Source: a bacterium
GTDB lineage: Bacteria; UBA8248
NCBI GenBank assembly: GCA_965219955.1
Contig: OZ244799.1
Location: 4,096,001-4,160,000 of the forward strand
Length of the DNA stretch: 64,000 nt
Direction of reading: 5' to 3'
In this document: piece after piece, positions 1-64,000 of the stretch
Layout: the number at the start of each line of letters is the position of its first letter
Numbering within the stretch: position 1 is the stretch's first letter
Translations under genes and position numbers: made by a program
The notes under the pieces: model-generated
What the model saw: the letters and a program-made list of their open reading frames with translations, nothing else
Database searches by the model: none
What the model was told of the DNA's origin: nothing

Positions 1-278
1 CCGAGGATGCGGATTATATCGGCGTAGGCCCTGTATATGCGACGGGGAGCAAGGCCGATGCGAGAACGCCGATCGGGCCGGAAGGATTCCGGCGGATTAT
101 CGAACACGCCCCCGGCTTGCCCGCCGTCGCCATCGGGGGAATCGGCGTCGAGAACGTGGAGCCCGTCATCGAAGCCGGCGCCTCCGGCGTCGCCGTTATC
201 GGCGCGGTGATGGGGGCGTCCGACCCGGGGGCAGCGACCCGGGAGTTGCGCAATCGCATCGAGAGGGCGAGAGGGTGA
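1..278 (+). CDS. thiE: Thiamine-phosphate synthase, C-terminal part (truncated by window edge)
   Basis: Frame from nt 3 reads [16 protein letters not shown]...[11 protein letters not shown]...[12 protein letters not shown]; stop TGA 276-278 overlaps the thiL GTG. Confidence 0.92.
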
Positions 279-1303
279 ACGGCGAATCAGCGAGAGAGAT
301 TGGCGAATTCGCCCTGATAGAGCGCCTCAGAAATAAACTCGGCTCGGTCGGAAACGACGCGGACGTCATCGTCGGCAACGGGGATGATGCGGCCGTCATC
401 AGGGCGGGGGATGGAAAATGCTGGGTCGTGACGTGCGATGCGCAGGTGAGCGGCGTGCATTTCCCGTCCACGGGGGATGTTTCCGGTTTCGCCGCGGGCT
501 ACAAGTCGCTGGCCGTGAACGTGAGCGATGTGGCGGCCATGGGAGGAAAGCCGCGCTTCGCGCTCATCTCGCTGGGCATACCCGAGGAGACGTCCGTTTT
601 GTTTCTGGATGACGTGTATGGCGGGGTTCGCGCGCTCTCGGAGCAGTACGATATTTTGGTTCTGGGGGGAAACGTCACGCGGACGAGTGGTCCTTTGTTC
701 GTCGACGTGTTCCTCGTCGGCGAGGTGATGGAGGAGAAGGTGCTTCGCCGAAGCGGCGCCCGTCCGGGGGACCGGATTCTGGTGACGGGATATTTGGGCG
801 ATGCCGCCGCGGGACTGCATTTATTGTCCGGGTCTCAAACACGAGTCCGGGAAGACTTGTATGCCTCGCTCACGCGCGCGCAGCTGGAACCGCAGCCCCG
901 GGTTGCGGAGGCTGTAATTATCGCGGAATCGGGGCTGGCGACCTCCATGATGGACATCAGCGATGGTCTGGCGGGTGATATCCGTCACCTGTGTGAGGCG
1001 AGCGGGGTGGGCGCGCTCCTCTGGGAATCCGAACTGCCCGTCTCCGGTACGCTGTCCGAAGTCGCGTCGCTCGCCGCGAAAAAGCCTCTCGAATGGGCGC
1101 TGCACGGCGGAGAGGACTACGAACTTCTCGTCACGACGCCCGCTGAATCCGTAAGAGCGCTTCAGGAAGTCGTCCGGCAATCGAGAGGGGCGCCGCTTAC
1201 GCCCATCGGAGAAATCCTGCCGGCCCCACAGGGGATTTCTCTCAAACGCGCAGACGGGATTTCCGCGCTGGAAAACTTCGCCTGGGAGCATTTTTCCGCC
1301 TGA
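275..1303 (+). CDS. thiL: Thiamine-monophosphate kinase
   Basis: [37 protein letters not shown] motifs; follows thiE. Confidence 0.95.
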
Positions 1304-1558
1304 AAGTTTTCGTCATGACTGGGTGGCGCACCGCATGAGCCGGGCGCTCCTATTTTGAGAGCTGATCCCCTGCGAGAGCGGGACCCTGGAATTTGCCCTT
1401 CGCCTCGGCCACGTCCGGGAGAACTTGTAAAGACGTTTTTTGCTATCATCCCGATGCCGGGGAGCGCGCGTTGAATTTCATCAGGATTCCTTGACAGACT
1501 GCACCGCGCCTTTGCAAAGTTCATACTTTCGTAAAAATCTTCTTGGCTTTTACTCAGG

Positions 1559-2809
1559 ATGGGGATGATGAACGCACAGGGACCATTGAAGGGAATTCGC
1601 GTGTTGGACTTGTCCCGGATTCTCGCCGGGCCCTTCTGCACCACGATGCTCTCCGATCTGGGTGCGGAAATCATCAAGCTCGAATCTCCCGGAAACGGCG
1701 ATGAAACCCGCACCTGGGGTCCTCCGTTCGAGAAGGGAGAGAGCGCCTATTTTTTGGGCGTGAACCGCGGCAAGAAGAGTATCGTGGTCGACCTCAAAAA
1801 AAGCGAAGGCCTCGAGGTCGCCTGCGCCATTGCAAAAAAGGCGGACGTGGTTGTCGAGAATTTTCGACCGGGCGTCGTGGATCGCCTGGGCGTCGGGTAT
1901 GAGGCGCTGTCCGCCTTGAACCCTCGACTGATATACGTTTCCGTCTCCGGCTTCGGGCAGACGGGCCCGTATCGGGAGCGCTCGGGTTTTGACATCGTCG
2001 GCCAGGCGATGAGCGGCATCATGAGCGCAACGGGCGAACCGGACGGCGGACCTTGCAAGGCCGGGGTTCCGCTCAGCGACCTCACGGCGGGGATGTGGGC
2101 GGCTTACAGCGTAAGCAGCGCGTTGTTCGCCAGGGAGAAGACGGGCAGGGGGCAATACATCGATCTGTCCCTTCTCGACAGCAGCGTGTCGCTGCTCACC
2201 AACCTGAGCGGCTGCTATTTCATGGATGGCAGCATGAGCGAGCGGTGGGGTTCGGCCCATTTTCAAATCGTCCCCTATCAGGCGCTCAAGGCCAAGGATA
2301 AGGAAATCATCATCGGTGTGACGAGCGATCGGTTCTGGGGTTATTTCTGCGACATCATCGAGGCTCCTGAGTTGGCGAATGACCCGAGGTTCGTCGACAT
2401 CCCCAGCCGCGCGAAAAATCGCGAGCAGCTCATCCCCATATTGGAGCGGTATCTCTCAAGGCGAAACGGGAATGAATGGCTGAAATTACTGGAGGAAAAA
2501 GGGATTCCCTGCGGCCCGGTTTATGATGTCGGCGAAGCGCTCGAGGATGAGCAGGTTCGCCACAGAGAGATGGTGGTGGAAACGGAACATTCGCTTCTGG
2601 GTAAAATGAACACCACCGGCGTTCCTCCCAAATTCTCCGAGCATCCGGGCAAGGTGCAGGGGCCGGCCCCTTTGCACGGGGAACATACACGCGAAGTGTT
2701 GTCCGAAATTCTAGGGTGGAATGATGAAAGAATAGAAGAGTTGGTTCGAGGCAATGTGGTTTCAGATCCTAAGCCCAGATCGGAGATTGGAATTCCCCTG
2801 GAAGATTGA
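1559..2809 (+). CDS. CaiB/BaiF family (class III) CoA-transferase
   Basis: LKGIRVLDLSRILAGP, NRGKKS, ENFRPG, SGFGQTGP motifs; start may be 1565 or 1568. Confidence 0.93.
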   Translation: MGMMNAQGPLKGIRVLDLSRILAGPFCTTMLSDLGAEIIKLESPGNGDETRTWGPPFEKGESAYFLGVNRGKKSIVVDLKKSEGLEVACAIAKKADVVVENFRPGVVDRLGVGYEALSALNPRLIYVSVSGFGQTGPYRERSGFDIVGQAMSGIMSATGEPDGGPCKAGVPLSDLTAGMWAAYSVSSALFAREKTGRGQYIDLSLLDSSVSLLTNLSGCYFMDGSMSERWGSAHFQIVPYQALKAKDKEIIIGVTSDRFWGYFCDIIEAPELANDPRFVDIPSRAKNREQLIPILERYLSRRNGNEWLKLLEEKGIPCGPVYDVGEALEDEQVRHREMVVETEHSLLGKMNTTGVPPKFSEHPGKVQGPAPLHGEHTREVLSEILGWNDERIEELVRGNVVSDPKPRSEIGIPLED

Positions 2810-2827
2810 GGACTCTTGATGAGCGCC

Positions 2828-3985
2828 TCATTTTGAAGACAGCCTTTCTATCAACCCCCCGAGCAGCGCGCCTCTCGGGGCGATCGAATCGAGTTCCAGG
2901 TATTCCTCGTCCGTATGCAAATTTCCACCTACGGGCCCCAGACCATCGAGAACGGCGACCCCGAGCGGGGAGAGATAATTCCCGTCGGACCCTCCGCCGC
3001 TGGGTGCGTGCATGAATTCGACGCCCGCATCCTCGGCGATTTCCGCCGCGATGGAGACGAGTCTTTTCGTTCCGGCGTTGAACTCCATGACGGGCCTCCC
3101 GCCCAGTTCCTGAAATTCCGAGTGCGTTCCTTCGATGTGGGGGCTGGAGGTAATGCGGCGCAACTCGTCCGTCATGGAATCGAAAATCGCTTGTCGTTCC
3201 GCGCGCATCTCGACGTGGCAGGAAGCCTCGTCCGCCACGATGTGCGGCCGGCGTCCGCCCGAGAGACCGGTGATGTTGACTGTCCCTCCCGCGCGCTCGA
3301 GATTCTGAATGGCCACCATTTGGTGGGCGAGCTCGTGGACGGCGCTTCTGCCTTTTTCAGGGTCGACGCCCGCGTGGGCCGAGACGCCGCTGACGCGCAA
3401 TCTTCCGAAGCAACTCCCTTTCCTCGAGGAGACGATGGAGCCGTTCGCGCGGCCGGACTCGATGATCAACGCGGCAGCGGCGTCTTTGCCGACTCGCTCT
3501 ATCACTTCCCTCGAAGAGGGGTTCCCGCGTTCTTCATCGGTGTCGTATAAGACACTGATTTTCCCGAACTCCTCGAACCCTTCTGCGAGCAGCGCCTCCA
3601 TCACGAATTGGCATGTCACAAGACACCCCTTCATGTCGGCCACCCCGGGACCATAGGCGATATCGTCTTTTATGGTGAACGGTCTTTGCGCGGCGGTTCC
3701 CTCGGAGAAAACGGTGTCGCAATGGCCGATCAGGAATATATGTGGGCCGATTTCCCTTTTGCCTTGAAACGTCGCCAGAAGGTGATCCCCCGTTTCATGC
3801 GTGCCGGGAATCATCTCTATGTCAGCTCCCATGGCGCGATATTTTTCTGCGAAATGGGAGGAGACGGTGTTCGTTCCCTTGCCGGGAAACGTCGGGGAAT
3901 CGATGCTCACCACGTGGGCGATTTGTTCGATGATTTCCTCTTGTCTGGCTTCAAGCGCATTTCTGATGGTGGCCGCGCCGATCAT
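2828..3985 (-). CDS. M20 family metallopeptidase (glutamate carboxypeptidase-like)
   Basis: GHCDTV, GPGVADMKG, DEERG, GGGSDGN, H-TDEEY motifs; ATG 3985 overlaps the yqeC stop (ATGA). Confidence 0.9.
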   Translation of the reverse strand: MIGAATIRNALEARQEEIIEQIAHVVSIDSPTFPGKGTNTVSSHFAEKYRAMGADIEMIPGTHETGDHLLATFQGKREIGPHIFLIGHCDTVFSEGTAAQRPFTIKDDIAYGPGVADMKGCLVTCQFVMEALLAEGFEEFGKISVLYDTDEERGNPSSREVIERVGKDAAAALIIESGRANGSIVSSRKGSCFGRLRVSGVSAHAGVDPEKGRSAVHELAHQMVAIQNLERAGGTVNITGLSGGRRPHIVADEASCHVEMRAERQAIFDSMTDELRRITSSPHIEGTHSEFQELGGRPVMEFNAGTKRLVSIAAEIAEDAGVEFMHAPSGGGSDGNYLSPLGVAVLDGLGPVGGNLHTDEEYLELDSIAPRGALLGGLIERLSSK

Positions 3986-4767
3986 TTGTGTACTCTCCCG
4001 CGATAAAATTTTCCCGCGATGGAATCTCCCGCGAGCAGGTAATCGTAAATGCCGCCGGGTACGGCCTCGAATATCGTTTGAGCTTCCTGAAGGGCTTCCC
4101 GGGAAGTACAATGGCTCAGGTAGAGTATCCGCTTTGCGCCTCCGGGAAACCGGCTCGGGTAGCTCTCCGGATGACTCGCCAATCTCGCCAGATGATGCGC
4201 TCCGATAACTTCCCCGGCCGCCAAGCCTGCGACGGCGCGAACTTTTTCCATGCGGTGGACGATTCGCTCATCCGCTCTTCGCCCGATGGCGGCGAGTCCC
4301 AGCACGAGTACGCAATGCGTCGCTCCTTCGGGAATGACCGGCTCACCCGGTCCCGGGGCCTTGATGAGCCGTTTCCTCGCGCCATCGGTTTTCACGACCA
4401 TCACGCCGTGAAAACCCGAGGCGCGCAGAGCCTCCACCTGTCTCGCCTTGAGGCCGCGAAACATGTTCTGGGGCAGTTTTTTCTCCACCCAGACGACGGC
4501 GCCGCGCCGCGACCAGTCCTGAGCGACGGATTGCAGTTCAGCGCGTCCCTCCTCGCTCAACAGCACCGGCGGCGCGTCTTCGACTCCCAGGGCGTGGAGG
4601 TTCGTCGTGCTGGTGATGATGACGGGAAACGGCTCATCGAGCATCTCCTGGATGAGCCGCTTCATGAGCGTGGCCTTGCCGCCGGCGCCCATGACGCAGA
4701 CCATATCGCCGGGGGCGATGTCCATCAGCGGGCGCAGCTTTTGCGAAGAAAATGGCTCCATGGGCAT
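3982..4767 (-). CDS. yqeC: Selenium cofactor (Se-dependent hydroxylase accessory) protein YqeC-like
   Basis: GAGGKATLM...STT and DGARKRLIKAPGPGEPVIP motifs; start chosen at ATG 4767, just after the ADH stop. Confidence 0.8.
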   Translation of the reverse strand: MPMEPFSSQKLRPLMDIAPGDMVCVMGAGGKATLMKRLIQEMLDEPFPVIITSTTNLHALGVEDAPPVLLSEEGRAELQSVAQDWSRRGAVVWVEKKLPQNMFRGLKARQVEALRASGFHGVMVVKTDGARKRLIKAPGPGEPVIPEGATHCVLVLGLAAIGRRADERIVHRMEKVRAVAGLAAGEVIGAHHLARLASHPESYPSRFPGGAKRILYLSHCTSREALQEAQTIFEAVPGGIYDYLLAGDSIAGKFYRGRVHK

Positions 4768-4769
4768 CT

Positions 4770-5918
4770 TCAAGCCGCGGCGCGGTAGATTCTCTCGATG
4801 TCCTCGAGCGTGAGTTCTTTGGGATTGCAGCTTAAAAGACGTTCCAGCTTGAAAGCGGCTTCGGCCAACTCCGGGATGGCGTGTGCGGGCACGTCCACTT
4901 CGCCGAGCCGGGTAGGCACCCCGCAGTCGCGACAAAGTTTCTCGACCGCGCCGACGGAAAGCCCGGCAGCTTCAGCCGTGGACATGCCATCCGTGGATTC
5001 GCCCAGGATCCGGGCGATGCGGGCGAATTTCTCCGGCGCCGCCGCATGGTTTTCCTTCATGACGTGGGAGAACATCAGCGAGTTGCTGACCCCGTGGGGA
5101 ATGTGGAACCGCGAGCCGAGCGGATACGCCAGGGCATGAATGGCGCCCGCCCCGGCTCCCGCGAGCGCGACGCCGCCATAGTATGAACCCAGGGTCATGT
5201 CGGTTCTTGCCTCGATGTCGCTTCCGTCGTCACATACGCGCCTCAAGGAGCGGGCGATGAGTTTCATGCCCTCCAGGCTGTACATCTCGCTCAGTGGCGT
5301 GGCGTTTCTGGCCACGTAGGTTTCCAGGCAATGCGTGAAGGCGTCCACACCGGCGGCGGAGGTTACTTTCGGCGGGGCGGAGAGCGTGAGATTCGGGTCG
5401 ACGATGGCGGCGAACGGGATGACGTGCGTGCTCACGATGGCCAGTTTCACCTGCTCTTCCGGTACCGAGAAGATGGCGTTGGGCGTGGCCTCGGCGCCCG
5501 TTCCGCTCGTGGTGGGCGCCAGGATGGTGGAAAGGCCCGGTTTCGGCACGAGTTCTATGCCCAGGTAATCCCTGGGCGCGCCGTCGTTTCCCAGCAGAAC
5601 GCCGATGGATTTCGCCATGTCCATCGAACTGCCGCCCCCGACCCCGACGACGAGGTCGAAAGAACCGTTTTTGAACTCATCGAACGCTTGCTCCAGGTCG
5701 CCGATGGCGGGTTCGGGCGGACACTCATCGTAAATCGTGACTTGCACGCCAGCCTCTTCGAGAGGAGCCAGCGCCATGTCCGCTACGCCCGCGCCCCTCA
5801 CACCCTTGTCCGTGAAGAAAAGCGCATTGCGGGCGCCCAGAAATTCCGCTTCATCCTTGATTTTCGCTATGGTTCCAAGGCCGAACCAGGTTCGTTTCGG
5901 GTGGCGTATGCTGTACAT
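4770..5918 (-). CDS. Iron-containing alcohol dehydrogenase
   Basis: GGGSSMD, PTTSGTGAE, DAFTHCLE, HALAYPL, HGVSN motifs. Confidence 0.93.
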   Translation of the reverse strand: MYSIRHPKRTWFGLGTIAKIKDEAEFLGARNALFFTDKGVRGAGVADMALAPLEEAGVQVTIYDECPPEPAIGDLEQAFDEFKNGSFDLVVGVGGGSSMDMAKSIGVLLGNDGAPRDYLGIELVPKPGLSTILAPTTSGTGAEATPNAIFSVPEEQVKLAIVSTHVIPFAAIVDPNLTLSAPPKVTSAAGVDAFTHCLETYVARNATPLSEMYSLEGMKLIARSLRRVCDDGSDIEARTDMTLGSYYGGVALAGAGAGAIHALAYPLGSRFHIPHGVSNSLMFSHVMKENHAAAPEKFARIARILGESTDGMSTAEAAGLSVGAVEKLCRDCGVPTRLGEVDVPAHAIPELAEAAFKLERLLSCNPKELTLEDIERIYRAAA

Positions 5919-6046
5919 GAGGCGAACTCCTTGCGCGTAAGCTCAATTATCGGAAAGTCATTTGTTCAGGATGCTTCCAACCCCGAGAGACGGCATTATC
6001 TCCATGCGCAGGGTCGGATGCAACGGATTCGGGGGAATTTCGTGAA

Positions 6047-7096
6047 TCAAGGCTTCCAGCGGCGGTTCATCAGAAGCCGCCATGCGTTCCGGTAGGCGAT
6101 GAGCTTTCTCGCGGGCGGGCTGATGTTTCCAAGCACGTTTTCACGGAAGAAGAGCGTCCTTCCCGCATAGGTCGCTGGATTGGCGGGAGAGGAGTCGTTC
6201 CCGGCGGTGAAATGCCCCACCCGCGCTTCGAGCAATGCTCTCCATTCGCGAGAGAAGGCTCCGCCCGGGTCGTAGAGGTGGTTTTTCCGTGGAACAGTTG
6301 CATCGGAGGCTGGGGGATCCTGGGTGAGGGTGAAGAGGAGGCCCGCGTGCCTCAGGCTCAGCGCCCGCAGGACGCCGTGCCCATAACCGGGTAACGCGCT
6401 CAAATTCAATATCCTGCCGGCTTGCGTCCAGATGATTCTCGCCTCGGGCGCCGCCCTCAACAGCCGCTCGATCAGTTCCAGGCCATCATCATCGGGCGGC
6501 ATGTCGAGAAGCAGGAAGCTGCGCGTTTGCGTCGCCAGACGGATGATTGCTCCCAAAGCCTCTCCAGCACGAGTCATTTGCGCCTTATCGGAGGAGGCGG
6601 GACGCCACGTGATCTTCCCGATCCCGAATGCGCCGCCCTCGAGTTGTCGTTTCATGCTGGATAAATAGGCCCCGCTGTCCTTCATCCAGTCATTCCGGGA
6701 GGCCGAGGTGGTGAGCGGTATCAATCGTCCGGGGTATTGCGCTACGGCTTTTTTGATGGCCTCCTCACGCGCCGAGGTGACCGCGCCCAACGCGACGCCC
6801 GCGCGGTTCATGCCCTCGATGAGCCCTGCCGCGCTCTTCCAGCGATCGAGCGAGATTTCGAGGTCGATCAGGGGATAGGGGCCGGACGCCAGATGCGTCT
6901 TGAGCGTGCGCTCATACAGCTCGACCCGCGCCTCGCGGTTTTGCATCACGTTCGATTTCAGTGCGTTAGGCGGTTTTGCGGCGTCGGAAATCCCGGCGGT
7001 GGAGAGTGGCCCGATCAGGAGCGGGAGCGAGAAGACGATGAGGCGAATCGCCCGTTTTCCCGCCCGGGCGGCTCCTCTGCGGCCCGTGAAAGCCAC
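6047..7096 (-). CDS. Exported protein with degenerate amidohydrolase-like TIM barrel
   Basis: N-terminal hydrophobic signal-like segment; GAFGIGKI and C-terminal KLIAYRNAWRL pattern; metal-binding His residues not evident. Confidence 0.5.
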   Translation of the reverse strand: MAFTGRRGAARAGKRAIRLIVFSLPLLIGPLSTAGISDAAKPPNALKSNVMQNREARVELYERTLKTHLASGPYPLIDLEISLDRWKSAAGLIEGMNRAGVALGAVTSAREEAIKKAVAQYPGRLIPLTTSASRNDWMKDSGAYLSSMKRQLEGGAFGIGKITWRPASSDKAQMTRAGEALGAIIRLATQTRSFLLLDMPPDDDGLELIERLLRAAPEARIIWTQAGRILNLSALPGYGHGVLRALSLRHAGLLFTLTQDPPASDATVPRKNHLYDPGGAFSREWRALLEARVGHFTAGNDSSPANPATYAGRTLFFRENVLGNISPPARKLIAYRNAWRLLMNRRWKP

Positions 7097-7102
7097 TTTC
7101 GT

Positions 7103-7822
7103 CTACTCGTTCACGATGGCGACGGCGCGGATGTGGGTCCCGGTGGCGCCTTGCCAGTGAAGCGGCAGGACGCTCGCCGTGAACCCGTGGGCCGCGGGGA
7201 TGGCGTCCAGGTTGCAGAGGTTCTCGATGTGCCAGTACTCGCGTGTCTGGAAGAGGCGGTGGCACGGCCAGGGGTCTTTGCGCTCCAGCATCTCCTTGAT
7301 GGGCAAGTCGAAGCCCGGCGCGTCGATGCCCATCACGCTCACGCCCTGGTCGATGAGCCACTCCGCGCTATCGCCCACCATGCCGGGGTGGTCCGTCAGG
7401 TAGCGCGGCTCGTCGTTGTAGGCGGCCGCCCCCGTCCAGAGGAAGACGATCTCACCGCCCCGGATCGTGTAGTTCTCCTTCGCGAGAGCATCTTGTAAAT
7501 CACTGATTTCAATGGCCTCACCCGGTTTCTTGCCCCGCATGTCGAGCCTGAGACCCGGCCCGTAGCACTTGTCCAGCGGGATGTCCTCGGACCACGAATC
7601 GTTCCTGCCGCCGTGGCTTCTCGCGTCGATGTGGGTGCCGCAATGCTCGCTGAAGATGCACACACTGTGGGCGAACAACTCGGGGAAGCCCATCTTGTCG
7701 GTCCCGATGCGCGTGGCGGACTCGAAGGTCGTCTCTATCATCTGGATGACGGGCTGCGGCGTGCCCGGATAGCGCTCCATCCACATGTGGACGGGCATGG
7801 ACAGGTCGATAATTTCAGGCAT
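7103..7822 (-). CDS. Cyclase family (kynurenine formamidase-like) protein
   Basis: IDLSMP, EHCGTHIDA, GIDAPGFD, HIENLCNL motifs. Confidence 0.9.
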   Translation of the reverse strand: MPEIIDLSMPVHMWMERYPGTPQPVIQMIETTFESATRIGTDKMGFPELFAHSVCIFSEHCGTHIDARSHGGRNDSWSEDIPLDKCYGPGLRLDMRGKKPGEAIEISDLQDALAKENYTIRGGEIVFLWTGAAAYNDEPRYLTDHPGMVGDSAEWLIDQGVSVMGIDAPGFDLPIKEMLERKDPWPCHRLFQTREYWHIENLCNLDAIPAAHGFTASVLPLHWQGATGTHIRAVAIVNE

Positions 7823-8212
7823 TTGCTCGCATCTCCTCTCGTTTCGTCGCATTTCCCGGTTTCATGCGGGCGGCGGATGCGCCTAATATACATCATCGCG
7901 CCCGGGGAAAAACCCCCCGGCCCGCCCCCGTTTCCCACCGGTTTTATTTTCAGAAAAACGTCGTGAATTTACCGGAATTTATCTTATTGTATCGAATTTT
8001 CCGGATATAAAACCCGGGCGATGGGGGGCCGTTGAAAAAGCCCCGAAAAGGAGAGGTTGACCTGACTGATCCGGGAAGGCGTACTGAACTCGTTTTTGCT
8101 CGTCACTCCCGGAATTGCAGGGTAATTCTGCTACCCCCACAAGGGGGGAGCGAATTGAGATTACTCAACGAGGAGTGACGGCAGCCTGCGCTGTCTAATC
8201 ATTCAGCCACGC

Positions 8213-8797
8213 CTACTTGAGCAGCGCCGCTTTCAGCCGCTTATAAACTTCCGTGCCCCTGAGCGCTGCGTTCTCTTTCGCATAGTCCCAGGGCGTCTTG
8301 CCGGATTTGTTTCTTGCCGCAGGGTTCGCGCCCGCATCGAGCAGCGCCGCCACGACCGCAGCTGCCTTGCTCTCCCGCGCCGCGGTGTGCAGAGGCGTTT
8401 GCTTGAACTTGTCCCGAATGTTCACTTTGGCGCCCGCCTTCACCAGCGCCTGGACTATCGCCGGCGTTCTGCCGAACGCAGCGGCCGCGTGCAGGGGCGT
8501 CGTTCTCTTGTAGAGATTCCGCGCGTTGGGATCCGCCCCCGCCTTCACGAGCGCCTCGATGACCGCCGGGTTCCTGCCGTAAGCCGCCGCATTGTGCAGG
8601 GGGGTGTCTCCGCTGAATACGCTCCGCGAGACCGGGTTCTCCCCGGCCTTGATGCACCGGGCGATATCCTTTGCGCCTGCGCGCTCGAAGAAGGCTTGCG
8701 TGTTCCAGTCGCCGCACGAAGCCCCCGCCGCCGTCGCGGGCGCCGCGCCCGTCCACGCCATGAGCCACAGGCACAGCATCACCAGGAGTGGCTTCAT
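8213..8797 (-). CDS. Secreted ankyrin-repeat protein
   Basis: Signal peptide followed by three TPLH-xAA ankyrin repeats and a terminal TPWDYA. Confidence 0.9.
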   Translation of the reverse strand: MKPLLVMLCLWLMAWTGAAPATAAGASCGDWNTQAFFERAGAKDIARCIKAGENPVSRSVFSGDTPLHNAAAYGRNPAVIEALVKAGADPNARNLYKRTTPLHAAAAFGRTPAIVQALVKAGAKVNIRDKFKQTPLHTAARESKAAAVVAALLDAGANPAARNKSGKTPWDYAKENAALRGTEVYKRLKAALLK

Positions 8798-8983
8798 CTC
8801 CCCTGTCTCCTTCACTTCACGGAATCAAGCCGCCACGTTTCGCGGGTGGCGTCTTTGAGTTTGCCTGTCATTCCGGCATCCAAGCGGATGAGGAGCGAAC
8901 TGTCAATCCCGGTTTGGAAAGGAGGGTGCAGGTGATTACCGAAAGGTGTCGACCAATGGGAGCAGGCGATTTTGCTTTTGATT

Positions 8984-9500
8984 GTCATTCCGGCGCATGC
9001 CGGAATCCAGAGCTGATAAGGATGCCGACATCACAGGACGACCCATATAAACGATAAAATGAAAAGACGAAACCAGAGGCAAAGTCCCTGGATTCCGGCA
9101 TGCACCGGAATGACGGACAAAACCGCACCGCCTCATCCTGAGTAGCGGCGGAGCCGCGTATCGAAGGCCGAACGCGATTGATGAATGAGTGTTTGCTCTC
9201 GTCCCAGTGCGCCCCCTCGCCCTTCGATACAAACGCTCCTTTCTCAGTCGCGTTTTACCTTCGGCGGCTACTCAGGGTGAGGAAAGGGGGGTAGGGGGGT
9301 GCTTTTATCCCCTGACAAGGGCCGGCTTTTTCAACAACCCCTTGAGGGTCGAGCTTTCCCCCTCGGGAAGCTCGACGATGAAGCCGAGCGTTTTGTGCGA
9401 AGGCTGAATCGGTGGGAAGAGCTTTCGTAAGGGCGGACCCCTGTGTCCGCCCGGAACGTAAAGAGGGAGCCGGACAGGCACGGGGGCCTGTCCCTACGGG
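8984..9500. repeat. Intergenic mosaic of palindromic repeats (A: GTCATTCCGGC..GCCGGAATGAC; B: CTCATCCTGAGTAG..CTACTCAGGGTGAG; GTAG-REPs; TTTTCAACAACCCC end)
   Basis: A pair 8984-9114, B pair 9132-9281, REP hairpins ~9427-9497; same modules recur across the window. Confidence 0.85.
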
Positions 9501-9566
9501 ACTCTACAAGTGAATGATGTCGTCGTCAGAGATATATGTCCGCCACCCCTGTGGTCGTCCATAGCT

Positions 9567-9884
9567 CTACCGGACCGCGCGCACTTCGAGCCTGATCCCC
9601 TCGCGCTCCTGGAGCCGGGCGATGACGTCGAAGAGGTTCCGCGCCTGGGGATTGCCATCCGGCCCGAACATGCGCATGAGGCTCTTCGGCGATTTTCCGG
9701 TGAGTGCACCCAGGGTCTCGAAGCCGACCGTCGCGTTGATGAAATCGCGCAGGGCCGCCTTGGCCGTTTCCACCTCGCCCGAGAGGAGGCATTCGACGCC
9801 TTCTTTCAACAACTCCTCCCGGAAGGCCGGATCGCGCACGACCCTTGCCTGAATCGTTTCCCTGAAATCCCGCGTGAGTGGCAT
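9567..9884 (-). CDS. Type II TA antitoxin, HTH (addiction module antidote-like)
   Basis: MPLTRDFRET...GFETLGALTGKSPKSLMRMFGPDGNP; directly downstream of the toxin. Confidence 0.85.
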   Translation of the reverse strand: MPLTRDFRETIQARVVRDPAFREELLKEGVECLLSGEVETAKAALRDFINATVGFETLGALTGKSPKSLMRMFGPDGNPQARNLFDVIARLQEREGIRLEVRAVR

Positions 9885-9886
9885 GG

Positions 9887-10216
9887 TTAGTTCTCCTCGT
9901 GTATGCGGTATCTGTATTCCCGCCAAAGACTGCGGGCCAATTCAATGTCGGCTTGCTGGCGGCTTTTGGTTCCTCCTCCCAGGAGAATGATGAGGGTATC
10001 CCCATCTTTTCCGAAATAGATCCGGTAGCCGGGGCCGAAGTTGATTCTGTATTCGAACACGCCGCCGCCTACGCCCTTGGTGTTCGAGAGGTTTCCCTGC
10101 GCCATCCGAACAGTCGCCATTGCGACCTTGGCTGCAGCCTGGGCATTCAGCCGATTGAACCATCTGGCGTATGGACTGCGGCCAACGGCGTCGATGTACT
10201 CCCTTACCTCGATCAT
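9887..10216 (-). CDS. Type II TA toxin, RelE/HigB (addiction module killer) family
   Basis: GVFEYRINFGPGYRIYFG...LLGGGTKSRQQADI motif; toxin-first order. Confidence 0.9.
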   Translation of the reverse strand: MIEVREYIDAVGRSPYARWFNRLNAQAAAKVAMATVRMAQGNLSNTKGVGGGVFEYRINFGPGYRIYFGKDGDTLIILLGGGTKSRQQADIELARSLWREYRYRIHEEN

Positions 10217-10222
10217 TTGATA

Positions 10223-10251
10223 AAGGTAACTTATAAGTTACCATATGTCAA
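10223..10251 (-). promoter_or_regulatory. Sigma70 promoter with perfect 18-bp palindromic operator for the TA pair
   Basis: Minus strand TTGACA (10251-10246), 17 bp, TACCTT (10228-10223); palindrome GGTAACTTATAAGTTACC at 10225-10242. Confidence 0.75.
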
Positions 10252-10506
10252 TCCCTGGAGATGTGTTGCCGACCACGAAAGATATGGGAAGGCGTTTCTA
10301 ATCTACGGCTTTGCTCGTCATTCCGGCATTTCCTCCTTCCTCAGTCGGAAATGATGCCGGAACGACGGGGGGGCTTCCGTGTCGGCGGCGCATCGGTGCC
10401 ATGATTGCGGTTGTGATGGTGGATGATAGAATACACGATTAGAAAAACGCCGGATACGCGCGATGCGTTTGGCTCGTTCCAGCTTGTGGAACCCGAGGAG
10501 CAGCCC

Positions 10507-10602
10507 ATGGCGAAAGAACAGAACCCGCCCCCGAGCAGAAGCGGAAAAGGCCCTGTCAGCAAGCCTCCTCCGCCTCCTCCGCCTCCGCCGAAAAAGAGGT
10601 AG
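10507..10602 (+). CDS. Putative 31-aa proline-rich small protein (not in ORF track)
   Basis: GAGGAG RBS at 10495-10500, then MAKEQNPPPSRSGKGPVSKPPPPPPPPPKKR-TAG. Confidence 0.45.
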   Translation: MAKEQNPPPSRSGKGPVSKPPPPPPPPPKKR

Positions 10603-10815
10603 GCGAGGATTGTGCGTTTGGTTTCCGAGCGAGCCATGCGGGCAAAGTAGAGAGCGTTTTTCTTGGTGCCGCGAGATCAGTTTGCTTCAAAGGTGCGTCA
10701 AGAATATAAAACATCTATGGTTTTCTGAAAAAGACAGCCTCTAACTTCTACAAGACCTGAAAAGATATCATCAGAGCATCGAGCGCCGCCGGAAGTCAGT
10801 GCTTAATCGGGATGA

Positions 10816-12177
10816 ATGAACATGGAGAATCTTCAGGAACGCGCAGAGCGTTTGGCGGAACAATGTGCTGAACAGGCGCGCAAACCGTTGGTCATAGAGT
10901 TCGCGGGAGTTCCCAAAGCGGGTAAGACTACCACGCTGAGAAATGTGCAGACGTTTCTCAAACGGTGCGGATTTCATACCGATGTCGTCGTCGAGCGCGC
11001 TTCGGTTTGCCCGATTCGTGACAAGAAGCACGCGAATTTCAATATCTGGACCGCATGCACGACGCTCGCTCAGATTCTGGAAAAGACGCAAAATCCGCCG
11101 CGGCCTGGTGATCCTCATATCCTTTTTCTCGATAGAGGGCTTTTCGACTCCATCTGTTGGTTGACCATGATGGAGCGGCTCTCTCGTTTGCGTAAAGAAG
11201 AAAAAGAAATAATCCAAAAATTTCTGACAGTCGATGACTGGAAGAAGCGCATCTCGGCCGTGTTTGTGATGCTGGTTTCTCCGAAGGATGCGATGACGCG
11301 CGAGCAAGGAATCAGGCCTGCGAATGCGAAAGAAGGCTCCATTATGAATCTCGATATCCTTGGAAAAATCAGGGAAGTGAACAAAGATTGCGCCAAGGAA
11401 CTCGAAGGGGATTTCCGGATTCATACCATCGATACGTCCAGCGGCGCCGCCGGTTTGGATCAGGAATCTACGGCGGAGACTGTCACCGATGTCATTCTAG
11501 GTCTGGTGGAAGAACAACTCGCGGAAAACATACTTTCATGCTCCAGGAAAACAGTAAAGGCATTGTTTGGAGACAAGAATTTCGTTGATGCTTCCAAAGC
11601 GGATGAGCTGGCGCGGCATTTCGAAGGCTCCGAGCATAGTTATTTCAGGACCAGGGATGAGGTGGAACAGGACGCTTCCCGCGTCCAGGCGCTTCCCGTG
11701 GTGGTCGTTCGGAATGCGGATGGGGACGTGCTTCGTCTGCGCCGGCGTGAAAAAAGAGGCGACAACCCCCTTCATGAGAAGATAGTAATCTGGGCCGGGG
11801 GACATGTCCGATGCGAGGATGCCGCCGACGGCGCTCCGCTCGTCAATTGCGCCATTCGGGAACTCGGAGAGGAATTGCGGCTCCAACTCGAGCCCTCATC
11901 GATGAAATTGATTGGAGCGGTGTATTTCGACGATGGCGAGAGAGCTTCGAAACACGTGGCAATCGTGTATGAATGGCGCGCGCCGAAAAACGACGTCTCG
12001 GTGGTGCTCAGCAGAACCGAATTCTTCGAGAGGCGCGGAACGTCTCTCAGCGGGAGTTTCGCGCCCGTCGATAAACTCGTGGCAGATATAAAGAAGAAGA
12101 ATCTTGTAGAACCCTGGTCGGTGGAATTGGTTCGTGAATACCTGGCGAAAGATGAATTTGAGCCGCGTCTGTTCTGA
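10816..12177 (+). CDS. Thymidylate-kinase-like P-loop domain fused to a NUDIX hydrolase
   Basis: IEFAGVPKAGKTT Walker A and LDRGLFD motif; C-terminal GGHV...RELGEEL NUDIX box; more AT-rich than the flanks. Confidence 0.8.
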   Translation: MNMENLQERAERLAEQCAEQARKPLVIEFAGVPKAGKTTTLRNVQTFLKRCGFHTDVVVERASVCPIRDKKHANFNIWTACTTLAQILEKTQNPPRPGDPHILFLDRGLFDSICWLTMMERLSRLRKEEKEIIQKFLTVDDWKKRISAVFVMLVSPKDAMTREQGIRPANAKEGSIMNLDILGKIREVNKDCAKELEGDFRIHTIDTSSGAAGLDQESTAETVTDVILGLVEEQLAENILSCSRKTVKALFGDKNFVDASKADELARHFEGSEHSYFRTRDEVEQDASRVQALPVVVVRNADGDVLRLRRREKRGDNPLHEKIVIWAGGHVRCEDAADGAPLVNCAIRELGEELRLQLEPSSMKLIGAVYFDDGERASKHVAIVYEWRAPKNDVSVVLSRTEFFERRGTSLSGSFAPVDKLVADIKKKNLVEPWSVELVREYLAKDEFEPRLF

Positions 12178-12253
12178 ACCGTTCATTTCTGATTCACGAA
12201 AACGGAGTTCGTGAATCAAGATCACGACGATTTTTCTGTTGTTATTCTCCCCC

Positions 12254-12958
12254 CTACCTCTTCCACTTCACGAAATCCAGCCACCAGGTCTCCCGCACCG
12301 CGTTCCCCAGATTCGGCCGCATGGCGGCGCTTCGGGGCGTGCCGTAGGCGGCTTCCTCCCAGGCGTCCGTGGTCGGGATGGCCGGGTCTTCCATGTCGTA
12401 GAGCGCGATGATGCGGCGCGCGCCCGTCCTGGTCTCCTGAATTTCCGCCTCCGCCGTCGCCCCGCCGGTGGCCTCGGATTCGAGCTGATACACGCGCCCG
12501 CGCGTCATGCCTTGGACCTCATACAAACGCTCCAGGTGTTCCTCGCGGTACCAGGAGAGCATCTCCTCTTTCATCTCCTCGCTCTCGGGATTGGGACTCA
12601 CCATGTAGAGCCAGGGCGCATCGTAGCGGTGCGGCTCGCCGATAGTGGCTTGTAAGCTGTAGACGGCGCGCTCGGCATTGTTGATGAAGGCCATGCACTT
12701 CTTGGTCCACGGCGAGGGGTTGTCTCTGGATTCTTTGTAGTAATCGCTCGTAAACGCCGCGAGTGTATCCCCCTCGAAGGTGCAGAGGATGTTGTGGTTC
12801 GCGTTCTTGTCCACCGCGTTGTAGCGGTAGCCGACGCGGAAGCCGGGGCCGTCCATCCGGTCGGTCGAGTGCTCGCAGTTGTGCCACTTCCTGAATTCTT
12901 CGGTGTTCTCGGAAGCGACGTTCAGCCAGATGGCGACGAGCGCCTGGGTTGGGTTCAT
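12254..12958 (-). CDS. EthD/DUF4286-like dimeric alpha-beta barrel protein (two domains)
   Basis: Repeated W-H/Y-xx-EH...G pattern (KWHNCEHSTDRMDGPGF; SWYREEHLERLYEVQG). Confidence 0.6.
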   Translation of the reverse strand: MNPTQALVAIWLNVASENTEEFRKWHNCEHSTDRMDGPGFRVGYRYNAVDKNANHNILCTFEGDTLAAFTSDYYKESRDNPSPWTKKCMAFINNAERAVYSLQATIGEPHRYDAPWLYMVSPNPESEEMKEEMLSWYREEHLERLYEVQGMTRGRVYQLESEATGGATAEAEIQETRTGARRIIALYDMEDPAIPTTDAWEEAAYGTPRSAAMRPNLGNAVRETWWLDFVKWKR

Positions 12959-12971
12959 CCCGAAAGTCTCC

Positions 12972-14405
12972 TTATTCGATGCCCGCGAGGCGTTTTGCAT
13001 AATCGATGGCGGGGGCGACCTCGTGTTCGCGCCAGATGGTCATCTTCTCGGCCTCGATGCTGCCCTCGGCGTGAATCGCGAGCACGGCCTGGTAGCCCGC
13101 GAAGTCGGACGCGGTGATCTCCGCGATCAGGTTCATGAGCCTGAGGCGCTCTTCGGTCGACGCGGCGGGCGAGGCGCCCAGGTATTTGTCGATGAGTTCG
13201 GCGAGCTTCGGGTCGTCCATGTCCTCCGCACTCGGCCCCGTGACGAGCAGCCCCCCGGCGATGTCCTGCACCCACGCGAGCGCCTGGTGGTAGCCGGTGG
13301 CGAAGTGGAGCTTCGCGATGTTGATGATCTCCGCATTCGGCACGGCGACGCCGTCCATGACCTTGCACTCCCTCGCGGCTTCTCGCGTCATGCCCCGGCA
13401 GATCTGCGCGTAGGAGATGAGCTTGGCGAGCTTGTCGCGCACGTGGCCCGCGCGCAGGATGCCGTTGTACTCCGCCATGAGGTGCGACGCGCCCACGAAC
13501 AGGTCCACGAGCGGCAGCTTGTAGCTCACGGCGGTGAAGCGGTGGAACTCGACGAACGTCTTGGCCAGCGGCCCGGCCATCTCCACCTCGCCGTTTAAGA
13601 ACACGCGCTCCCAGGGGACTTTCACGTCGTCGAAGACGGTGAGCGTTTCCATCATCTTGTGTTTGCTCGAAATCGGGTTTTCGAAATCCGTTCCCTTCCG
13701 GCCGCCGTAGCCGCTCGCCAGCATGGTGAGGCCCGGCGCGTTGGCGGGCACGGCGCAGGCCACCGCATACGCCTCGTCTCCCGCGCGCATGTTCCGCGTG
13801 GGCAGCACGATGATCTCGTGCGCGTTCGTGGAAACCGAGGTGTGCACCTTGGCCCCGCGCAGGGTGATCCCCTCCTCATCCTCGGCCGCCACGCGGACGT
13901 AGTAATCGGGGTGCGCCTGATCGCCGGGGCCTTTTCCCCTGTCTCCTTTCACGTCGGTCTGGGCGACGGCGACGGCGAGGTCGTTGTCGCGGCAGTGCTC
14001 GTGGAATTTCCGGACGCGCTCCAGGTAGCTCGTGCCCATATTCTTGTCCATGTAGGAGGCGAGCAGGCGGAGTGCGAACAGCGCGTCGGTCCCGATCTCC
14101 TTGATGAGGACGACGAGGGTGCCGCCAAGGGCCGTGGCGCGCTCGATCAAGGCGCTTCTTTTCAGGAGATCGTCCGCGTTCTCGGGGATGTGGTAGTAGC
14201 GCGAATAGGGGCCGCCTGCGCCGTCGACGAGAGCGAGTTCTTTATCCTTCTCGTCTTCGGCCATCTCGTAGTCGATGGCGGCGTGATCGACCGCGATGCC
14301 GATGACGGGGTGGGCGGCCACGTCCTCCACCCGCTCGCCCCGGTAGTAGACGACGCGGCCGTCATTCAGGCTTTGTTTGTATTCACTCGGACTCATGAGC
14401 GGCAT
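12972..14405 (-). CDS. HpaB / 4-hydroxybutyryl-CoA dehydratase family flavoprotein
   Basis: YKQSLNDGRVVYYRGERV, AQTDVKGDR, GAKVHTS, VFDDVKVPWERVFL, HAEGS motifs. Confidence 0.88.
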   Translation of the reverse strand: MPLMSPSEYKQSLNDGRVVYYRGERVEDVAAHPVIGIAVDHAAIDYEMAEDEKDKELALVDGAGGPYSRYYHIPENADDLLKRSALIERATALGGTLVVLIKEIGTDALFALRLLASYMDKNMGTSYLERVRKFHEHCRDNDLAVAVAQTDVKGDRGKGPGDQAHPDYYVRVAAEDEEGITLRGAKVHTSVSTNAHEIIVLPTRNMRAGDEAYAVACAVPANAPGLTMLASGYGGRKGTDFENPISSKHKMMETLTVFDDVKVPWERVFLNGEVEMAGPLAKTFVEFHRFTAVSYKLPLVDLFVGASHLMAEYNGILRAGHVRDKLAKLISYAQICRGMTREAARECKVMDGVAVPNAEIINIAKLHFATGYHQALAWVQDIAGGLLVTGPSAEDMDDPKLAELIDKYLGASPAASTEERLRLMNLIAEITASDFAGYQAVLAIHAEGSIEAEKMTIWREHEVAPAIDYAKRLAGIE

Positions 14406-14564
14406 GGCGCTTTCCTCCAGGCTCAAAGCCGCGCCCTCGGGTGCGGCGAAATGTGATTTTAGAGAGGGTATCTTCTTTCGCGATTCGGTGAAACGCCGCC
14501 CCGCCGGAATCAGGCGAAAAGAGGGCCGCTCTCGCTTTTATGGCGTGGACGGCTCGGGAGGGGA

Positions 14565-15090
14565 GTGTTGAAAAAGTCCTGATGAAGGAGGGTTTGACGC
14601 AACCGAGGAGGGGTGGTTTTGTAGGTAGCGCTCCCTTCTTGGGAGCGCTACAGACATGCGGCCCTTGTAGTGGGCAAAAAAATCAGGGTCGCATATATGC
14701 GACCCCTACACACAAACAAATTTTCCTCTCGGGGTTTATCAACAAGCCCCTTTGAGGGTGATTGCTGACCGGTGGGAGAAGAATTTCACTCCCCCCTTGA
14801 GAGGGCTGTTGAAAAACCTTCGTGATGGTTTTGTAGGGACAACCCTCCGTGGTTGTCCTTCTGTTAGGACAGGCACGGAGGCCTGTCCCTACGGGACAGT
14901 GGGGTTTTGTTCGTCATTCCGGCGAAAGCCGGAATCCATTTGCTTTGTCTTTGTTTTTTCTTTTCTGATCGATTCGCGCCGATGACGAGGAGATGAAAAG
15001 CCGGCGTATTGTCATTCTGCTTGAAAATGGATTCCGGCTTTCGCCGGAATGACGGCAAACCCGGCATTGCAGGCTTTTTCAACAGCCCCG
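14565..15090. repeat. Intergenic repeat mosaic (GTTGAAAAA/TTTTCAACA ends, GTAG-REP doublets, family A pair)
   Basis: REP doublet 14833-14892; A pair 14913-15053; segment ~14673-14730 nearly identical to ~24645-24700. Confidence 0.85.
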
Positions 15091-15103
15091 GTCGGTTCCG
15101 CCT

Positions 15104-15355
15104 TTAAGCGAGTTCGCTCAGCTTTCCTTCCTTGTCGTAGGCCTGAAGCTGCGGGAAGCCGCCGATGACCTCGTCGTCGATGACGATCTGGGGCACCGAC
15201 TTGCCGCCGGTGCGCGCCATCATGGCGTCCCATTCGGGCGTGCCGCCGAAGACGAGGTGCTCGGTCCATTCGAGACCGCGCTTTTTCAATAAATTCTTCG
15301 CGGCCAGGCAGAAGGTGCAGGGCTCGGTGGTGTAGACTTCGATGCTTGCCGCCAT
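15104..15355 (-). CDS. grxC: Glutaredoxin 3-like
   Basis: CTFC active site, SVPQI, IGGF motifs. Confidence 0.85.
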   Translation of the reverse strand: MAASIEVYTTEPCTFCLAAKNLLKKRGLEWTEHLVFGGTPEWDAMMARTGGKSVPQIVIDDEVIGGFPQLQAYDKEGKLSELA

Positions 15356-15436
15356 TTTTCTCTCCATGAAGACGGTATGGATGGGTGTAGCCGACTCGTC
15401 CATAAAATAGCAAAACGGGGATGAATCGTCATCCGG

Positions 15437-15985
15437 CGGGGTTGTTGAAAAAGCCCTGGTCGGCGACCTCGGACAGGCACAGGGGCCTGTCCCTACAAAA
15501 CCGAACACAACAATACGAACCCGTAGGGGCGGCCCCCCGTGGCCGCCCTGCCCTAATGGCCGCATGTGGTCCGTTATTGGCCGTCATTCCGGCGAAAGCC
15601 GGAATCCATTTTTATGCCTTTTGCCTTTCGTCAGGGTTTCTGCGCATCGGTGGGGAATGAAACGCCGTCGTTGATTCACTCTCATCCGCAAATGGATTCC
15701 GGGCAATCCCTCCCTCCTTGGTCGGCATTGATTGCCGGAATGACGAACAAAGCCACACCGCCTCATCCTGAGTAGGCGCGTAAGCGCCGTATCGAAGGAT
15801 GCCCTGTTGCCACGGCGCGAGCCCTTCGCCCTTCGATACGCCGCCTTCGGCGGCTACTCAGGGTGAGGTTGATATGGCGGTATGTAAGTCGATGGGAACG
15901 CCCCGCTCTTGGAACCGGGTTTTTCAACAACTCCCTCAGGGGGGGAATGAATCCTCCCTGCTGAATTGGAATAACCCTCAAGGGG
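15437..15985. repeat. Intergenic repeat mosaic
   Basis: GGGGTTGTTGAAAAAG start, REPs 15471-15550, A pair 15583-15744, B pair 15762-15867, TTTTCAACAACTCC end. Confidence 0.85.
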
Positions 15986-16070
15986 GCGGGAGTGTCCGCC
16001 ACATTCCAAAACAGGGCGTTCGCGGCGTCTTGCGCAACGGAAAACCGGCGTCTTCCGCCTCGGGAAATCG

Positions 16071-16153
16071 TTGACACGAAAGAGAAAAGAATATATATCT
16101 TTTCGCCCTGTTGTTTAGGAAACATATTTTTGCAGTCATTCTTTGCTAAACAA
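16071..16153 (+). promoter_or_regulatory. Putative promoter and operator of the polyamine operon regulator
   Basis: TTGACA at 16071, AT-rich -10 region ~16092-16101; palindrome TGTTTAGGAAACA 16112-16124; TTGTTTAG/CTAAACAA inverted pair. Confidence 0.45.
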
Positions 16154-16255
16154 CCGGATCGACCGCCCGGCTCCTCTAGACAACAGATGGAATCGCGCGG
16201 CCGGACCCCCCGAACGGGAGCGTTTTCCCGTTCCGAAGCGGAGCGAACCGGACAG

Positions 16256-16861
16256 ATGGGTGATGAGGTGGAACACGGGGAAAAATCGAACAGGACCGGC
16301 ATGAGCCGCTCCGTCGAGAGCCTGCTGCGCGTGGGCGCGCGCATCCGGGGCCTGCGCCGCTCCCACGGCCTGACGCAGGAGGAACTCGCCCATCGCTCGA
16401 ACCTGACCAAGGGGTTCATCTCCCAGTTGGAGCGCGACCTGACCTCCCCCTCGCTCGAGAGCCTGCTGGAGATTCTCGAAGCGCTCGACACCGACATCGT
16501 CCGCTTCTTTCAGGGCCACGAGGAGGGGCGAATCGCGTTCGGTCCGATGGATTCGCGCCACGCGGCGACCTACGGGGAAGTGAGTGCCTTCGAGCTCATG
16601 GTGCCCGGAACGGCGAACCGCAACATGGAGCCCGCCCTCGTGACGATGGAGGCGGGCGAGTCGATTTACGAGGACGCCCACGCGGGCGAGGAGTTCGGCT
16701 ACGTCCTGGAGGGCAAGGTTCAGATCACCTACGGGGAGAGGCGCGCCAAGGCGAAAAGGGGCGAGTGGTTTTATTTCGCCTCGGAAAGAAACCACCGGGT
16801 GGCGAACCCCTACAAGAAGCGCGCGAGGCTCCTTTGGGTCTCCACGCCGCCGAGTTTCTGA
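16256..16861 (+). CDS. XRE-cupin transcriptional regulator (PuuR-like)
   Basis: GLTQEELAHRSNLTKGFISQLERDLTSPS HTH plus HAGEEFGYVLEG cupin; start uncertain (16256 or 16301). Confidence 0.88.
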   Translation: MGDEVEHGEKSNRTGMSRSVESLLRVGARIRGLRRSHGLTQEELAHRSNLTKGFISQLERDLTSPSLESLLEILEALDTDIVRFFQGHEEGRIAFGPMDSRHAATYGEVSAFELMVPGTANRNMEPALVTMEAGESIYEDAHAGEEFGYVLEGKVQITYGERRAKAKRGEWFYFASERNHRVANPYKKRARLLWVSTPPSF

Positions 16862-16913
16862 TTTCAGGAGGTCTGAGGTTGGTTCGTCGATTCGTCTTTG
16901 GAGGAAGCCTGAG

Positions 16914-17351
16914 TTGAATTCCCTGGGCCGCCACCTGCTGGCGGAATTCTATGACTGCGAAACCGGGGCCCTGAACGATCCCGCGCAGATCGAGCGGTTG
17001 ATGAACGAGGCCGCGCGCCTGAGCGGGGCCACCGTCGTCCAGAGCGTGTTCCACACCTTCAGCCCCCACGGGGTGAGCGGGGTGGTCGTGGTGGAGGAAA
17101 GCCACCTGGCCGTGCATACCTGGCCCGAGCACAACTACGCGGCGGTGGACTATTTCTCCTGCGGGGAAGTCGATTGCGACGCGGCGGTGCGCTATCTCGC
17201 GGAACACCTCGCGCCCGGGCGCGTGGAGACGAGAGAGGTCCCGCGCGGCGTCATCGAAGAACGCGAGGCGTCGCTCGACGCGCCGTTCGCATCGAACGGA
17301 GAGGGAGAGGCCTCCCGCGCCTTCAAGAACGGAGAGGGGCGCGAACGATGA
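16914..17351 (+). CDS. speD: S-adenosylmethionine decarboxylase proenzyme (class 1B)
   Basis: [29 protein letters not shown] pyruvoyl cleavage motif. Confidence 0.92.
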
Positions 17352-17815
17352 TCGTCGCGACGCCGACCAGGTATTTCCTGGCGCACGGGAGTGCCGAGGG
17401 CGTGACGGAGCTCAACGCCTTCGACGCGGCGCTTCTGCGCGCGGGCGTGGGCGACACGAACCTCGTGCGCGTGAGCAGCATCCTGCCGCCCGGATGCGAG
17501 GGGGTGGAGCCTCCCCCGCTGCCGCCGGGCGCGCTCGTGCCGGCGGCCTACGCGTCCGTGACTTCCTCGGTACCCGGCGAGGTGATCACCGCGGCGGTGG
17601 CGGTCGCCTTGCCCGAAGACGAGGCCCGCCCCGGCCTCATCATGGAGCATCACGGCCACGCCCCGCGCGCGCGTGTGGAAGAGGAGGCCCGGCGCATGGC
17701 GGAGGCGGGCATGGCGTATCGCGGAACGATGGTCCGGGAGATCCGGAGCGTCGCCGCCGAGCACGTCGTGATGAATACCGGCGCCGCCTTCGCGGGAGTC
17801 ATCCTTTGGAACTGA
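17348..17815 (+). CDS. pdaD: Pyruvoyl-dependent arginine decarboxylase
   Basis: [27 protein letters not shown] motif; ATGA overlap with speD. Confidence 0.9.
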
Positions 17816-17829
17816 CGCGCGCCCCCTTC

Positions 17830-18687
17830 ATGCCCGAAAGCCCTCCGCCCAAGCCGGCGACCTGGTTCACCGAGTACCACGGACCCGGCACCGGCCTCAC
17901 GATGAAGGTGCTGCGGACGCTCTATTCGGAGAGGAGCGCGTTTCAGGAGATCACCCTCGTGGAGACCGAGGATTTCGGGCGCGTCCTCCTGCTCGACGGG
18001 ATCATCCAGACCACCGAGCGCGACGAGTTCGTCTACCACGAGATGCTGGTCCACGTGCCCCTGTGTATGCATACCGATCCAAAGAACGTCCTCATCGTCG
18101 GCGGAGGCGACGGCGGCTGCGTACGCGAGGCGCTGCGCCACGAGACGGTGGAGAAAGTGACGCTCGTCGAGATCGACGGGATGGTGGTGGAGTGCTGCCG
18201 CGAGTTCCTGCCGTCCATCGCGGGAGGCCTGAACGACCCCCGCGTGGAGGTGCGGATAGAGGACGGGGTGAAGTTCATTGAGGGCAAAGAAGCAGCCTTC
18301 GACGTCATCCTGGTCGATTCCACGGATCCCGTCGCCATGGCGAATCCGCTCACGCAGGTCTCCTTTTTCCGCGCGGCCAAGCGCGCCCTCAGGCCCGGCG
18401 GCCTCTACGCCGCGCAGACGCAAGGCCCCGTGTTCGAGGGTCACAGGATGCGGCGCATCACGAGGCGCATCCGGCGGGTGTTCCCGGGCGCGGCGACGTA
18501 TCTCGCGAACGTGCCGACCTATCCGGGGGGGATATGGTCTTTCGCGCTCGCGCCCGAATCGAGGAGAACGGACGTCCGCGCGAAGCCGAGGCCGATGCCG
18601 CAGGCTGAGAAGACCCATTACTACTCCCCGGAAGTCCATGAGGCCGCCTTCACGCATCCCCCCTACGTGGCGGAGATTCTCGGCTGA
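17830..18687 (+). CDS. speE: Polyamine aminopropyltransferase (spermidine synthase)
   Basis: LLDGIIQTTERDEFVYHE, GGGDGG, DSTDP motifs. Confidence 0.93.
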   Translation: MPESPPPKPATWFTEYHGPGTGLTMKVLRTLYSERSAFQEITLVETEDFGRVLLLDGIIQTTERDEFVYHEMLVHVPLCMHTDPKNVLIVGGGDGGCVREALRHETVEKVTLVEIDGMVVECCREFLPSIAGGLNDPRVEVRIEDGVKFIEGKEAAFDVILVDSTDPVAMANPLTQVSFFRAAKRALRPGGLYAAQTQGPVFEGHRMRRITRRIRRVFPGAATYLANVPTYPGGIWSFALAPESRRTDVRAKPRPMPQAEKTHYYSPEVHEAAFTHPPYVAEILG

Positions 18688-19544
18688 TGGGCGGGGAGGC
18701 CCGCCCGCGTTTTCTCTGCGCCGAAACCCCTTTCGAATCAGCGCGCGTCGTTCTCCTGGGGTGCCCCTTCGATGAGACGGCGAGCTTCCGCCGGGGCGCG
18801 CGTTTTGGGCCTGACGCCATCCGCGAAGCGTCCGATTGCCTCGAAACCTACAGCCCGCATCTGGATAAGGATTTGAGCGACGCCGCCCTGTGCGATATGG
18901 GCGACGTTGATTTTGTGTCCGACGATACGGAATCCGTTCTCGATTCCATCCGCTCCGAAGCTTTAGGGGTATTCCGGGCGGGCAAGCGCCCCATATTCCT
19001 GGGCGGTGAGCATCTGGTGAGCCTGCCCGCCGTGGAGGCGGCGCTGGGCGTCTTCCCCGGTCTTGCCGTATTCCAGTGGGACGCCCACGCGGACTTGCGC
19101 GACGACTACCTCGGCGGGCGCCTCTCGCACGCCTGCGTGATGCGGCGCATCCTGGAGCTTGAGGGCGTCGGGCCGCTCCATCAGTTCGGCGTCCGCTCGG
19201 GTACGCGCGAGGAGTTCGAATGGATGCGCGCGAACGACACCATGCGGCTCTTGAGTCCTGAGGCCGTATCGGCGGCGCTTCAGGAGACGGGCGATAGCGC
19301 CGTATACCTCACCCTCGACGTGGACGTCGTGAACCCCGGCGAGATGCCCGGAACCGGCAGCCCCGAACCCGGCGGCCCGGGGCTTGATGCGCTCATCGAT
19401 TGCATCCGTGTTCTCGACGCCTCGGGCGCGCGCATCATCGGCGCCGACGTGGTGGAACTCGCGCCGGAATGGGATCCCTCGGGTGCCAGCGCCGTCGCCG
19501 CCGCGAAGATAGTCCGAGAATTGACGCTCGTGCTGGGAGCGTGA
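18687..19544 (+). CDS. speB: Agmatinase / ureohydrolase
   Basis: GGEH, DAHADLRD, SHAC, LDVDV, GTGSPEPGG motifs. Confidence 0.92.
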   Translation: MGGEARPRFLCAETPFESARVVLLGCPFDETASFRRGARFGPDAIREASDCLETYSPHLDKDLSDAALCDMGDVDFVSDDTESVLDSIRSEALGVFRAGKRPIFLGGEHLVSLPAVEAALGVFPGLAVFQWDAHADLRDDYLGGRLSHACVMRRILELEGVGPLHQFGVRSGTREEFEWMRANDTMRLLSPEAVSAALQETGDSAVYLTLDVDVVNPGEMPGTGSPEPGGPGLDALIDCIRVLDASGARIIGADVVELAPEWDPSGASAVAAAKIVRELTLVLGA

Positions 19545-19562
19545 GGGGGCAAATTTTTCCTG

Positions 19563-19591
19563 TTGACGAAGACTCGTAACAGTGGCATAGT
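19563..19591 (+). promoter_or_regulatory. Putative sigma70 promoter upstream of the NYN cassette
   Basis: TTGACG 19563-19568, 17 bp, CATAGT 19586-19591 with an extended TG. Confidence 0.5.
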
Positions 19592-19597
19592 TTTTTC

Positions 19598-19658
19598 ACT
19601 ACTCCCCCAGGGGTTTCGACCGCTGGGTGCGGGGCCTCGGACGAGGCCCTGCTTTTTT
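19598..19658 (+). ncRNA. Candidate ~60-nt structured RNA/leader ending in an intrinsic terminator
   Basis: Hairpin CCCAG-G-GGU-UUCG-ACC-G-CUGGG (19606-19627) followed by a terminator hairpin. Confidence 0.5.
19629..19658 (+). terminator. Rho-independent terminator 10 nt before the NYN start codon
   Basis: GCGGGGCCTC-GGAC-GAGGCCCTGC followed by TTTTTT. Confidence 0.8.
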
Positions 19659-19668
19659 CAGGTAAGAT

Positions 19669-20292
19669 ATGCGGACTTATATCTACGTCGATGGATTCAA
19701 TCTCTACTACCGCTCGCTGAAGCAAACGCCGTTCAAATGGCTCGATCTCTCCGGGCTTTTCCGTGACGTGTTGAAGCCCCACCACGATATCCGCAAAATC
19801 AAATTCTTCACGGCGCGCGTCTCGGCACGACCTAACAATCTATCTGCACCGCAACGCCAGGACACTTATTTGCGAGCGTTAAAACATTATTGCCCGGAGG
19901 TTGAAGCTTATTTCGGGCATTTTCTGACGCATAAGATTCAAGCGCCGCTTGCCGATACCGGCAACAGGCGAAGGCTGGTGAATGTCGTCAGGACCGAGGA
20001 GAAGGGATCGGATGTAAATCTTGCCGTACACCTCCTGAATGATGCGTGGCTGAATGACTATGACTGCGCGGTAGTAGTTACGAACGACAGCGATATCGCC
20101 GAGGGCATGCGTCTCGTGAAAAAGCACAAAAGAAAATGGATTGGACTGGTAACACCCGGAACGAGTCATCCCTCTCGAGAGTTAATGGCCCATGCCGATT
20201 TCTCCCGCCGGATTCAAAAGAGAGCGCTGCGAAAGAATCAGCTTCCGTCCCCGATTCCCGGAACCAACATCACCAAGCCGACCAACTGGTGA
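19669..20292 (+). CDS. NYN (LabA/PIN-like) domain nuclease
   Basis: YVDGFNLY, EEKGSDVNLA, VTNDSD, ADF catalytic acidic motifs. Confidence 0.9.
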   Translation: MRTYIYVDGFNLYYRSLKQTPFKWLDLSGLFRDVLKPHHDIRKIKFFTARVSARPNNLSAPQRQDTYLRALKHYCPEVEAYFGHFLTHKIQAPLADTGNRRRLVNVVRTEEKGSDVNLAVHLLNDAWLNDYDCAVVVTNDSDIAEGMRLVKKHKRKWIGLVTPGTSHPSRELMAHADFSRRIQKRALRKNQLPSPIPGTNITKPTNW

Positions 20293-20430
20293 ATTCGCTT
20301 GACTCCTGTTGCTGGAACACCCGCCCTGATCGCCGTCGCCGCATGGTCTTTGCTTTTTGTGCCCGGAGATGGGGATGTCTGGGCATCCACCACGGGTTAC
20401 ATGCGTATTCGTATTCAGGTCAGGTGAGGC

Positions 20431-20793
20431 ATGGACAGGCAAGGACATACTGGCTTCTGGGCGCTGGCGCTCCTGTGGCTGCCGGCCGGGATGGTCGCGA
20501 CCGTCATCGTGCGTTTCGGGGCCGAGCCGGCCATTTGGGCGCAGATGCCGATGGCGATGGTGTCGCTTATCCCGGTCGCGCCCTGCGGCCTTCCGCTGGC
20601 GCTGGGGTGCCGGCGGCTGTGGCGGCTGGGCTACCGCCGCGACGCCTGGGTGGCGGGAGTCTTGCTTGGCGTTTTCACTCTGGCGACGACGCTGGTGGGT
20701 GGACTGCTCGGCCCGATAGCCATCGCCCTCTTCGCGGTGGTCTTGAGCCTGCCGGTCTGGGCGGCGTCGTGGTGGCTCGCGCGGCGGGGTTGA
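20431..20793 (+). CDS. Small integral membrane protein of unknown function
   Basis: About four hydrophobic segments; GGTGAGG RBS. Confidence 0.55.
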   Translation: MDRQGHTGFWALALLWLPAGMVATVIVRFGAEPAIWAQMPMAMVSLIPVAPCGLPLALGCRRLWRLGYRRDAWVAGVLLGVFTLATTLVGGLLGPIAIALFAVVLSLPVWAASWWLARRG

Positions 20794-20837
20794 GGGTGGG
20801 TACCTAAGAGGACAACAAAATACTGGGAAATGATCGA

Positions 20838-21407
20838 ATGGAAAAACGCATAGCTTTGCTTGGTTGGGGTTCTCTCCTTTGGGATAACAATAAGCAATTC
20901 GACGACTGGCATGGGCCTTGGCAAAGTGATGGTCCTACACTCAAAATTGAATTTTCTAGAATTTCTTCGTCCCGATGTGGTGCCCTAACGCTAGTCATAG
21001 ATCCAGACAATGGATTTGCCAATTCAGTATCTTGGGCCCTGAGCTATCGTTCAGAGCTTAGTGATGTCATTCAGGATCTGAAAAAACGAGAAAAAACCAT
21101 TTACAAATACATCGGTAGATTTTCTTTTGGAGGATACGAACATAGTTTAGACAGCAGTTCGCTCTCGGCAATCCGCAGTTGGGCAAATGAGCGTGGGCTG
21201 TATGGAGTCGTGTGGACAGACCTACCTAGTAACTTTGTGAAAGAAACCGGCTATTCCTTCTCAATTCATAATGCTTTGCAACATCTGCAAAGCCTAGATG
21301 ACTGTGCTAGGAAAAAGGCACTTGAATATATTCAAAAAGCTCCAGGTTCTATCCAAACACCGCTTCGTAACGCTATTGCACATCAACTGGAAAGTGGATT
21401 GACATGA
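20838..21407 (+). CDS. Gamma-glutamylcyclotransferase-like fold hypothetical protein, low GC
   Basis: IALLGWGSLLW, IEFSRIS, LTLVID, LKKRE motifs; strongly AT-rich. Confidence 0.6.
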   Translation: MEKRIALLGWGSLLWDNNKQFDDWHGPWQSDGPTLKIEFSRISSSRCGALTLVIDPDNGFANSVSWALSYRSELSDVIQDLKKREKTIYKYIGRFSFGGYEHSLDSSSLSAIRSWANERGLYGVVWTDLPSNFVKETGYSFSIHNALQHLQSLDDCARKKALEYIQKAPGSIQTPLRNAIAHQLESGLT

Positions 21408-21428
21408 ATTAAGTTTCTAAGCTCCCCC

Positions 21429-22163
21429 CTAACCCCCCTCCGCCTCGACGGCTTCCGCCATCTCGCCCATCGAGAAGAAGATGAAGTCGGTCGTGGGCAT
21501 GTTCTCGACCTTTTCCGTCGCTCCCCAGCTTCCGCCTTCGGAGAGCCTCTGCCGGTCGATCCAGGCGTTGGCGAGGCCGAAACGGTTCGCGGGCGCGTGG
21601 TCGTGGCGCAGGCTCTGCGCGGTGTGGAGGACGTCGGATTTCTCCAGCCCGAAGTCCGATTTCAGATGCGCGAGGAGGTACTCGAAGTTGGCGTCCGAAG
21701 GCTTGTAGGAGCCGATGTCCTCGGCGGTGTAGACCGCGTCGAACGCGACGCCGAGTTTCCTGTTCGAGGCGGCGAAGCCCTCGCGGTGGACGTTCGAGAG
21801 GATGACGAGCTTGTAGCGCCGCTTCAGGACGCGAAGCGCGTCCGCGGTATCGGGAAACGCCGGCCACAGCGGCACCGATGCGCCGAACGCTTGATCGAGC
21901 GCGCCGCTCGTCTCGAGGCCCAGGCTCTCCGCCATGCTCCGGTGGACTTTTGCGAGGAGGTCGGGATAGCGAAGCCCGGGCGAGGCGTGCTCGTGGTGGG
22001 CCTCCCACTTCGCGAAGGCCAGGAGTGTGGCCTCGCGCGTCACGCCTGAGTCGCCGCCTCCCATGATGAGCGGCTGCAGCGCGTCCCAGATGCCGGTCTC
22101 CCAGTCGATGAGGGTGCCGTAGCAGTCGAACGTCAGTACGCGGTAATCGGTCAGTCGGCCCAT
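21429..22163 (-). CDS. HAD-superfamily hydrolase (haloacid dehalogenase type II-like)
   Basis: FDCYGTLIDWE, LSNV, SYKP, HTAQSLRHDH motifs. Confidence 0.9.
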   Translation of the reverse strand: MGRLTDYRVLTFDCYGTLIDWETGIWDALQPLIMGGGDSGVTREATLLAFAKWEAHHEHASPGLRYPDLLAKVHRSMAESLGLETSGALDQAFGASVPLWPAFPDTADALRVLKRRYKLVILSNVHREGFAASNRKLGVAFDAVYTAEDIGSYKPSDANFEYLLAHLKSDFGLEKSDVLHTAQSLRHDHAPANRFGLANAWIDRQRLSEGGSWGATEKVENMPTTDFIFFSMGEMAEAVEAEGG

Positions 22164-22306
22164 GGTTCCGGTTTCCTGTGCGGGGGGATTCGGGTCTGCA
22201 CGATCAAAGTTTCTATGGCTGTGAGCGGGGGGTGTCAAGGGCCGCGCCACCAGCGTGAACGACACCCAAGCCGCAACGAAGCCGCGTACCGAAGCACACG
22301 CAACCC

Positions 22307-22441
22307 GTCATTCCGGCGAAAGCCGGAATCCATTCGCCTTTCGTTTTTATACTGTCGTTCCCGGCCCGATCATCGAGAAAAGAGAATGCCGTTATATGCG
22401 CGCCTCGTCTCTTTTTGGATTCCGGCTTTCGCCGGAATGAC
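22307..22441. repeat. Family A palindromic repeat pair
   Basis: GTCATTCCGGCGAAAGCCGGAATCC ... GGATTCCGGCTTTCGCCGGAATGAC. Confidence 0.9.
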
Positions 22442-22644
22442 GGCGCGTATCGGGGTTTCATTCAAACCCGGTTTGCATGGCGGAAGGAAATGTTTGTATA
22501 GTATAAATATCTTTGTGATTGATAAGATTGTATACAGTATACTTTATGGACGGCGGTTTTCCTCCGCGAATCGTTGATGGGGTAACCCGCTGATAATCAA
22601 AGTATTTCTGGAGCCGATTCATCATCTTGCGCTTGGAGACGCCC

Positions 22645-23814
22645 ATGGCAGAAGAAAAACCCCGCCAATTCGTTGGCAGCGTGGAATTCAAAAAGGGTCT
22701 CGAGGGGGCCATCACGAACGAGAGCGCCATCAGCTACGTGGATGGGGCGAACGGAAAGCTCATCTACCGCGGATACAGCATCGACGACCTCTGCGCCGGG
22801 GGCGGGGGATACGAGGAAACGGCCTACCTGCTGCTGAACGGGAAGCTGCCCACGCGGAGCGAACTCGACGTCTTCAACGCGGATCTGGCCTTGCGCCGGC
22901 CCATCCCCCAGCCGGTGAAAGACCTGATCGTGCAGATCGCAGGCACGTGCCACCCCATGAGCACGCTGCGCACCGCCGTCTCCATGCTCGGCTGCCTGAA
23001 CCCGAAGGAGTTCGAGGTGACGGTGGAGAACAATTTCGACATCGCCCTCACGCTCACGGCGCAGTTCCCCACCCTCGTGGCCGCCATCCAGCGGGCGCGA
23101 AGGGGCGAGTTCCTCATCGAGCCCGACCCGGCGAAAGGCCTCTCCGAGGATTTCCTGCGCATGATGACGGGCGAGACGCCCGACGCCCGCACCGTGGAGG
23201 TGATGGACATGGCCCTCATCATCCACGCCGAACACGGCATGAACGCCTCCACCTTCTCCTCGATGGTCACGAACAGTTCCCTGACGGATTTCTACAGCTC
23301 CATCGTCGCGGGAATCGGCTCCCTCAAGGGGCCGCTGCACGGAGGTGCGAACGAGGCCACGCTGCGCACGTTCCAGGAGATCGGAGACCCCGCCACGACC
23401 GAGGACTGGTTCGCCGAGGCGAAGACGAAGAAGGTGAAGGTCATGGGCTTCGGCCACCGCGTCTACAAGGCCTACGACCCGAGGGCGCGCCTGTTCGACC
23501 CCATCGCCAGGGAGTTCTCCGAGCGCGCCGGCACGAGCCATCTCTACGAGATCGCGAAAAAGCTCGAAGCCCTCGTGGTGGCGGACCTGGGCGGCAAGGG
23601 CATCTTCCCCAACGTCGATTTCTTCTCGGGCGTCATCTACGACGCCATGGGCATCGACACGGACATGTTCACGCCCATCTTCGCCGTGCCGCGTATCGCC
23701 GGTTGGTCGGCGCGCATTCTGGAGTACCTGCCCGACAACCGGCTGTTCAGGCCCCGCGCGGTCTATATCGGCGACCTGGAATCGCAATACACGCCGATTG
23801 CCGAGCGCGGCTAG
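22645..23814 (+). CDS. Citrate synthase / 2-methylcitrate synthase (type I dimeric)
   Basis: KGLEG, HAEHGMNAST, GPLHGGANE, GFGHRVYK, PNVDF motifs. Confidence 0.95.
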   Translation: MAEEKPRQFVGSVEFKKGLEGAITNESAISYVDGANGKLIYRGYSIDDLCAGGGGYEETAYLLLNGKLPTRSELDVFNADLALRRPIPQPVKDLIVQIAGTCHPMSTLRTAVSMLGCLNPKEFEVTVENNFDIALTLTAQFPTLVAAIQRARRGEFLIEPDPAKGLSEDFLRMMTGETPDARTVEVMDMALIIHAEHGMNASTFSSMVTNSSLTDFYSSIVAGIGSLKGPLHGGANEATLRTFQEIGDPATTEDWFAEAKTKKVKVMGFGHRVYKAYDPRARLFDPIAREFSERAGTSHLYEIAKKLEALVVADLGGKGIFPNVDFFSGVIYDAMGIDTDMFTPIFAVPRIAGWSARILEYLPDNRLFRPRAVYIGDLESQYTPIAERG

Positions 23815-23831
23815 ATTTAATAAGCAATCCG

Positions 23832-23864
23832 AAAAGCGGCCTCTCGAACGGGGGCCGCTTTTTT
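23832..23864 (+). terminator. Rho-independent terminator
   Basis: AAAAGCGGCCTCT-CGAAC-GGGGGCCGCTTTTTT. Confidence 0.85.
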
Positions 23865-23938
23865 GTATGGGCTTCTTTGTCGAGACCGGTTTTTTCCGAC
23901 GGACTTCTTGAGAAATCTCATATCGAGGAGGCATCCCT

Positions 23939-24364
23939 TTGGCGTTTGAAGACGGCTTCGTGATCGAGACGAAGGGGTTTGCGGATGTTCTGGACATCAC
24001 CCCGCAGGTGGAACAAGTCGTTTCGGCGAGCGGGGTGCAGAGCGGGATCGTCCTCGTCTTCACGCCCGGCTCGACGGCGGGCTTGACGACGATAGAGTAC
24101 GAGCCGGGCGCGGTTTCGGATTTGAAGGACGCTATCGCCCGCATCGCGCCCGAGGGCATCGCCTATGCGCACGATGCGCGCTGGGGGGACGGGAACGGCT
24201 TCTCCCACGTCCGCGCCGCCCTGCTGGGGCCGAGCCTCTCTCTTCCCGTTCGGGGAGGGGCGCTCATCACCGGAACGTGGCAGCAGGTCGTCCTGGTCGA
24301 TTTCGACAACCGCCCGAGGAGCAGGCGGGTGGAAGTGCAGGTGCTGGGGGTCAATCGCGACTGA
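23939..24364 (+). CDS. yjbQ: YjbQ/UPF0047 family protein
   Basis: GSTAGLTTIE, YAHD, NGFSHVRA, GTWQQV motifs. Confidence 0.88.
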   Translation: MAFEDGFVIETKGFADVLDITPQVEQVVSASGVQSGIVLVFTPGSTAGLTTIEYEPGAVSDLKDAIARIAPEGIAYAHDARWGDGNGFSHVRAALLGPSLSLPVRGGALITGTWQQVVLVDFDNRPRSRRVEVQVLGVNRD

Positions 24365-24419
24365 TGAAGGAGCGATTGCATGCGGATCAGAAATCCAACG
24401 ATTTGCAAAGCCTCTCTCC

Positions 24420-24850
24420 TCGGGGCTTGTTGAAAAAGTCCTTGTCGGGGGACAAAGGCAACCCCCCCTACCCCCCCTTGTCAGGGGGGCAAGAAAAAGC
24501 AAAACCCCCTCGGCCCAGAGGGGGCGCATCGCCTTTTTATACCCCCCTGACAAGGGCCTGTTGAAAAAGCCCTCGTCATGGGGGTTGGGGGTTCGGAGGG
24601 AATCATGGTTTTGTAGGGGCCGCATACATGCGGCCCGTCGCAGGGCGGCAAAAAATCAGGGTCGCATATATGCGACCCCTACACACAAACAAATTTCCTC
24701 TCTCCGGGTTCTTCAACTCCCCGCGTAGGGACAACCCTCCGTGGTTGTCCTTCGTTAGGACAGGCACGGAGGCCTGTCCCTACGGTGAATAATTCGATGA
24801 TCGGGGTTCCTTCCCTCCCCAGGGGGGCTTTTTCAACATCCCCTTCAAGG
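24420..24850. repeat. Intergenic repeat mosaic
   Basis: GTTGAAAAAG ends, CCCCCCTACCCCCCTTGTCAGGGGGG module, REP doublets 24613-24681 and 24725-24783. Confidence 0.85.
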
Positions 24851-24961
24851 AGGGAGTGATTCCGTCATATCCTTTTGCACGCGGCACATGGATGACGCGC
24901 GCCCGTCGGCGTAGCGACCGGAAATCGTAATTCTTCATCTAAAGCAACGAAGCATGAAAGC

Positions 24962-25381
24962 CTAGTCGTCGCCTTCGGCGAACTCCTCGAAGGTGTAGAA
25001 CAGCCCGTCGAGCACGCGCGCGGCCTGCTCGTCGACGCCCGGCTTGTCGAGGGGCAGGTCGATGGCGTAGCGGAACACGCCGTCGTGGTAGTGCTCCACC
25101 TTGTGCTCTTCCTCCTCGCCCGCCTCCTCCATGCCGTCGTAGATGAAATCATCTATCGGGTCCTTGCTGTCGAGGATGGCGAGTTCGATGTCCTCGTTCA
25201 TGTAGCGGTCTTTGGTGGCGAAGCTGATGCGGAGCTTGCCCTCGGCCTCGTTCTTTACGAACTCGAACCAGCAGACCTCGTTCATGACGAGCCGGATGGA
25301 GCGGCCCGAAGGGTCGGGTTCGGGCGTGAAGCGGTCATCGGTAGCGTAGCGTTTGATCATGCCTGTGATGATGTCGGCCAA
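24962..25381 (-). CDS. Acidic hypothetical protein
   Basis: Host-like codon usage; TTG 25381 or ATG 25360 start; no recognisable motif. Confidence 0.65.
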   Translation of the reverse strand: MADIITGMIKRYATDDRFTPEPDPSGRSIRLVMNEVCWFEFVKNEAEGKLRISFATKDRYMNEDIELAILDSKDPIDDFIYDGMEEAGEEEEHKVEHYHDGVFRYAIDLPLDKPGVDEQAARVLDGLFYTFEEFAEGDD

Positions 25382-25614
25382 AACAGGAGCCTCCCTGCGC
25401 GTGGGTTTTCGAGAGTTTGAGAATGCGGTCTTGCCTCGTTCGGGGGGAAATATAGCTTGGAGTCTTCGTTTCGCCAAGCGGCGCCGGATGTCGGGAAACG
25501 AGAGGCCGGCCTTGCCCCTGCGAGCGCTCGTTGTGGGAAGGTTCGACCCCACCGGCGCGGCAGCGGGCTTCGCGGAACCTCTAACGTCCTCAAGCCGAGC
25601 AAGTGCCCCAAACC

Positions 25615-26255
25615 CTCATCCTGAGTAGGCGCGCAAGCGCCGTATCGAAGGATGGGGGCGCATCTCTCCGGAAGGCGCGAACTTCGCCCTTCGACAGGCT
25701 CAGGACAGGCCCCTTCGATACGCGGCTTCGCCGCTACTCAGGGTGAGGCGGAGTGGCGGGCGGCGCGTGGTGAGGAACAGACAGGTTGCGCGGGACGATG
25801 CGGTGGAGGTTTAAACCTGACGGATGCGGGACTGCCGAAAAAGCCCCCTCCCCAGGGGATAAAGGCAACCCCCCCTACCCCCCTTGTCGGGACTGTTGAA
25901 AAAGACACCCTTGGTCGGAATTGACCACCGCCGTCATTCCGGCGAAAGCCGGAATCCATTTTGATTTTTTACCGGGCGGGGTGGTCACGACCTTGTTGTC
26001 GCGCGGCGTCGGGATGCGGAATTCAGAGAATTCGCCTTTTGTGTTCGGTTCCGCTCCCACCCGCCCGGGGGTAAAAACGCCCGAACGAGGAGGCGGAAAG
26101 GCAAAGGCGAAAATGGATTCCGGCTTTCGCCGGAATGACGAACAAAACCGCACAGCTTCTTGTAGGGACAGGTCGCGACCTTGTCCCTACGAACCCTTCT
26201 CACCGGTCGGCTCTATGCCCCGAATCACGAAGTCAGGAATTTTTCAACAACCCCG
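25615..26255. repeat. Intergenic repeat mosaic including a ~207-bp MITE-like family A element
   Basis: B pair 25615-25747; A element 25933-26139 whose interior is the reverse complement of the 42235 and 58455 copies; REP 26162-26190. Confidence 0.85.
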
Positions 26256-26356
26256 ATATGAGAAGGATTTACTCCGCTTGTGGAAAAACAAAGGGGGTGA
26301 GCGGCGCGCGTTTCGGCCGCCGCCGCTCACCCCCGATAATGCCTGGTCCTGTAAAC

Positions 26357-27337
26357 CTATTTCTTCATCGTCATGGCCTTGATGAGCTGCGTGTAGCCGT
26401 CGAAGTTCGGCTTTCTGGTTTTTTCATAATCCGCTCCGCTCATGAACACGACGTTCTCGCCGATGCTGCGCATGAAGCGCTTGAAGGACTTGTTCTTCGT
26501 GAGCTTCTCGAAAGCGCCCCGGAGCTTCTTCAGCCTGTCGGCGGGCGTCTTGGAGGGCGCCATGAAGATGCGGTCCATCGTGAAGCCCACGCCCTTGTAG
26601 CCGAGTTCCGTCGTGGTCGGGACCTCCTTGAAGTCCTTGTCCTTCGAGAGGCGCATATCGCCCGTGAGCGCGAGCACGGTGACCTTGCCTGCCTTCTTGT
26701 GGGGGCGAAGCTGGGTCGGGAAGGCGATGCCCACGTCGTCCTGTCCCGAGAGGACGGCGCGCAGCGCGGGGCCGCCGCCTTTATGCGGAATGAAGTTCAC
26801 CTTGATGCCCGCCGCGCGGACGAACTGCATGGAGGGCACGTGGCCCGCGCCCCAGACGCCGCTGTGGCCCCAGTTGACCTTGCCGGGGTTTTTCTTGGCG
26901 TAGGCGACGAATTCCTTCATGTTCTTCCACGGCCTGTTCGAGAGCGAGAAGAACACCGGCTGTCCGTGGTTGATCTTGGCGACGGCCGAGAAATCGCGAA
27001 GCGTGTCGAAGGGCACCTTGCGGGTCTGCGGCACGAGCTGGTCGAAGCCGTTGTGGGTGAAGAGCAGGGTGTAGCCGTCCGGCTTGGCCTTGGCGACGAA
27101 GCCGGTGCCCTTCATGCCCGCGCCGCCGGGCACGAGCTTCACGACCATGGGCTGGCCGAGTATGTCGGCGATGATGCTGGTGATGCCGCGCGCGTGGAGG
27201 TCGTGGCTGCCGCCCGCGCCCACGGGCAGGACGAGCGTGATGGGCCTGTCCGGATAGGCCGCCGTGCTCGCGGAGGGGGCTCCCAGCGCGACGACGAGGG
27301 CCAGCGCGGCCAGGATGGCGAAGAAGCGTTTTTTCAT
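26357..27337 (-). CDS. tctC: Tripartite tricarboxylate transporter substrate-binding protein (Bug/TctC)
   Basis: Signal peptide, YPDRPIT, GAGGSHD, PDGYTL, HKGGGP motifs. Confidence 0.9.
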   Translation of the reverse strand: MKKRFFAILAALALVVALGAPSASTAAYPDRPITLVLPVGAGGSHDLHARGITSIIADILGQPMVVKLVPGGAGMKGTGFVAKAKPDGYTLLFTHNGFDQLVPQTRKVPFDTLRDFSAVAKINHGQPVFFSLSNRPWKNMKEFVAYAKKNPGKVNWGHSGVWGAGHVPSMQFVRAAGIKVNFIPHKGGGPALRAVLSGQDDVGIAFPTQLRPHKKAGKVTVLALTGDMRLSKDKDFKEVPTTTELGYKGVGFTMDRIFMAPSKTPADRLKKLRGAFEKLTKNKSFKRFMRSIGENVVFMSGADYEKTRKPNFDGYTQLIKAMTMKK

Positions 27338-27363
27338 GATGATCTCCCTTGATGAATGTGCCC

Positions 27364-28869
27364 TCAAGGGGCGGCGGACCCCCTGGTTCGCCGCCACATC
27401 GGGGCAAGAATGAGATATGCGATCCAGACCAGCGCCGCGATGAGAAAGGCGGACGCTATCGGACGTTGTACGAACAGGTACGAGAACGGAGCCCCCTTCG
27501 CGTAGAGCATCGACTGGCTCAAACGATACTCTATCGGCTCGGCCAGCACGAACGCGATAATCAGGGGCGCCAGGTCGAACTTGAACTTCCTTAAAATATA
27601 GGCGCAAACGCCGATGATGACCATCAGGATCACGTCGGTGTTCGCCCCGGTGGAGAGCGTGCCCACGAAGGCGAGCGCCACGATGACGGGGATGAGATAC
27701 GCCTTTTTGAACTGGATGGCGCGCGCGAAGGGTTTCAGAAGAACGTAGCCCAGGAAGAAGAACAGCACGTTCGCCAGCACCATCGTGAGGATGAGGGCGT
27801 ACATGAGCGCCCCTTGTTCCTGGAATATCTGGGGGCCGGGCCGCATGCCGTGCGCCACGAACGCGCCCAGCAGGATGGCCGTCACGTTGTCCCCGGGGAT
27901 GCCCAGCGTCAGCAGGGGGACGAGCGTGGGGCCGTTCACGGCGTTGTTCGCCGCCTCGGGCGCCGCGACGCCGTCGAGTTCGCCCTTGCCGAAATTCTCC
28001 GGGTTCTTGGAGGCGCGCTTCGCCGCGCTGTAGCCGATGAAGGCGGCGACGACCTGCCCCACGCCCGGCACCATGCCGATGCCCGTCCCGATGGCGGTCG
28101 AGCGCAGGATGGAGCGGATAGACGCCTTGAACTCGCGCCAGCGCAGGCGCTCTCCCGCCTTGGCGAGGTCGACGTGCTCGCTGATGAAGCGCACGGTGCG
28201 CGTTTCGACTGCTTCGAGTACCTCGGGCATCGCGAAGATGCCGATGGCCAGCGGGATGAGGGGGATGCCGCCGCTCAGGGCTTCCAGGCCGAATGTCATT
28301 CGCGTGGCGCCGGTGGTGGCGTCGGTGCCGATGAAGCCCAGCCCCATGCCGATGCAGGCGGCGATGGCGCCCTTGAGTCCTGAGTCGCTCGATACGCTCG
28401 CGATGAGCACGAGCGAGAAGATGATGACGGCGAACACCTCGGGCGGGCCAATCAGGAGCGTGATGATGGCGATGGGGCCGATGAGCGCCAGGGTGAAGAT
28501 GTCGGACAGCGTATCGGCGATGGTGGAGGAGAAAAGCGCCATCTCGAGCGCCTTTCGCCCCTCGCCCTTGCGCGTGAGCGCGGGGCCGTCGAACGTGGTG
28601 GCGATGGATGCGCCCGTGCCCGGAATGCCGACCAGGATCGCCGGGATGCTGCCCCCGTAGATGCCGCCCTTGTAGATGCCGATCAGGAACGGGATGCCGA
28701 GCATGGGTTCGAGCTTGAAGGAAATCGGAAGCAGGACCGACATGGCGAGGATGGTGGTGAGGCCCGGCATCGCGCCCACGAACATGCCGATGGTCAGCCC
28801 CGCGCAGATGTAGAGATAGGTGTCCACCCGCATCAGCAGGGCGAAGGCTTGAAGGAAGGCGTCGAGCAA
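27364..28869 (-). CDS. tctA: TTT large permease
   Basis: GAMPGL, GGSIPAILVGIPG, APEAANNA, LTLGIPG motifs. Confidence 0.93.
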   Translation of the reverse strand: MLDAFLQAFALLMRVDTYLYICAGLTIGMFVGAMPGLTTILAMSVLLPISFKLEPMLGIPFLIGIYKGGIYGGSIPAILVGIPGTGASIATTFDGPALTRKGEGRKALEMALFSSTIADTLSDIFTLALIGPIAIITLLIGPPEVFAVIIFSLVLIASVSSDSGLKGAIAACIGMGLGFIGTDATTGATRMTFGLEALSGGIPLIPLAIGIFAMPEVLEAVETRTVRFISEHVDLAKAGERLRWREFKASIRSILRSTAIGTGIGMVPGVGQVVAAFIGYSAAKRASKNPENFGKGELDGVAAPEAANNAVNGPTLVPLLTLGIPGDNVTAILLGAFVAHGMRPGPQIFQEQGALMYALILTMVLANVLFFFLGYVLLKPFARAIQFKKAYLIPVIVALAFVGTLSTGANTDVILMVIIGVCAYILRKFKFDLAPLIIAFVLAEPIEYRLSQSMLYAKGAPFSYLFVQRPIASAFLIAALVWIAYLILAPMWRRTRGSAAP

Positions 28870-28881
28870 GGCGGGGTCTCC

Positions 28882-29460
28882 CTATTTCCCGAGAAAAATG
28901 CCGGAGAGGAACTTCATGATGGCGTCCTCGACGACGGCGATGGTTTCGTAATCGCTCCTCGGCAGCGAGATGAGCAGCAGCCTCTCGAAGATGAAGCGCA
29001 CGACGATGGGCATGAGAACGGCCACGGGCGCGACGACCCATATCTGCCGGATGCCCAGATACCAGATGACCGCCCCGGCCATCAGAAGCGTCGAGAGGCC
29101 GTAGCCCAGCGCCGACACGAGGAGGGAATAGGCGGCGATGATGACGATCATCGCCACCCCGCGCCGGAAGCGCGCCGCCTCGCCCGGGTTCGCGTCGGAT
29201 TGGATGTGGCGCGCCCTTCGCCAGGCGTCCAGCAGGTAGAACGCGCACAGGGCGGCCAGCACGGCGAACGCGAGCCTCGGGAAGAAGACGGGCGTGAGGC
29301 GCAGGAAATCCTGCGCGGAGGAGATGCCGCCCGTCGCGATCAGGTAGGGCATGAAGACGGCGAACCCCACGGAGAGGAGCATCATCGCCGCGGCCAGGTA
29401 GATCTCCAGGCGCAGCATCGTGGGGCTTGGAGCGTTCGTAGATTCGTTGTCCGAAGCCAT
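28882..29460 (-). CDS. tctB: TTT small permease
   Basis: Four to five TM segments, FFP motif, position upstream of tctA. Confidence 0.85.
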   Translation of the reverse strand: MASDNESTNAPSPTMLRLEIYLAAAMMLLSVGFAVFMPYLIATGGISSAQDFLRLTPVFFPRLAFAVLAALCAFYLLDAWRRARHIQSDANPGEAARFRRGVAMIVIIAAYSLLVSALGYGLSTLLMAGAVIWYLGIRQIWVVAPVAVLMPIVVRFIFERLLLISLPRSDYETIAVVEDAIMKFLSGIFLGK

Positions 29461-29649
29461 GGGTCGTCCTGTCTCATGGGGCCTTTCGTTCCTGCCGACC
29501 CCGAAGCGTTCCTCATCGCTTGATGAAGTGGTTTTGTTCTACGGGTTTGCGTATTATTCACCAATCGGCTGGCCGGAGCAAACTTTCATCCCATCCGTTC
29601 AAATGCGCGCGCCACAAGCGCAAACCGAGGATTCCAGGAGAGAAGATTC

Positions 29650-30033
29650 ATGAAAATCATCAATTCCATGAGCGTGGACAAGGACAACGCCTACGAGCCT
29701 CCCTACTCCATCATGTGGGGGGTGAACGACGAGACGACGGACACCAGGGTCATGACCATGCAGCGCACCATCATCCCCCCCGGCGGGAAGAACAAGATGC
29801 ACACCCACACGTGCGACGCGGTGTTTTACGTGAACAAGGGGCCCATTTACGTCTATTGCGGCGACCCGGAAAACCCCGAGAAAATCCTCGTCGAGTCCGG
29901 GCATTTCTGCTACGCGCCCGCGGGCGAGCCGCACGGGCAGGAGAACCCGAGCGAGACCGAGCCCGCCGAACTCATCGCCACCTACGGGAACTGCTCCCAC
30001 CAGGACAAGGCGGGCACGACCTTCGTGCAGTAG
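29650..30033 (+). CDS. Cupin domain protein
   Basis: PPGGKNKMHTH...APAGEPHGQEN; GGAG RBS. Confidence 0.85.
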   Translation: MKIINSMSVDKDNAYEPPYSIMWGVNDETTDTRVMTMQRTIIPPGGKNKMHTHTCDAVFYVNKGPIYVYCGDPENPEKILVESGHFCYAPAGEPHGQENPSETEPAELIATYGNCSHQDKAGTTFVQ

Positions 30034-30065
30034 CGTCTCACCAACCTTATGGATGGAGTCATGTA

Positions 30066-30815
30066 ATGGATCGAGGAATCTGGGCGTCCTGGTACGACCT
30101 GCCCGAGGATAAGAAAGAAGACTACTGCGCCTGGCTGCACGGGCACCACCTGCCGTCGATGCTGCGGCGGGCGGGGTTCCTGTGGGCGGCGCATTACGAG
30201 GTGGCCGGCGAGGGGGCGCAGATGGAGCAGGTGAAGAACACGGCGCTCACCTACACCGCGCCCGGTGAACTGCCCGGCGGCACGGGGTACGTGCTGCTCT
30301 TCGGGGCGGTTTCGCCGCACGTCTTTTTTGACCCCACGCTCGCCGACGTCGCGAAAGAATACGACGATGAGACAAGGGCGATGCTGGGCCTTCGCGAGGG
30401 GTATCGAGAGTGCGTCTTCAGCGAAGAAGCCCGCGTCGACGGCCCCGACGTCGCCGCGAGAGGCCCCGGCATCACGCCCGGCCCCGCGATCCAGATGGGG
30501 CAGTTCATCTCCCGGGACGCGGAGGCCGAGCACGACCTCGGCGCGTGGTACGCGCAGTACCGCCTGAAGTTCATGGAGGGGATGCCCGGCTGCATCGGCG
30601 CGAGAAAGCTGCTCTCCGCCGCCGGCTGGGCCAAGCATTCGATCATGTACGAGTTCACCTCGCTCGAGGCGCGGGAGGCGGGCTTCCAGAAGCACGAGAG
30701 CCTCTCGCTCGATGAGAGCGGCTGGTCGGGCCGGGTGGTGAGGTCGCTCGTCCATGCCCCCGGCAGCCCGAGCGTGGGCCGCCGCCTGTGGCCGCCGGTG
30801 AACCGAGCCTTATAA
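30066..30815 (+). CDS. EthD/DUF4286-like dimeric alpha-beta barrel protein
   Basis: True start ATG 30066 (MDRGIWASWY); WLHGHHLP..GF and WYAQY...MPG repeats. Confidence 0.6.
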   Translation: MDRGIWASWYDLPEDKKEDYCAWLHGHHLPSMLRRAGFLWAAHYEVAGEGAQMEQVKNTALTYTAPGELPGGTGYVLLFGAVSPHVFFDPTLADVAKEYDDETRAMLGLREGYRECVFSEEARVDGPDVAARGPGITPGPAIQMGQFISRDAEAEHDLGAWYAQYRLKFMEGMPGCIGARKLLSAAGWAKHSIMYEFTSLEAREAGFQKHESLSLDESGWSGRVVRSLVHAPGSPSVGRRLWPPVNRAL

Positions 30816-30837
30816 CCCGTATCGGGAGGAATGATTC

Positions 30838-31521
30838 ATGGCGCAACTACCGATTCTGAGTGATGAAGAGGCAGGCCCCGAGGCCACCGTGGTGTTCGAC
30901 GCGAGCCGCAAGATGTTCGGCCGCGTGGCGAACGCCATCCGCGTGAGTTCGGCCAGCCCGAGGATGCTCCAGCCGCTGTTCGGCTTTCTGATCTCGCTGT
31001 GCCGGGCGGAGATCACCGACGTGCTGGACGCGAAGACGAAGGCGCTCCTGATCCTCAAGACCTCGATGGAAAACGGGTGTAAGTACTGAACGGCCCACAA
31101 CGTCACGTTCGGTCGAGCGTGCGGGCTGTCGGATGAGCAGATTGACGCCGTGAGGGACGACGCGTATCAGGATTCGGACCTGTTCTCAGACGCCGAGAAG
31201 GCGGCCATCGCCTGGGCGTATCACCTCACGAAATACACCTTCGCCCAAAACCCGGAAGCTCTCGAGAACATGAAGAAGCACTACGATCACGCCCAACTCG
31301 TCGAGGCGACGCTGGTGTCGGGCTATTTCAACATGTGGAACCGCTTCACCGACGCGCTCGAGACCGACCTCGAAGGCGATGACCAGATGACCCTGTTCAC
31401 CAAATCCGCCGTGATCGACAAACAGGACCTGGCCGATTTCATGAACGAGTGCTGGTGGGCGAAAGAGGGCGCAACTGAAGAAAAACAAGCGCTCCCGGCG
31501 TCCGCCGGTTCTGAGGGGTGA
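30838..31521 (+). CDS. AhpD/carboxymuconolactone decarboxylase family selenoprotein (CxxU), 227 aa with Sec84
   Basis: ORFs 30838-31089 and 31150-31521 are one frame interrupted only by TGA 31087-31089: ENGCKY-U-TAH...GLSDEQIDAV...EKAAIAWA...YFNMWNRF; SECIS-like hairpin follows. Confidence 0.85.
31090..31129 (+). promoter_or_regulatory. Bacterial SECIS-like hairpin
   Basis: Lower stem ACGGCCC/GGGCUGU; upper stem CACGUUC/GAGCGUG; loop GGUC begins 21 nt after UGA. Confidence 0.7.
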
Positions 31522-31571
31522 TTTTTTAGGTTCACGAACGGCGCAGAATGTCTTCCCGGGGAGGACACACC

Positions 31572-32999
31572 ATGAGCACAGATGATATCTGCCGGCTGGA
31601 GCTTCACGAGATTTCTGAAGGAATCGGGAAGGGCGAGCTTTCTCCCGTGGAAGTGGTCGAGGCGTTCCTGCGCCGCATCGATTCGCTCAATCCCACCATC
31701 CTGGGCTTTCTCGAAGTGACGGCGGACGCCGCGCGGGCCGAGGCTGAGCGCGCGCAGGAGGAAATCGCCGCCGGCCGCAGGCTGGGTCCGCTGCACGGGG
31801 TTCCCTACGGGGTCAAGGACATCGTCGACACGGCGGGCGTGCGGACGACGCGCGGGTCGAGTTTCTTCCGCGACAACGTGCCCGAGGAGGACGCGGAGTG
31901 CGTCGCCCGCTTGAAGCGCGCCGGCGCGATTCTTCTCGGTAAATGCCATACCCAGGAGTTCGCCTCGGGGCCGCTGAGCAAAAACGCCCACTTCGGCACG
32001 GCGCGCAACCCGTGGGACACCGAGCGCATGACGGGAGGCTCGAGCACGGGGTCGGGCGCATCGGTCGCCGCCGGCCTTTGCCCCGCCGCCATCGGGACGG
32101 ACACGGGCAGCTCCATCCGCGGGCCTTCGGCGCTTTGCGGGCTCGTGGGGCTCAAGCCCACCCACGGGCGGGTGAGCCTGCGCGGCGTGTGTCCCAACTG
32201 CCTGAGCTACGACCACGTGGGGCCGATAGCGCGCTCAGCGCGCGACGCCGCTCTCTTCTTGCAAGGGATGGCGGGCTACGACGCGAGGGACCCCTACAGC
32301 CGCGACGTGCCGGTCCCCGATTTCTCCGCCCGGCTCGGGGAGGGCGCAGCGGGTTTGAGGGTGGGCCTTTGTCCCGGTCTTTCGGGCGATTTCGAGGCGG
32401 ACGCCGAAGTGACGCAGGCTTTCGAGCGGGCCGTCGGCGTGTTCCGGGAGTCGGGAGCGAGTGTCGAGACGCTGCCCTTCGACGACGCGGAGCGCCTGAT
32501 GGCTGTGAACCGCGTCATCATCCAGTGCGAGTTCGCCGAGTTCCACAGGCCGCTCTATGAACAGGACCCCGACGGCTACGGCCCCTCCACGCGCGAGCGG
32601 GTGGAGGCGAGCCTCGCGGGCGCCGACCTGGACGAGTACATCCGCGCGGGGCGCGAGCGGGAAGTGCTGCGGCGCAAGGTGCTCAGTCTGTTCGAGGGGG
32701 TGGACGTCATTCTGACGCTCGCCCTGCCGTGCATCGCCCCGCGGCTCGACGACTTGATGGCCCACATCAACGGCGAGGAGGTGGATTACTCCCTCGGCCT
32801 CACCATGCCGTACCTCACCCACCAGAACCTGACGGGGTTCCCGGCGGCGGTGGTTCCCACCGGGTTTTCGGAAAAAGAGGGCATGCCCATGTCGCTTCAG
32901 GTGATAGGGCGGCCCTGGGAGGAGGCGGAGGTGCTGCGCGCGGTCCACGCCTACGAGACGGCGACGCCCGAACTGCGGAACCGGCGGCCCGAGTTGTAA
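31572..32999 (+). CDS. Amidase signature family protein
   Basis: GPLHGVPYGVKD, GGSSTGSG, GTDTGSSIRGP motifs. Confidence 0.93.
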   Translation: MSTDDICRLELHEISEGIGKGELSPVEVVEAFLRRIDSLNPTILGFLEVTADAARAEAERAQEEIAAGRRLGPLHGVPYGVKDIVDTAGVRTTRGSSFFRDNVPEEDAECVARLKRAGAILLGKCHTQEFASGPLSKNAHFGTARNPWDTERMTGGSSTGSGASVAAGLCPAAIGTDTGSSIRGPSALCGLVGLKPTHGRVSLRGVCPNCLSYDHVGPIARSARDAALFLQGMAGYDARDPYSRDVPVPDFSARLGEGAAGLRVGLCPGLSGDFEADAEVTQAFERAVGVFRESGASVETLPFDDAERLMAVNRVIIQCEFAEFHRPLYEQDPDGYGPSTRERVEASLAGADLDEYIRAGREREVLRRKVLSLFEGVDVILTLALPCIAPRLDDLMAHINGEEVDYSLGLTMPYLTHQNLTGFPAAVVPTGFSEKEGMPMSLQVIGRPWEEAEVLRAVHAYETATPELRNRRPEL

Positions 33000-33730
33000 G
33001 GGGTTGTTGAAGAAGTTCTTGTCGGGAGGCATCGCTTTTATATCCCCCTGTCAAGGGTTTGTTGAAAAAGCCGGTATGCGGGCCCTACGAAGATCGCTTA
33101 CACAAATGAGAACACCAAAATCACTCCCCCCTTGAGGGGTTGTTGAAAACCCCTCCCGAGGAAGGGAGGGAATCCCGATCATCGAATTGTTTGCCGTAGG
33201 GACAGGCCTCCGTGCCTGTCCTGACGAAGGAGAACCACGGAGGGCAGGACAGGCACGGAGGCCAAGACAACCCTTTTGGGTTGTCCTGCTACAAAACCAT
33301 CGTACCCCCCACCGCTTGAGAGGACTTTTTCAACAACCTCGTCAAGAGGGGTAGGGGGGGTGCCTTTCATGCAGGGGCTGTTTTCCGGCGTCCCTCGATA
33401 CGGCCCTTGCGGGCCTACTCGGGATGAGGAAGTTTTTTTCCCTCACCCTGAGTAGCGGCGAAGCCGCGTATCGAAGGGCAATCGCGCCCAATGCAGAAGC
33501 GATGCGCCGCACGCCGGGGGAGGCCTTTTGACCCTCTCTCTTCGGTCGGGCCAAACCTTCGATACGGCTTTCGGACCTACCCGGGATGAGGTTTTGTGGC
33601 CGCCTGCGTGGTAGAAAGGGGAACCGCCGCGTAATCTGCCATACCATCCGCTCGCCCTCGACTCGAAAACCAACCCCCCCTACCCCCCCCCCTTGACAGG
33701 GGGGTAAAAAAAGGCCTCCCTGTAAGGGTC
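32999..33730. repeat. Intergenic repeat mosaic
   Basis: Three GTTGTTGAA ends, REPs 33196-33292, B modules 33391-33590, poly-C/poly-G hairpin ~33674-33705. Confidence 0.85.
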
Positions 33731-33823
33731 GTTTACCTGATGTTTGTATTCTCCCGCACAGGGCCGCCCGTAAGATTATCCGGTTCAGGCGGCCCGGCGC
33801 CGCCTTGGCAGAAGGAACCAGGT

Positions 33824-34822
33824 ATGCAGATGAAAGCAGCTGTTTATCACGGACCGAGGGACATCCGGGTGGAGCAGGTGGATCGGCCGGGCGCCGGCGA
33901 ACATGACGTTTTGGTGCGCGTCAGGGCGTGCGGCATTTGCGGGTCCGACCTGCACATGTACCGCCTCGGCATGTTCGAGGTGCTGGGGCGGCGGATAGAC
34001 GAGCGCCGCCGCATCATGGGTCATGAACTGAGCGGTGAAATCGTCGAGGTGGGGGAGAAGGTAAGCGGCTTCCGGGTCGGGGACCGCGTCACCGGGCTGG
34101 GCCACGGCGGTTTTGCGGAGTACGTGCCGGTTCGCGCGACCGAGCGCAGCCCGCACATCCTGCCGGAGTCCGTCAGCTTCGAGGAGGGCGCGACGCTCGA
34201 GCCGCTGGCCACCTCCCTGCACGGCGTGTCCCTGGGGCAGCCCGCGGCCGGTGAGACGGTGGTCGTGCTGGGCGCAGGCATCATCGGCTTGGGCTGCATC
34301 CAGGCCATCCGGGCGAGCGTCGACTGCCGCGTCATCGCCGTGGACGCTTCCGAGCGCCGCCTGAGCATGGCCGAACGTCTCGGCGCCGACGCCGTCGTCA
34401 ACCTGAGCGAAACCGACCCGGTGGAAGCCGTGATCGAACTCACGGGCGGCGCCAGGCCGGTGGAGCGTTTCGGCGTACGAGGCGGCAACGCCGATCTGGT
34501 GATCGACTGCGCCGGCGCGCCGTCTTCGCCGAACCAGGGCCTGCTCATGCTGAAGCAGGATTACGGCCGTCTGGTTCTGGTCGCCCTGTTCGAGCATTCT
34601 GCGGATCTGGACTTCAACCAGGTGGTGCGCAAACACGTCGCCATCCATGGGTCCTGGACCTGGACCGGGGACGACTACCGCCGCGCCGTCGAGCTGGTCG
34701 AAAGCGGGGTGGTCCGGCGCGGGCCACTGATTTCCCATGTTTTCGGACTGGATGAAGCTCCCGAGGCGTTCGCGGTTCAGGACAAGCCGGACGCGGCCAT
34801 CAAGGTGATGCTGAAACCCTGA
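33824..34822 (+). CDS. Zinc-binding (MDR) dehydrogenase
   Basis: CGICGSDLH, GHE, GAGIIG motifs; structural Zn Cys4 lobe absent. Confidence 0.9.
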   Translation: MQMKAAVYHGPRDIRVEQVDRPGAGEHDVLVRVRACGICGSDLHMYRLGMFEVLGRRIDERRRIMGHELSGEIVEVGEKVSGFRVGDRVTGLGHGGFAEYVPVRATERSPHILPESVSFEEGATLEPLATSLHGVSLGQPAAGETVVVLGAGIIGLGCIQAIRASVDCRVIAVDASERRLSMAERLGADAVVNLSETDPVEAVIELTGGARPVERFGVRGGNADLVIDCAGAPSSPNQGLLMLKQDYGRLVLVALFEHSADLDFNQVVRKHVAIHGSWTWTGDDYRRAVELVESGVVRRGPLISHVFGLDEAPEAFAVQDKPDAAIKVMLKP

Positions 34823-34883
34823 TATCTGCAGCAATTCGCTCCGCTTGCTTAGTCGGCGTCCCGCGCTCCAGGGATTCGGCTGC

Positions 34884-35489
34884 CTAGTTTTCGTCTTTCC
34901 CCTTGCCGAGCAGTTCGTCTACCAGCTCTTTGCGCTTATAGAGCAGCATCGCGGCGATGATGACGGTGAGGACCATCAGGGGGACGTCTCCCTTGCCGAC
35001 GAAGATGGCGACGCCCGGCATCAAGAGGATGGCGATGAGTTCCGCGTGGTCGCGCCTGCCGGTCAGCGCGGAGATGAGCAGGGCGACGGTGGCGCAGATC
35101 ACCAGGGTGAGCGGCGATACGCCGAGAAGCGCGCCCGACGTGGTCGCCGTTCCGCGTCCGCCCCAAAACCCGTGGAACACGGGCAGTATCTCGCCGAGCA
35201 CCACGCAGACGCAGGCCAGGGCGGCGATCCACGGGGAGTCGCTCATGTACCACGCGAAGGCCAGCGCCAGTTGCGCCTTCAGGAGGTCGGCGATGAAGAC
35301 GAGCGCGCCCACGCCGTCACCCAGGACCATCCAGGCGTTCGCGAAGTCGAGGTTCCCGCTTCCGTATATGCGCAAATCGATCCCGCGCGCCTTGCCGGCG
35401 AACCAGGCCGCGGAAACCGAGCCGATGTCGTAAGTGATACACCCCACGATGATGACAGGGACGAGAATTTCCAAGAAAACCTCCGGCAA
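34884..35489 (-). CDS. plsY: Glycerol-3-phosphate acyltransferase PlsY-like (divergent)
   Basis: IDLRIYGSGN, DLLK, FWGGRGTAT motifs; several canonical residues substituted. Confidence 0.7.
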   Translation of the reverse strand: MPEVFLEILVPVIIVGCITYDIGSVSAAWFAGKARGIDLRIYGSGNLDFANAWMVLGDGVGALVFIADLLKAQLALAFAWYMSDSPWIAALACVCVVLGEILPVFHGFWGGRGTATTSGALLGVSPLTLVICATVALLISALTGRRDHAELIAILLMPGVAIFVGKGDVPLMVLTVIIAAMLLYKRKELVDELLGKGKDEN

Positions 35490-35571
35490 GAAAAATCACG
35501 GCTCCTTATTCTGCAGCATTCTCGCGCGCATGAAAAGCGGTGCGCGCCCAAAGAAGAGTGATCCAAGAGTG

Positions 35572-35710
35572 ATGGGTGAGCGGATCGGTTATATCGGACC
35601 GGGCTTACCGGAGCTTCTGCTGGAAGACGGCCGCGAGGCCTGCGGCTTCGACGTGGACGAGGGCAAGGCCGGGGAGCAGGGAGGCCGTGTTTTTGCAGGG
35701 GCGTATCAAG
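35572..35710 (+). pseudogene. Possible remnant of an NAD(P)-dependent oxidoreductase N-terminus
   Basis: MGERIGYIGPGLPELLLEDGREACGFDVDEGK resembles a degraded Rossmann start, then runs into repeats. Confidence 0.35.
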
Positions 35711-35759
35711 CCTCTTCCCGGGTTTCGTCGGCTCTTTCGTCGGCGAGGAGGTTTCGAAA

Positions 35760-36175
35760 ATTACTCCCCCTCGAGGGGTTGTTGAAAGGATCTTCCGCGA
35801 GGAGGGAGGGAATCCCGATCATCGAATTGTTTGCCGTAGCAGAGACAGGCCCCTGCGCCTGTCTCAGGCCTCCGTGCCTGTCCTGACGAGGGACAACCAC
35901 GGAGGGTTGTCCCTACAACCTCCAACCCTCCTTTATCGGACTTTTTCAACAACCCCTTGAGGGGGTGTTGAAAAGGTCTTCACATCTCCCTCATCCTGAG
36001 TAGCGGCGGAGCCGCGTATCGAAGGATGCCCTCTCGCACGCCGGTAGACGCCTCCCATCCTTCGATACAGCGCTTTCGCGCCTACTCAGGATGAGGTTTT
36101 GTGGCCGTCTGCGCGGCAGGCAGGAGAACCATCGCGCAACCCCCGCTCCCGAATCAGGCTTTTTCAACAGGCCTT
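35760..36175. repeat. Intergenic repeat mosaic
   Basis: GGGGTTGTTGAA...TTCAACAACCCC unit with REPs, then a second unit containing the B pair 35990-36095. Confidence 0.85.
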
Positions 36176-36191
36176 TATCCGGCGGGTCCGG

Positions 36192-37046
36192 CTATTTGTT
36201 GAGAATCTCTTTCTTGCGGCGCTGGAGGAAGACGCTGCGGATCAGGGCGTAGTAGTCCAGGGCGAGGGGATCTTTCCTGAGCATTTCGATGGGTTCGATG
36301 AGACGCTCGCGGGCGTCCACGCCCTCCAGGAGCCTCACCCCGAAAAGAAAGTCCGCCAGGTAGCGGGGGTGGCCGAAGAAGATTTTCTCCGCGTCTTTAC
36401 CGGCGGCGCCCGCGTAGTTGAGCGGATTGAGAATGGCGTCTCCCACCTTGCCCAGGCCGTCGCGGACCGTCGATGGCCCCAGAATGGGCAGCACGAGGTA
36501 TACACTTTCCTCTATGCCCCACACGCCGAGAGTCTGGCCGAAATCCTCGTCGTGATGTGGCACTCCGATACCCGTCGCCACGTCGAACAATCCCCCCACG
36601 CCCAGAGTGGTGTTGATCAAAAACCGGCTCAGGGTCATGCCGGCGCGGTCTCCTTCCCCCTGGAGGACGTCGTTCGCCAATACGAAGGGAGCGTTCAGGT
36701 TGCGCATGAAGTTGCGGAACGAATCGCGGATGGGTTTTGGGAAAATGGCCCGGTATATCTTCGCGAGCGGAAGGAATATGACGGCGTCGAGCGCCTCGTT
36801 GAAATCGAAGACCGCGCGGTTGAAGTCCTCGAACGGGTCTATGGATTCAGTCGCTTGTTCCTCTTCGCCAGGATCGTGGTCCGAACTCCAGGCGATAGAA
36901 GCCGGAGCGATCAAAAGCGCGAGGCTCAAGGCCAGGGCGAGCAGGACGCGCGGCCGCTCATATCGCTGTCTGGTTCCTCTCGTCGGGCGGGACAATGGAA
37001 TTGGCTCCGTTTTCATGTCGTATCGCAACGCTGGAACATCGTGCAC
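36192..37046 (-). CDS. mlaA: VacJ/MlaA family lipoprotein
   Basis: DPFEDFNR, NTTLGVGG, EDFGQTLG, LPILGPSTVRD motifs; start uncertain. Confidence 0.9.
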   Translation of the reverse strand: MHDVPALRYDMKTEPIPLSRPTRGTRQRYERPRVLLALALSLALLIAPASIAWSSDHDPGEEEQATESIDPFEDFNRAVFDFNEALDAVIFLPLAKIYRAIFPKPIRDSFRNFMRNLNAPFVLANDVLQGEGDRAGMTLSRFLINTTLGVGGLFDVATGIGVPHHDEDFGQTLGVWGIEESVYLVLPILGPSTVRDGLGKVGDAILNPLNYAGAAGKDAEKIFFGHPRYLADFLFGVRLLEGVDARERLIEPIEMLRKDPLALDYYALIRSVFLQRRKKEILNK

Positions 37047-37130
37047 CCGGGGTTATCGAAAAAAAGCGCGAAAAACATCATAGCTTGATGAGCGGATGGA
37101 GACCAGAAAATTTCCCGGCGGTTTCGCTCT

Positions 37131-38120
37131 CTACGCCAGAGAACCTCCGCAGGAGGAGCCGGCCCCCGCCGTGCAGCCGAAGCAATGATCGCCCAGCAGA
37201 ATTTCCCGGCCCAGCAGTTCGGCGGGTGCGACGTCCCAGAGTTTCAGGGGCGTCCCGTTACCGAGGGACATGTCGAGCATCTGGTTGAAGTCGCAATCAT
37301 ACAGGACGCCGTCCCATCCCACGCTGATGAGATTTCGGCACATCAGGTCGGGCAGCGTCCCGGGGTTGTAGGCTTCGCGCAAGGTGGTCATATAGGAATC
37401 CAGCTTGCCGCGCACCTTCAGGTAGCTGGCGAAGCGGGTGATGGGCATGTTGGTGATGGTGTAGAGATGGTGAAAGCGGATGCCGTAGCGCTTGAGGAGT
37501 TCGCGCTTGTAGTCCGCCTCGAGCGTTTCCTGGGGCGGCGGGAGATTATCGTCCACGGGGTTGTAGACGAGGTTCAAGGCCAGGTCTCCCGGAGGGCCGA
37601 ACCCCGCCTCGTTCAAATCGCGGAGCGCACGGATGGATTTTTCAAAGACGCCGTCTCCGCGCTGGGTGTTCACGTTTTCCTCGAGATAACAGGGCAGCGA
37701 GCAGATGAGCTCCACGCGGTTCTCGCGGTAGAAGTCGATCAGGTCCTCCTGGCCCGGCTCGTAGACGACCGTGAGGTTGCAGCGGACCATCACGTGGCGG
37801 TCCTTGCGGCGGGCTCTGGTGACGATGCGCCGGAAATGGGCGTTGAGTTCGGGCGCGCCTCCCGTGATGTCGACGTTGGGGATCTGCGTGTCCTCGAGCC
37901 ATTCGATAATGCGGCTCGCCGTCTCCCCGGTCATGATCTCCTTGCGATGCGGGCCCGCGCCCACGTGGCAGTGCGCGCATGTCTGGTTGCAGTATTTGCC
38001 CACGTTGATCTGCAGCGTGGAGAGTTCGGTGCGATCCAGGTGAGGAGCGTCCTCCCGGATGTGGTCCTGGAATTTTAATGCCCCGTTCGAGGACAGGGGC
38101 AGGGAAATGTGTGCGGGCAT
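37131..38120 (-). CDS. arsS: Radical SAM protein, ArsS/DUF3641 family (Cys form)
   Basis: LQINVGKYCNQTCAHCHV, DITGGAPE, YDCDFNQM, HCFGCTAGAGSSCGG motifs. Confidence 0.85.
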   Translation of the reverse strand: MPAHISLPLSSNGALKFQDHIREDAPHLDRTELSTLQINVGKYCNQTCAHCHVGAGPHRKEIMTGETASRIIEWLEDTQIPNVDITGGAPELNAHFRRIVTRARRKDRHVMVRCNLTVVYEPGQEDLIDFYRENRVELICSLPCYLEENVNTQRGDGVFEKSIRALRDLNEAGFGPPGDLALNLVYNPVDDNLPPPQETLEADYKRELLKRYGIRFHHLYTITNMPITRFASYLKVRGKLDSYMTTLREAYNPGTLPDLMCRNLISVGWDGVLYDCDFNQMLDMSLGNGTPLKLWDVAPAELLGREILLGDHCFGCTAGAGSSCGGSLA

Positions 38121-38163
38121 CGTTTCTCCCGAGGAAATGGAATCGCCGGGCGGCGGATTCGGC

Positions 38164-38547
38164 TCAGGCGGTTCGCACCAGTTTTCTGCGAAGCGATTTC
38201 ATGCGTCTTCTCACGCGCTTGAGCTGAACGCCGTCTTTCGCCTCGATATGCTGATCCCGCATGCTCTTGAGATCCTTGATCTGTTGCTTGACGGCGCTCC
38301 TGTCGATTTTGGAGGTGCGCTTCGCCTCGACCAGCGGAATGTCGTTTATCTCCTTGAGCGCCCGGATCAAGTGGGTTTTGTCCATCCCGTGGACGCCCGA
38401 GATCTTGCCGCCGTAGGCCAGGGCGGCTTCCTTGAGCTTGGGCACGTTCATCTTGTCAATCTCTTTGGCCGTCAGAACGGGGCCCGCCTGTTCAGGCGCC
38501 TCGTCTTGTTCCGGCGCTTCAGCTTCGTTTTTTTCTTCTTCCGCCAT
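38164..38547 (-). CDS. Small protein with Rho N-terminal-like domain
   Basis: IDKMNVPKLKEAA...GVHGMDKTHLI; basic C-terminus. Confidence 0.6.
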   Translation of the reverse strand: MAEEEKNEAEAPEQDEAPEQAGPVLTAKEIDKMNVPKLKEAALAYGGKISGVHGMDKTHLIRALKEINDIPLVEAKRTSKIDRSAVKQQIKDLKSMRDQHIEAKDGVQLKRVRRRMKSLRRKLVRTA

Positions 38548-38878
38548 TTTCCCTCTCCAGTGAAGAACGATTTCACCCAGATGCGCAACGATGCGCTTTC
38601 ATGGGGGATGCTCCCGCAGAAACGGGCTGACCGCCAAACCTAGCAAAACGGGGTTCGATGATCAACGGCTTCGCGCGATAGCGGCCCGCCGGGAAACAGA
38701 ACGGGGAAGCCTTGCCGCCTCCGGGCGGGGGGAGCCGCCTCCCGGACCGGGGCGGGGCAGATGTTCCGCCGATGCGCCGATAGTTCTTTTCGACTTGCCC
38801 GGCGGTGGCCGCAATGATAGAAGTTGATTATACGTTATCTTGCAGCGCGGGTTTTCACTGGACTGGAGAGGCGTGGCC

Positions 38879-39892
38879 GTGGCGGACAAACTACTCGAAG
38901 TAAAAGACATGGTGAAACACTTCCCGGTGCGCGGGGGCGTATTCTCCCGGGTCCGCAACTATGTGCGCGCCGTGGACGGGATAAGCTTCGATCTGGAGCC
39001 GAGGGAAACGCTCGGGCTCGTCGGGGAGAGCGGATGCGGGAAGTCCACGACCGGCCGGGCCCTCCTGCGCCTCATCGAGCCGACCTCGGGCGAGGTGAAC
39101 TTCCAGGGCACCGACGTCTGCTCCCTGAACAGGGAGTCGATGCGCAGGCTGAGACGCGAGATGCAGATCATCTTCCAGGACCCGTATGCCTCCCTGAACC
39201 CGCGCATGACGGTGGGCAGCATCGTCGGCGAGCCGCTGACCATCCACGGCATCGCCAAGGGAAAGGAAAAAGAAGAGCAGGTCGCCTCGCTTCTCCACCG
39301 GGTGGGTTTGAGGCCCGAGCATATTCGCCGCTATCCGCACGAGTTCTCGGGCGGACAGCGCCAGCGCATCGGAATCGCCCGCGCCCTGGCGCTCAACCCG
39401 AAACTCATCATCGCGGACGAGCCCGTCAGCGCGCTCGACGTGTCGATTCAGGCGCAGGTGATCAACCTGCTCGAAGACCTGCAGAAAGAGTACGGCATCG
39501 CGTTCGTGCTCATCGCGCACGATCTGGCGGTCGTCCAGCACGTGAGCGATCGAATCGCCGTCATGTATCTGGGCAAGATCGTGGAGATGGCCTCGGCCGA
39601 CAAGGTGGTCATGGAGCCGAAGCACCCCTATACCGAGGCCCTGCTCTCCGCCGTGCCGATCCCGGATCCGACGCTCAAGAAAAAACGCATGATCCTGACC
39701 GGCGACGTGCCCAGTCCCGTGAACCCCCCCTCGGGGTGCCGGTTCCATACGAGATGTCCCTACAAGGAAGACAGGTGCGTCGCGGAGGAGCCGCCGATGC
39801 GTGAGATCAACACGGGTCATTTCGCGGCGTGCCACTTCTCGGAAAAACTCTATGGCGTGGGGCCGAAAACGAACGGGGCGCCCGCGGGCTAG
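38879..39892 (+). CDS. Oligopeptide/dipeptide ABC transporter ATP-binding protein (OppF/AppF-like)
   Basis: [37 protein letters not shown] motifs. Confidence 0.93.
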
Positions 39893-39982
39893 GCGGTTCT
39901 ACGCGTTGCCCGGCGATATGAGGGCGTATCGCTTTTCTTCGAGCGGGGCGTATCGCCCGGCTGGGGCATCGGCCGACGTGTG

Positions 39983-41542
39983 ATGGACGAGAATTCCAAA
40001 AAATCAATTTCCCCCATTCTGCTGTTTGCGCTCATCACGGCTCTGTTTGCGGCGGGTGCGACCTATTTCGCCCATCGAGCCGTCCGGGGCGTGCTCCAGA
40101 GCCGACACGCCGAGCGCGACGCGAGGCGCCTCGGGGACCTGAAAACCAGGATGCGGGGCCGCGTCGATTCTCTGCTCGGGAAGATTCAGGGAGCCGAGCT
40201 TCTGATGGCGGCGGTTCCGGGCGTCGCGAACAGGGAGGGGAAAGCGCTTTCGTTCCTCCTGGGCGGAGAATCGAGAGAATCCTTTGCCGCCTCGGTGCTG
40301 CTCGACGAACGGGGCGGAATACTGGACTCGCGCAGGGTGGGGAACATGCCGCCGCCCGGACCCGAGGAGAAGGGCCTCTGGTCGGGAGCGAGGCGTTCGC
40401 TTCTCTCCTTATGGAAGCGGGAAGGGAAGTCGGAACCGCCGAGGCGCAAGTTCGACGTTCAATCGAGCACGCTGGAAGGTGCGCCGGCGGTGCTGGTGCT
40501 GGCGCCCTCGTCGTCGACCAAGGGTTTTTGGGGCGTCATCGTTTCCGCGGAATCCCTGCTGCCTTTGCGCGAGGGCGATCTGGCTCCGGGCGAGAGCGTT
40601 TTTCTGCTGGCGGAACCCGAGCAGAAGGTTCTCTTCGCCAGTCGCGGGGGGGCGTTCCTCGCTGAGAGCGTCGACGGGAGTTTCAAAAGGGAACTCGCCT
40701 CGCTCCTCGACGTTCCGGTTTGCTGCGAACCCGCCGCCTTCAACGCCGCGAACGAGAACAAACGCTCGATGGCGCAGTCCATATTCCACCTCGGGGTGAG
40801 GCGAGTGCGCCTCGTCCACCTGGCGGAGCGGTCGGGCGCGGACTCCGGCTCGGCGCTGACGATATTGGCCGGCGTGATGCTGGCGGGGTGGCTCGCGTCG
40901 CTCGCCTTGTTTTCTTTTCTGAAGCCCCGGGAGGGGAGCGAAGCCACTGTTCCCCGGACGGGAGAAGCCGGCGCGGACGAGGAAGCATCCGGCCGTCGGC
41001 TCGGTTCGGACCAGCTCGCGACTATCTGCAAGGTGAGCGAATCGGTGGCGGCGGGCGCGCACTTCCGCGAGGTCATCCTCACCGTCGCGCAGGAGGCCTG
41101 CCGCTTTTTCTCGACCGACAGGTATTACGCCGCGTTGTACGACGAGGCGACGGAGCGGTTTCTCGAGATTTGCTCCTCGCGCCTGGGCCAGGCCTACCGG
41201 CGCGCCATCACTTCTCCCGATTCCGGCCTGCCGGAGAGAATCGCCCTGAGAGAAAAAGAGATCGTCGAGGTGCTCTATGCCGATGAATGGCACGGCGCGC
41301 CCGAGGTGCTCAAGGCCGAAAAGGTGGGCGGAGTCGTGGTTTTCCCCCTGGTCGCGATGGGAAAAGTGGTGGGGCTGGCTTCTGTTTATTTCGACTCCCC
41401 CCGGGAGATGCCGGATGACGAAGTCGACTATTGCGCCGCTCTCTTTCACCAGGCCGCCGTGGCCATATCGCGGACCTTGGCCGCCGCTCCGGGAACGCGC
41501 TCTACGGATTCGCCCGAAGAGGCAGGCGAAGATGAGGCGTAG
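39983..41542 (+). CDS. Membrane-anchored protein with extracytoplasmic domain and C-terminal GAF domain
   Basis: Two TM segments; C-terminal FPLVAMGKVVG...QAAVAI GAF pattern. Confidence 0.65.
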   Translation: MDENSKKSISPILLFALITALFAAGATYFAHRAVRGVLQSRHAERDARRLGDLKTRMRGRVDSLLGKIQGAELLMAAVPGVANREGKALSFLLGGESRESFAASVLLDERGGILDSRRVGNMPPPGPEEKGLWSGARRSLLSLWKREGKSEPPRRKFDVQSSTLEGAPAVLVLAPSSSTKGFWGVIVSAESLLPLREGDLAPGESVFLLAEPEQKVLFASRGGAFLAESVDGSFKRELASLLDVPVCCEPAAFNAANENKRSMAQSIFHLGVRRVRLVHLAERSGADSGSALTILAGVMLAGWLASLALFSFLKPREGSEATVPRTGEAGADEEASGRRLGSDQLATICKVSESVAAGAHFREVILTVAQEACRFFSTDRYYAALYDEATERFLEICSSRLGQAYRRAITSPDSGLPERIALREKEIVEVLYADEWHGAPEVLKAEKVGGVVVFPLVAMGKVVGLASVYFDSPREMPDDEVDYCAALFHQAAVAISRTLAAAPGTRSTDSPEEAGEDEA

Positions 41543-41551
41543 CGGGAAAAG

Positions 41552-42229
41552 ATGAGTGCGGCGAGGCTGCGGCCGGAAGATTTCGAGGCGCTCTACGCGG
41601 GCTTCGCGAGTCCGCCGGCGCGGTTCGACTGCGGAAAGAAGTGCGCGCCCTTCAACGAGGGGGTTCCTTTCTGCTGCGATTCGGGCTGGGTGGTTCCCGT
41701 CGCCTGTCGCGAGGAATGGAAGTTTCTCGAATCGCGCACGCGGCTCTGGCACGAGTTCAGGCCGCGCACACTCCCCGAACTCGCGATGGTCGAGGAAGTC
41801 GACGCGGAGCAGAGCGTTTTCATCGAATGCCGCGGCGCCTTGCATTGCGAGCGGGAAAACCGCTCCGTCTCGTGCCGCACGTTTCCCTATGAACCCTATT
41901 TCGACGGCGACGAGAATCTCCTGGGACTGGTCTACAACCGGGTGCTGGAGGACAAATGCTACCTCGTGGATCGCCACCGCGTGGCGACGAAGAAGTATGT
42001 GGGTGAATTCCTGCGCTTTTTCGACCGGCTGTTCGAGCTGCTGCCCGCCGAGCGCGAACTCTACATCGCGCAAAGCAGGCGTTACCGCCGGACGATGAGC
42101 CGAAGAAAAAGGCCCCTCGTGGTCCTGACGCCGGACGGCCCCTACGAGGCCGCCTGCCGGGGCGGAAAGCTCCTCCGCCGGTGGAACAGGCCCGACCCTC
42201 CCGAGAGCGCGTACCGGCCCGGGGGGTGA
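41552..42229 (+). CDS. Cys-rich (YkgJ-like) putative metal/Fe-S protein
   Basis: FDCGKKC, FCCD, ECRGALHC, SCRTFP motifs. Confidence 0.6.
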   Translation: MSAARLRPEDFEALYAGFASPPARFDCGKKCAPFNEGVPFCCDSGWVVPVACREEWKFLESRTRLWHEFRPRTLPELAMVEEVDAEQSVFIECRGALHCERENRSVSCRTFPYEPYFDGDENLLGLVYNRVLEDKCYLVDRHRVATKKYVGEFLRFFDRLFELLPAERELYIAQSRRYRRTMSRRKRPLVVLTPDGPYEAACRGGKLLRRWNRPDPPESAYRPGG

Positions 42230-42234
42230 TCACC

Positions 42235-42473
42235 GTCATTCCGGCGAAGGCCGGAATCCATTTTCGCCTTTGCCTTTTCACCTCCTCGTTCGGACGTCTT
42301 TACGCCCGGGCGGGGAGGGTCGGAATCGAACACAAAAACGAAAGACGAATTCCTTGGATTCCGCATTCGAACGCCGCGCAACAACAAGGTCGTGGCCGCC
42401 CCGCCCGGTGAAAAGTCAAAATGGATTCCGGGCAATCCCTCCCTCCTCGGTCGGCATTGATTGCCGGAATGAC
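42235..42473. repeat. MITE-like family A element
   Basis: Terminal GTCATTCCGGC/GCCGGAATGAC; interior shared with the 25933 and 58455 copies. Confidence 0.85.
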
Positions 42474-42667
42474 GGCGGCGGGGCCGGTCTCGATAACGGC
42501 GGGAGGGTTTGCGGTTTTCGTAGGGCTCGGACATATATGTCCGACTGTGTGTTCTCCCGTTTTACCGTGTTTTCGTCCGAGCGTTTGGGGCGATGGGGTG
42601 GACGCCTCCTTCCGGCGGATTAGAATGTGGCGAGACGACGTCACACACCGCCCGGAAGGAGACGACC

Positions 42668-43693
42668 ATGGGAGGAGTCTACATCATCGGGGTCGACTTG
42701 GCGAAACACAGTTTTCAACTCCACGGCGCGTGGGCGGACGGGCGGGTCGCGTTCCGCAAGAAGCTGACGCGGGCGAAGGTGCTGGAGTTTCTGTCGTCGC
42801 AGCCTCGATGCGTGGTGGCGATGGAGGCGTGCGCGAGCGCGCACTACTGGGGGCGCGAGGTCGGCAAGCTCGGCCATGAGGTTCGGCTCATGCCGCCGGT
42901 CTACGTGAAGCCCTACGTGAAGCGCCACAAGAACGACGCGGCGGATGCGGAGGCGATATGCGAGGCGGCCACCCGGGCGACGATGCGCTTCGTGGCGGTG
43001 AAGAGCGAAGCGCAGCAGGGGTGTGGGATGGAGTACCGCACGCGGGATTTGCTGGTGCATCAGCGCACGCAGGCGCGCAACGCGCTGCGCAGCCACCTGG
43101 CGGAGTTCGGGGTCGTCGAGCGGCAAGGGCCCGTGGGCCTCACACGGCTGGCGGCGGCGGTTCGGGGAGCGGAATCGGGCCTGCCCGAGGAGGTCCGGGA
43201 GCTGGGCGAAGTTCTGCTCGCCCAGATTGTCGGCCTCGATGCGAAGGTCCGGGAGTTGACCGGACGGCTCCGGGCGAGCGCATACGCGGACGAGGAGGCG
43301 CGGCGTCTGATGAGCATCCCGGGTGTTGGTCCGATTACGGCGTCGGCGATCCGGGCGTTCGCGCCGCCGGTGGAGAACTTCCGTCGGGGCCGTGACTTCT
43401 CGGCCTGGCTGGGTCTGGTTCCCCGGCAGCACTCCACGGGGGGCAAGCCCCGTCTGGGGGGCATGTCGAAGATGGGCCAGCGCGACGTGAGGCGTCTGTT
43501 GATATCGGGCGCGATGTCGGAGATACGCTGGGCGGGGCGTCGCCGGAAGCCGCCGTGTCCGTGGCTGGCGCGGATGCTGGCGCGCAAGCCGAGGAAGGTG
43601 GTGGCGGTGGCGCTGGCGAACCGGATGGCGCGCATCGCGTGGGCGCTGATGCGGAACAAGGATGTCTACAGGGAGCCGGCGCCCCTCGCCTGA
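42668..43693 (+). CDS. IS110 family transposase/recombinase
   Basis: GVDLAK, MEAC, KNDAADA (DEDD) and WLGLVPRQHSTGG motifs; GAAGGAG RBS. Confidence 0.95.
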   Translation: MGGVYIIGVDLAKHSFQLHGAWADGRVAFRKKLTRAKVLEFLSSQPRCVVAMEACASAHYWGREVGKLGHEVRLMPPVYVKPYVKRHKNDAADAEAICEAATRATMRFVAVKSEAQQGCGMEYRTRDLLVHQRTQARNALRSHLAEFGVVERQGPVGLTRLAAAVRGAESGLPEEVRELGEVLLAQIVGLDAKVRELTGRLRASAYADEEARRLMSIPGVGPITASAIRAFAPPVENFRRGRDFSAWLGLVPRQHSTGGKPRLGGMSKMGQRDVRRLLISGAMSEIRWAGRRRKPPCPWLARMLARKPRKVVAVALANRMARIAWALMRNKDVYREPAPLA

Positions 43694-43749
43694 GCGGCGG
43701 GCGCACGGATAGAGCCGGGAGGAATGTGAGCAGGCCGGAGGAAGGGTAA

Positions 43750-43910
43750 GGGCAAACGGTCATCGAGACGGGACCGGGAAAACCAGATGCGTGTCCAGAG
43801 CCACCGAGCTCACCAGGTCGATTTGGACCCGGTCCACCTATCTCCATACGGGCCCGCGGCCAGAGTAAAGCGCCGCAACGAAGAGGCCGGATATACGACT
43901 GAGCCGAACC
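43750..43910 (+). ncRNA. Candidate bridge/seek RNA of the IS1111-type element
   Basis: Stem GGACCGGG/CCCGGTCC encloses TGCGTGTCC (complementary to the target flank); ATATACGA matches the donor junction; boundaries approximate. Confidence 0.7.
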
Positions 43911-44037
43911 GCTTTGCGCCGAACCCTCCCCAAAAACCGCTTGCATTCTCGTGGGCGTCCATATACGACTGAGCCGAACCGCTTTGCGCCGAACCCTCCC
44001 CAAAAACCGCTTGCATTCTCGTGGGCGTCCATATACG
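43891..44037 (+). repeat. Exact 70-bp tandem duplication at the IS right end
   Basis: 43891-43960 equals 43961-44030, plus a third ATATACG. Confidence 0.95.
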
Positions 44038-44223
44038 GACACGCAGGTCCGCCCCTACACATCGAACCCGATGGAGCAGGACTTTTTCAACAACCCCGCA
44101 TTGGTCGGCGTGCCCCCCGTAGGGACAGGCCTCCGTGCCTGTCCTGACGAAGGACAACCACGGAGGGTTGTCCCTGCAAAAAACGCAACATCTATTTTAT
44201 CGGTCGCGATTGCCGCCGCCGGC

Positions 44224-45432
44224 TCAGCCCGTCATCTCCTCGGCCATGTCGGCGATGGCGCGGCCTATCATCAGCGAGGCCGTCGCGCCCGGCGAGGGGG
44301 CGTTGCACACGTGGACGGCGCCCTCGGTCCGGATGATGGAAAAATCATCCAGCAGGCCGCCTTCGCGGTCCACCGCCTGCGCGCGGACGCCCGCGCCCGC
44401 GGGAGCGAGGTCCGATTCGCGGATCTCGGGCATGAGCTTTTGCAGCGCGCGCGTGAAGGCGGACTTGCTGACCGAGCGGACCATCTCACCGAGTCCCGTC
44501 TTCCAGTATTTGAGCGCCAGCCTCAGGAAGCCGGGATACGTCAGGGTTTCGAGCAGATCGTAGGGGTCGACCCGCGTTTTCGTATACCCCTCTCTCATGT
44601 AGGCCAAAACGGCGTTCGGCCCCGCCTCGACGCTCCCGTCCACGCGGCGGGTGAAGTGGACCCCCAGGAAAGGAAACGCCGGGTCGGGGACCGGGTAGAT
44701 CAGGCTCTTCACGAGCGAGCGGCTCCCGGGCGTGAGTTCGTAATACTCGCCCCGGAAGGGCACGATCTTCATCGGCGGCGCCCCGCCTGCGAGTTTGGCG
44801 ATCCTGTCGGCGTAAAGCCCCGCGCAGTTGACGATGAGCTTTCCCCCGAAATCCCCCGCCGTCGTTTCGACGCGCCTTTCTCTTCCCGAGACGGCGATGC
44901 CGGTGACTTCGGCGGACGTCCGGATGCTCTGCCCCGCCCCGGTGACGATGCGGGCGTAGGCGCGCACGACGGCGCCGTAGTCGATGATGCCCGTGGAGGG
45001 CACCCGCAGGGCCTTGACGCCCCGGGCGTGGGGTTCGAACTCGCGGAGTTCCTCCGGCCCCAGAACCGCGATGTTCTCGATGCCGTTCGCCTCGCCACGG
45101 CGGCGTAATTCCTCGAGCCGGGGGATTTCCGCCTCCTCCGTGGCGACGACCACCTTGCCGCAGATTTCGTGGGCTATCCCGTGTTCCCGTGCGAAGCGCA
45201 CCATGGCGGCCGCGCCCTCCACGCAGGTCCTGGCCTTGAGCGAGCCGGGGCGGTAGTAGAGTCCCGCATGGATCACGCCGCTGTTGTGGAGCGATTGGTG
45301 GCGGCCGACGCCGGTTTCTTTCTCGAGGACGAGGACGCGTTTTTCGGGTCGGCGGCGGGTGATCTCCATGGCGGTGGAAAGGCCGAGAATGCCGCCTCCG
45401 ATGACGATGACGTCCCACGTTGTCTGATTCAT
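44224..45432 (-). CDS. lhgO: L-2-hydroxyglutarate oxidase
   Basis: GGGILG, HQSLHNSGVIHAGLYY, PFRGEY, PFLGVH, GVRAQA, NAPSPGATAS motifs. Confidence 0.92.
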   Translation of the reverse strand: MNQTTWDVIVIGGGILGLSTAMEITRRRPEKRVLVLEKETGVGRHQSLHNSGVIHAGLYYRPGSLKARTCVEGAAAMVRFAREHGIAHEICGKVVVATEEAEIPRLEELRRRGEANGIENIAVLGPEELREFEPHARGVKALRVPSTGIIDYGAVVRAYARIVTGAGQSIRTSAEVTGIAVSGRERRVETTAGDFGGKLIVNCAGLYADRIAKLAGGAPPMKIVPFRGEYYELTPGSRSLVKSLIYPVPDPAFPFLGVHFTRRVDGSVEAGPNAVLAYMREGYTKTRVDPYDLLETLTYPGFLRLALKYWKTGLGEMVRSVSKSAFTRALQKLMPEIRESDLAPAGAGVRAQAVDREGGLLDDFSIIRTEGAVHVCNAPSPGATASLMIGRAIADMAEEMTG

Positions 45433-45536
45433 CCCCCAACCTCGAAAATAACAGCAATAAGAAAAAACGAAAGATTTTTCAGGCGATGAGAATACCCCAA
45501 AGAGCTGAAAATAACCCGCTGGAATTTAGTTTCCTG

Positions 45537-45565
45537 TTGACATCGGGTTTTTCGCTCATTATCCT
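45537..45565 (+). promoter_or_regulatory. Sigma70-like promoter for the TAXI operon
   Basis: TTGACA, 17 bp, TATCCT. Confidence 0.55.
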
Positions 45566-45742
45566 TGAATCGGGCAATCATACCGAGAACAAAGAATCGG
45601 CAAGAGCCGGTTTTTAGAGGTTTTCCCTGGAATTCGTCATCCACGAGGAGGATGTATGGATGTCGATTATAAAGAGGAAACGCTCATAAGGAATGCTCGG
45701 CAAGTCTATTTTTCCCCTCACTTCACTCAAGGAGAATATGCG

Positions 45743-46708
45743 ATGAAAAGGACAATGAAATTCATACTCGCTTCCGTCGTGGCGATTTCACTGGCGGGAG
45801 CGGCGGTCCCTGCGAGCGCCGCGAAATTTCTCGTGGTCGGCGGCGGCTCCACCACGGGCGTGTACTACCAGGTCGCTCTCAACGTCTGCAAGCTGGTGAA
45901 CAAGACGTTGAAAAGCAAGGGTTATAACTGCATCGGCCGTCCCGCGCTGGGTTCGGTGTTCAACATCAACGCCATCAAGCGCGGCCTCCTGAACTTCGGC
46001 GTCGCCCAGTCCGACAGGAACTTTCAGGCGTACAACGGCACGGCCGACTGGAAGGGCAAAGCCTTCAAGGGTCTCAGGAGCGTCTTCAGCGTTCATCCCG
46101 AAACCGTCATGCTCGTCGCTCGCGCGGATTCGGGCATCATGAAGGTATCGGACATCAAGGGGCGCCGGGTGAACATCGGCAACCCCGGCTCCGGCCAGCG
46201 CGGTAACGCGACGGACATCCTGAAAATCTACGGCATCGGCATGAAGGACATCAAGGCCGAGGGCCTGCAGCAGGGCGGGGCGAGCCGCGCGCTGGTGGAC
46301 AAGAAGATCGACGCGTTCTTCTACACCGTCGGCAACCCCTGGGGCGGCGGTCTCGAGATCTCCAACAGCACAGCGATCCGCATGATCCCCATCAACGCCA
46401 AGGGCATCATGGATCTGGTGTCCGGCAAGCCCTACTACGTGATGACGAACATCCCGGGCGGCATTTACAAGGGCGTCAATAAGGACGTGCCGACCTACGC
46501 GGTGAAGGCCACTTTCGTGACCGGCGCGAATCAGCCCAACGACGTGGTCTACAACGTCGTGAAGACCATCTTCGATAATCTCGACCAGTTCCGCGCCACG
46601 CACGCGGCGTTCAAGTACCTGACGAAGAAAGACATGCTCGGTGGTCTCTCGGCTCCCTTCCATCCGGGCGCCACGCGTTACTACAAGGAAAAAGGCTTGA
46701 TGAAGTAG
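45743..46708 (+). CDS. TAXI-family TRAP substrate-binding protein
   Basis: Signal peptide, GVYY, GSVFNI, AQSD, GNPGSG, PFHPGA motifs. Confidence 0.92.
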   Translation: MKRTMKFILASVVAISLAGAAVPASAAKFLVVGGGSTTGVYYQVALNVCKLVNKTLKSKGYNCIGRPALGSVFNINAIKRGLLNFGVAQSDRNFQAYNGTADWKGKAFKGLRSVFSVHPETVMLVARADSGIMKVSDIKGRRVNIGNPGSGQRGNATDILKIYGIGMKDIKAEGLQQGGASRALVDKKIDAFFYTVGNPWGGGLEISNSTAIRMIPINAKGIMDLVSGKPYYVMTNIPGGIYKGVNKDVPTYAVKATFVTGANQPNDVVYNVVKTIFDNLDQFRATHAAFKYLTKKDMLGGLSAPFHPGATRYYKEKGLMK

Positions 46709-46730
46709 TGTAATTCCGGACGAACGTCTA

Positions 46731-46770
46731 CCACATGGGCCGGGGGCCGCACGCCCCCGGCTTCGTGTGG
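46731..46770 (+). other. Intercistronic stem-loop after the substrate-binding protein gene
   Basis: CCACATGGGCCGGGGGC...GCCCCCGGCTTCGTGTGG. Confidence 0.6.
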
Positions 46771-46824
46771 TGATTCGAGTTTCATTCTTTCATGAAGTGG
46801 GGTAAACGTTTGAGGGGCGAATAA

Positions 46825-49074
46825 ATGAGCGAGCCGGGTGATTCCGCTGACGTTTTGGGCGCAGGGATCGACGAAGAATCGAAGCGGGCGGCGGAGGAAA
46901 TCGCCGCCGAAGCGGAATCCGGCGGGCGGCAGCCCAAGAACCTCACGGCCTGGCTGGTCTCCGTCCTCGCGATCTCCTGGTCCTGTTTCCAGCTCTACAT
47001 CGCCTACACCCCCCTGAACTCCATCATCGCCAGAAGCATCCACCTCACCTTCGCCATCACGATGGTCTACCTGGCCTTCCCGGGGACGAAAAAGCCCGGC
47101 GAGACCTGGATTCAGCGCATGTCGCTCCAGCTTTTCCCCTACTTCATGCGGTCCCAGCGCTCCACGCGGGAGGTCATCCCCTGGTACGACTATGCGCTCG
47201 CGATCATAGCGGGGCTGGGCGCGTTCTACATGGCCTGGGACTACGCGAACATCATCCAGCGCTCGGGCCTCCCCATCCAGCGCGACGTCATCGTGGGGGC
47301 GATCCTCGTCGTTCTTCTTCTGGAAGCCGCGCGGCGCGCGCTCGGACCCGCGCTGCCGATCCTCGCCATCCTGTTCCTGCTCTATTGCTTCGTGGGTCCC
47401 TACATGCCCTCGTTCATCGCGCATCCGGGCGTTCCGCTCGAATTCGTCGTGGACCACATGTATCTGAGCGACAGCGGCATCTGGGGCGTGCCCATCGGGG
47501 TGTCGACGAGCTTCGTGTTCCTCTTCGTGCTGTTCGGCTCGCTGCTCGACAAGGCGGGCGCGGCGAACTACTTCGTGCAGGTGGCCTTCGCGGCGCTGGG
47601 CCGCTTCCGGGGCGGACCCGCCAAGGCGGCCGTGGTCGCCTCGGGTATGACGGGTCTCGTCTCGGGCTCATCCATCGCGAACGTGGCGACGACGGGAACC
47701 TTCACGATCCCGCTGATGAAAAAAGTGGGCCTGCCCGCCTACAAGGCGGGCGCCGTGGAAGTGGGCGCGAGCACGAACGGACAGCTCATGCCGCCGGTCA
47801 TGGGCGCCGCCGCGTTCATCATGGCGGAATTCCTGGGATTGGCGTATCTCGACGTGGTGCGCGCCGCCATACTGCCGGCCCTGCTGTCTTATATCGCCCT
47901 GTTCTACGTCGTTCATTTGGAAGCGCTCAAGCTGGACTTAAGACCGCTGAGGGAGGATGAACTGCCCTCGTTCTGGCACACGCTCATCAGCGGCATCCAC
48001 TACGTCGTTCCCATCCTGGCGCTCATCTACACGCTCGTCATCCTGCGCATGTCGGCCGTGGCGTCGGCGTTCAACGCGATCCTGCTGACGATGGCGATCA
48101 TCGTCGTCCAGCGTCCCATGCAGAACACCATCGCCGTCCTGGGCGGCATGAAGCGCGAGAAGGGCGTCGCCCATCTGCGGGAGTTGTTCGGCGAGGCGCA
48201 TTTCAAGGAACTCGAAGAGCGCCTGTGGGACGGGGTGCTCGCCGGTTTCGGCCAGAGCTTCGGCGACGTCTGGCAGGGGTTGATGGCCGGGGCCAAGAAC
48301 ATGATGGGCATCGGCGTCGCGACCGCGGCGGCGGGCATCATCGTGGGCACCGTCACGCTTACCGGCTTGAGCGGACGCTTCATCGAGCTTATCGAGATCG
48401 TCTCCCTGGGCAACGTGGTGCTCATGCTCCTGCTCACCGCGATCTGCTCCCTCATCCTGGGGATGGGGCTTCCCACGACGGCGAACTACATCGTCATGGC
48501 GACGCTCACCGCGCCCGTCATCGTGAGCCTGGGCGGCAAGGCGGGCCTCGTGGTGCCGCTGCTCGCGGCCCATCTGTTCGTCTTTTATTTCGGCATCCTG
48601 GCCGACGACACGCCGCCCGTGGGTCTGGCCGCGTTCGCCGCCTCGGCGATAGCCAAGTCCGACCCCATCCAGACGGGCGTGCAGGGCTTCGTCTACGACC
48701 TGCGGACCGCCGTGCTGCCGTTCGTCTTCATCTACAACCTGGAGCTCCTGATGATGCAGGGCGTCGGTCCCAAGGGCGAGATCATCTGGATCAACGATAT
48801 TCTCAAAATCGCCTGGGTGTGTTTCGTCTCTCTGGCGGCGATTTTCGCCTTCGCCTCCGCGCTTCAGGGCTATTTCGCCGATAACTGCAACTGGGGCGAG
48901 CGGGCGATCCTGATGGTGGTGTGCGTCTCGGCGTTCAGGCCCTCGCTCATAACGGATTTCACCGGCGGCCCGCGGCCCGTGGTGCAGCTCGTCGCGGTGG
49001 CGATTTTCGCCGCCTTGTACTGGTATCAGCACAGCAGGCGAAAAGGGCAAACGCCTCAGCCGGCGCCCGCCTGA
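46825..49074 (+). CDS. TRAP transporter 4TM/12TM fused permease
   Basis: [37 protein letters not shown] motifs. Confidence 0.93.
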
Positions 49075-49161
49075 CCCGCGCGGGCCGCTCGGCCCGGCTT
49101 TACTTCTGTTTCTCCCCCAGGTTCCGGTGCGCGAATGGGTTGTGATAGGCTTGCGGCCCAT

Positions 49162-49238
<77 letters not shown>

Positions 49239-49409
49239 GGAAAAAATATCATCGCCATACTCCTTTCGCGTCGGAGGAGAATCGCGTCCCCGGAACCGTG
49301 AAATTCACCCCCTCCGGCACTGCGCAAACGCGCTCGATTCTGCTACCTTATGGGCGGATGAATCTCCCTTGTTCTTGAGTCGCTGCATTTTCTTCACAGG
49401 AGCGCGTTC

Positions 49410-50597
49410 GTGCAGAATCACTCTCTACCCCTGTCCCGTTTCAAGGTCCTGGATCTCACCCGCGCGCGGGCCGGCCCCACGGCGGTTCGCCAGTTCGCGG
49501 ACTGGGGGGCGGACGTCATCAAGATAGAGGCGCCGCCCACGAGCGGCTTTTCGGACAACATGGCCCAGCCCCGGAGCGGGTATGAGGCGCAGAACCTGCA
49601 CCGCAACAAGAGGGGCATGACCCTCAACCTGCGCGAGGAAAAGGGCCGCGAGATATTCTTCCGCATGGTGAAAGACGCCGACGTGGTGATCGAGAACTAC
49701 CGGCCCGACGTGAAGCACCGCCTGGGCGTGGATTACGAGGCCTGTCGCGCCGTGAACCCGCGCATCGTCTACGGGAGCATCTCCGGCTTCGGGCAGGAGG
49801 GACCCTACAGCAAGCGACCGGGGCTGGACATGACGGCCCAGGGGCTGAGCGGCCTCATGTCCGTCACCGGCAAGCCTGGCGAGGGGCCCATGCGTGTGGG
49901 CATTCCGCTCGCCGATCTGTCTGCCGGCTTCATGCTCGCGCAGGGGATTATGATCGCCCTGCTCGAGCGCGAAGTCTCGGGTGAGGGGCAATGGGTGCAC
50001 ACCTCGCTTCTCGAAGCCCAGATTCAGATGATGGACTTCCAGGCCGCGAGATACCTGCTTTTCGAGGACGTGCCCACCCAGCAGGGGAACAACCACCCCA
50101 CCTTTTTGCCGGCGGGCGTTTTCGAGACCGCGGACGGGCGGATCATCATCCAGTCCGGTCCCCAGCATCTCTGGGAGCGCCTCGTGAACGCGCTGGAATT
50201 GCCCGAGCTGCTCGAGAATCCCGATTACGGGAGCGTGCCGAAGCGCTTCGAGAACAAAGAGGCCCTGCACGAGACCATCACCCGCCGCACGCGGGCGAAG
50301 CCGGGTGCGGAGTGGATCGAGATACTGAACGAGGCGGGAATCCCCTGCGGGCCCATCTACACGGTGGACAAGACGTTCGCCGATCCCCAGGTGAAGGGGC
50401 TGAACATGTCGCCCGAGGTCGAGCACCCCGAGATGGGGCCGATAAAGATCGTGGGCCAGGCGGTCAAGCTCGCCCGCACGCCGCAGAAGATGCGCAACTC
50501 GACGCCCGAGGTGGGCGAGCATACGGAAGAGATTTTGAAGAATTTGGGCTACGATGCGGACGCGATAAGTCGATTGCGCGATGCGGGCATCGTCTAG
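49410..50597 (+). CDS. CaiB/BaiF family CoA-transferase
   Basis: VLDLTRARAGP, RNKRG, ENYRP, SGFGQEGP motifs. Confidence 0.93.
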   Translation: MQNHSLPLSRFKVLDLTRARAGPTAVRQFADWGADVIKIEAPPTSGFSDNMAQPRSGYEAQNLHRNKRGMTLNLREEKGREIFFRMVKDADVVIENYRPDVKHRLGVDYEACRAVNPRIVYGSISGFGQEGPYSKRPGLDMTAQGLSGLMSVTGKPGEGPMRVGIPLADLSAGFMLAQGIMIALLEREVSGEGQWVHTSLLEAQIQMMDFQAARYLLFEDVPTQQGNNHPTFLPAGVFETADGRIIIQSGPQHLWERLVNALELPELLENPDYGSVPKRFENKEALHETITRRTRAKPGAEWIEILNEAGIPCGPIYTVDKTFADPQVKGLNMSPEVEHPEMGPIKIVGQAVKLARTPQKMRNSTPEVGEHTEEILKNLGYDADAISRLRDAGIV

Positions 50598-50627
50598 GAA
50601 CTATCCTGCCCCGTTGGGGCGCAGCGT

Positions 50628-51434
50628 ATGGAGCATGGAATGCAGTTATCGACGGAGAAGATGGCTTTCGAGGTGGACGGCGGCATCGGCTGGATGATCT
50701 TCAACAACCCCGAGCGGAGGAACGCGCTCTCGCTCGAGATGTGGGGAGCCATCGCCGAGATACTCGAGAATTACGAGGCGGACGACGCGGTCCGCGTCGT
50801 GGTGATGAAGGGCGCAGGGGACAGGGCGTTCGTATCGGGCGCGGACATCTCGCAGTTCGCGAAGAACAGGAGCAACGCCGAGCAGGCCGCCGAGTACACC
50901 CGGATATCCGAAGAAGCCAAGCAGATCATGATGGGCATGAAAAAGCCCCTCATCGCCATGATCCGGGGCTACTGCCTGGGCGGCGGGCTGGGGATCGCGC
51001 TGAACGCCGACATCCGGATCGCGGCGGACGATTCGCAGTTCGGCATCCCCGCCGGGCGGCTGGGCATCGCCTACGGCTTCGACAACCTGAAGCAGCTCGT
51101 CGACCTCGTGGGACCCGCGAAGGCGAAGGAGATCCTCTTCACGGCCAGGCGCATCCCGGCGGCGAAAGCGCTCGAAATCGGACTGGTGAACGAAGTGGTG
51201 CCCGTGGATGAACTCGAAGACTTCGTGGTGGGCATGGCCTCCACCATCGCGAACAACGCACCGCTGTCGATCAAGGCGTCCAAGCTCACCATCGGCGAGG
51301 TGGTGAAAGACGGCGCCGATCGCGATTTCGACATGATCGCCCGCCTCTCGAAAGAATGCTTCGACAGCGCCGATTACAAAGAGGGCCGCACCGCGTTCAT
51401 GGAGAAGAGAAAACCCGTATTCACGGGCAGGTAG
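50628..51434 (+). CDS. Enoyl-CoA hydratase/isomerase (crotonase) family
   Basis: NPERRNAL, AFVSGADI, GYCLGGG, EKRKPVF motifs; start may be 50640. Confidence 0.92.
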   Translation: MEHGMQLSTEKMAFEVDGGIGWMIFNNPERRNALSLEMWGAIAEILENYEADDAVRVVVMKGAGDRAFVSGADISQFAKNRSNAEQAAEYTRISEEAKQIMMGMKKPLIAMIRGYCLGGGLGIALNADIRIAADDSQFGIPAGRLGIAYGFDNLKQLVDLVGPAKAKEILFTARRIPAAKALEIGLVNEVVPVDELEDFVVGMASTIANNAPLSIKASKLTIGEVVKDGADRDFDMIARLSKECFDSADYKEGRTAFMEKRKPVFTGR

Positions 51435-51453
51435 CGCGGGCCGCGAGAATCCG

Positions 51454-52059
51454 ATGAATGACGAGACATTCGCCGAGGTCATCTCTCCCGCCGGCATCCC
51501 CAGGATACCGGATGAGGCCTTGAAGCCCAGACCCGACACGCTGGAGGGCGCTACTCTCGGGATTTTGGAGAACAACAAGGAATTCTCCGACTGGGTGCTG
51601 GACAGGGTGCTTGAGAGGCTTCGAGAGTCGGTCGGCGTCAGGGAAGTCGTCCAGCGCAGGAAGCATCACCTCGCCCAACCGGCATCCCCTGAAATTCTCG
51701 AGGAGTTGAACGCGCGCTGCGACGCCGTGTTGGTCGGCGTCGGGCACTGAGGCTCATCCACCTCGTGGAGTGTCCGCGACGCGGTCCGGCTCGAGCGGCT
51801 GGGAAGCCCCGCCTGCGTCATCGTGAGCCGGGGCTTCAGCCACAGCGGCCGCGCGATAGCGAGGAGGCAGGGCTACGGCGGACTGCCCGTCGTCGAGATG
51901 GACCATCCCCTGGCCGCTCCCGAAAGGGAAGCGCTTCATCCCAAGGCGGACGCCATCGTGAATGAGGTCGTCCACGCGCTCACGGGCGACGCGGGGGAGC
52001 TCCGGGCCGAGTATGCCGAGAAGAAGTTCCGGGGTCCTCGGAATCTCTGCCCGAAATAG
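51454..52059 (+). CDS. UGSC-family selenoprotein (UGSS variant), 201 aa with Sec99
   Basis: ORFs 51454-51750 and 51823-52059 share a frame with a single TGA 51748-51750: VGVGH-U-GSSTSWSVRDAVRLERLGSP...LPVVEMDHP. Confidence 0.82.
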
Positions 52060-52071
52060 GGGAGGCGGAGC

Positions 52072-53145
52072 TTGGCCGGTAACGTCGAAAACCCCTCTCT
52101 GGAGGCGGGCAGGCGGGTTTTGTCGGTCACGGGCTCGCTCGATGAGGTGAACGCCTGTTTCTATGAGCGCGGCTGGACGGACGGGCTGCCCATCGTCCCG
52201 CCCACGCGCGGGCGCGTGGAGAGCATGCTCACCGGCTGGCCGGGGGAGCCGGATGAGGAGATCGCGGAGGTTCCTCCCCTGATGGGGGTGGCGACGGTCC
52301 GCGCGGTTGCGGTGAACGCCGTGATGGCCGGCTGCTTGCCCGAATACCTGCCCGTCGTCGTAGCGGCCGTCTCCGCAATCACGAAGCCGCGCTATGGCCT
52401 CAGCCACCGCCAGACGACGACCCACCCCGCCACCGCGCTCATCATCGTGAACGGCCCTATGGCCAAGCGCCTTAAAGTGAACTCCGGCTCCGGCCTTTTC
52501 GGCCCCGGCTGGCGAGCGAACGCGACGATAGGCCGCGCGCTCAGGCTTTGCCTCATCAACCTGGGGGGCGCCGCGCCCGGCGAGGTGGACCGCGCCCAGC
52601 ACGCGCATCCGGGGAAATACACCTACTGCATCGCAGAGAACGAGGACGCGAACCCCTGGGAGCCTTATCACGTCGAGCGCGGCTTTCAGCCTGGGGAGAG
52701 CACGGTGACGCTCACCTGCGGGGAGGCGCCGCACTGCATCACGGACAACTACAACACCGAGCCCCACGCGCTGCTCTTCGGCTACGCGGACTCGATGGCG
52801 ACGCTGGGCGGGAACAATCTCTCCTCCCAGGGAGAACCCGCCCTCGTCATGGCGCCCGAGCACGCCGCCTACGTCGCGCGGGCGGGCTGGAGCAAGGCGG
52901 ACGTGAAGCGCTATCTGTTCGAGAAGGCGAGGAAACCCTGGAAGCACGTGGGCGTCCGGGGAAAATCGAAAGGCCCAACCTTTCCCGTCTGGGTGGACAG
53001 GACGGACCCCGAAGCCTCCGTGCCCATCCTCACCCACGCCGACGCCCTCATCCTCATCGTCGGGGGCGGCGAGGGCCAGAAATCCATGTGGATACCCACC
53101 CCCGGCGCGCAGACGCTCAGCGTCACCGAGAAGATCAGGGAGTAG
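52072..53145 (+). CDS. Conserved partner of UGSC-family proteins, function unknown
   Basis: GWTDGLPIVPPT, AVNAVMAGC, RANATIGRA, AENE..NPW motifs. Confidence 0.75.
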   Translation: MAGNVENPSLEAGRRVLSVTGSLDEVNACFYERGWTDGLPIVPPTRGRVESMLTGWPGEPDEEIAEVPPLMGVATVRAVAVNAVMAGCLPEYLPVVVAAVSAITKPRYGLSHRQTTTHPATALIIVNGPMAKRLKVNSGSGLFGPGWRANATIGRALRLCLINLGGAAPGEVDRAQHAHPGKYTYCIAENEDANPWEPYHVERGFQPGESTVTLTCGEAPHCITDNYNTEPHALLFGYADSMATLGGNNLSSQGEPALVMAPEHAAYVARAGWSKADVKRYLFEKARKPWKHVGVRGKSKGPTFPVWVDRTDPEASVPILTHADALILIVGGGEGQKSMWIPTPGAQTLSVTEKIRE

Positions 53146-53225
53146 GGAGGGGATGGTGATATCACCGTCTGATTGCAATATACTGCGTTGCACTTCCATA
53201 GTTGTAAAGGGTTGTATATAGCCGC

Positions 53226-53254
53226 TTGCCTGAATGTATCTTTTGGGATACAAT
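53226..53254 (+). promoter_or_regulatory. TA promoter with palindromic operator
   Basis: TTGCCT, 17 bp, TACAAT; TGTATC-N6-GATACA at 53235-53252. Confidence 0.7.
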
Positions 53255-53257
53255 TAG

Positions 53258-53551
53258 ATGTTGATCGAGGTTCGTCAAACCGATCAATATGCCCGATGGT
53301 TCGAGAAACTTCGGGATAAGCGGGCGAAGGCGCGCATCAACGCTCGCATCAGACGTTTGTCGTTGGGCAATCCCGGAGATGTACGGGCGGTCGGACAAGG
53401 GGTTTCGGAACTTCGGATCGACTACGGACCCGGCTATCGCATTTACTATGTACAGCAAGGGCAATCATTGGTGGTCCTGCTGGCCGGAGGAGATAAAAGC
53501 ACTCAGGCTCGGGATATCTTTAGAGCGCGGAATCTGGCACTAGAGTTATAG
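53258..53551 (+). CDS. Type II TA toxin, RelE/HigB (addiction module killer) family
   Basis: GVSELRIDYGPGYRIYY...LAGGDKSTQARDI. Confidence 0.92.
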   Translation: MLIEVRQTDQYARWFEKLRDKRAKARINARIRRLSLGNPGDVRAVGQGVSELRIDYGPGYRIYYVQQGQSLVVLLAGGDKSTQARDIFRARNLALEL

Positions 53552-53560
53552 GAGTTCGTG

Positions 53561-53845
53561 ATGGCGAAGACGAAAACCAGACCGTGGGACGCGGCGGATC
53601 ACCTCAAGACGAAAGAGGATATCGCCCTCTACCTCGAAGCGGCTTTCGAGGACGGCGACCCGGCGCTCATCGCGGCGGCGTTGGGGGACGCCGCGCGGGC
53701 CAGGGGGATGACGAAGGTCGCCGCCGAGACCGGCCTGGGCAGGGAGAGCCTCTACAAGGCGCTCTCGCCCGGGGGAAATCCCGGGTTCGCCACCGTTCTC
53801 AAGGTCATGCGCGCCCTGGGCCTTCGGCTTCGCCCATCTGCTTGA
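53561..53845 (+). CDS. Addiction module antidote (HTH antitoxin)
   Basis: WDAADHL, ARARGMTKVA..GLGRESLYKALS..GNP motifs. Confidence 0.92.
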   Translation: MAKTKTRPWDAADHLKTKEDIALYLEAAFEDGDPALIAAALGDAARARGMTKVAAETGLGRESLYKALSPGGNPGFATVLKVMRALGLRLRPSA

Positions 53846-54079
53846 AAGCCCGTCAACGATGCCTGATGTCCTCATGAAGCTCCGCCGGTGTGCTTCTCGA
53901 TCATCTTTCCCTGCTTTTTCTGAAAACTCCCCCGCTTCCAACTCCTGAGATTTGGAAAAAAAGTTGTGAGAACGTCCCCATCGTGGTATTTTTGGCTTAT
54001 GCAGCGCCATGCAAACACATCCAGGGAAGTTTCTTTATTTTCTTGATGCCCGCGAGGGCCCATGAGGGAGACAATCACG

Positions 54080-55105
54080 ATGAAAAAACACTTGCTCACC
54101 GTACTTTGCGCGTTTGCCGCCGTGGCGGTAATCGCAAGCGCCGCGTTCGCCGCCAGCCCGACGCTGGAGACGGTGAAGAAACGCGGCAATCTCATTTGCG
54201 GCGTCAACACCGGCCTCACGGGCTTCTCCGCCCCTGACGACAAGGGCGTCTGGAGAGGGTTCGACGTCGATTACTGCCGCGGCATCAGCGCAGCGATTTT
54301 CGGGGATCCCGACAAGGTGACCTACAAGCCGCTGACGGGCAAGACGCGCTTCCCGGCGCTTCAATCCGGCGAGATCGACGTCCTCTCGCGCAACACGACC
54401 TGGACTTTCAAGCGCGACGTGAACCTGGGCTTCGAGTTCGTGGGCGTGCTGTACTACGACGGGCAGGGCTTCATCACCCGCAAGTCCCTGAACGTCAAGA
54501 GCGCCAAGGAACTCGGCGGCGCTTCGGTCTGCATCCAGACGGGCACGACGACCGAACTCAACCTGGCCGACTTCTTCCGCAGCAACAACATGAAGTTCAA
54601 ATCGGTCGTCGTCGAGGACGCGGCCGAGGCGCGCCAGAACTACGCCGCCAACCGCTGCGACGCCTACACGACGGACCGCTCCGGCCTCGCCGCCCAGCGC
54701 TCCGTGCTCAAGAACCCGGCCGACCACGTGATTCTGCCTGAAATCATCTCCAAGGAGCCCCTCGGCCCCGTCGTTCGCCACGGCGACAACGTGTGGGGCG
54801 ACATCGCCCGCTGGGTGCGCAACGCGCTCATCGTGGCCGAGGAACTCGGCATCACTTCCAAGAACGTCGACGCCATGAAGAAATCGAGCAACCCCGAGAT
54901 CAAGCGCATGCTCGGCCAGGAGGGCGACTTCGGCAGCATGCTCGGCCTCCCGAAGGACTGGGCCTACAACGTCATCAAGGGCGTGGGCAACTACTCGGAG
55001 ATCTACGAGCGCCACATCGGCCCCAAGACGGCCATTGGCCTCGCGCGCGGCTACAACCAGCTCTGGACGAAGGGCGGCATTCTCTACTCGCCTCCGTTCC
55101 GCTAG
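54080..55105 (+). CDS. aapJ: General L-amino acid ABC transporter substrate-binding protein
   Basis: TLETVKKRG, RNTTWT, YYDGQGF, ISKEPLGP motifs. Confidence 0.92.
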   Translation: MKKHLLTVLCAFAAVAVIASAAFAASPTLETVKKRGNLICGVNTGLTGFSAPDDKGVWRGFDVDYCRGISAAIFGDPDKVTYKPLTGKTRFPALQSGEIDVLSRNTTWTFKRDVNLGFEFVGVLYYDGQGFITRKSLNVKSAKELGGASVCIQTGTTTELNLADFFRSNNMKFKSVVVEDAAEARQNYAANRCDAYTTDRSGLAAQRSVLKNPADHVILPEIISKEPLGPVVRHGDNVWGDIARWVRNALIVAEELGITSKNVDAMKKSSNPEIKRMLGQEGDFGSMLGLPKDWAYNVIKGVGNYSEIYERHIGPKTAIGLARGYNQLWTKGGILYSPPFR

Positions 55106-55221
55106 GCTGACCCGAGCAATAACGTGAACCCGCTCCGGCTCCGGGGGTTTCCCCGGGGCCGGGCGGCGCGTTCTCGAAGCGAAGATACCGCGCAGGCGAT
55201 GTCGCACCCCGGGGGCTCGAT

Positions 55222-56421
55222 ATGGCGGTAGACTCTCAAGCAGGCGGCGGACGGCCAAGCGCCGCCCGTTGGTGGTACGATCCGAAATTCCGGTCGATCG
55301 CGTTCCAGGTCGCTTTTGTGCTGGCGCTCGTCGGCCTGGGCGTCTACCTCGTCCACAACACGCTCATCAACCTCGAAAAACGCAACATCAAGACCGGGTT
55401 CGATTTCCTCTTCAACCCGGCGGGCTTCGAGATTCCGCTCACGCTCATTCCCTACTCCGTCGAGGCGGGCTCGACCCACGGCGCCGTCTTCATCGTCGGA
55501 CTGCTCAATACGTTCCTCATCTCGGCTTTGGGGATCGTGCTGGCGACGATTCTCGGCTTCATTCTCGGCGTGCTCAGGCTCTCGAACAACTGGCTGGTCT
55601 CGCGCCTGGTGGGGTTCTACATTGAGACGGTGCGCAACGTGCCGCTGCTGCTGCAGTTCCTGTTCTGGCACTTCGCCGTCTTTCAGTCGCTCCCCCTGGT
55701 CCGCCAGGCGATACCGATTTTCGATACGGTTTACATCCACAACCGCGGCCTCACGATTCCCAGGCCCATCCCGCAGCCGGGCTTCCTGGTGGTCGTGATA
55801 TCGGTTTTCGTCGCTGTCGCGGCGATCGTCTGGCTCAAGAAATGGGCGCGCAGGCGCCAGGACGCGACCGGGGAGCAGTTCCCCGTCTTCTGGACGTCGC
55901 TGGGCATCTTCATCGGCGCGCCGCTGCTCGCCTCGGCCGCGTCCGGCTTTCCGCTCACCTGGGAATACGCGGAACTCGGCCGGTTCCGCTTCACGGGCGG
56001 CCTGGGAATCCAGATAGAGCTCTTCTCCGCCCTGGCCGCGCTCACGGTCTACACCTCATCGTTCATCGCCGAGATCGTGCGCGCGGGCATCCTCGCCGTC
56101 TCGAAGGGTCAGCAGGAGGCCTCCTATTCCCTGGGGGTGCGGCCGGCGCCGACGTTGAGGCTCGTCATCATCCCGCAGGCGCTCCGGGTCATCGTGCCGC
56201 CGCTGGTGAGCCAGTACCTGAACCTGACGAAAAACTCCTCGCTCGGCATCGCCATCGGCTACCCCGATCTGTTCAACGTCTTCGGCGGCATCTCGCTGAA
56301 CCAGAGCGGCCAGGCCATCGAGATCGTCGCCATGTGCATGGTGGTGTATCTCACCTTCAGCCTGCTGATATCGCTCTACATGAACTGGTACAACAGGCGC
56401 ATATCGCTGGTGGAGAGGTGA
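55222..56421 (+). CDS. aapQ: Amino acid ABC transporter permease
   Basis: RNVPLLLQ, AEIVRAGI, NLTKNSSL motifs. Confidence 0.9.
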   Translation: MAVDSQAGGGRPSAARWWYDPKFRSIAFQVAFVLALVGLGVYLVHNTLINLEKRNIKTGFDFLFNPAGFEIPLTLIPYSVEAGSTHGAVFIVGLLNTFLISALGIVLATILGFILGVLRLSNNWLVSRLVGFYIETVRNVPLLLQFLFWHFAVFQSLPLVRQAIPIFDTVYIHNRGLTIPRPIPQPGFLVVVISVFVAVAAIVWLKKWARRRQDATGEQFPVFWTSLGIFIGAPLLASAASGFPLTWEYAELGRFRFTGGLGIQIELFSALAALTVYTSSFIAEIVRAGILAVSKGQQEASYSLGVRPAPTLRLVIIPQALRVIVPPLVSQYLNLTKNSSLGIAIGYPDLFNVFGGISLNQSGQAIEIVAMCMVVYLTFSLLISLYMNWYNRRISLVER

Positions 56422-56425
56422 TGCC

Positions 56426-57556
56426 ATGAGCGATACCGCAAGCAATCCGGACAGGAGCTTCTTCCGCACGGAGAATGTCCCGCAGTCTCCGCCGCCCGTC
56501 TCGACGGTGGGCGTCCTGGGCTGGATGCGGCAGAACCTCTTCTCCTCGCCGTTCAACACGGCGCTCACGCTGCTGACGCTCTATCTCCTCTATACCATCG
56601 TGCCGCCGCTGTTCCAGTGGGCCTTCATCGACTCGCTCTGGATCGGGGAGTCGAACAAGGATTGCCGGGGCATCGAGGGCGCCTGCTGGGTCCTGGTGCC
56701 GAAACGCTTCGGGCAGTACGTCTACGGCTTCTATCCCGAGCCGGAGCGCTGGCGGGTGAACCTGACCTTCATCCTGTTCTGCCTGAACCTCTTGCCGGTG
56801 CTCTCCGACAGGGTGCCGGGCCGCACCTTCGCGGCGCTCTTCCTCGTCTTCGGTTTTCCCGTCATCGCCTTCATCCTGCTCCACGGCGCTTTCGGCCTGG
56901 AGAGCGTGCCGACGAACAAGTGGGGCGGCCTGACGCTCACGCTGGTGTTCGCCTCGGTCGCCATCCTGTTCTCCCTGCCGATAGGCATTCTGCTGGCGCT
57001 CGGGCGGCGCTCCGAGATGCCCGTCATCCGCACGATCTGCGTCGCCTTCATCGAGTTGTGGCGCGCCGTGCCGCTCATCACCGTGCTCTTCATGGCGTCT
57101 TTCGTGCTGCCGCTCTTCACACCGGAGGGGGTGAACGCGAACGAACTTCTGCGCGCGCTCATCGGCTTCACCATGTTCTCATCCGCCTATATGGCCGAGG
57201 TCGTGCGCGGGGGCCTTCAGGCGCTGCCCAAGGGCCAGACGGAAGCCGCCCAGGCGCTGGGGCTCAACTACTGGAAGTCGATGCAGTTGATCATCCTGCC
57301 CCAGGCGCTCAAAATCGTGATCCCGGGCATCGTCAACACCTTCATCGCCCTGTTCAAGGATACGGCGCTGGTGTCGATCATCGGGCTGTTCGATCTCTTG
57401 CTCGTGGCCCGCTCGGCGGTGACGGACCCGAAATGGCTGGGCCTGGAGCATGAATCCTACATCTTCGCGGCCGTCATCTATTTCGTCTTCTGTTTCAGCA
57501 TGTCGCGCTACAGCCTGTGGTTAGAGCGCAAGCTCGACACGGGCCACAGAACCTGA
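56426..57556 (+). CDS. aapM: Amino acid ABC transporter permease
   Basis: [28 protein letters not shown] motifs. Confidence 0.9.
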
Positions 57557-57573
57557 GGAGGGAGAACGCGCCC

Positions 57574-58314
<741 letters not shown>

Positions 58315-58412
58315 GGTCAAACGCGATTGATGAATGAGTGTTTGACGTGACTGAGAGGGAGTGATCGCTAGCGAGCGAGATTAGAATCGGCTCGCAATTC
58401 TTCGCTCCTCGA

Positions 58413-58875
58413 AGTTGTTGAAAAACCTCTCCTCGTGCAGCATTGGCCACCGCCGTCATTCCGGCGAAAGCCGGAATCCATTTTCGCCTTTGCCTTTTTG
58501 CCTCCTCGCTCGGACGTCTTTGCTCTCGGGCGGGGAGGAGGGAGTCGAACACAAAAGCGAAAGGCGAATTCTCCGGGTTCCGCATCCGGACAGCGCGCGA
58601 CAAGAAAGTCGTGACCGCCCCGTCCAGCGGAAAGTCAAAATGGATTCCGGCTTTCGCCGGAATGACGAACAAAACCGCAGCGTCTTATCCTGTGCGACGG
58701 TCTTCTCATCCGCCTCATCCTGAGTAGGCGCGAAAGCGCCGTATCGAAGGATGCCCTCTCGTTCCGGTACGAGCCCCTCGCCCTTCGATACGCCGCCTTC
58801 GGCGGCTACTCAGGGTGAGGAAAGAGGGGTTGGCGGTTTCATAGTGGACACATACGGGGCTTTTCAGAGGTCCCA
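58413..58875. repeat. Intergenic repeat mosaic with MITE-like A element and B pair
   Basis: GTTGTTGAAAAA end; A element 58455-58666; B pair 58714-58819. Confidence 0.85.
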
Positions 58876-58961
58876 TTAGGGGAACTCGCGTTCAGGCCAA
58901 ATCATTGGTTATACTCATGCGCCTTTCCGTTTAACCGCCCTTAACTCAAGAGATAGAAAAC

Positions 58962-59912
58962 ATGAACGAAAATTCAGTTTGTCCAATATGGGGAACGTTG
59001 GCTTCAGTAAGAGGAGTTAGCAGTAGAATTAATCTGGAAGTGATTGATTCACCGCGCGCTGGCGGACAATATGTTATTTCTCACAGAGCAGAAAACCTCC
59101 TGAGACATAAAGATGAACACTTCAAAGCGCGGTTGACTTCGTGGTTAGTCGATCAACGGAGATTTGGAGATGAGTACCCGAAAATTACGGAACATACGTT
59201 CAGAGAGATAGAGCAACGACAAAAATTATCAGTTCACGAACGTGCGGACAGACTTCTTCAGGGTATTCAAAAAGCAACTCCGAGTATCGGGGAATACGTG
59301 GATGTGTTCGTTAATATGAGCGCTGTTTTAGCGATGTCGGAATCCATCAATGATCATGAAGTGGAATATCTGTTGGAGTATTTAGAGCGACGGGGTTGGT
59401 TGGAAAAATATGGTTCAGAGAATCGTATACTAACAGTCGAAGGTTACGCTCGACTTGCTGAACTTGAGAATGTGGCCACCGATTTGTCGCAAGCCTTCGT
59501 GGCCATGTGGTTCGATGAGTCAATGGACAATGCTTATGAAAACGGCATCAAGCCGGGTATAGAAGATGCCGGATATGAACCACTCCCCATCAATCGAAAA
59601 GAACACATCAATAAGATAGACGATGAGATTATCGCAGAGATCAGGCGTTCACGTTTTGTCGTCGCGGACTTTACGCACGGGGAGTCTGGAGCGCGCGGAG
59701 GCGTTTATTACGAGGCGGGCTTCGCGCACGGTCTGAACATTCCGGTGATATTCACTTGTCGGGAAGATATATTAGAGGATATCCACTTTGACACGCGCCA
59801 GTACAATCACATTCCCTGGGAGTCGGGAAAACTTGAGGAATTTCGAAAAAACTTGGCAGATCGAATTTCCGCTGTCATCGGAGACGGCCCGAACAAGACG
59901 CAAGACGCCTGA
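58962..59912 (+). CDS. Low-GC protein with C-terminal TIR / nucleoside 2-deoxyribosyltransferase-like domain
   Basis: AFVAMWF, IRRSRFVVADFT, GVYYEAGFA, HFDTRQYN motifs; preceded by a wHTH-like LEYLERRGWL..LTVEG. Confidence 0.75.
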   Translation: MNENSVCPIWGTLASVRGVSSRINLEVIDSPRAGGQYVISHRAENLLRHKDEHFKARLTSWLVDQRRFGDEYPKITEHTFREIEQRQKLSVHERADRLLQGIQKATPSIGEYVDVFVNMSAVLAMSESINDHEVEYLLEYLERRGWLEKYGSENRILTVEGYARLAELENVATDLSQAFVAMWFDESMDNAYENGIKPGIEDAGYEPLPINRKEHINKIDDEIIAEIRRSRFVVADFTHGESGARGGVYYEAGFAHGLNIPVIFTCREDILEDIHFDTRQYNHIPWESGKLEEFRKNLADRISAVIGDGPNKTQDA

Positions 59913-59932
59913 TACTTCTACCTAATTAGCCC

Positions 59933-61618
59933 CTAATCCGGCGGCCCATACGCCCCCGGCGCCAAGGCCTCGATGTCCGTGACGACGTCGAGGACCACGG
60001 GGCCTCCCTTCATGCTGAAGGCCTGATCGAGCGCGCTTCCGAGTTCGCCCGGTTTTTCGACGCGGATGCTCGCGGCGCCCATGGATTTGGCTATGTCGGT
60101 GAAATTCGTCTGGTTGAAGTGCCAGAGCTCGTGCGCCTTGCCGCGCTGCTCGCCGCCGTAGGCGTCGTCGAAAATCTTGGTCTCCTGGTTCTGGGAGCCG
60201 TTGTTGTTGACGAGGATGACGGCGTGGATGCCCCAGCGCACGGCGGTCTCGACTTCGCCGATGTGGTACCAGAATCCCGCGTCGCCCGTGAAGAGGATGA
60301 CGGGCCGCTCGGGCGCGCCGCACTTGGCCCCCAGCGCGGCCGGGAATCCCCAGCCCAGGTGGCCCGCCGCGCGCATGAAGCTGACGTCGGGGCTTTTAAG
60401 GTCCAGATATCCCCCCGTCCACATGCCCGAATGCCCGGTGTCGGCGAGGACGATGGCGTCGGACGGCAGATGCTCGCCCAGCGTCTTGCAAACCCTTTCG
60501 GGCCGCATGGGAGCGGCGTCCGAGTTCAGGAGCGGCGCGAATTCCGCCCGCCACGCAGCGCCCACTTGCTCCACGCGGGATAGCCACGCCCCGCGTTCGG
60601 GGACTTCTCCCGCGGCTTGGGTCAGTTTTCCGAGGGCGATTTTCGCATCGCCGATTATGGAGGCCTTAAGCGGGTAGTTGCGCCCGAGTTCCTCGGGGTC
60701 GATGTCGAGCTGAACCGCGGGAACGCCGATTTTGGGCACGCGCCAGAAGTGGGTGGTCATGCCGCCCGTCTGGGTGCCGATGAAGAAGACGAGGTCGGCT
60801 TCCGATACCAGTTCGTTCGCGCTCCTCCTCGAATACGTCCCCACCACGCCGACCGAGAGGGGGTGGTCGCCCGGAATCGATTCCTTGCCGTTCATGGAGG
60901 TGGCGACGGGGATTTGCAGCTTCTCGGCGAAGGCGACGAGTTCCGCGTTGGCGCCCGAGGTCCGCACGCCGCCGCCCGCGACGATGATGGGCCGCTCGGC
61001 TTTCGCGATCACTTCCAGCGCACGGGAGATGCTCGCCGGCTCAGGCTCGGGCCGATAGGCGGGGACCTGTTTGAAATTCTCCTCGACGATGAGTTCGAGA
61101 TCGGCCACGTCCTGTTCCACCTGCCCCAAGTTCCCGCTGAAGCGCAGGTGCACCGGGCCGGGCGTGCCCGAGGTGGCGACGCGGAAGGCCTGTCGGAGCA
61201 GATCGGGGAAGCGCGAGACGTCATCCACCGTGGCGTTGAACTTGGTGACCGGGTCGAACGCGCTGATGTCTTCGGTCTCCTGGTAGGCGTTCCGGTAGCG
61301 GATCTGCGGCGTCGTGCCGCCCGTGAAGGCGATCATGGGCGCGCAGGCCAGGTGGGCGTCGCGAAGGCCCGCCGCCAGGTTCACGCCGCCCACGATCTGC
61401 GCCATGCAGACGCCCGGACGCCCCGAGGCGCGCGCGTAGCCGTCCGCCATGTAGGCCGCCGCCTTCTCCCCGTGGGTGAGGACGCGGGCGATGCCGGTGC
61501 CGCGCTCGTCCATCTGGGCGAGGGAGTGGCTCAGAATCGTCGGCACGAAGAAAATGTGGGTGACGCCGTAGGCGTGGAGGGCGTCAGCCATGAACTGCGC
61601 CCCGCTCATCTTGGGCAT
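59933..61618 (-). CDS. Thiamine pyrophosphate-binding enzyme (acetolactate synthase-like)
   Basis: HGEKAAAYMADGYAR, GDAGF...NNNG TPP motif. Confidence 0.92.
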   Translation of the reverse strand: MPKMSGAQFMADALHAYGVTHIFFVPTILSHSLAQMDERGTGIARVLTHGEKAAAYMADGYARASGRPGVCMAQIVGGVNLAAGLRDAHLACAPMIAFTGGTTPQIRYRNAYQETEDISAFDPVTKFNATVDDVSRFPDLLRQAFRVATSGTPGPVHLRFSGNLGQVEQDVADLELIVEENFKQVPAYRPEPEPASISRALEVIAKAERPIIVAGGGVRTSGANAELVAFAEKLQIPVATSMNGKESIPGDHPLSVGVVGTYSRRSANELVSEADLVFFIGTQTGGMTTHFWRVPKIGVPAVQLDIDPEELGRNYPLKASIIGDAKIALGKLTQAAGEVPERGAWLSRVEQVGAAWRAEFAPLLNSDAAPMRPERVCKTLGEHLPSDAIVLADTGHSGMWTGGYLDLKSPDVSFMRAAGHLGWGFPAALGAKCGAPERPVILFTGDAGFWYHIGEVETAVRWGIHAVILVNNNGSQNQETKIFDDAYGGEQRGKAHELWHFNQTNFTDIAKSMGAASIRVEKPGELGSALDQAFSMKGGPVVLDVVTDIEALAPGAYGPPD

Positions 61619-61810
61619 GTTGTTATCCTTGAAAGAGAAGGTGTTCACCGTCATTCCGGCGAAAGCCGGAATTCATTTTTACGCCTGTTGCCTTTTGTCA
61701 GGGTTCCCGCACATCGGCAGGGAACGAAAAGCCGCCGTTCATTCATCCGCATCCGGCGCATGGAGTCCCACTGTCGGGTCATGTATATCACTGGGACCGA
61801 CCAGGCAAAA

Positions 61811-61830
61811 TTGACAAGATTCGCTTGTCA
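61811..61830. promoter_or_regulatory. Palindromic putative operator in an AT-rich intergenic region
   Basis: TGACAAG-ATTCG-CTTGTCA, overlapping a TTGACA. Confidence 0.35.
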
Positions 61831-61969
61831 TAAATATCATGATGGAAACATTACTTTCATTCCGAATTCCTTTATAAAATCGGACGAAACGTCTTGAGTA
61901 AGGCTATAAACTATACCGGCCCTTTGGAAAATATTCAAAAAACAAGTCAATTTGACAGGGGATATAATC

Positions 61970-62170
61970 GTGGATTTCGCCAGAAAGCATCGCGCATCCA
62001 TAGAAACACTGAAAACGGAAGAAGACAGAAAGGGATTTTTAATTTTGGCCCAAAAAGAAGATCGGGAGTTTTTCGCCCTTGCAAAGAAAATCGTAGCCGC
62101 TTCAAGAAAATTTTATGGTGTTGAAAAACCGGTCAAAACAAAAAAGAGCGATGTGACGACGGCTGCATAA
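61970..62170 (+). CDS. Small low-GC hypothetical protein or gene fragment
   Basis: GTG after GGGGA; charged helical sequence; no motif. Confidence 0.3.
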   Translation: MDFARKHRASIETLKTEEDRKGFLILAQKEDREFFALAKKIVAASRKFYGVEKPVKTKKSDVTTAA

Positions 62171-62382
62171 ACCGGGCGCCGTCAACTTTGCCTGATTGGT
62201 CCCATGTAATTCTCCCTGAATTTCAATCGTGTTTTTCTGCCTCACGCTGCGCCCAATATCCAGCCTTATATACACGCAGGGCTTTTAAGCAGGCAGTCGG
62301 CGTTTTCGCACCGGAATAGTCGATGCCGATATACCGGGAAAACTTCGGCTTGCTCATGCGCAGCGTTCCTTGCGACTAAGAA

Positions 62383-63177
62383 TCAAATCCCTATCATCGC
62401 TTTCGCCTCGTCCACGCTCGCGATCTCGCGGCCCATCTCGCCCGCGATTCTCGCGATGCGCGCGACGTGGTCGGCGTTGTCGCCGAGTTCGCCGGGGTGC
62501 AAGTATGGCTCGTCTTCCGTTCCCACGCGCACGTGGCCGCCGTGCATGACCGCCATCGTCTGCATGTGGATATGGGTGGGGCCGGTGGCGCTCGCGATGT
62601 AGACCGAATCCGCCGGCAGGTTCGAGACGCGGTGTAAGAACTCGCTCAGCGAGGGCGGCGACCACGCTCCGCCCGGACGCCCGAAGAAGCACGTCATGAG
62701 GATCGGCGGCTCCACGAGGCCCTTCTGGAGGAGGTCGTCGATCATCCAGGTCTCGCCAAGTGCGAAGACCTCGAACTCGGGCTTGACGTTGTAGTCCTTG
62801 CACAGCCGCATCATCTCGGCGAGTTCCTCGCGGGGGTGGAGCATCATCACGTCGCGCGCGATGAAGGCCATGTTGTGCGCCCCCACGGCGACGGACATCA
62901 TCTCGGGATGGTTCTTCACCACCTCTTTACGCTGCTCGACCGTCTGGGTGGAGATGCCGTACTGGAGCATGATGCCGCACTTGTCGCGTATGGCCTTGGA
63001 GTGCGACGCCCAGGCCTCGTAGTTCGTGGGCGGCGCGTGGATGTGGGCGGTGGATGCGCCCGCCTCGTAGGCCTTTTCCACCGAGTCGGCGAGGACTTCG
63101 GAATCCGCGAAGCGCTGGGGAACGCCCTCGTGCATCGAGGTGTCCGCCGCGCAGTTGATGATCATCATCTTTTCCAT
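62383..63177 (-). CDS. Beta-keto acid cleavage enzyme (BKACE/DUF849, Kce-like)
   Basis: AGASTAHIH, KPEFEVF, GGHVRVGTED motifs. Confidence 0.9.
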   Translation of the reverse strand: MEKMMIINCAADTSMHEGVPQRFADSEVLADSVEKAYEAGASTAHIHAPPTNYEAWASHSKAIRDKCGIMLQYGISTQTVEQRKEVVKNHPEMMSVAVGAHNMAFIARDVMMLHPREELAEMMRLCKDYNVKPEFEVFALGETWMIDDLLQKGLVEPPILMTCFFGRPGGAWSPPSLSEFLHRVSNLPADSVYIASATGPTHIHMQTMAVMHGGHVRVGTEDEPYLHPGELGDNADHVARIARIAGEMGREIASVDEAKAMIGI

Positions 63178-63299
63178 TTGGTGTTCCTCTCTCGATGCCG
63201 CGCTAATGTACGGGAATGATATGCTTCAGTTGAGGACTCCTTTTTCCTGCTCGGGCTTTTCTCATTCCACTCTTGAGACCAAACCCAAACAGAACGGAG

Positions 63300-63420
63300 G
63301 AGGCGACCCGTAGGGACAACCCTCTGTGGTTGTCCTGCTTCGGACAGGCACGGAGGCCTGTCCCTGCGGCTCCCTCATCGGATTTTTTCAACAACCCCGA
63401 CAAGGGGGAAGCCGGTCAAG
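63300..63420. repeat. GTAG-REP doublet and TTTTCAACAACCCC end
   Basis: GTAGGGACAACCCTCTGTGGTTGTCC...GGACAGGCACGGAGGCCTGTCCC. Confidence 0.8.
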
Positions 63421-63439
63421 GTCATGTCCCCTCTCAAGT

Positions 63440-64000
63440 CTAGGCCATGCCGAGTATTTTCTTCGCCTCGTCCACCGTGGCCGGGTCGCGGCCGAGTTCG
63501 TGGCCGATGCGCGCGATGCGCGCGACCAATTGCGCGTTGTTCTCGCACAGGACGCCCTCGGTGTAGTAGGGCTCATCCTCGGTGCCCACGCGCACGTGCC
63601 CGCCCTCGATGATGGTGACGGTCTCCAGCGCGTTCGAGGTCGGCCCCGCCGAACTGCACGAGAAAACACAGCCCTCGGGCAGGTGATCGATGCGGTGGAG
63701 AAGCTCTTTCAGCGTGGCGGGAGCGTAGAAGCCGCCCGGCCAGCCGAAGAAGATCGTGATGACGACAGGATCCTCCACCAGCCCCTTGTCCAGCAGCCAT
63801 TCGAGGTTCCAAAGATGCCCCAGGTTGAAGCACTCGAACTCGGGCTTCACGCCGTGGTCGTTGAACAGGCGCACCTGGTCCTCTATCTCCTGGCGGGAGT
63901 GCTCGACGAGGAGGTCGGCGTCCACGAAGGCGAAATCATGCGACCCTAAGGCGATGGAGGCCATGTCGGGCTTCAAATGAATGATCTTCTGCCTGCCCGG
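63440..64000 (-). CDS. Second BKACE/DUF849 enzyme (5' end beyond window)
   Basis: KPDMAS, KPEFECF, GGHVRVGTEDEPY motifs. Confidence 0.88.
   Translation of the reverse strand, partial: PGRQKIIHLKPDMASIALGSHDFAFVDADLLVEHSRQEIEDQVRLFNDHGVKPEFECFNLGHLWNLEWLLDKGLVEDPVVITIFFGWPGGFYAPATLKELLHRIDHLPEGCVFSCSSAGPTSNALETVTIIEGGHVRVGTEDEPYYTEGVLCENNAQLVARIARIGHELGRDPATVDEAKKILGMA

What the first reader, a model, noticed from the sequence alone, without database searches (positions are those of the whole stretch)
19563..20292. Promoter - short structured RNA - terminator - NYN nuclease cassette: candidate RNA-antitoxin or defence module
Seen: a sigma70-like promoter (TTGACG-17-CATAGT), a UUCG-tetraloop hairpin (19606-19627), then a strong 10-bp intrinsic terminator with a U6 tail (19629-19658) ending only 10 nt before the ATG of an NYN/PIN-like nuclease with intact acidic motifs. 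The nuclease has no room for its own promoter, so it would be made only by read-through, with a ~60-nt RNA in excess. Established: RNA-terminator-RNase is the layout of type III TA systems (ToxIN, CptIN, TenpIN). Inference: this is a repeat-less RNA antitoxin or attenuator paired with an NYN toxin. No protein antitoxin is evident.
Basis: partly seen in the sequence, partly recalled or inferred. Interest (0 to 1): 0.78.

Follow-up and report, generated by a model that had tools for sequence, protein, structure and literature searches.

The report
Conserved small RNA–NYN nuclease module
A short, tightly folded RNA gene with its own promoter and terminator sits directly in front of a predicted RNA-cutting enzyme, and the same pairing recurs in many unrelated bacteria, plasmids and a prophage, which points to an undescribed RNA-controlled toxin or defence module.

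Summary

None of these is significant alone; conservation is what makes them so. A covariance model finds the same two-hairpin element next to the NYN gene in 74 of 80 homologous loci from many phyla (E<=1e-5). Both stems covary: 19 of 20 pairs change on both sides, and 91.8% of cells pair against 38-55% in slid controls. A sigma-70-like promoter sits 11-14 nt upstream.

No protein neighbour is conserved. Three loci keep the RNA gene adjacent but inverted, so it is an independent gene. Small E. coli plasmids carry 4-5 tandem hairpin units before the terminator and NYN.

Rfam has no such family, and my literature searches found no description. The protein matches PADLOC candidate HEC-09, published as a single gene with no defence phenotype.

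Best reading: a type III-like RNA-antitoxin/NYN-toxin module. Toxicity and RNA binding are untested.

The parts
19563..19591 (+). Sigma-70-type promoter-like site (TTGACG, 17-nt spacer, CATAGT, TG-extended) for the small RNA
   Evidence: 9 of 12 matches. A match of >=9/12 lies within 70 nt upstream in 45 of 79 RNA copies, against 14 of 400 random 70-mers from the same loci. The -10 hexamer ends 11-14 nt before hairpin 1 in 34 of the 57 copies with >=8/12.
19598..19658 (+). Predicted small RNA of about 60 nt: short C-rich 5' tail, hairpin 1, 1-3 nt linker, terminator hairpin, U-tract. The 5' end is inferred from promoter geometry, not mapped.
   Evidence: The covariance model R1 hits window 19595-19658 at 64.3 bits, E 6.4e-17. 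The structure is supported by covariation. The strand is set by 124 G.U cells against 22 A.C cells.
19606..19627 (+). Hairpin 1: about 9 bp with one mismatch and a UUCG tetraloop. This is the unit that is tandemly repeated in E. coli plasmid relatives.
   Evidence: All 9 pairs change on both sides somewhere in the family. The loop reads UUCG in 64 of 79 copies. Arrays of 4-5 such units occur in L082 and L091.
19629..19658 (+). Hairpin 2, an intrinsic terminator: 10-bp G+C-rich stem and 4-nt loop, with a conserved GC...UGC base, followed by U6.
   Evidence: Ten of 11 pairs change on both sides and 97.8% of cells are paired. Five or six T in the 6 columns after UGC in 60 of 79 copies.
19660..19666 (+). 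Shine-Dalgarno-like AGGTAAG in the 10-nt spacer between U-tract and ATG
   Evidence: Read directly; inference only.
19669..20292 (+). NYN-domain (LabA/MARF1-like, PIN-like fold) predicted metal-dependent ribonuclease, 207 aa. It belongs to the PADLOC candidate family HEC-09.
   Evidence: Pfam PF01936 E 1.2e-8. PADLOC PDLC04163 HEC-09 E 2.2e-40 over residues 2-207. AlphaFold2 model with pLDDT 89.2. Best Foldseek matches are 2qip and the MARF1 NYN domains 6fdl and 5yaa. Invariant D8, D115, D140 and D142 in 33 sequences. 7502 homologues at E<=1e-3.

Best explanation
This is a self-contained two-gene module: a small structured RNA and an NYN ribonuclease. It most likely works like a type III toxin-antitoxin or abortive-infection system.

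Shown by computation:
- A constitutive-looking sigma-70 promoter starts transcription about 5-8 nt before a UUCG-capped hairpin.
- A strong intrinsic terminator follows immediately.
- The NYN ORF begins about 10 nt after the U-tract, so no promoter of its own fits in between.
- RNA and protein gene travel together through many phyla, plasmids and a prophage, with no other conserved partner.

Inferred:
- Most transcripts stop at the terminator. This gives a roughly 60-nt RNA in large excess over the rare read-through NYN mRNA.
- The RNA binds NYN, probably through hairpin 1, and keeps its exposed active site blocked. In the tandem-array variants NYN may also cut the array into units.
- When transcription of the module stops (phage shut-off, loss of the plasmid or island), the RNA pool falls. 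Free NYN then cleaves cellular or phage RNA and arrests growth.
For: (1) Conservation of the cassette. Model R1 finds the element next to NYN in 74 of 80 loci at E<=1e-5. Weaker hits occur in L073 and L078. L032 and L053 hold no upstream DNA and L060 holds 48 nt. Only L066 has upstream DNA and no hit. Copies not used to build the model are also found: L024, L029, L031, L072, L076, L077, and the plasmid and phage loci L081, L083, L084, L085 and L094.

(2) RNA-level structure. In the sequence-only MAFFT alignment, all 15 predicted pairs show compensatory changes. In the refined 20-pair structure, 19 pairs change on both sides. 91.8% of cells are paired, against 73.6% in shuffles and 38-55% when partners are slid. 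Covariation is 0.552 against 0.216, with 0 of 500 shuffles as high. G.U cells outnumber A.C cells 124 to 22.

(3) Own promoter.

(4) Terminator-then-gene geometry. The median gap is 12 nt and 67 of 73 gaps are <=30 nt.

(5) No conserved protein neighbour. Excluding NYN, the largest neighbour cluster spans 4 loci. No conserved ORF of >=25 aa lies within 450 nt downstream, apart from the three syntenic close relatives.

(6) Trans-acting signature. The RNA gene is divergent in L076 and convergent in the Mycobacterium prophage L083 and the Paenarthrobacter plasmid L085. In L076 and L083 it has its own promoter-like site.

(7) Type III-like arrays. ColE1-type E. coli plasmids carry 4 (L082) or 5 (L091) tandem hairpin units of 29-33 nt, then one terminator, then NYN.

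(8) Selfish or mobile distribution. The module is a low-GC islet in the window. Homologues occur in 452 plasmid records, including 3.4-4.6 kb plasmids where NYN is one of 3-6 genes. By my reading of Pfam names, 20 of 133 scanned neighbours are mobile or defence genes.

(9) A bacterial CRISPR-associated NYN is a Mn2+-dependent ssRNA nuclease (abstract).
Against: - No experiment supports toxicity, RNA binding or defence.
- The only tested family member (HEC-09) protected against none of the phages tried in E. coli (passages).
- The RNA is built from very stable elements: G+C-rich stems, a UUCG loop and a terminator. A classic labile antitoxin would not look like this.
- In the window the RNA is a single unit, not a repeat array.
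- The toxin fold is unrelated to ToxN, CptN or TenpN.
- About 51 of 70 loci have a co-oriented upstream ORF, so the terminator could also serve upstream genes there.
- The 80 loci are the best 80 of 589 confirmed matches, so they lean towards closer relatives.
- In more distant NYN homologues (29-36% identity) R1 does not score. The related architecture there rests on inspection, RNAfold and a 6-sequence RNAalifold run.
- One locus, L092, showed nothing recognisable.
Confidence: 0.5

Rival explanations
1. Purely cis-acting leader or attenuator. Promoter, hairpins and terminator exist only to keep NYN expression very low, or to let it rise under some signal (a protein or ligand that suppresses termination, or NYN cleaving its own leader as feedback). 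The released short RNA has no function of its own.
For: In 73 loci the element is co-oriented and ends a median 12 nt before the start codon. This is the classic attenuator layout. Nucleases that regulate themselves through a structured part of their own mRNA are known; RNase E and Regnase-1 are examples I recall, not ones I checked here.
Against: In L076, L083 and L085 the RNA gene is on the other strand and cannot be part of the NYN mRNA leader. By inspection of alignment A4 I saw no conserved alternative (antiterminator) pairing. Hairpin 1 and the terminator are separate helices, each supported by covariation. Tandem arrays of hairpin 1 are not expected of an attenuator.
Confidence: 0.2
2. 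The RNA is a substrate, cofactor or structural subunit of NYN rather than its inhibitor. In this reading an RNA-protein particle is the active species, or NYN matures an RNA that acts elsewhere.
For: The same strict RNA-NYN co-occurrence and trans arrangement as above. The very stable RNA design fits a structural subunit better than a labile antidote. This would also fit the absence of toxicity problems in the published HEC-09 cloning (passages).
Against: The RNA has no variable single-stranded segment that could act as a guide. The variable positions are stem positions that covary. The terminator placed between the RNA and the gene gives RNA in excess, which is typical of an antidote.
Confidence: 0.15
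3. It is not an RNA gene at all. The palindromes would be DNA-level signals (a recombination or insertion site of a mobile cassette), or an ordinary terminator of the upstream operon that happens to precede NYN.
For: The module is mobile and small, and in the window the terminator would also stop speB-operon transcripts. L001 and L002 show a second, decayed or orphan copy at a nearby variable site.
Against: G.U pairs outnumber A.C 124 to 22, which fits RNA of this strand and not duplex DNA. The U-tract and an upstream promoter are conserved. The upstream ORF is divergent in 19 of 70 loci. No flanking direct or inverted repeats bound the module in the window.
Confidence: 0.04

Closest known systems
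Type III toxin-antitoxin systems ToxIN, CptIN and TenpIN (details recalled from the literature, not read here)
   Same: Gene order of promoter, antitoxin RNA, intrinsic terminator, then endoribonuclease toxin. RNA is made in excess by termination. There is no protein antitoxin. The systems sit on plasmids and mobile islands. The E. coli plasmid relatives even have tandem RNA units before the terminator.
   Different: The toxin fold is NYN/PIN-like, not ToxN/AbiQ-like. The RNA in this window is a single unit of two simple hairpins, not a 2-5.5-copy repeat array. RNA binding, processing and toxicity have not been shown.
AvcID, a type III system with an sRNA antitoxin and a deoxycytidylate deaminase toxin (start of abstract of PMC10511110, seen in the listing)
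   Same: It shows that type III logic is not tied to ToxN-type RNases.
   Different: The toxin enzyme is different. No sequence or structural relation between the RNAs was tested. That AvcI is non-repetitive and lies directly upstream of avcD is recalled, not read.
HEC-09, the Hma-embedded candidate defence gene (Payne et al., bioRxiv 10.1101/2024.01.29.577857; passages read)
   Same: Same protein family: full-length match to the PADLOC model at E 2.2e-40. It has the NYN fold with MARF1-like aspartates.
   Different: It was published as a single protein-coding gene. The passages I read mention no RNA partner. It gave no defence against the phages tested. Here it is not embedded in an Hma system but sits after a polyamine operon.
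LabA/NYN.COG1432 proteins, PDB 2qip and the MARF1 NYN domain (Matelska et al. 2017, PMC5499597, passages; Foldseek)
   Same: Same fold and acidic active-site motifs.
   Different: Sequence identity to the solved structures is 10-18%. A profile of the family finds no PDB chain by sequence at E<=1. No RNA partner is described for those proteins in the passages read.
CRISPR-associated NYN ribonuclease of Bacteroides fragilis (Chi and White, bioRxiv 10.1101/2024.04.08.588522; abstract only)
   Same: A bacterial NYN protein with demonstrated Mn2+-dependent ssRNA cleavage that works on a structured, repeat-derived RNA.
   Different: It is an accessory crRNA-trimming enzyme, not an RNA-gene/nuclease pair. 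Homology to this subfamily was not tested.

Membership tests
Type III toxin-antitoxin systems (ToxIN/CptIN/TenpIN) | Gene order of promoter, RNA gene, intrinsic terminator, toxin gene, on one strand | tested here: met
   Window. Family: 73 loci with the RNA co-oriented, median 12 nt before the start codon, and a promoter upstream.
Type III toxin-antitoxin systems (ToxIN/CptIN/TenpIN) | Antitoxin RNA made of tandem direct repeats | tested here: not met
   The window has one unit only: a single R1 hit at 19595-19658 and no direct repeats there. The feature is met in relatives: 4 units in L082, 5 in L091, and 2 whole motifs in L077.
Type III toxin-antitoxin systems (ToxIN/CptIN/TenpIN) | Toxin belongs to the ToxN/AbiQ, CptN or TenpN protein families | tested here: not met
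   Pfam gives only NYN and PADLOC gives only HEC-09. The fold matches NYN structures.
Type III toxin-antitoxin systems (ToxIN/CptIN/TenpIN) | RNA binds the toxin protein directly and neutralises it; the toxin processes the RNA | not testable with these tools
   Needs co-expression, pull-down or EMSA, and cleavage mapping.
Type III toxin-antitoxin systems (ToxIN/CptIN/TenpIN) | Toxin alone arrests growth | not testable with these tools
   No experimental data were found. The HEC-09 construct in the literature carried its native upstream region (passages).
HEC-09 (PADLOC candidate defence family) | Match to the PADLOC HMM PDLC04163 | tested here: met
   E 2.2e-40, residues 2-207 on profile positions 3-202 of 203.
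HEC-09 (PADLOC candidate defence family) | Embedded within an Hma (helicase-methylase-ATPase) system. This is the discovery context rather than a strict requirement. | tested here: not met
   The window neighbours are speB, a 120-aa ORF with no family, a 189-aa ORF and a HAD hydrolase. A few other loci do sit among helicase, ATPase or methylase genes: L043, L051, L057 and L071.
HEC-09 (PADLOC candidate defence family) | Anti-phage activity | not testable with these tools
   The literature reports none against the phages tested (passages).
NYN domain (Pfam PF01936, LabA-like) | Pfam model above its gathering score | tested here: met
   36.1 bits against 24.2.
NYN domain (Pfam PF01936, LabA-like) | PIN-like NYN fold | tested here: met
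   AlphaFold2 model with pLDDT 89.2 and pTM 0.83. Foldseek gives 2qip at E 9.5e-8, and 6fdl and 5yaa at E about 1e-4.
NYN domain (Pfam PF01936, LabA-like) | Conserved acidic metal-binding residues | tested here: met
   D8, D115, D140 and D142 are invariant in 33 sequences. Their catalytic role is taken from recalled LabA/NYN motifs and from the statement that HEC-09 shares three aspartates with MARF1 (passages). Their positions were not checked in the model.
Any Rfam 15 RNA family | Covariance-model match | tested here: not met
   No match at E<=1 in window 18000-22000. No family overlaps the motif in 8 other loci. Across the whole window at gathering score only a tRNA was found.
Intrinsic (Rho-independent) terminator | G+C-rich stem-loop followed by a U-tract | tested here: met
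   Five or six T in the 6 columns after the stem in 60 of 79 copies. Termination itself was not measured.

The most novel reading that the evidence does not exclude
The small RNA is not an antidote but an obligate subunit of a new kind of RNA-protein immune or addiction effector. In this reading, a UUCG-hairpin RNA holds NYN in a poised particle that is switched on by a phage or plasmid-loss signal. The wider NYN/HEC-09 superfamily (thousands of genes, including those on Klebsiella, Xanthomonas and E. coli plasmids) would then be a previously unseen class of ribonucleoprotein systems. The more conservative novel reading is that this is a new, very widespread superfamily of type III toxin-antitoxin systems with an NYN toxin. 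I put that at about 0.5.
Probability: 0.12. Interest if true: 0.9.

Novelty: new variant of a known kind. Interest (0 to 1): 0.8.

Why it matters
Very few type III toxin-antitoxin families are known. I recall three classic families, plus AvcID. All were found through tandem repeats or by accident.

If this reading holds, it adds a family with a different toxin fold (NYN) and a different RNA design. The family has 7502 homologues at E<=1e-3 in the searched database. It occurs in many bacterial phyla, in 452 plasmid records and in a prophage.

It would also explain a published negative result. HEC-09 was treated as a single-gene candidate. If the cloned upstream region included the RNA and its terminator, inducing transcription from outside would mainly raise the RNA. 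This is inference; the supplement that would settle it was closed.

Independently of function, the RNA is a well-supported structured RNA class that is absent from Rfam.

The E. coli plasmid versions make the question directly testable in a laboratory strain.

Tried and rejected
- **Rfam.** Nothing on the motif in the window or in 8 other loci.
- **PDB by sequence.** A family profile found 0 chains at E<=1. Only fold comparison found relatives.
- **NCBIfam.** No family for NYN or for the two ORFs downstream.
- **Second R1 hit in the window.** 50252-50319 on the minus strand, 19 bits, E 0.014. It lies in G+C-rich sequence with no U-tract and I rejected it as chance.
- **Selection on the RNA in L033.** I tested whether the RNA is better conserved than the flanking DNA in the three tandem partial duplications. 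Promoter, RNA and the NYN 5' fragment are similarly conserved, so the duplication is recent and uninformative.
- **L002 orphan RNA copy (2183-2247).** It lies before a 65-aa ORF and a Fic-domain ORF. I considered this as evidence that the RNA serves other cargo genes. I set it aside because L001 has a decayed RNA-plus-NYN remnant near a comparable position, just before a long minus-strand ORF. An orphan left by gene loss is therefore as likely.
- **Flanking repeats.** None bound the module in the window.
- **Protein partner.** No conserved neighbour of >=70 aa and no conserved small ORF downstream.
- **Antiterminator pairing.** I looked by eye in A4 for pairing between the 5' C-run and the terminator's 5' arm. 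It is not maintained across subgroups. This is inspection only.
- **R1 on distant NYN homologues (29-36% identity).** No significant hits. Their related architecture rests on weaker evidence.
- **Literature searches that found no description of an RNA partner of NYN.**, plus a term search inside one 2026 preprint on intergenic RNA clusters.
- **Not done.** Complex prediction was not used because it cannot take RNA. The RNA was therefore never searched for on its own in a large collection.
Full report
**What is in the window**

The 124-nt gap between the stop of an arginase-family speB (18687-19544) and the next ORF contains four elements in order:
- A sigma-70-like site: TTGACG, a 17-nt spacer, CATAGT (19563-19591), with 9 of 12 matches and a TG extension.
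- A hairpin with a UUCG loop (19606-19627).
- A 10-bp G+C-rich hairpin followed by T6 (19629-19658).
- Ten nt later, the ATG of a 207-aa ORF (19669-20292).

speB is the last gene of a speD / arginine decarboxylase / speE / speB operon. The gap folds better than all 200 shuffles (z = -3.29).

The promoter and terminator matches alone are at chance frequency for this 3-kb stretch.

The ORF is an NYN domain protein:
- Pfam PF01936, E 1.2e-8.
- A full-length match to PADLOC candidate HEC-09, E 2.2e-40.
- It models confidently (pLDDT 89.2). The model resembles the LabA-like protein 2qip and the MARF1 NYN domains.
- A sequence profile finds no solved relative.

The gene is a low-GC islet: about 0.49-0.55 against 0.64-0.69 in speB.

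**The element is conserved with the gene**

The protein has 7502 homologues at E<=1e-3. The best 120 are 65-99% identical, and a 33-sequence alignment has 78% mean column identity.

A scan of one genome per species returned 589 confirmed loci, and the best 80 were kept. A plain terminator scan found a G+C-rich hairpin followed by a near-constant UGC and U-run just upstream of most of them. Printing the upstream 160 nt showed the same two-hairpin pattern throughout, with different stem sequences.

I aligned 69 trimmed copies with MAFFT. RNAalifold predicted 15 pairs, every one with compensatory changes. A covariance model (R1) was then run over the window and all 80 loci (657 kb).
- It gave 79 hits at E<=1e-5, covering the window (64.3 bits) and 74 loci.
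- L073 and L078 have weaker hits, and L060 holds only 48 nt upstream and gives a truncated hit.
- L032 and L053 have no upstream DNA.
- Only L066 has upstream DNA and no hit. Its contig ends 23 nt after the gene.

The model necessarily matches its 69 seed sequences. It also found copies that were not in the seed: L024, L029, L031, L072, L076, L077, and later plasmid and phage loci.

Outside the neighbourhood of NYN genes or NYN fragments, the only hit at E<=1e-5 was one orphan copy in L002.

**Structure and strand**

I tested a refined 20-pair structure on the model-fitted alignment.
- 19 of 20 pairs change on both sides.
- 91.8% of cells form standard pairs, against 73.6% in column shuffles and 38-55% when partners are slid by 1-3 columns.
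- The covariation score is 0.552 against 0.216, with 0 of 500 shuffles as high.

The sequences are related and the alignment was fitted to the model, so these numbers lean towards the structure. The slid controls and the independent MAFFT result argue that the signal is real.

G.U/U.G cells outnumber A.C/C.A cells 124 to 22 out of 1552. This places the structure in RNA of the NYN-sense strand rather than in DNA. Hairpin 1 has a UUCG loop in 64 of 79 copies. The six columns after the conserved UGC hold 5-6 T in 60 of 79 copies.

**It is a transcription unit**

A sigma-70 match of >=9/12 lies within 70 nt upstream of 45 of 79 copies, against 14 of 400 random 70-mers from the same loci. Among the 57 copies with >=8/12, the -10 hexamer ends 11-14 nt before hairpin 1 in 34. 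That places the start about 5-8 nt before the hairpin, near 19598 in the window, and gives an RNA of about 60 nt.

In 73 loci the RNA is co-oriented with NYN. It ends a median 12 nt before the predicted start, and 67 of 73 gaps are <=30 nt. In those loci NYN can only be transcribed through the terminator.

In 19 of 70 loci the nearest upstream ORF of >=100 aa is on the other strand. The terminator is therefore not simply the end of an upstream gene.

**Nothing else is conserved**

I clustered 689 greedy ORF calls from the 80 loci. This gave one large cluster, NYN itself (79 ORFs in 76 loci), and nothing else spanning more than 4 loci. No ORF of >=25 aa is conserved within 450 nt downstream, except among the three syntenic close relatives.

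I scanned 133 immediate neighbours against Pfam; 14 of 147 were dropped to fit the size limit. The neighbours are heterogeneous.
- Housekeeping genes are common. In L015 the module sits between two M16 peptidase genes.
- By my reading of the family names, 20 neighbours are mobile or defence genes. They include TrwC relaxases, integrases, transposases, a DruA-like protein, Schlafen/AlbA, AbiEii-like ATPases, SAVED, DUF1156, a DNA methylase, HNH, KilA-N and Fic.

This scatter is what one expects of a small selfish module.

**Evidence that the RNA acts on its own**

In three loci the RNA gene stays adjacent to NYN but is inverted.
- In L076 the RNA gene is divergent from NYN and has an 11/12 promoter match of its own.
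- In Mycobacterium prophage prophiGD43A-1 (L083) it is convergent, with a TTGACA-containing promoter-like stretch upstream. The end of its U-tract overlaps the NYN stop codon (53.7 bits).
- In a Paenarthrobacter plasmid (L085) it is again convergent just downstream (52.8 bits).

In these three loci the RNA cannot be part of the NYN leader, yet it is kept next to the gene. This argues against a purely cis-acting attenuator.

**Plasmids and arrays**

tblastn finds the protein in 452 plasmid records, all below 60% identity. The largest groups are Klebsiella (207), Xanthomonas (60) and Escherichia (48). It also occurs in 3 phage records.

R1 finds the RNA in front of NYN on three plasmids:
- A Leptospira plasmid (49 bits).
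- A Phaeobacter plasmid (28.1 bits).
- The 3461-bp E. coli plasmid pKMi006_5 (25.6 bits), which has only three annotated genes.

In 4.6-kb ColE1-type E. coli plasmids the upstream region carries a promoter-like site, then four tandem hairpin units of 29-33 nt. These closely resemble hairpin 1 together with its C-rich 5' flank. One terminator follows, then NYN (L082; TRF score 156). A sister plasmid has five units (L091).
- 17 plasmid records carry this array.
- It is present in 10 of 5426 complete E. coli genomes, always on plasmids.
- The 3461-bp plasmid type is present in 4 of 5426.

L077 has two whole motifs in tandem. Hairpin 1 therefore looks like the functional repeat unit and hairpin 2 like the terminator.

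In more distant homologues (29-36% identity; Klebsiella, Xanthomonas, Pseudomonas, Cupriavidus, Thiothrix, Acetobacter, Granulicella) R1 does not score. Inspection, RNAfold and a 6-sequence RNAalifold run show a CCCC...GGGG-closed hairpin plus a terminator directly before the start codon. This part is a lead, not a tested result. One Rhodococcus locus showed nothing recognisable.

**How it most likely works**

Shown by computation:
- The gene order and the RNA structure.
- The promoter.
- The RNA-NYN linkage, its independence of orientation, and the arrays.
- The absence of any protein partner.

Inferred:
- Termination yields the RNA in excess.
- The RNA binds NYN and masks it.
- Loss of transcription frees the nuclease.

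The closest working model is a type III toxin-antitoxin or abortive-infection system. It is not a member of the ToxIN, CptIN or TenpIN families, because the toxin fold differs and the window's RNA is not repeated.

Weaknesses:
- There are no experimental data.
- HEC-09 showed no defence in the published test.
- The RNA looks very stable.

I put the type III-like reading at 0.5, a pure attenuator at 0.2, an RNA cofactor, substrate or ribonucleoprotein at 0.15, and a DNA-level or incidental element at 0.04.

**Novelty**

Rfam 15 has no matching family.

The full-text searches gave the following:
- 'NYN domain' with 'type III toxin-antitoxin': 0 papers.
- None of the 15 listed (of 33 found) RNA-motif papers contains 'NYN'.
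- 'RNA antitoxin' with 'NYN': one review, seen only in the listing.
- Two further searches gave nothing relevant.
- A 2026 preprint on intergenic RNA clusters does not contain the terms antitoxin, LabA or defense, and had zero occurrences of 'NYN' in the listing. It reports a PhoH2-associated RNA, which is a different case (term passages).

Papers outside the held library, and the closed bioRxiv supplements, could still hold a description.

I rate this a new variant of a known kind: type III-like logic with a new toxin fold and a new RNA class. Interest is 0.8.

Noticed in passing
window 20838-21407 (+); compare L002 2183-3277 and L001 6702-6800: A 189-aa ORF of low GC (0.41-0.47) lies two genes after NYN. 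It has no Pfam hit above cut-off. The protein atlas gives a lead to gamma-glutamylcyclotransferase/AIG2-like proteins. After the shared 120-aa ORF, close relatives carry other cargo instead. L002 has an orphan copy of the RNA motif followed by a 65-aa ORF and a Fic-domain ORF. L001 has a decayed RNA half plus an internally deleted NYN remnant. The site looks like a hot spot for small cassettes.
   Followed up: partly
window 22305-22443: A 139-nt element bounded by perfect 28-nt inverted repeats, in a low-GC gap. It looks like a miniature inverted-repeat or REP-type element. It produces look-alike ORF translations on both strands.
   Followed up: no
L033 3090-4300 and L056 4671-5031: Tandem partial duplications of promoter, RNA and the first ~170 nt of NYN. 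L033 has three units of about 390 nt, two of them with decayed NYN fragments. L056 has a second RNA copy followed by an NYN fragment.
   Followed up: yes
L089 1474-2436 and L090 1471-2412: Longer NYN homologues (313-320 aa), annotated as 6-hydroxy-3-succinoylpyridine hydroxylase or as 'antitoxin Xre/MbcA/ParS toxin-binding domain' protein. That is an NYN domain fused to a DUF2384-type domain. They also have a hairpin plus terminator directly upstream.
   Followed up: partly
L086, L087, L088, L096 upstream of NYN: In the Xanthomonas, Klebsiella and Thiothrix plasmid homologues the first hairpin is enlarged by an insert with a shared AUUAAGUU-like core (seen clearly in L086 and L088; variant forms in L087 and L096). 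This may be a second class of the RNA.
   Followed up: partly
L096 1898-2413 (-): A ProQ/FinO-family RNA chaperone gene lies convergent and 20 nt downstream of NYN on a Thiothrix plasmid. Proteins of this family bind terminator hairpins with U-tails (recalled). This is a single case.
   Followed up: no
L081 (E. coli plasmid pKMi006_5, 3461 bp): Besides NYN and an HTH protein, the only other annotated gene is a VbhA-family antitoxin, with no annotated Fic partner. This recalls the 65-aa ORF plus Fic pair next to the orphan RNA in L002.
   Followed up: no
L009 7014-7210 (-): A group I intron-like match at 49.8 bits, just under the Rfam gathering score of 50.
   Followed up: no
window 16914-19544: A compact polyamine operon upstream: SAM decarboxylase, pyruvoyl-dependent arginine decarboxylase, spermidine synthase and agmatinase. 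No terminator-like site lies between its end and the RNA's terminator, so operon transcripts probably also stop there.
   Followed up: partly

Follow-up and report, generated by a model that had tools for sequence, protein, structure and literature searches.

A predicted AhpD/CMD-fold selenoprotein gene, split in two by standard annotation, in a bacterium of the UBA8248 lineage

Introduction

Translation table 11 places two open reading frames on the forward strand of the DNA studied here, an 83-aa ORF at 30838-31089 and a 123-aa ORF at 31150-31521, and standard annotation presents this pair as two hypothetical ORFs. Both lie in the same frame, which raises the question of whether they are two genes, the remains of one, or a single intact gene in which a UGA codon is decoded as selenocysteine (Sec). 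The sequence is a 64,000-nucleotide stretch of contig OZ244799.1 (assembly GCA_965219955.1, positions 4,096,001 to 4,160,000 of the forward strand), and we call this whole stretch the window.

A first-pass annotation of the window favoured the last possibility, i.e., an AhpD/CMD-family selenoprotein with Sec at the second Cys of its CxxC motif and a SECIS hairpin downstream. That core claim has held: the aligned codon is TGA in 63 of 80 loci, and conservation and covariation of the hairpin are confined to the TGA forms. On sequence evidence, 30838-31521 is very probably one gene for a 227-residue AhpD/CMD-fold thiol-selenol oxidoreductase, in which the UGA at codon 84 is decoded as Sec.

Results

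One reading frame with a single TGA interruption

Read as a whole, 30838-31521 is a single forward-strand frame of 227 codons that runs from its ATG to a TGA stop at 31519-31521, and its sole in-frame interruption is the TGA at codon 84 (Table 1). This codon sits in the motif ENGCKY-TGA-TAH, at the second Cys of the AhpD/CMD CxxC, and the 20 codons linking the two ORFs encode TAHNVTFGRACGLSDEQIDA. Frame, motif and intervening residues are exactly as the first-pass annotation had described them, and the position of the only interruption, at that second Cys, can be seen both on the translation and in the alignment of homologues. The Pfam CMD domain (PF02627) matches residues 50-127 with 38.6 bits against a cut-off of 23 and thus spans the TGA. 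Our family alignment (A2) shows no variation at C81, Y83 and H87, or at residue 84, where the homologues have Cys.

Table 1. Predicted features of the selenoprotein gene and its neighbours, in window coordinates
Feature	Position	Strand	Basis or details
Complete AhpD/CMD-fold selenoprotein gene (predicted)	30838..31521	+	227 residues, Sec84; frame, Pfam CMD, Cys homologues, 80 loci
Shine-Dalgarno-like GGGAGG	30824..30829	+	8 nt 5' of ATG 30838
Putative redox motif C81-K-Y-U84-T-A-H87	31078..31098	+	translation and alignment
In-frame TGA, predicted to be read as selenocysteine (codon 84)	31087..31089	+	aligned codons in 80 loci
SECIS element (predicted)	31091..31128	+	fold, comparative pairing, synonymous-site constraint
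SECIS lower stem	31091-31096 with 31123-31128	+	nt 5-10/37-42 from U of UGA
SECIS upper stem, 7 bp	31104-31110 with 31115-31121	+	nt 18-24/29-35 from U of UGA
SECIS apical loop GGUC	31111-31114	+	nt 25-28; 21 nt separate UGA and loop
Candidate partner p249, 249 aa	30066..30815	+	stop 22 nt before selenoprotein start; no known family
Cupin gene, first in co-directional cluster	29650..30033	+	Cupin_2, E 4e-11
Amidase-signature amidase	31548..32999	+	nearest AtzE family, below its cut-off
Divergent TTT genes	26357..29460	-	tctB 28882-29460, tctA 27364-28869, tctC ends 26357

Homologues and the aligned codon

A protein search returned 16 relatives. The full-length ones (P0002-P0010, 45-58% identity) all carry NGCxYCxGH, with Cys opposite the TGA. 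Another, P0011 (135 aa, 71% identical), consists solely of the post-TGA portion, and as a fragment it suggests that close relatives are split in the same way in public gene calls.

A scan of genome contigs gave 112 relatives, and the best 80 of these 112 were retained as loci. Within this set of 80, the aligned codon is TGA at 63 loci, TGC at 16 and TGT at 1, and protein conservation persists on both sides of it. The first-pass annotation had proposed aligning Cys and UGA codons in homologues as a check, and the outcome, 17 Cys and 63 TGA forms among the best 80 of 112, supports its reading. It had also named close homologues that never have UGA at this site as a sign of a nonsense pseudogene; all 21 close relatives keep the TGA.

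The TGA forms fall into three groups. The 21 close relatives (70-97% identity) carry the labels Nitrospinota, Tectomicrobia, Nitrospinaceae or simply "bacterium"; three more distant loci are of Nitrospinota type; and a clade of 39 loci is labelled Alpha- or Gammaproteobacteria, SAR324 or Acidimicrobiales, with mainly proteobacterial, marine-type MAGs. In a maximum-likelihood tree built from 81 rows, 64 Sec and 17 Cys, with the site itself masked, one or two changes are enough to explain the Sec/Cys label, and 16 of the 17 Cys forms make up one well-supported clade.

The 20 codons after the TGA are the part of the gene which standard annotation leaves outside both ORFs. Across the 21 close relatives, the distinct codon variants in this stretch comprise 15 synonymous and 8 non-synonymous ones, and it therefore looks translated.

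A SECIS hairpin conserved with the TGA

The predicted fold of the 48 or 64 nt from the UGA is a two-stem hairpin (Table 1). A two-stem hairpin after the UGA, with a GGUC loop 21 nt downstream, was part of the first-pass description, and fold and conservation both agree with it. The spacing from UGA to loop in bacteria is usually 16-37 nt.

As a single sequence, the hairpin does not exceed its shuffles in stability (z = +0.52 with 64 nt, -1.38 with 48 nt). The SECIS of Escherichia coli fdhF, run through the same shuffle test as a control, likewise falls inside its shuffles (z = -0.67), so this single-sequence stability test is uninformative. Rfam offers no match to the element either: at gathering thresholds, tRNA alone was matched in the window, and a permissive scan of 31040-31200 returned only IS1222_FSE at E 6.8.

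Comparison across loci carries the argument. Over the 60 nt that follow the UGA, the window and the 63 TGA loci give a gap-free alignment, in which the loop reads GGUC in 61 of these 64 TGA forms and GGCC in the other 3. Among the 57 distinct TGA-form sequences, upper-stem pairs are formed in 94.7% of cells, a level which none of 500 shuffles reached and which compares with 20.8-55.1% in slid-register controls. Paired exchanges occur within the TGA forms: AU/CG at pair 18-35 and AU-to-GC at pair 19-34, the former dividing two clades and thus perhaps having arisen just once. Among the 17 Cys forms, pairing in the upper-stem columns is only 55.5% of cells, which is no more than shuffling gives (189 of 500 shuffles reach that value).

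Third codon positions agree with this pattern. At codons +6, +7, +8 and +10, the third-position entropy in 41 distinct distant TGA forms is 0.17, 0, 0.38 and 0 bits, respectively; the same codons, with the same encoded residues, have 1.26-1.62 bits in the 17 Cys forms. Around these positions, codons vary freely in both sets alike. In these alignments, selection acts on an RNA structure in the TGA-bearing forms and in no others. This comparative evidence for the hairpin is far beyond chance and is decisive.

Signs of selenocysteine use in the lineage

No SelA, SelB or SelD family member was found among the window ORFs scanned, a tRNA search of the 64-kb window found tRNA-Pro only, and loci L001-L060 contain no tRNA-Sec. 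One candidate for SelD, the ORF at 275-1303 with its AIR-synthase domains, proved to be ThiL: it scores 288 bits with TIGR01379, above the cut-off, and 75 bits with the selD model, below the 125 required.

Among ordinary stops in the window, TGA is the commonest, ending 18 of the 34 Pfam-supported genes as well as 30838-31521 itself. Its role as the ordinary stop of 18 of 34 genes argues against genome-wide reassignment and for the standard code. A GC3-based scan of the window for coding frames bridged by TGA gave two matches, 30838-31521 and 51454-52059. When the same scan was applied to L001-L024, setting the target gene aside, it gave mostly neighbouring genes that happen to share a frame, and few others.

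The second match lies 20 kb away and has its in-frame TGA at the U of UGSC (...GVGH-U-GSST...). Its match to Pfam UGSC has E 1e-46, and its score with NF041046, "UGSC family (seleno)protein", is 123.3 bits, short of the 125 required. Past its UGA there is a hairpin of 7 bp, with a GUG loop at nt 23-25. ArsS (37131-38120, minus strand) was considered as a third selenoprotein and rejected, because it is a Cys form that reads ...GSSCGGSLA and then ends at a non-TGA stop.

According to the portion of PMC13326102 available to us, BSepDB includes three MAGs with Nitrospinota-type NCBI names (GTDB phylum UBA8248) that carry 48-54 selenoprotein genes each, and these three rank among the ten bacteria richest in such genes. 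Together with the second selenoprotein gene of the window, these counts from like-labelled MAGs suggest that selenium demand in the lineage is high.

Alternative readings of the TGA

Three other readings need to be weighed. An in-frame stop in a lone sequence has the typical look of a nonsense pseudogene, and the homologues with a Cys codon (17 of 80 loci) could also suggest that the TGA is an assembly or sequencing error, so that the gene would be either dead or truly a Cys form. However, the TGA is shared by 63 of 80 independent assemblies from several phyla, the protein remains conserved after it with mostly synonymous change downstream (15 vs 8), and the hairpin is conserved solely where the TGA is present. 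We regard decay or error as refuted in practice and assign it a negligible probability. Nor do we think it at all likely that a standard amino acid, be it Trp, Gly or Cys, is inserted at the UGA through a changed code or a suppressor tRNA. The frame would be open whenever the TGA is translated, and on its own it is silent about which residue is inserted, but several observations argue against a standard one: TGA is the ordinary stop in 18 of 34 window genes and ends this very gene, the only two TGA-bridged frames in 64 kb both have the codon at known Sec positions, homologues always have Cys at the aligned residue, and a SECIS-type hairpin with the loop sequence of fdhF accompanies the TGA.

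Termination at the UGA would yield the 83-aa peptide together with a separately started 123-aa peptide, or the first of these only, e.g., if the Sec machinery had been lost. The failure to see Sec machinery among the window's ORFs and tRNAs, or tRNA-Sec in L001-L060, would fit such a reading, as would the GTG at 31150, which could start the second ORF, and the C-terminal fragment P0011 (135 aa, 71% identical) in public protein sets. We nevertheless judge it improbable. The 20 codons between the TGA and that GTG encode conserved residues, the invariant His87 among them, and most of their changes are synonymous; the TGA is kept in 21 of 21 close relatives; and the hairpin is paired across the 64 TGA forms. 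Against termination there is also the second TGA-containing selenoprotein gene in the same window, as well as the 48-54 selenoprotein genes of like-labelled MAGs (PMC13326102, in its available part).

Neighbouring genes

The one truly conserved neighbour is the gene for a 249-aa protein, here p249, immediately upstream. It occurs at 52 of the 80 loci, just upstream and on the same strand at 48 of them, and it accompanies Sec and Cys forms alike. At the threshold used (E <= 1e-5), 28 of 80 loci are without it, including at least two (L024 and L069) with too little upstream DNA.

The first-pass annotation called p249 EthD-like, a label that we drop because no EthD profile matches it. At threshold, p249 has no Pfam or NCBIfam match, and a search of PDB sequences gave no matches at E <= 10. 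A weak DUF4286 signal appears in 9 of 20 members, with a best E of 8e-4 and an E of 0.28 for the window protein; DUF4286 and EthD share a fold class. Aligning the two halves with hhalign gave no significant sign of an internal duplication (E 0.17). There are at least 1098 relatives of p249, and among the 120 listed, every name given by the source is "hypothetical protein" and the precomputed Pfam domains are none.

Other members of the co-directional cluster have a narrower distribution. The first-pass annotation drew a cupin - EthD-like - AhpD - amidase operon, and of this the upstream 249-aa gene is the part that recurs (52 of 80 loci). The cupin gene is present at only 21 of the 80 loci, L001-L021, all from the close clade. 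The amidase is held in 16 loci, adjoining in 4 and about 5.5 kb away in 12; in L003, the single gap of this kind that was examined, the space is filled by a Liv-type ABC transporter operon on the opposite strand. The amidase is thus a local neighbour in few genomes and is not conserved. Its likely start in the window is the ATG at 31573, which follows GGGGAGGA.

The proposed link to a TTT transporter, by contrast with the operon, recurs: TctA is near the AhpD-like gene in 31 of 80 loci. In the window, the TTT genes are divergent, and tctC has a start near 27350 that is not fixed. Among the Cys-form loci examined, five of six have TTT genes just upstream, and the layout in Cys forms places the AhpD-like gene and p249 inside tctB-tctA-...-tctC clusters. 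For example, in L025, L029 and L043 (all Cys forms), the tct genes directly enclose or precede the pair, which is accompanied by NAD(P)-dependent dehydrogenases and, in L043, by a cupin.

A further neighbour belongs to other lineages. In one clade, 19 Sec-form loci, of which 17 are alphaproteobacterial and 2 are labelled Acidimicrobiales, have a PrdB/GrdB-like gene directly downstream of the AhpD-like gene; in 17 of the 19, this second gene has an in-frame TGA of its own, in a PVU-P-x-C-T or GVU-P-x-C-T motif. Neither the window nor L001-L024 has this cluster. The available portions of PMC2398784, PMC1088965 and PMC13188914 make no mention of the AhpD-like/PrdB gene pair, which is not proof that it is unpublished.

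Discussion

Proposed mechanism

The steps of the proposed mechanism can be set out in order. In the mRNA, a hairpin would begin 4 nt past the UGA and present its GGUC apical loop 21 nt downstream. Following the standard bacterial model, SelB carrying Sec-tRNA(Sec) would bind this loop, so that Sec is delivered in place of a release factor. By analogy with the AhpD family, Sec84 would then stand where the second Cys of the CxxC stands in relatives, followed by His87. Cys81 and Sec84 could cycle between the selenol/thiol and selenenylsulfide states and so hand reducing equivalents on to a substrate or to a protein partner. Gene order makes p249, encoded immediately upstream, the likely partner.

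The redox cycle, partner and substrate proposed here are read from what AhpD relatives do and from how the genes are arranged. The pair of AhpD-like protein and p249 is often found within or beside TTT clusters, and it therefore probably acts on the imported organic acid or on a reactive derivative of it, e.g., a peroxide. Gene order would also suit a pair that acts on, or protects against, a product of that acid.

A bolder idea is that the AhpD-like CxxU protein and p249 form an undescribed two-component, selenium-dependent redox module tied to TTT organic-acid uptake and extended by PrdB/GrdB in one clade. We hold this to be speculative and rather unlikely. In the extended clade, the CxxU protein might serve as a selenol electron carrier, as GrdA or PrdC (form 1) do in clostridial reductases, for the UxxC selenoprotein resembling PrdB/GrdB, and the imported substrate might undergo reductive C-N or C-X cleavage in aerobic marine bacteria. 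A dehalogenase version of this idea would use chemistry of the kind associated with the related CMD-fold debrominase Bmp8.

Significance

To specialists, the selenoprotein call itself will be unsurprising. Its practical weight lies in annotation: the subfamily stays below the cut-off of every NCBIfam (seleno)protein model, so the same mis-split probably recurs in many genomes. Among the best 80 of 112 relatives, 63 carry the TGA form. The gene also gives a handle on p249, a widespread and uncharacterised partner with at least 1098 relatives.

In other lineages, the point of interest is the pairing of AhpD-like and PrdB-like selenoprotein genes. AhpD-like and PrdB-like proteins are two of the most abundant selenoprotein families of the ocean, and the literature available to us describes most such families as functionally uncharacterised.

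Comparison with known systems

The hairpin resembles the E. coli fdhF SECIS in lying just past the UGA and in its apical tetraloop GGUC, which in both is closed by a stem topped by C-G or A-U. It differs in that the fdhF loop is at nt 22-25, so the window loop (nt 25-28) is one codon further downstream, and in that the 7-bp upper stem has no bulged U in the predicted fold.

At the protein level, the predicted product reaches the CMD/AhpD-like superfamily, with PF02627 above its gathering score and a CxxC-type motif, C81-x-x-U84. No NCBIfam (seleno)protein model attains its cut-off, whether with the window protein or with 14 further members of the family. The best NCBIfam match is NF053654, "YciW-related (seleno)protein" (E 1.7e-15, residues 10-175), at 57.2 bits for the window protein and 41-69 bits for the 14 others against a cut-off of 310; this is likewise an AhpD-like domain family with Sec forms, but a different subfamily. 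TIGR01926, "peroxidase-related enzyme", aligns end to end (window residues 4-176 to profile positions 3-173 of 178) and gives 38.7 bits for the window protein and 33.3-60.4 for the 14 others, all below its cut-off of 81.8. By these profile scores, the window protein is a relative of TIGR01926 and not a member at the curated cut-off.

AhpD proper was considered and set aside, since the core-domain model TIGR00778 gives 13.9 bits against 27.8 and no peroxiredoxin or AhpC gene is present among the ORFs scanned around 30838-31521. The AhpD of Mycobacterium tuberculosis, which works with AhpC, has a CxxC-type active site and is a model for passing reducing equivalents to a peroxidase partner. The window protein is of the same fold class, but an AhpC neighbour was not found among the ORFs scanned here.

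By sequence profile, the closest solved structures are Pseudomonas aeruginosa PA0269 (2ijc, 2o4d; E 3e-22), the CMD protein 7xw1 and Agrobacterium Atu0492 (2gmy), with E values from 3e-22 to 4e-20. All three align NGCxYC to the window motif with Cys instead of Sec, and in the printed alignment their His is one position further along than in the window protein. They are also shorter (145-165 residues), without the N-terminal 40 residues and the C-terminal extension. PA0269 and Atu0492 were deposited as hypothetical proteins. The further structure matches include several "peroxidase-related" AhpD-like proteins.

Bmp8 (6ohi, 6ohj) gives a full-length match (profile 9-180 to chain 16-183, E 4e-15) that is weaker than that of PA0269, with gCmYCksH opposite CxxU-xx-H, and again Cys rather than Sec. 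Bmp8 is a CMD-fold enzyme whose cysteines serve in reductive dehalogenation. No bmp-type genes were seen among the neighbours.

That AhpD-like proteins have established Sec forms, as the first-pass annotation stated, is confirmed by the available text of two surveys: AhpD-like CxxU selenoproteins were reported from the Sargasso Sea in 2005 with 27 sequences (PMC1088965), and "AhpD-like 1" (COG2128, CxxU) was the fourth most abundant family in the GOS survey of 2008 with 299 sequences, alongside 255 "UGSC-containing" selenoproteins (PMC2398784). A 2026 review, in the portion available, lists the AhpD-like selenoprotein family under TIGR01926 (PMC13188914). The window gene belongs to this already known AhpD-like CxxU kind (2005, 2008), so calling it a selenoprotein gene is not new; the published definition of the "AhpD-like (1)" family of GOS and the Sargasso Sea is COG2128 plus CxxU, and of these the window protein has CxxU. 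As described in the accessible parts of these sources, the traits held in common are the AhpD/CMD fold, Sec as the second residue of the CxxC pair, frequent Cys homologues and marine abundance. What sets the window family apart is a His three residues past the Sec, a C-terminal extension of about 40 residues with a near-invariant CWW, and a partner gene of its own, and on these sequence features it is perhaps a distinct AhpD-like subfamily.

A PrdB/GrdB-like gene beside the Sec form

Among the 80 AhpD-like loci analysed (the best of 112), 19 Sec-form loci belonging to one clade carry a PrdB/GrdB-like gene directly 3' of the AhpD-like gene (L042, L046-L048, L050, L053, L059, L061-L063, L065, L066, L069-L071, L073, L075, L076 and L078), in some cases as two tandem copies. 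Seventeen of these loci are alphaproteobacterial and two carry the label Acidimicrobiales. At 17 of the 19, the PrdB/GrdB-like gene has its own in-frame TGA, which lies within a VU-P-x-C-T motif, so the two genes are predicted from their sequences to form a two-selenoprotein pair, CxxU beside UxxC. The literature search, in which sources were seen in part, returned no mention of such a pair.

Further selenoprotein candidates in the window

Another candidate selenoprotein gene in the window, the second, belongs to the UGSC family and is split into two ORFs under table 11. The motif around its in-frame TGA is GVGH-U-GSST, and a 7-bp hairpin follows, with the loop GUG at nt 23-25 after the UGA. 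Its product matches the Pfam UGSC profile (E 1e-46) and scores 123.3 bits against NF041046, under the cut-off of 125. The ArsS-type radical SAM family also includes Sec forms, and the window's member was considered as one; it was ruled out, as its C-terminus (...GSSCGGSLA) is that of a Cys form and its stop is other than TGA.

Genomic surroundings

Sixteen close relatives carry the amidase gene, and in 12 of them approximately 5.5 kb separate it from the selenoprotein gene upstream. The one such gap inspected is that of L003, where five oppositely oriented Liv-type ABC transporter genes (10728-15455, minus strand) fill it. This gap is missing from the window, L006, L008 and L010, and the amidase gene therefore abuts the selenoprotein gene there (window 31521-31548); L015 has a short gap. 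Among the window's close relatives, several belong to MAGs with the label Nitrospinota or Tectomicrobia.

Genes for organic-acid uptake and catabolism are plentiful in the window: besides two family III CoA-transferase genes and a BKACE gene, it carries TRAP, TTT and several ABC transporter genes. Ankyrin-repeat proteins, of which the window encodes one, are often noted in sponge-associated bacteria.

Features of the window and of one PrdB/GrdB-like locus (L050)
Feature	Position	Strand	Remarks
Family III CoA-transferase	1559-2809	+	
Ankyrin-repeat protein	8213-8815	-	200 aa
HTH-cupin regulator	15992-16861		before polyamine run
Polyamine gene run	16914-19544	+	S-adenosylmethionine decarboxylase, spermidine synthase, arginase/agmatinase-family enzyme
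ArsS-type radical SAM protein	37131-38120	-	TIGR04167, 438 bits
IS110-family transposase	42593-43693	+	DEDD_Tnp_IS110 and Transposase_20 domains
Family III CoA-transferase	49410-50597	+	
UGSC-family candidate	51454-52059	+	in-frame TGA 51748-51750
BKACE (beta-keto acid cleavage enzyme)	62383-63177	-	
PrdB/GrdB-like gene (Pfam GRDB)	L050:10737-11966	+	directly downstream of AhpD-like gene

Comparison with known systems

The AhpD-like subfamily conserves a His three residues after the Sec/Cys (U-T-A-H; His87 in the window, 31096-31098), whereas in the printed sequence alignment PA0269 of Pseudomonas aeruginosa has its His one position further along (C-V-N-M-H). The pairing of an AhpD-like CxxU gene with a PrdB/GrdB-like UxxC gene recalls grdA-grdB.

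Follow-up and report, generated by a model that had tools for sequence, protein, structure and literature searches.

A predicted bridge RNA gene in an IS1111-group insertion sequence, with guide variants matching variants of a palindromic host repeat

The window (the whole 64,000-nucleotide stretch of DNA that was analysed) contains a whole IS1111-group insertion sequence at positions 42593..44037 on the + strand, where all features described below also lie unless noted. Its ends were set by an alignment of eight genomic copies with their flanks: on the left, CG is followed by ATGGGGTGGACGCC, and on the right the element closes with ...GGGCGTCCATATACG. In the same alignment the left end reads CG and then ATGGGG, the right end reads ...CCATATACG up to the flank, and all eight copies run from CG-ATGGGG to CCATATA(CG) and the flanking DNA. 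The ends assumed in a first-pass annotation of this DNA, which took ATGGGG (42593-42598, preceded by GGGGCG) as the left terminus, were therefore the right ones. A CG core stands at both junctions of the window copy (42591-42592 and 44036-44037), and across the eight copies, all from one genome, one shared CG is found at both junctions, at an equal position in related sites. The left end (42593..42606) is composed of the 6-nt extension ATGGGG and a subterminal inverted repeat, TGGACGCC (42599-42606), the right end (44024..44037) of the partner repeat, GGCGTCCA (44024-44031), followed by TATACG. Each of these 8-bp inverted repeats, TGGACGCC and GGCGTCCA, lies 6 nt inside its end, and relatives are arranged alike. 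The window copy measures 1445 bp, against 1375 bp in seven sister copies. Upstream of its gene are 75 nt of non-coding DNA (42593-42667) and downstream 344 nt (43694-44037), 70 nt of which are a duplication; the downstream region has 274 nt in the sister copies.

The element interrupts a palindromic host repeat. The left target half (42583..42592, ...TTTGGGGCG) ends in the core CG and belongs to a longer host repeat, and the right target half (44038..44060, GACACGCAGGTCCGCCCCTACA) is the remainder of the palindrome. The surroundings of the insertion sequence are a cluster of host repeats. Two further short repeat families, with dozens of genomic copies, flank the element at 42400-42480 and 44117-44181.

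The single gene of the element (42668..43693) encodes a transposase of 341 aa with a DEDD/RuvC-like N-terminal domain and a C-terminal PF02371 domain. Pfam matches were obtained to PF01548 (DEDD_Tnp_IS110, E 9.3e-14) and PF02371 (Transposase_20, E 9e-23), covering residues 32-171 and 237-316 as numbered on a 366-aa reading. The NCBIfam model NF033542, 'IS110 family RNA-guided transposase', matched with 302.5 bits (cut-off 140) over profile positions 1-341 of 343; together with the two Pfam domains, this bears out the earlier suggestion of an IS110/IS1111 RNA-guided recombinase. Among proteins of solved structure, the ISCro4 and IS621 transposases alone were found as relatives, with E about 1e-9 (IS621, E 1.1e-9). 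IS1111 transposases are described as having 330-350 aa and a GL-P----S/T-G motif (PMC11187229); the protein has 341 aa and GLVPRQHSTG can be read in its translation. The element combines DEDD and PF02371 domains with subterminal inverted repeats and a long 3' non-coding region, all traits of the IS1111 group, the last two being features by which IS1111 elements are defined in the accounts of PMC11187229 and PMC11208160. An AGGAG lies 8 nt 5' of the gene, and a promoter scan picked out a promoter-like site in the left end (42599-42626). By eye, we also noted a conserved string, CTTGC, at about 21 nt from the right end, which could supply the -35 element of a junction promoter.

We consider it very probable that 42593-44037 is an IS1111-group insertion sequence and that the flagged stretch in its 3' non-coding region is its predicted bridge RNA ('long seekRNA') gene. 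Relatives were collected by a scan with one genome per species, which gave 562 stretches encoding relatives of the transposase; the best 80 of these (56-82% protein identity), from Alphaproteobacteria, Vicinamibacterales, Nitrospinota, Binatia and other metagenome-assembled genomes (MAGs) and isolates, were retained. The 3' ends of the relatives share a strongly conserved scaffold that is broken up by hypervariable blocks. A regular expression for the target loop recognised just 35 of 89 loci, and a covariance model was put in its place. This model, for which 51 diverse relatives were used, gave 107 matches in the 91 sources searched; in the window it matched 43756-43908 (138.4 bits, E 2e-34). 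From the cmsearch match, consensus folds and pair counts, the RNA gene is predicted to extend over 43756..43912.

RNAalifold predicted two stem-loops from the 51 diverse sequences. When the whole non-coding end of 34 elements was folded, a closing helix of 4 bp appeared in addition, for which 14 and 12 compensatory changes were counted; in the window this helix is placed, by eye and in a shifted position, between CGGT (43757-43760) and ACCG (43909-43912). The RNA is thus modelled as a three-helix fold made of the closing helix, stem-loop 1 and stem-loop 2. Stem-loop 1 (43771..43835), the predicted target-binding loop, was drawn from the consensus fold and pair counts. It has an outer stem (GGACCGGG, 43771-43778, with CCCGGTCC, 43828-43835), a 2-bp helix (CC, 43783-43784, with GG, 43825-43826) and an inner stem (GAGC, 43798-43801, with GCTC, 43808-43811); compensatory changes were counted at six of the eight outer-stem pairs and three of the four inner-stem pairs. 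The stem that the first-pass annotation had drawn around a putative guide is this first stem-loop of the conserved RNA, and the strings it quoted, the two stems among them, all proved to lie where it had placed them. Stem-loop 2 (43851..43888) pairs GGCC (43851-43854) with GGCC (43885-43888), an invariant and therefore uninformative helix, and GCGGC (43856-43860) with GCCGC (43872-43876), an inner helix with three compensatory pairs.

Across the alignment, 97.7% of the 1170 helix cells hold standard pairs, against 90.7% in shuffles, and two-sided changes occur at 13 of the 23 pairs, against 6.2 in shuffles (a number reached in none of 500 shuffles). When the partners are slid by 1-3 columns, pairing falls to 22-42%. 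Summed from the pair table, the helix cells include 60 G-U pairs against 27 non-standard combinations of any kind, which favours an RNA read from the + strand and not from its complement. Taken as a single sequence, 43694-43967 does not fold with unusual stability (z -1.16). That fold also brings 43721-43731 (GGAAUGUGAGC) together with 43938-43948 (GCUUGCAUUCU), with three G-U pairs, around the whole RNA; both strands of this helix are conserved in relatives, yet it is missing from the consensus fold. An Rfam scan of 42200-44400 at E up to 1 returned no family and one chance microRNA match outside the element, a result that leaves room for such RNAs under another Rfam model.

Contigs from public RNA libraries cover 43628-43967 in three runs of one metatranscriptome study, with pieces in a second study, and prove neither transcription nor the ends of an RNA. 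They represent a close relative with the ATA form of the guide (see below) and a single 70-bp unit, and they continue into GACATATATGTCCGAC..., the matching repeat variant. Five public RNA runs contain 7-12% of the sampled words.

Stem-loop 1 carries two putative target guides on the opposite strands of its internal loop. The 5' target guide, TGCGTGTCC (43788..43796), complements the right flank's top strand together with the core G (44037-44045): as had been claimed, it is the exact reverse complement of GGACACGCA at that position, so that the window copy shows a perfect 9-nt fit. In a variant found among the sister copies, ATA replaces GCG at 43789-43791. The guide is separated from the inner stem by 1 nt in the window and, by eye, mostly by 2-3 nt in relatives. 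The 3' target guide (43815..43822) consists of AGGT, the core CG (43819-43820) and AT; it has the sense of the left flank and would pair with the bottom strand, and its last two letters, AT, are those with which the left end starts. The longer strand on this side, ACCAGGTCG (43812-43820), does end in CG, and the partial match to the left flank that had been proposed for it amounts to two of six letters plus the core. The 3' guide of the window copy (AGGTCG) thus fits its own left flank (GGGGCG) poorly, and the left flanks of sister copies (GTAGGTCG) fit AGGTCG better.

To call ends in relatives we used a fixed rule, a left-end pattern and the downstream inverted repeat plus 6 nt. From the 64 matches for which both ends were called, we obtained 57 rows and 41 guide pairs, all distinct; the remaining 43 of the 107 RNA matches were excluded (the rule found no ends in 23, the flanks of 8 were too short and 12 were truncated). 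The 3' loop strand and the left flank are identical at 4.37 of the 6 nt before the core, against 1.84 after permutation, and the longest complementary run between the 5' loop strand and the right flank averages 5.61, against 3.34; neither value was reached in 2000 permutations of the 41 guide pairs, a procedure that ignores the relatedness of the elements. In relatives whose targets are unrelated and non-palindromic, the scaffold is preserved and just the loop letters are refitted to the elements' own flanks. The first-pass annotation had made its case depend on whether such loops covary with their targets; once the right ends of related elements were folded and aligned, they were found to do so.

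The strands on either side of stem-loop 2 appear to read the ends of the element itself. On the 5' side, CTCCAT (43842..43847) complements the left end, ATGGGG, one of the pairs being G-U. The pairing that had been pointed out is thus present, and its covariation is weak: of 17 combinations, 16-17 pair at positions 1-4, which show hardly any variation, 14 at position 5 and 12 at position 6, so that this match rests mostly on invariant letters and is only weakly informative. On the 3' side, the putative donor guide ATATACGA (43891..43898) is made of ATATA, the core CG (43896-43897) and A, which is the sense of the right end plus the first letter of the left end, as expected from the predicted circle junction. 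This strand tracks the right end: the 4 nt before the core equal the right end of the element in 39 of 41 guide families, against 7.0 when permuted (0 of 2000 as high). For example, ATATACG in the main family reads ATACACG in a 79% relative from the same genome (L009), the change being present in guide and right end alike. The donor guides thus do not occupy an internal loop of the second hairpin and are single strands either side of stem-loop 2.

The core dinucleotide links both guide sets. It is the same in the target and donor 3' guides of all 45 distinct RNAs (19 CG, 25 TG and 1 AG), in keeping with the CG core first proposed for the window copy, which carries CG in both guides and at both junctions. 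The core equals both junctions in 53 of 57 rows; since the left-end pattern required a G before the end, this count takes the second core letter of the left junction as given. Four guide families from Vicinamibacterales and Acidobacteria MAGs that stand outside these counts (L037, L041, L043, L044-L047) show, by eye, TG before ATGGGG at the left junction and CG in both the target and the donor 3' guide; their six letters before the core match 6/6, and their right ends were not found by the rule.

A search of the genome itself returned eight copies of the insertion sequence at 98-100% identity, and the 79% relative mentioned above. The target proposed at first sight, a host repeat family, was recovered as a palindromic repeat that occurs in this genome in two variants (14 and 6 sites). 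Variant A (GGGCG GACACGCAGGTCCGCCCCTAC) accounts for 14 sites, 3 of them occupied, and variant B (palindrome GTCGGACATATATGTCCGAC) for 6 sites, 4 of them occupied; unoccupied sister sites read ...GATTGGGCG and then GACACGCAGGTCCGCCCCTAC across the insertion point. An unoccupied variant-B site, the palindrome CTCGGACATATATGTCCGAC, is found at 42526..42545 (no strand assigned), about 50 bp to the left of the window copy.

Six of the copies (L002-L007) are identical over 1373-1375 bp save guide letters and few others. They differ in three adjacent letters of the 5' guide, which are either GCG or ATA: the GCG guide complements the flank GACACGCAGG and the ATA guide complements GACATATATG. Two 3'-guide letters also differ in L002, where one outer-stem letter turns a G-C pair into G-U, and one letter differs at the right junction of L004. 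One of the L002 changes, T to G, brings the 3' guide of this copy into agreement with the GGGCG left side common to all unoccupied variant-A sites. The 79% relative has a different target, and both of its loop strands are changed to suit. As read from these sequences, the guides are naturally retargeted, two 5'-guide variants fitting two repeat variants. The divergent copy L008 has the ATA form and no private differences past alignment position 1086, a pattern that indicates how ordinary recombination could carry a guide patch from one copy to another. Copying of a template from the flank, converting GCG to ATA at once, was considered and rejected as unnecessary, ordinary recombination being sufficient in the light of L008.

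The 5' guide and the right flank agree in six of the eight copies, with runs of 9-10 nt, against 4 nt in two copies where guide and target variant are swapped: L004 combines the GCG guide with a variant-B site, and L005 the ATA guide with a variant-A-like, non-palindromic site. These swaps suggest that the RNA acts in trans between copies, and we infer that L004 and L005 are best explained as insertions guided by the RNA of another copy. In published assays of related elements the RNA is supplied in trans (PMC11187229).

Three right junctions are one base short, those of L004, L008 and L005 (contig C1 of the genome, G000, at about 694055, 4205787 and 1959368, in that order). L004 and L008 read ATATA-G-GACATATAT and not ATATA-CG-GACATATAT, and the flank of L005 is without one G. 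These short junctions may be later deletions or assembly errors, because the RNA-library contigs of the close relative show the full CG at an L008-like flank.

Other readings of the right end have to be weighed against that of an RNA gene serving an active element. All of the complementarities described above are equally present in DNA, and the guides might therefore act as DNA, with single-stranded right-end DNA pairing to the target and the ends in an IS200/IS605-like manner and the hairpins being DNA structures. We regard this as very improbable: the 60 G-U cells of the helices would pair poorly in DNA and are C-A on the other strand, the protein falls in a family named as RNA-guided by NCBIfam (NF033542), and published relatives co-purify with RNA and need it (PMC11187229). 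Still less credible, in our view, is that the right end holds a captured fragment of the palindromic repeat, its likeness to the flank having no function. A palindromic target does make nearby self-similar strings likelier than in random DNA, and the 9-mer GGACACGCA occurs three times in the 64-kb window, against 0.62 expected, a number that 4 of 100 shuffles reach; two of the three occurrences are the guide and its flank. That count alone is insufficient, and it is because the relatives covary that chance is inadequate as an explanation: their loops fit their own unrelated flanks (41 guide pairs, 0 of 2000 permutations) and the core shifts jointly in both guide sets (45 of 45).

An RNA gene may also be genuine and the window copy nevertheless be a crippled or non-autonomous relic. 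In this sense could be read its 10 substitutions that are private or common only to L008, the 70-bp duplication that gives it two right ends, and a 3' guide with just 2/6 identities to the left flank. Against this, the gene has an unbroken reading frame of 341 aa and the matches to both domains cover nearly their full length, the RNA scores 138.4 bits, on par with its sisters, the RNA and the true right end are intact, and the duplication adds sequence and removes nothing. A relic thus seems unlikely.

The extra length of the window copy is due to a 70-bp tandem duplication (43891..44037) that TRF reports as 2.1 units, 100% identical. Its units (43891-43960 and 43961-44030) are bounded by two ATATACG strings, one in the donor guide and the other in the right end; ATATACGA, known from the first-pass annotation as a guide only, is thus also the start of the duplication. 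As a consequence of the duplication, the window copy has an inner right end (ending at 43967) and a true outer right end (ending at 44037). The duplication is confined to the window copy: one unit is present in the seven sister copies and in three RNA-library contigs. The two 7-bp repeats could have given rise to it through slippage or unequal exchange; alternatively, the recombinase could have treated guide-encoding DNA as an end. Among relatives, an array of 131-bp units, all identical and at least 10.2 in number, was seen in an alphaproteobacterial MAG (L063:2660-3993), where it continues past the end of the retrieved locus. Each unit combines donor-guide region, stem-loop 2 and right end, and the junction is at a CG just before the 5' donor guide. 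Another relative (L073) has a 10-bp right-end duplication. Tentatively, and with rather low confidence, we propose that donor-guide DNA mimics the element's ends and that the recombinase sometimes joins the true right end to such an internal site, which would explain the 70-bp duplication in the window, the 131-bp array and the L073 duplication. If true, this would mean, together with the swapped copies, that the RNAs act in trans in the cell and that right-end modules are a regular by-product of the guide design.

The IS621 bridge RNA, which is reportedly also the subject of Hiraizumi et al. 2024, is said to carry its donor guides as the two sides of an internal loop. Unlike in this layout, the donor guides here would be junction strands that flank a hairpin in a three-helix fold. 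Other points of comparison with IS621 can be taken from Durrant et al. 2024 (PMC11208160), where a bridge RNA is predicted in the right end of 93.0% of IS1111s. As described there for IS621, target and donor guides are separate, and both strands are read around a shared core dinucleotide; the recombinase is likewise of the DEDD type, with a sequence match at E 1.1e-9. Unlike IS621, the element has its RNA at the 3' end and not at the 5' end, its guides follow the opposite strand order and its inverted repeats are long.

A closer resemblance is found to the seekRNA elements of the IS1111 family (ISEc11, ISKpn4, ISPst6 and the REP-targeting ISPa11) described by Siddiquee et al. 2024 (PMC11187229). 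The transposase type, the subterminal inverted repeats and the long downstream non-coding region are alike, and so is the natural re-programming among relatives; the target is a REP-type repeat, as for ISPa11. According to that description, an IS1111 seekRNA has its top-strand match on the 5' side of its bottom-strand match, and its long form measures 145-170 nt (PMC11187229). The same strand order is seen here, with matches that overlap at the insertion point and a conserved unit of about 150-157 nt. The element is a different one from the seekRNA examples, its nearest relatives in the species collection having 56-82% protein identity. In its treatment of the long seekRNA form, that account leaves the role of this form open (PMC11187229); unlike what is set out there, the extra part of the RNA here carries putative guides that track the element's own ends. 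The present locus can also be compared with ISPpu9 and ISPpu10 of Pseudomonas putida, IS110-family elements in REP sequences (Pares-Guillen et al. 2025, PMC12288879). As described for these, multiple copies are found at a fixed dinucleotide in REP or BIME repeats, and extra end copies give alternative modules and tandem duplications beside the element (PMC12288879). The extra module of ISPpu9, ssr9, has left-like and right-like boxes and is described as forming circles of its own (PMC12288879); unlike ssr9, the 70-bp unit of the window copy has the right end only.

A working model may be drawn up from the published work on IS621, ISEc11 and ISPa11. The element would excise as a circle in which the right and left ends are joined at CG, and a transposase tetramer would hold one RNA that pairs with the donor, which is the circle junction, as well as with the target, which is the host repeat. 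The internal loop of stem-loop 1 would read the target, its 5' strand the top strand and its 3' strand the bottom strand, and the strands before and after stem-loop 2 would read the element's own ends, CTCCAT the left and ATATA-CG-A the right. Strand exchange at the shared CG would then result in insertion without duplication. The RNA probably arises by processing of a transcript that it shares with the transposase mRNA.

A mechanism of this kind is already known, and what is new here is the element itself and its guide polymorphism. The case adds little to the principle because bridge and seek RNAs have been known from IS110/IS1111 elements since 2024, with predictions covering most IS1111s. 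It is valuable as a clean natural case, with copies identical but for their guides, two guide and two target variants and two mismatched insertions; it may serve as a natural test of mismatch tolerance, of trans action between copies and of guide retargeting in nature. The family alignment (41 guide pairs, three cores and a three-helix layout in which the donor guides flank a hairpin) could also be used as a design template for recombinases of the IS1111 type.

Finally, a second RNA copy or a different element was observed within 1-1.4 kb in several relatives. Such doubled RNAs or elements were noted at L034:1295-1443 and 2590-2740, in L040 and L062 (two RNAs each), and at L048:3692-3840, L081:3691-3841 and L109:2797-2965. 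In L034, one element apparently lies inside the stem-loop 2 and donor-guide region of another.
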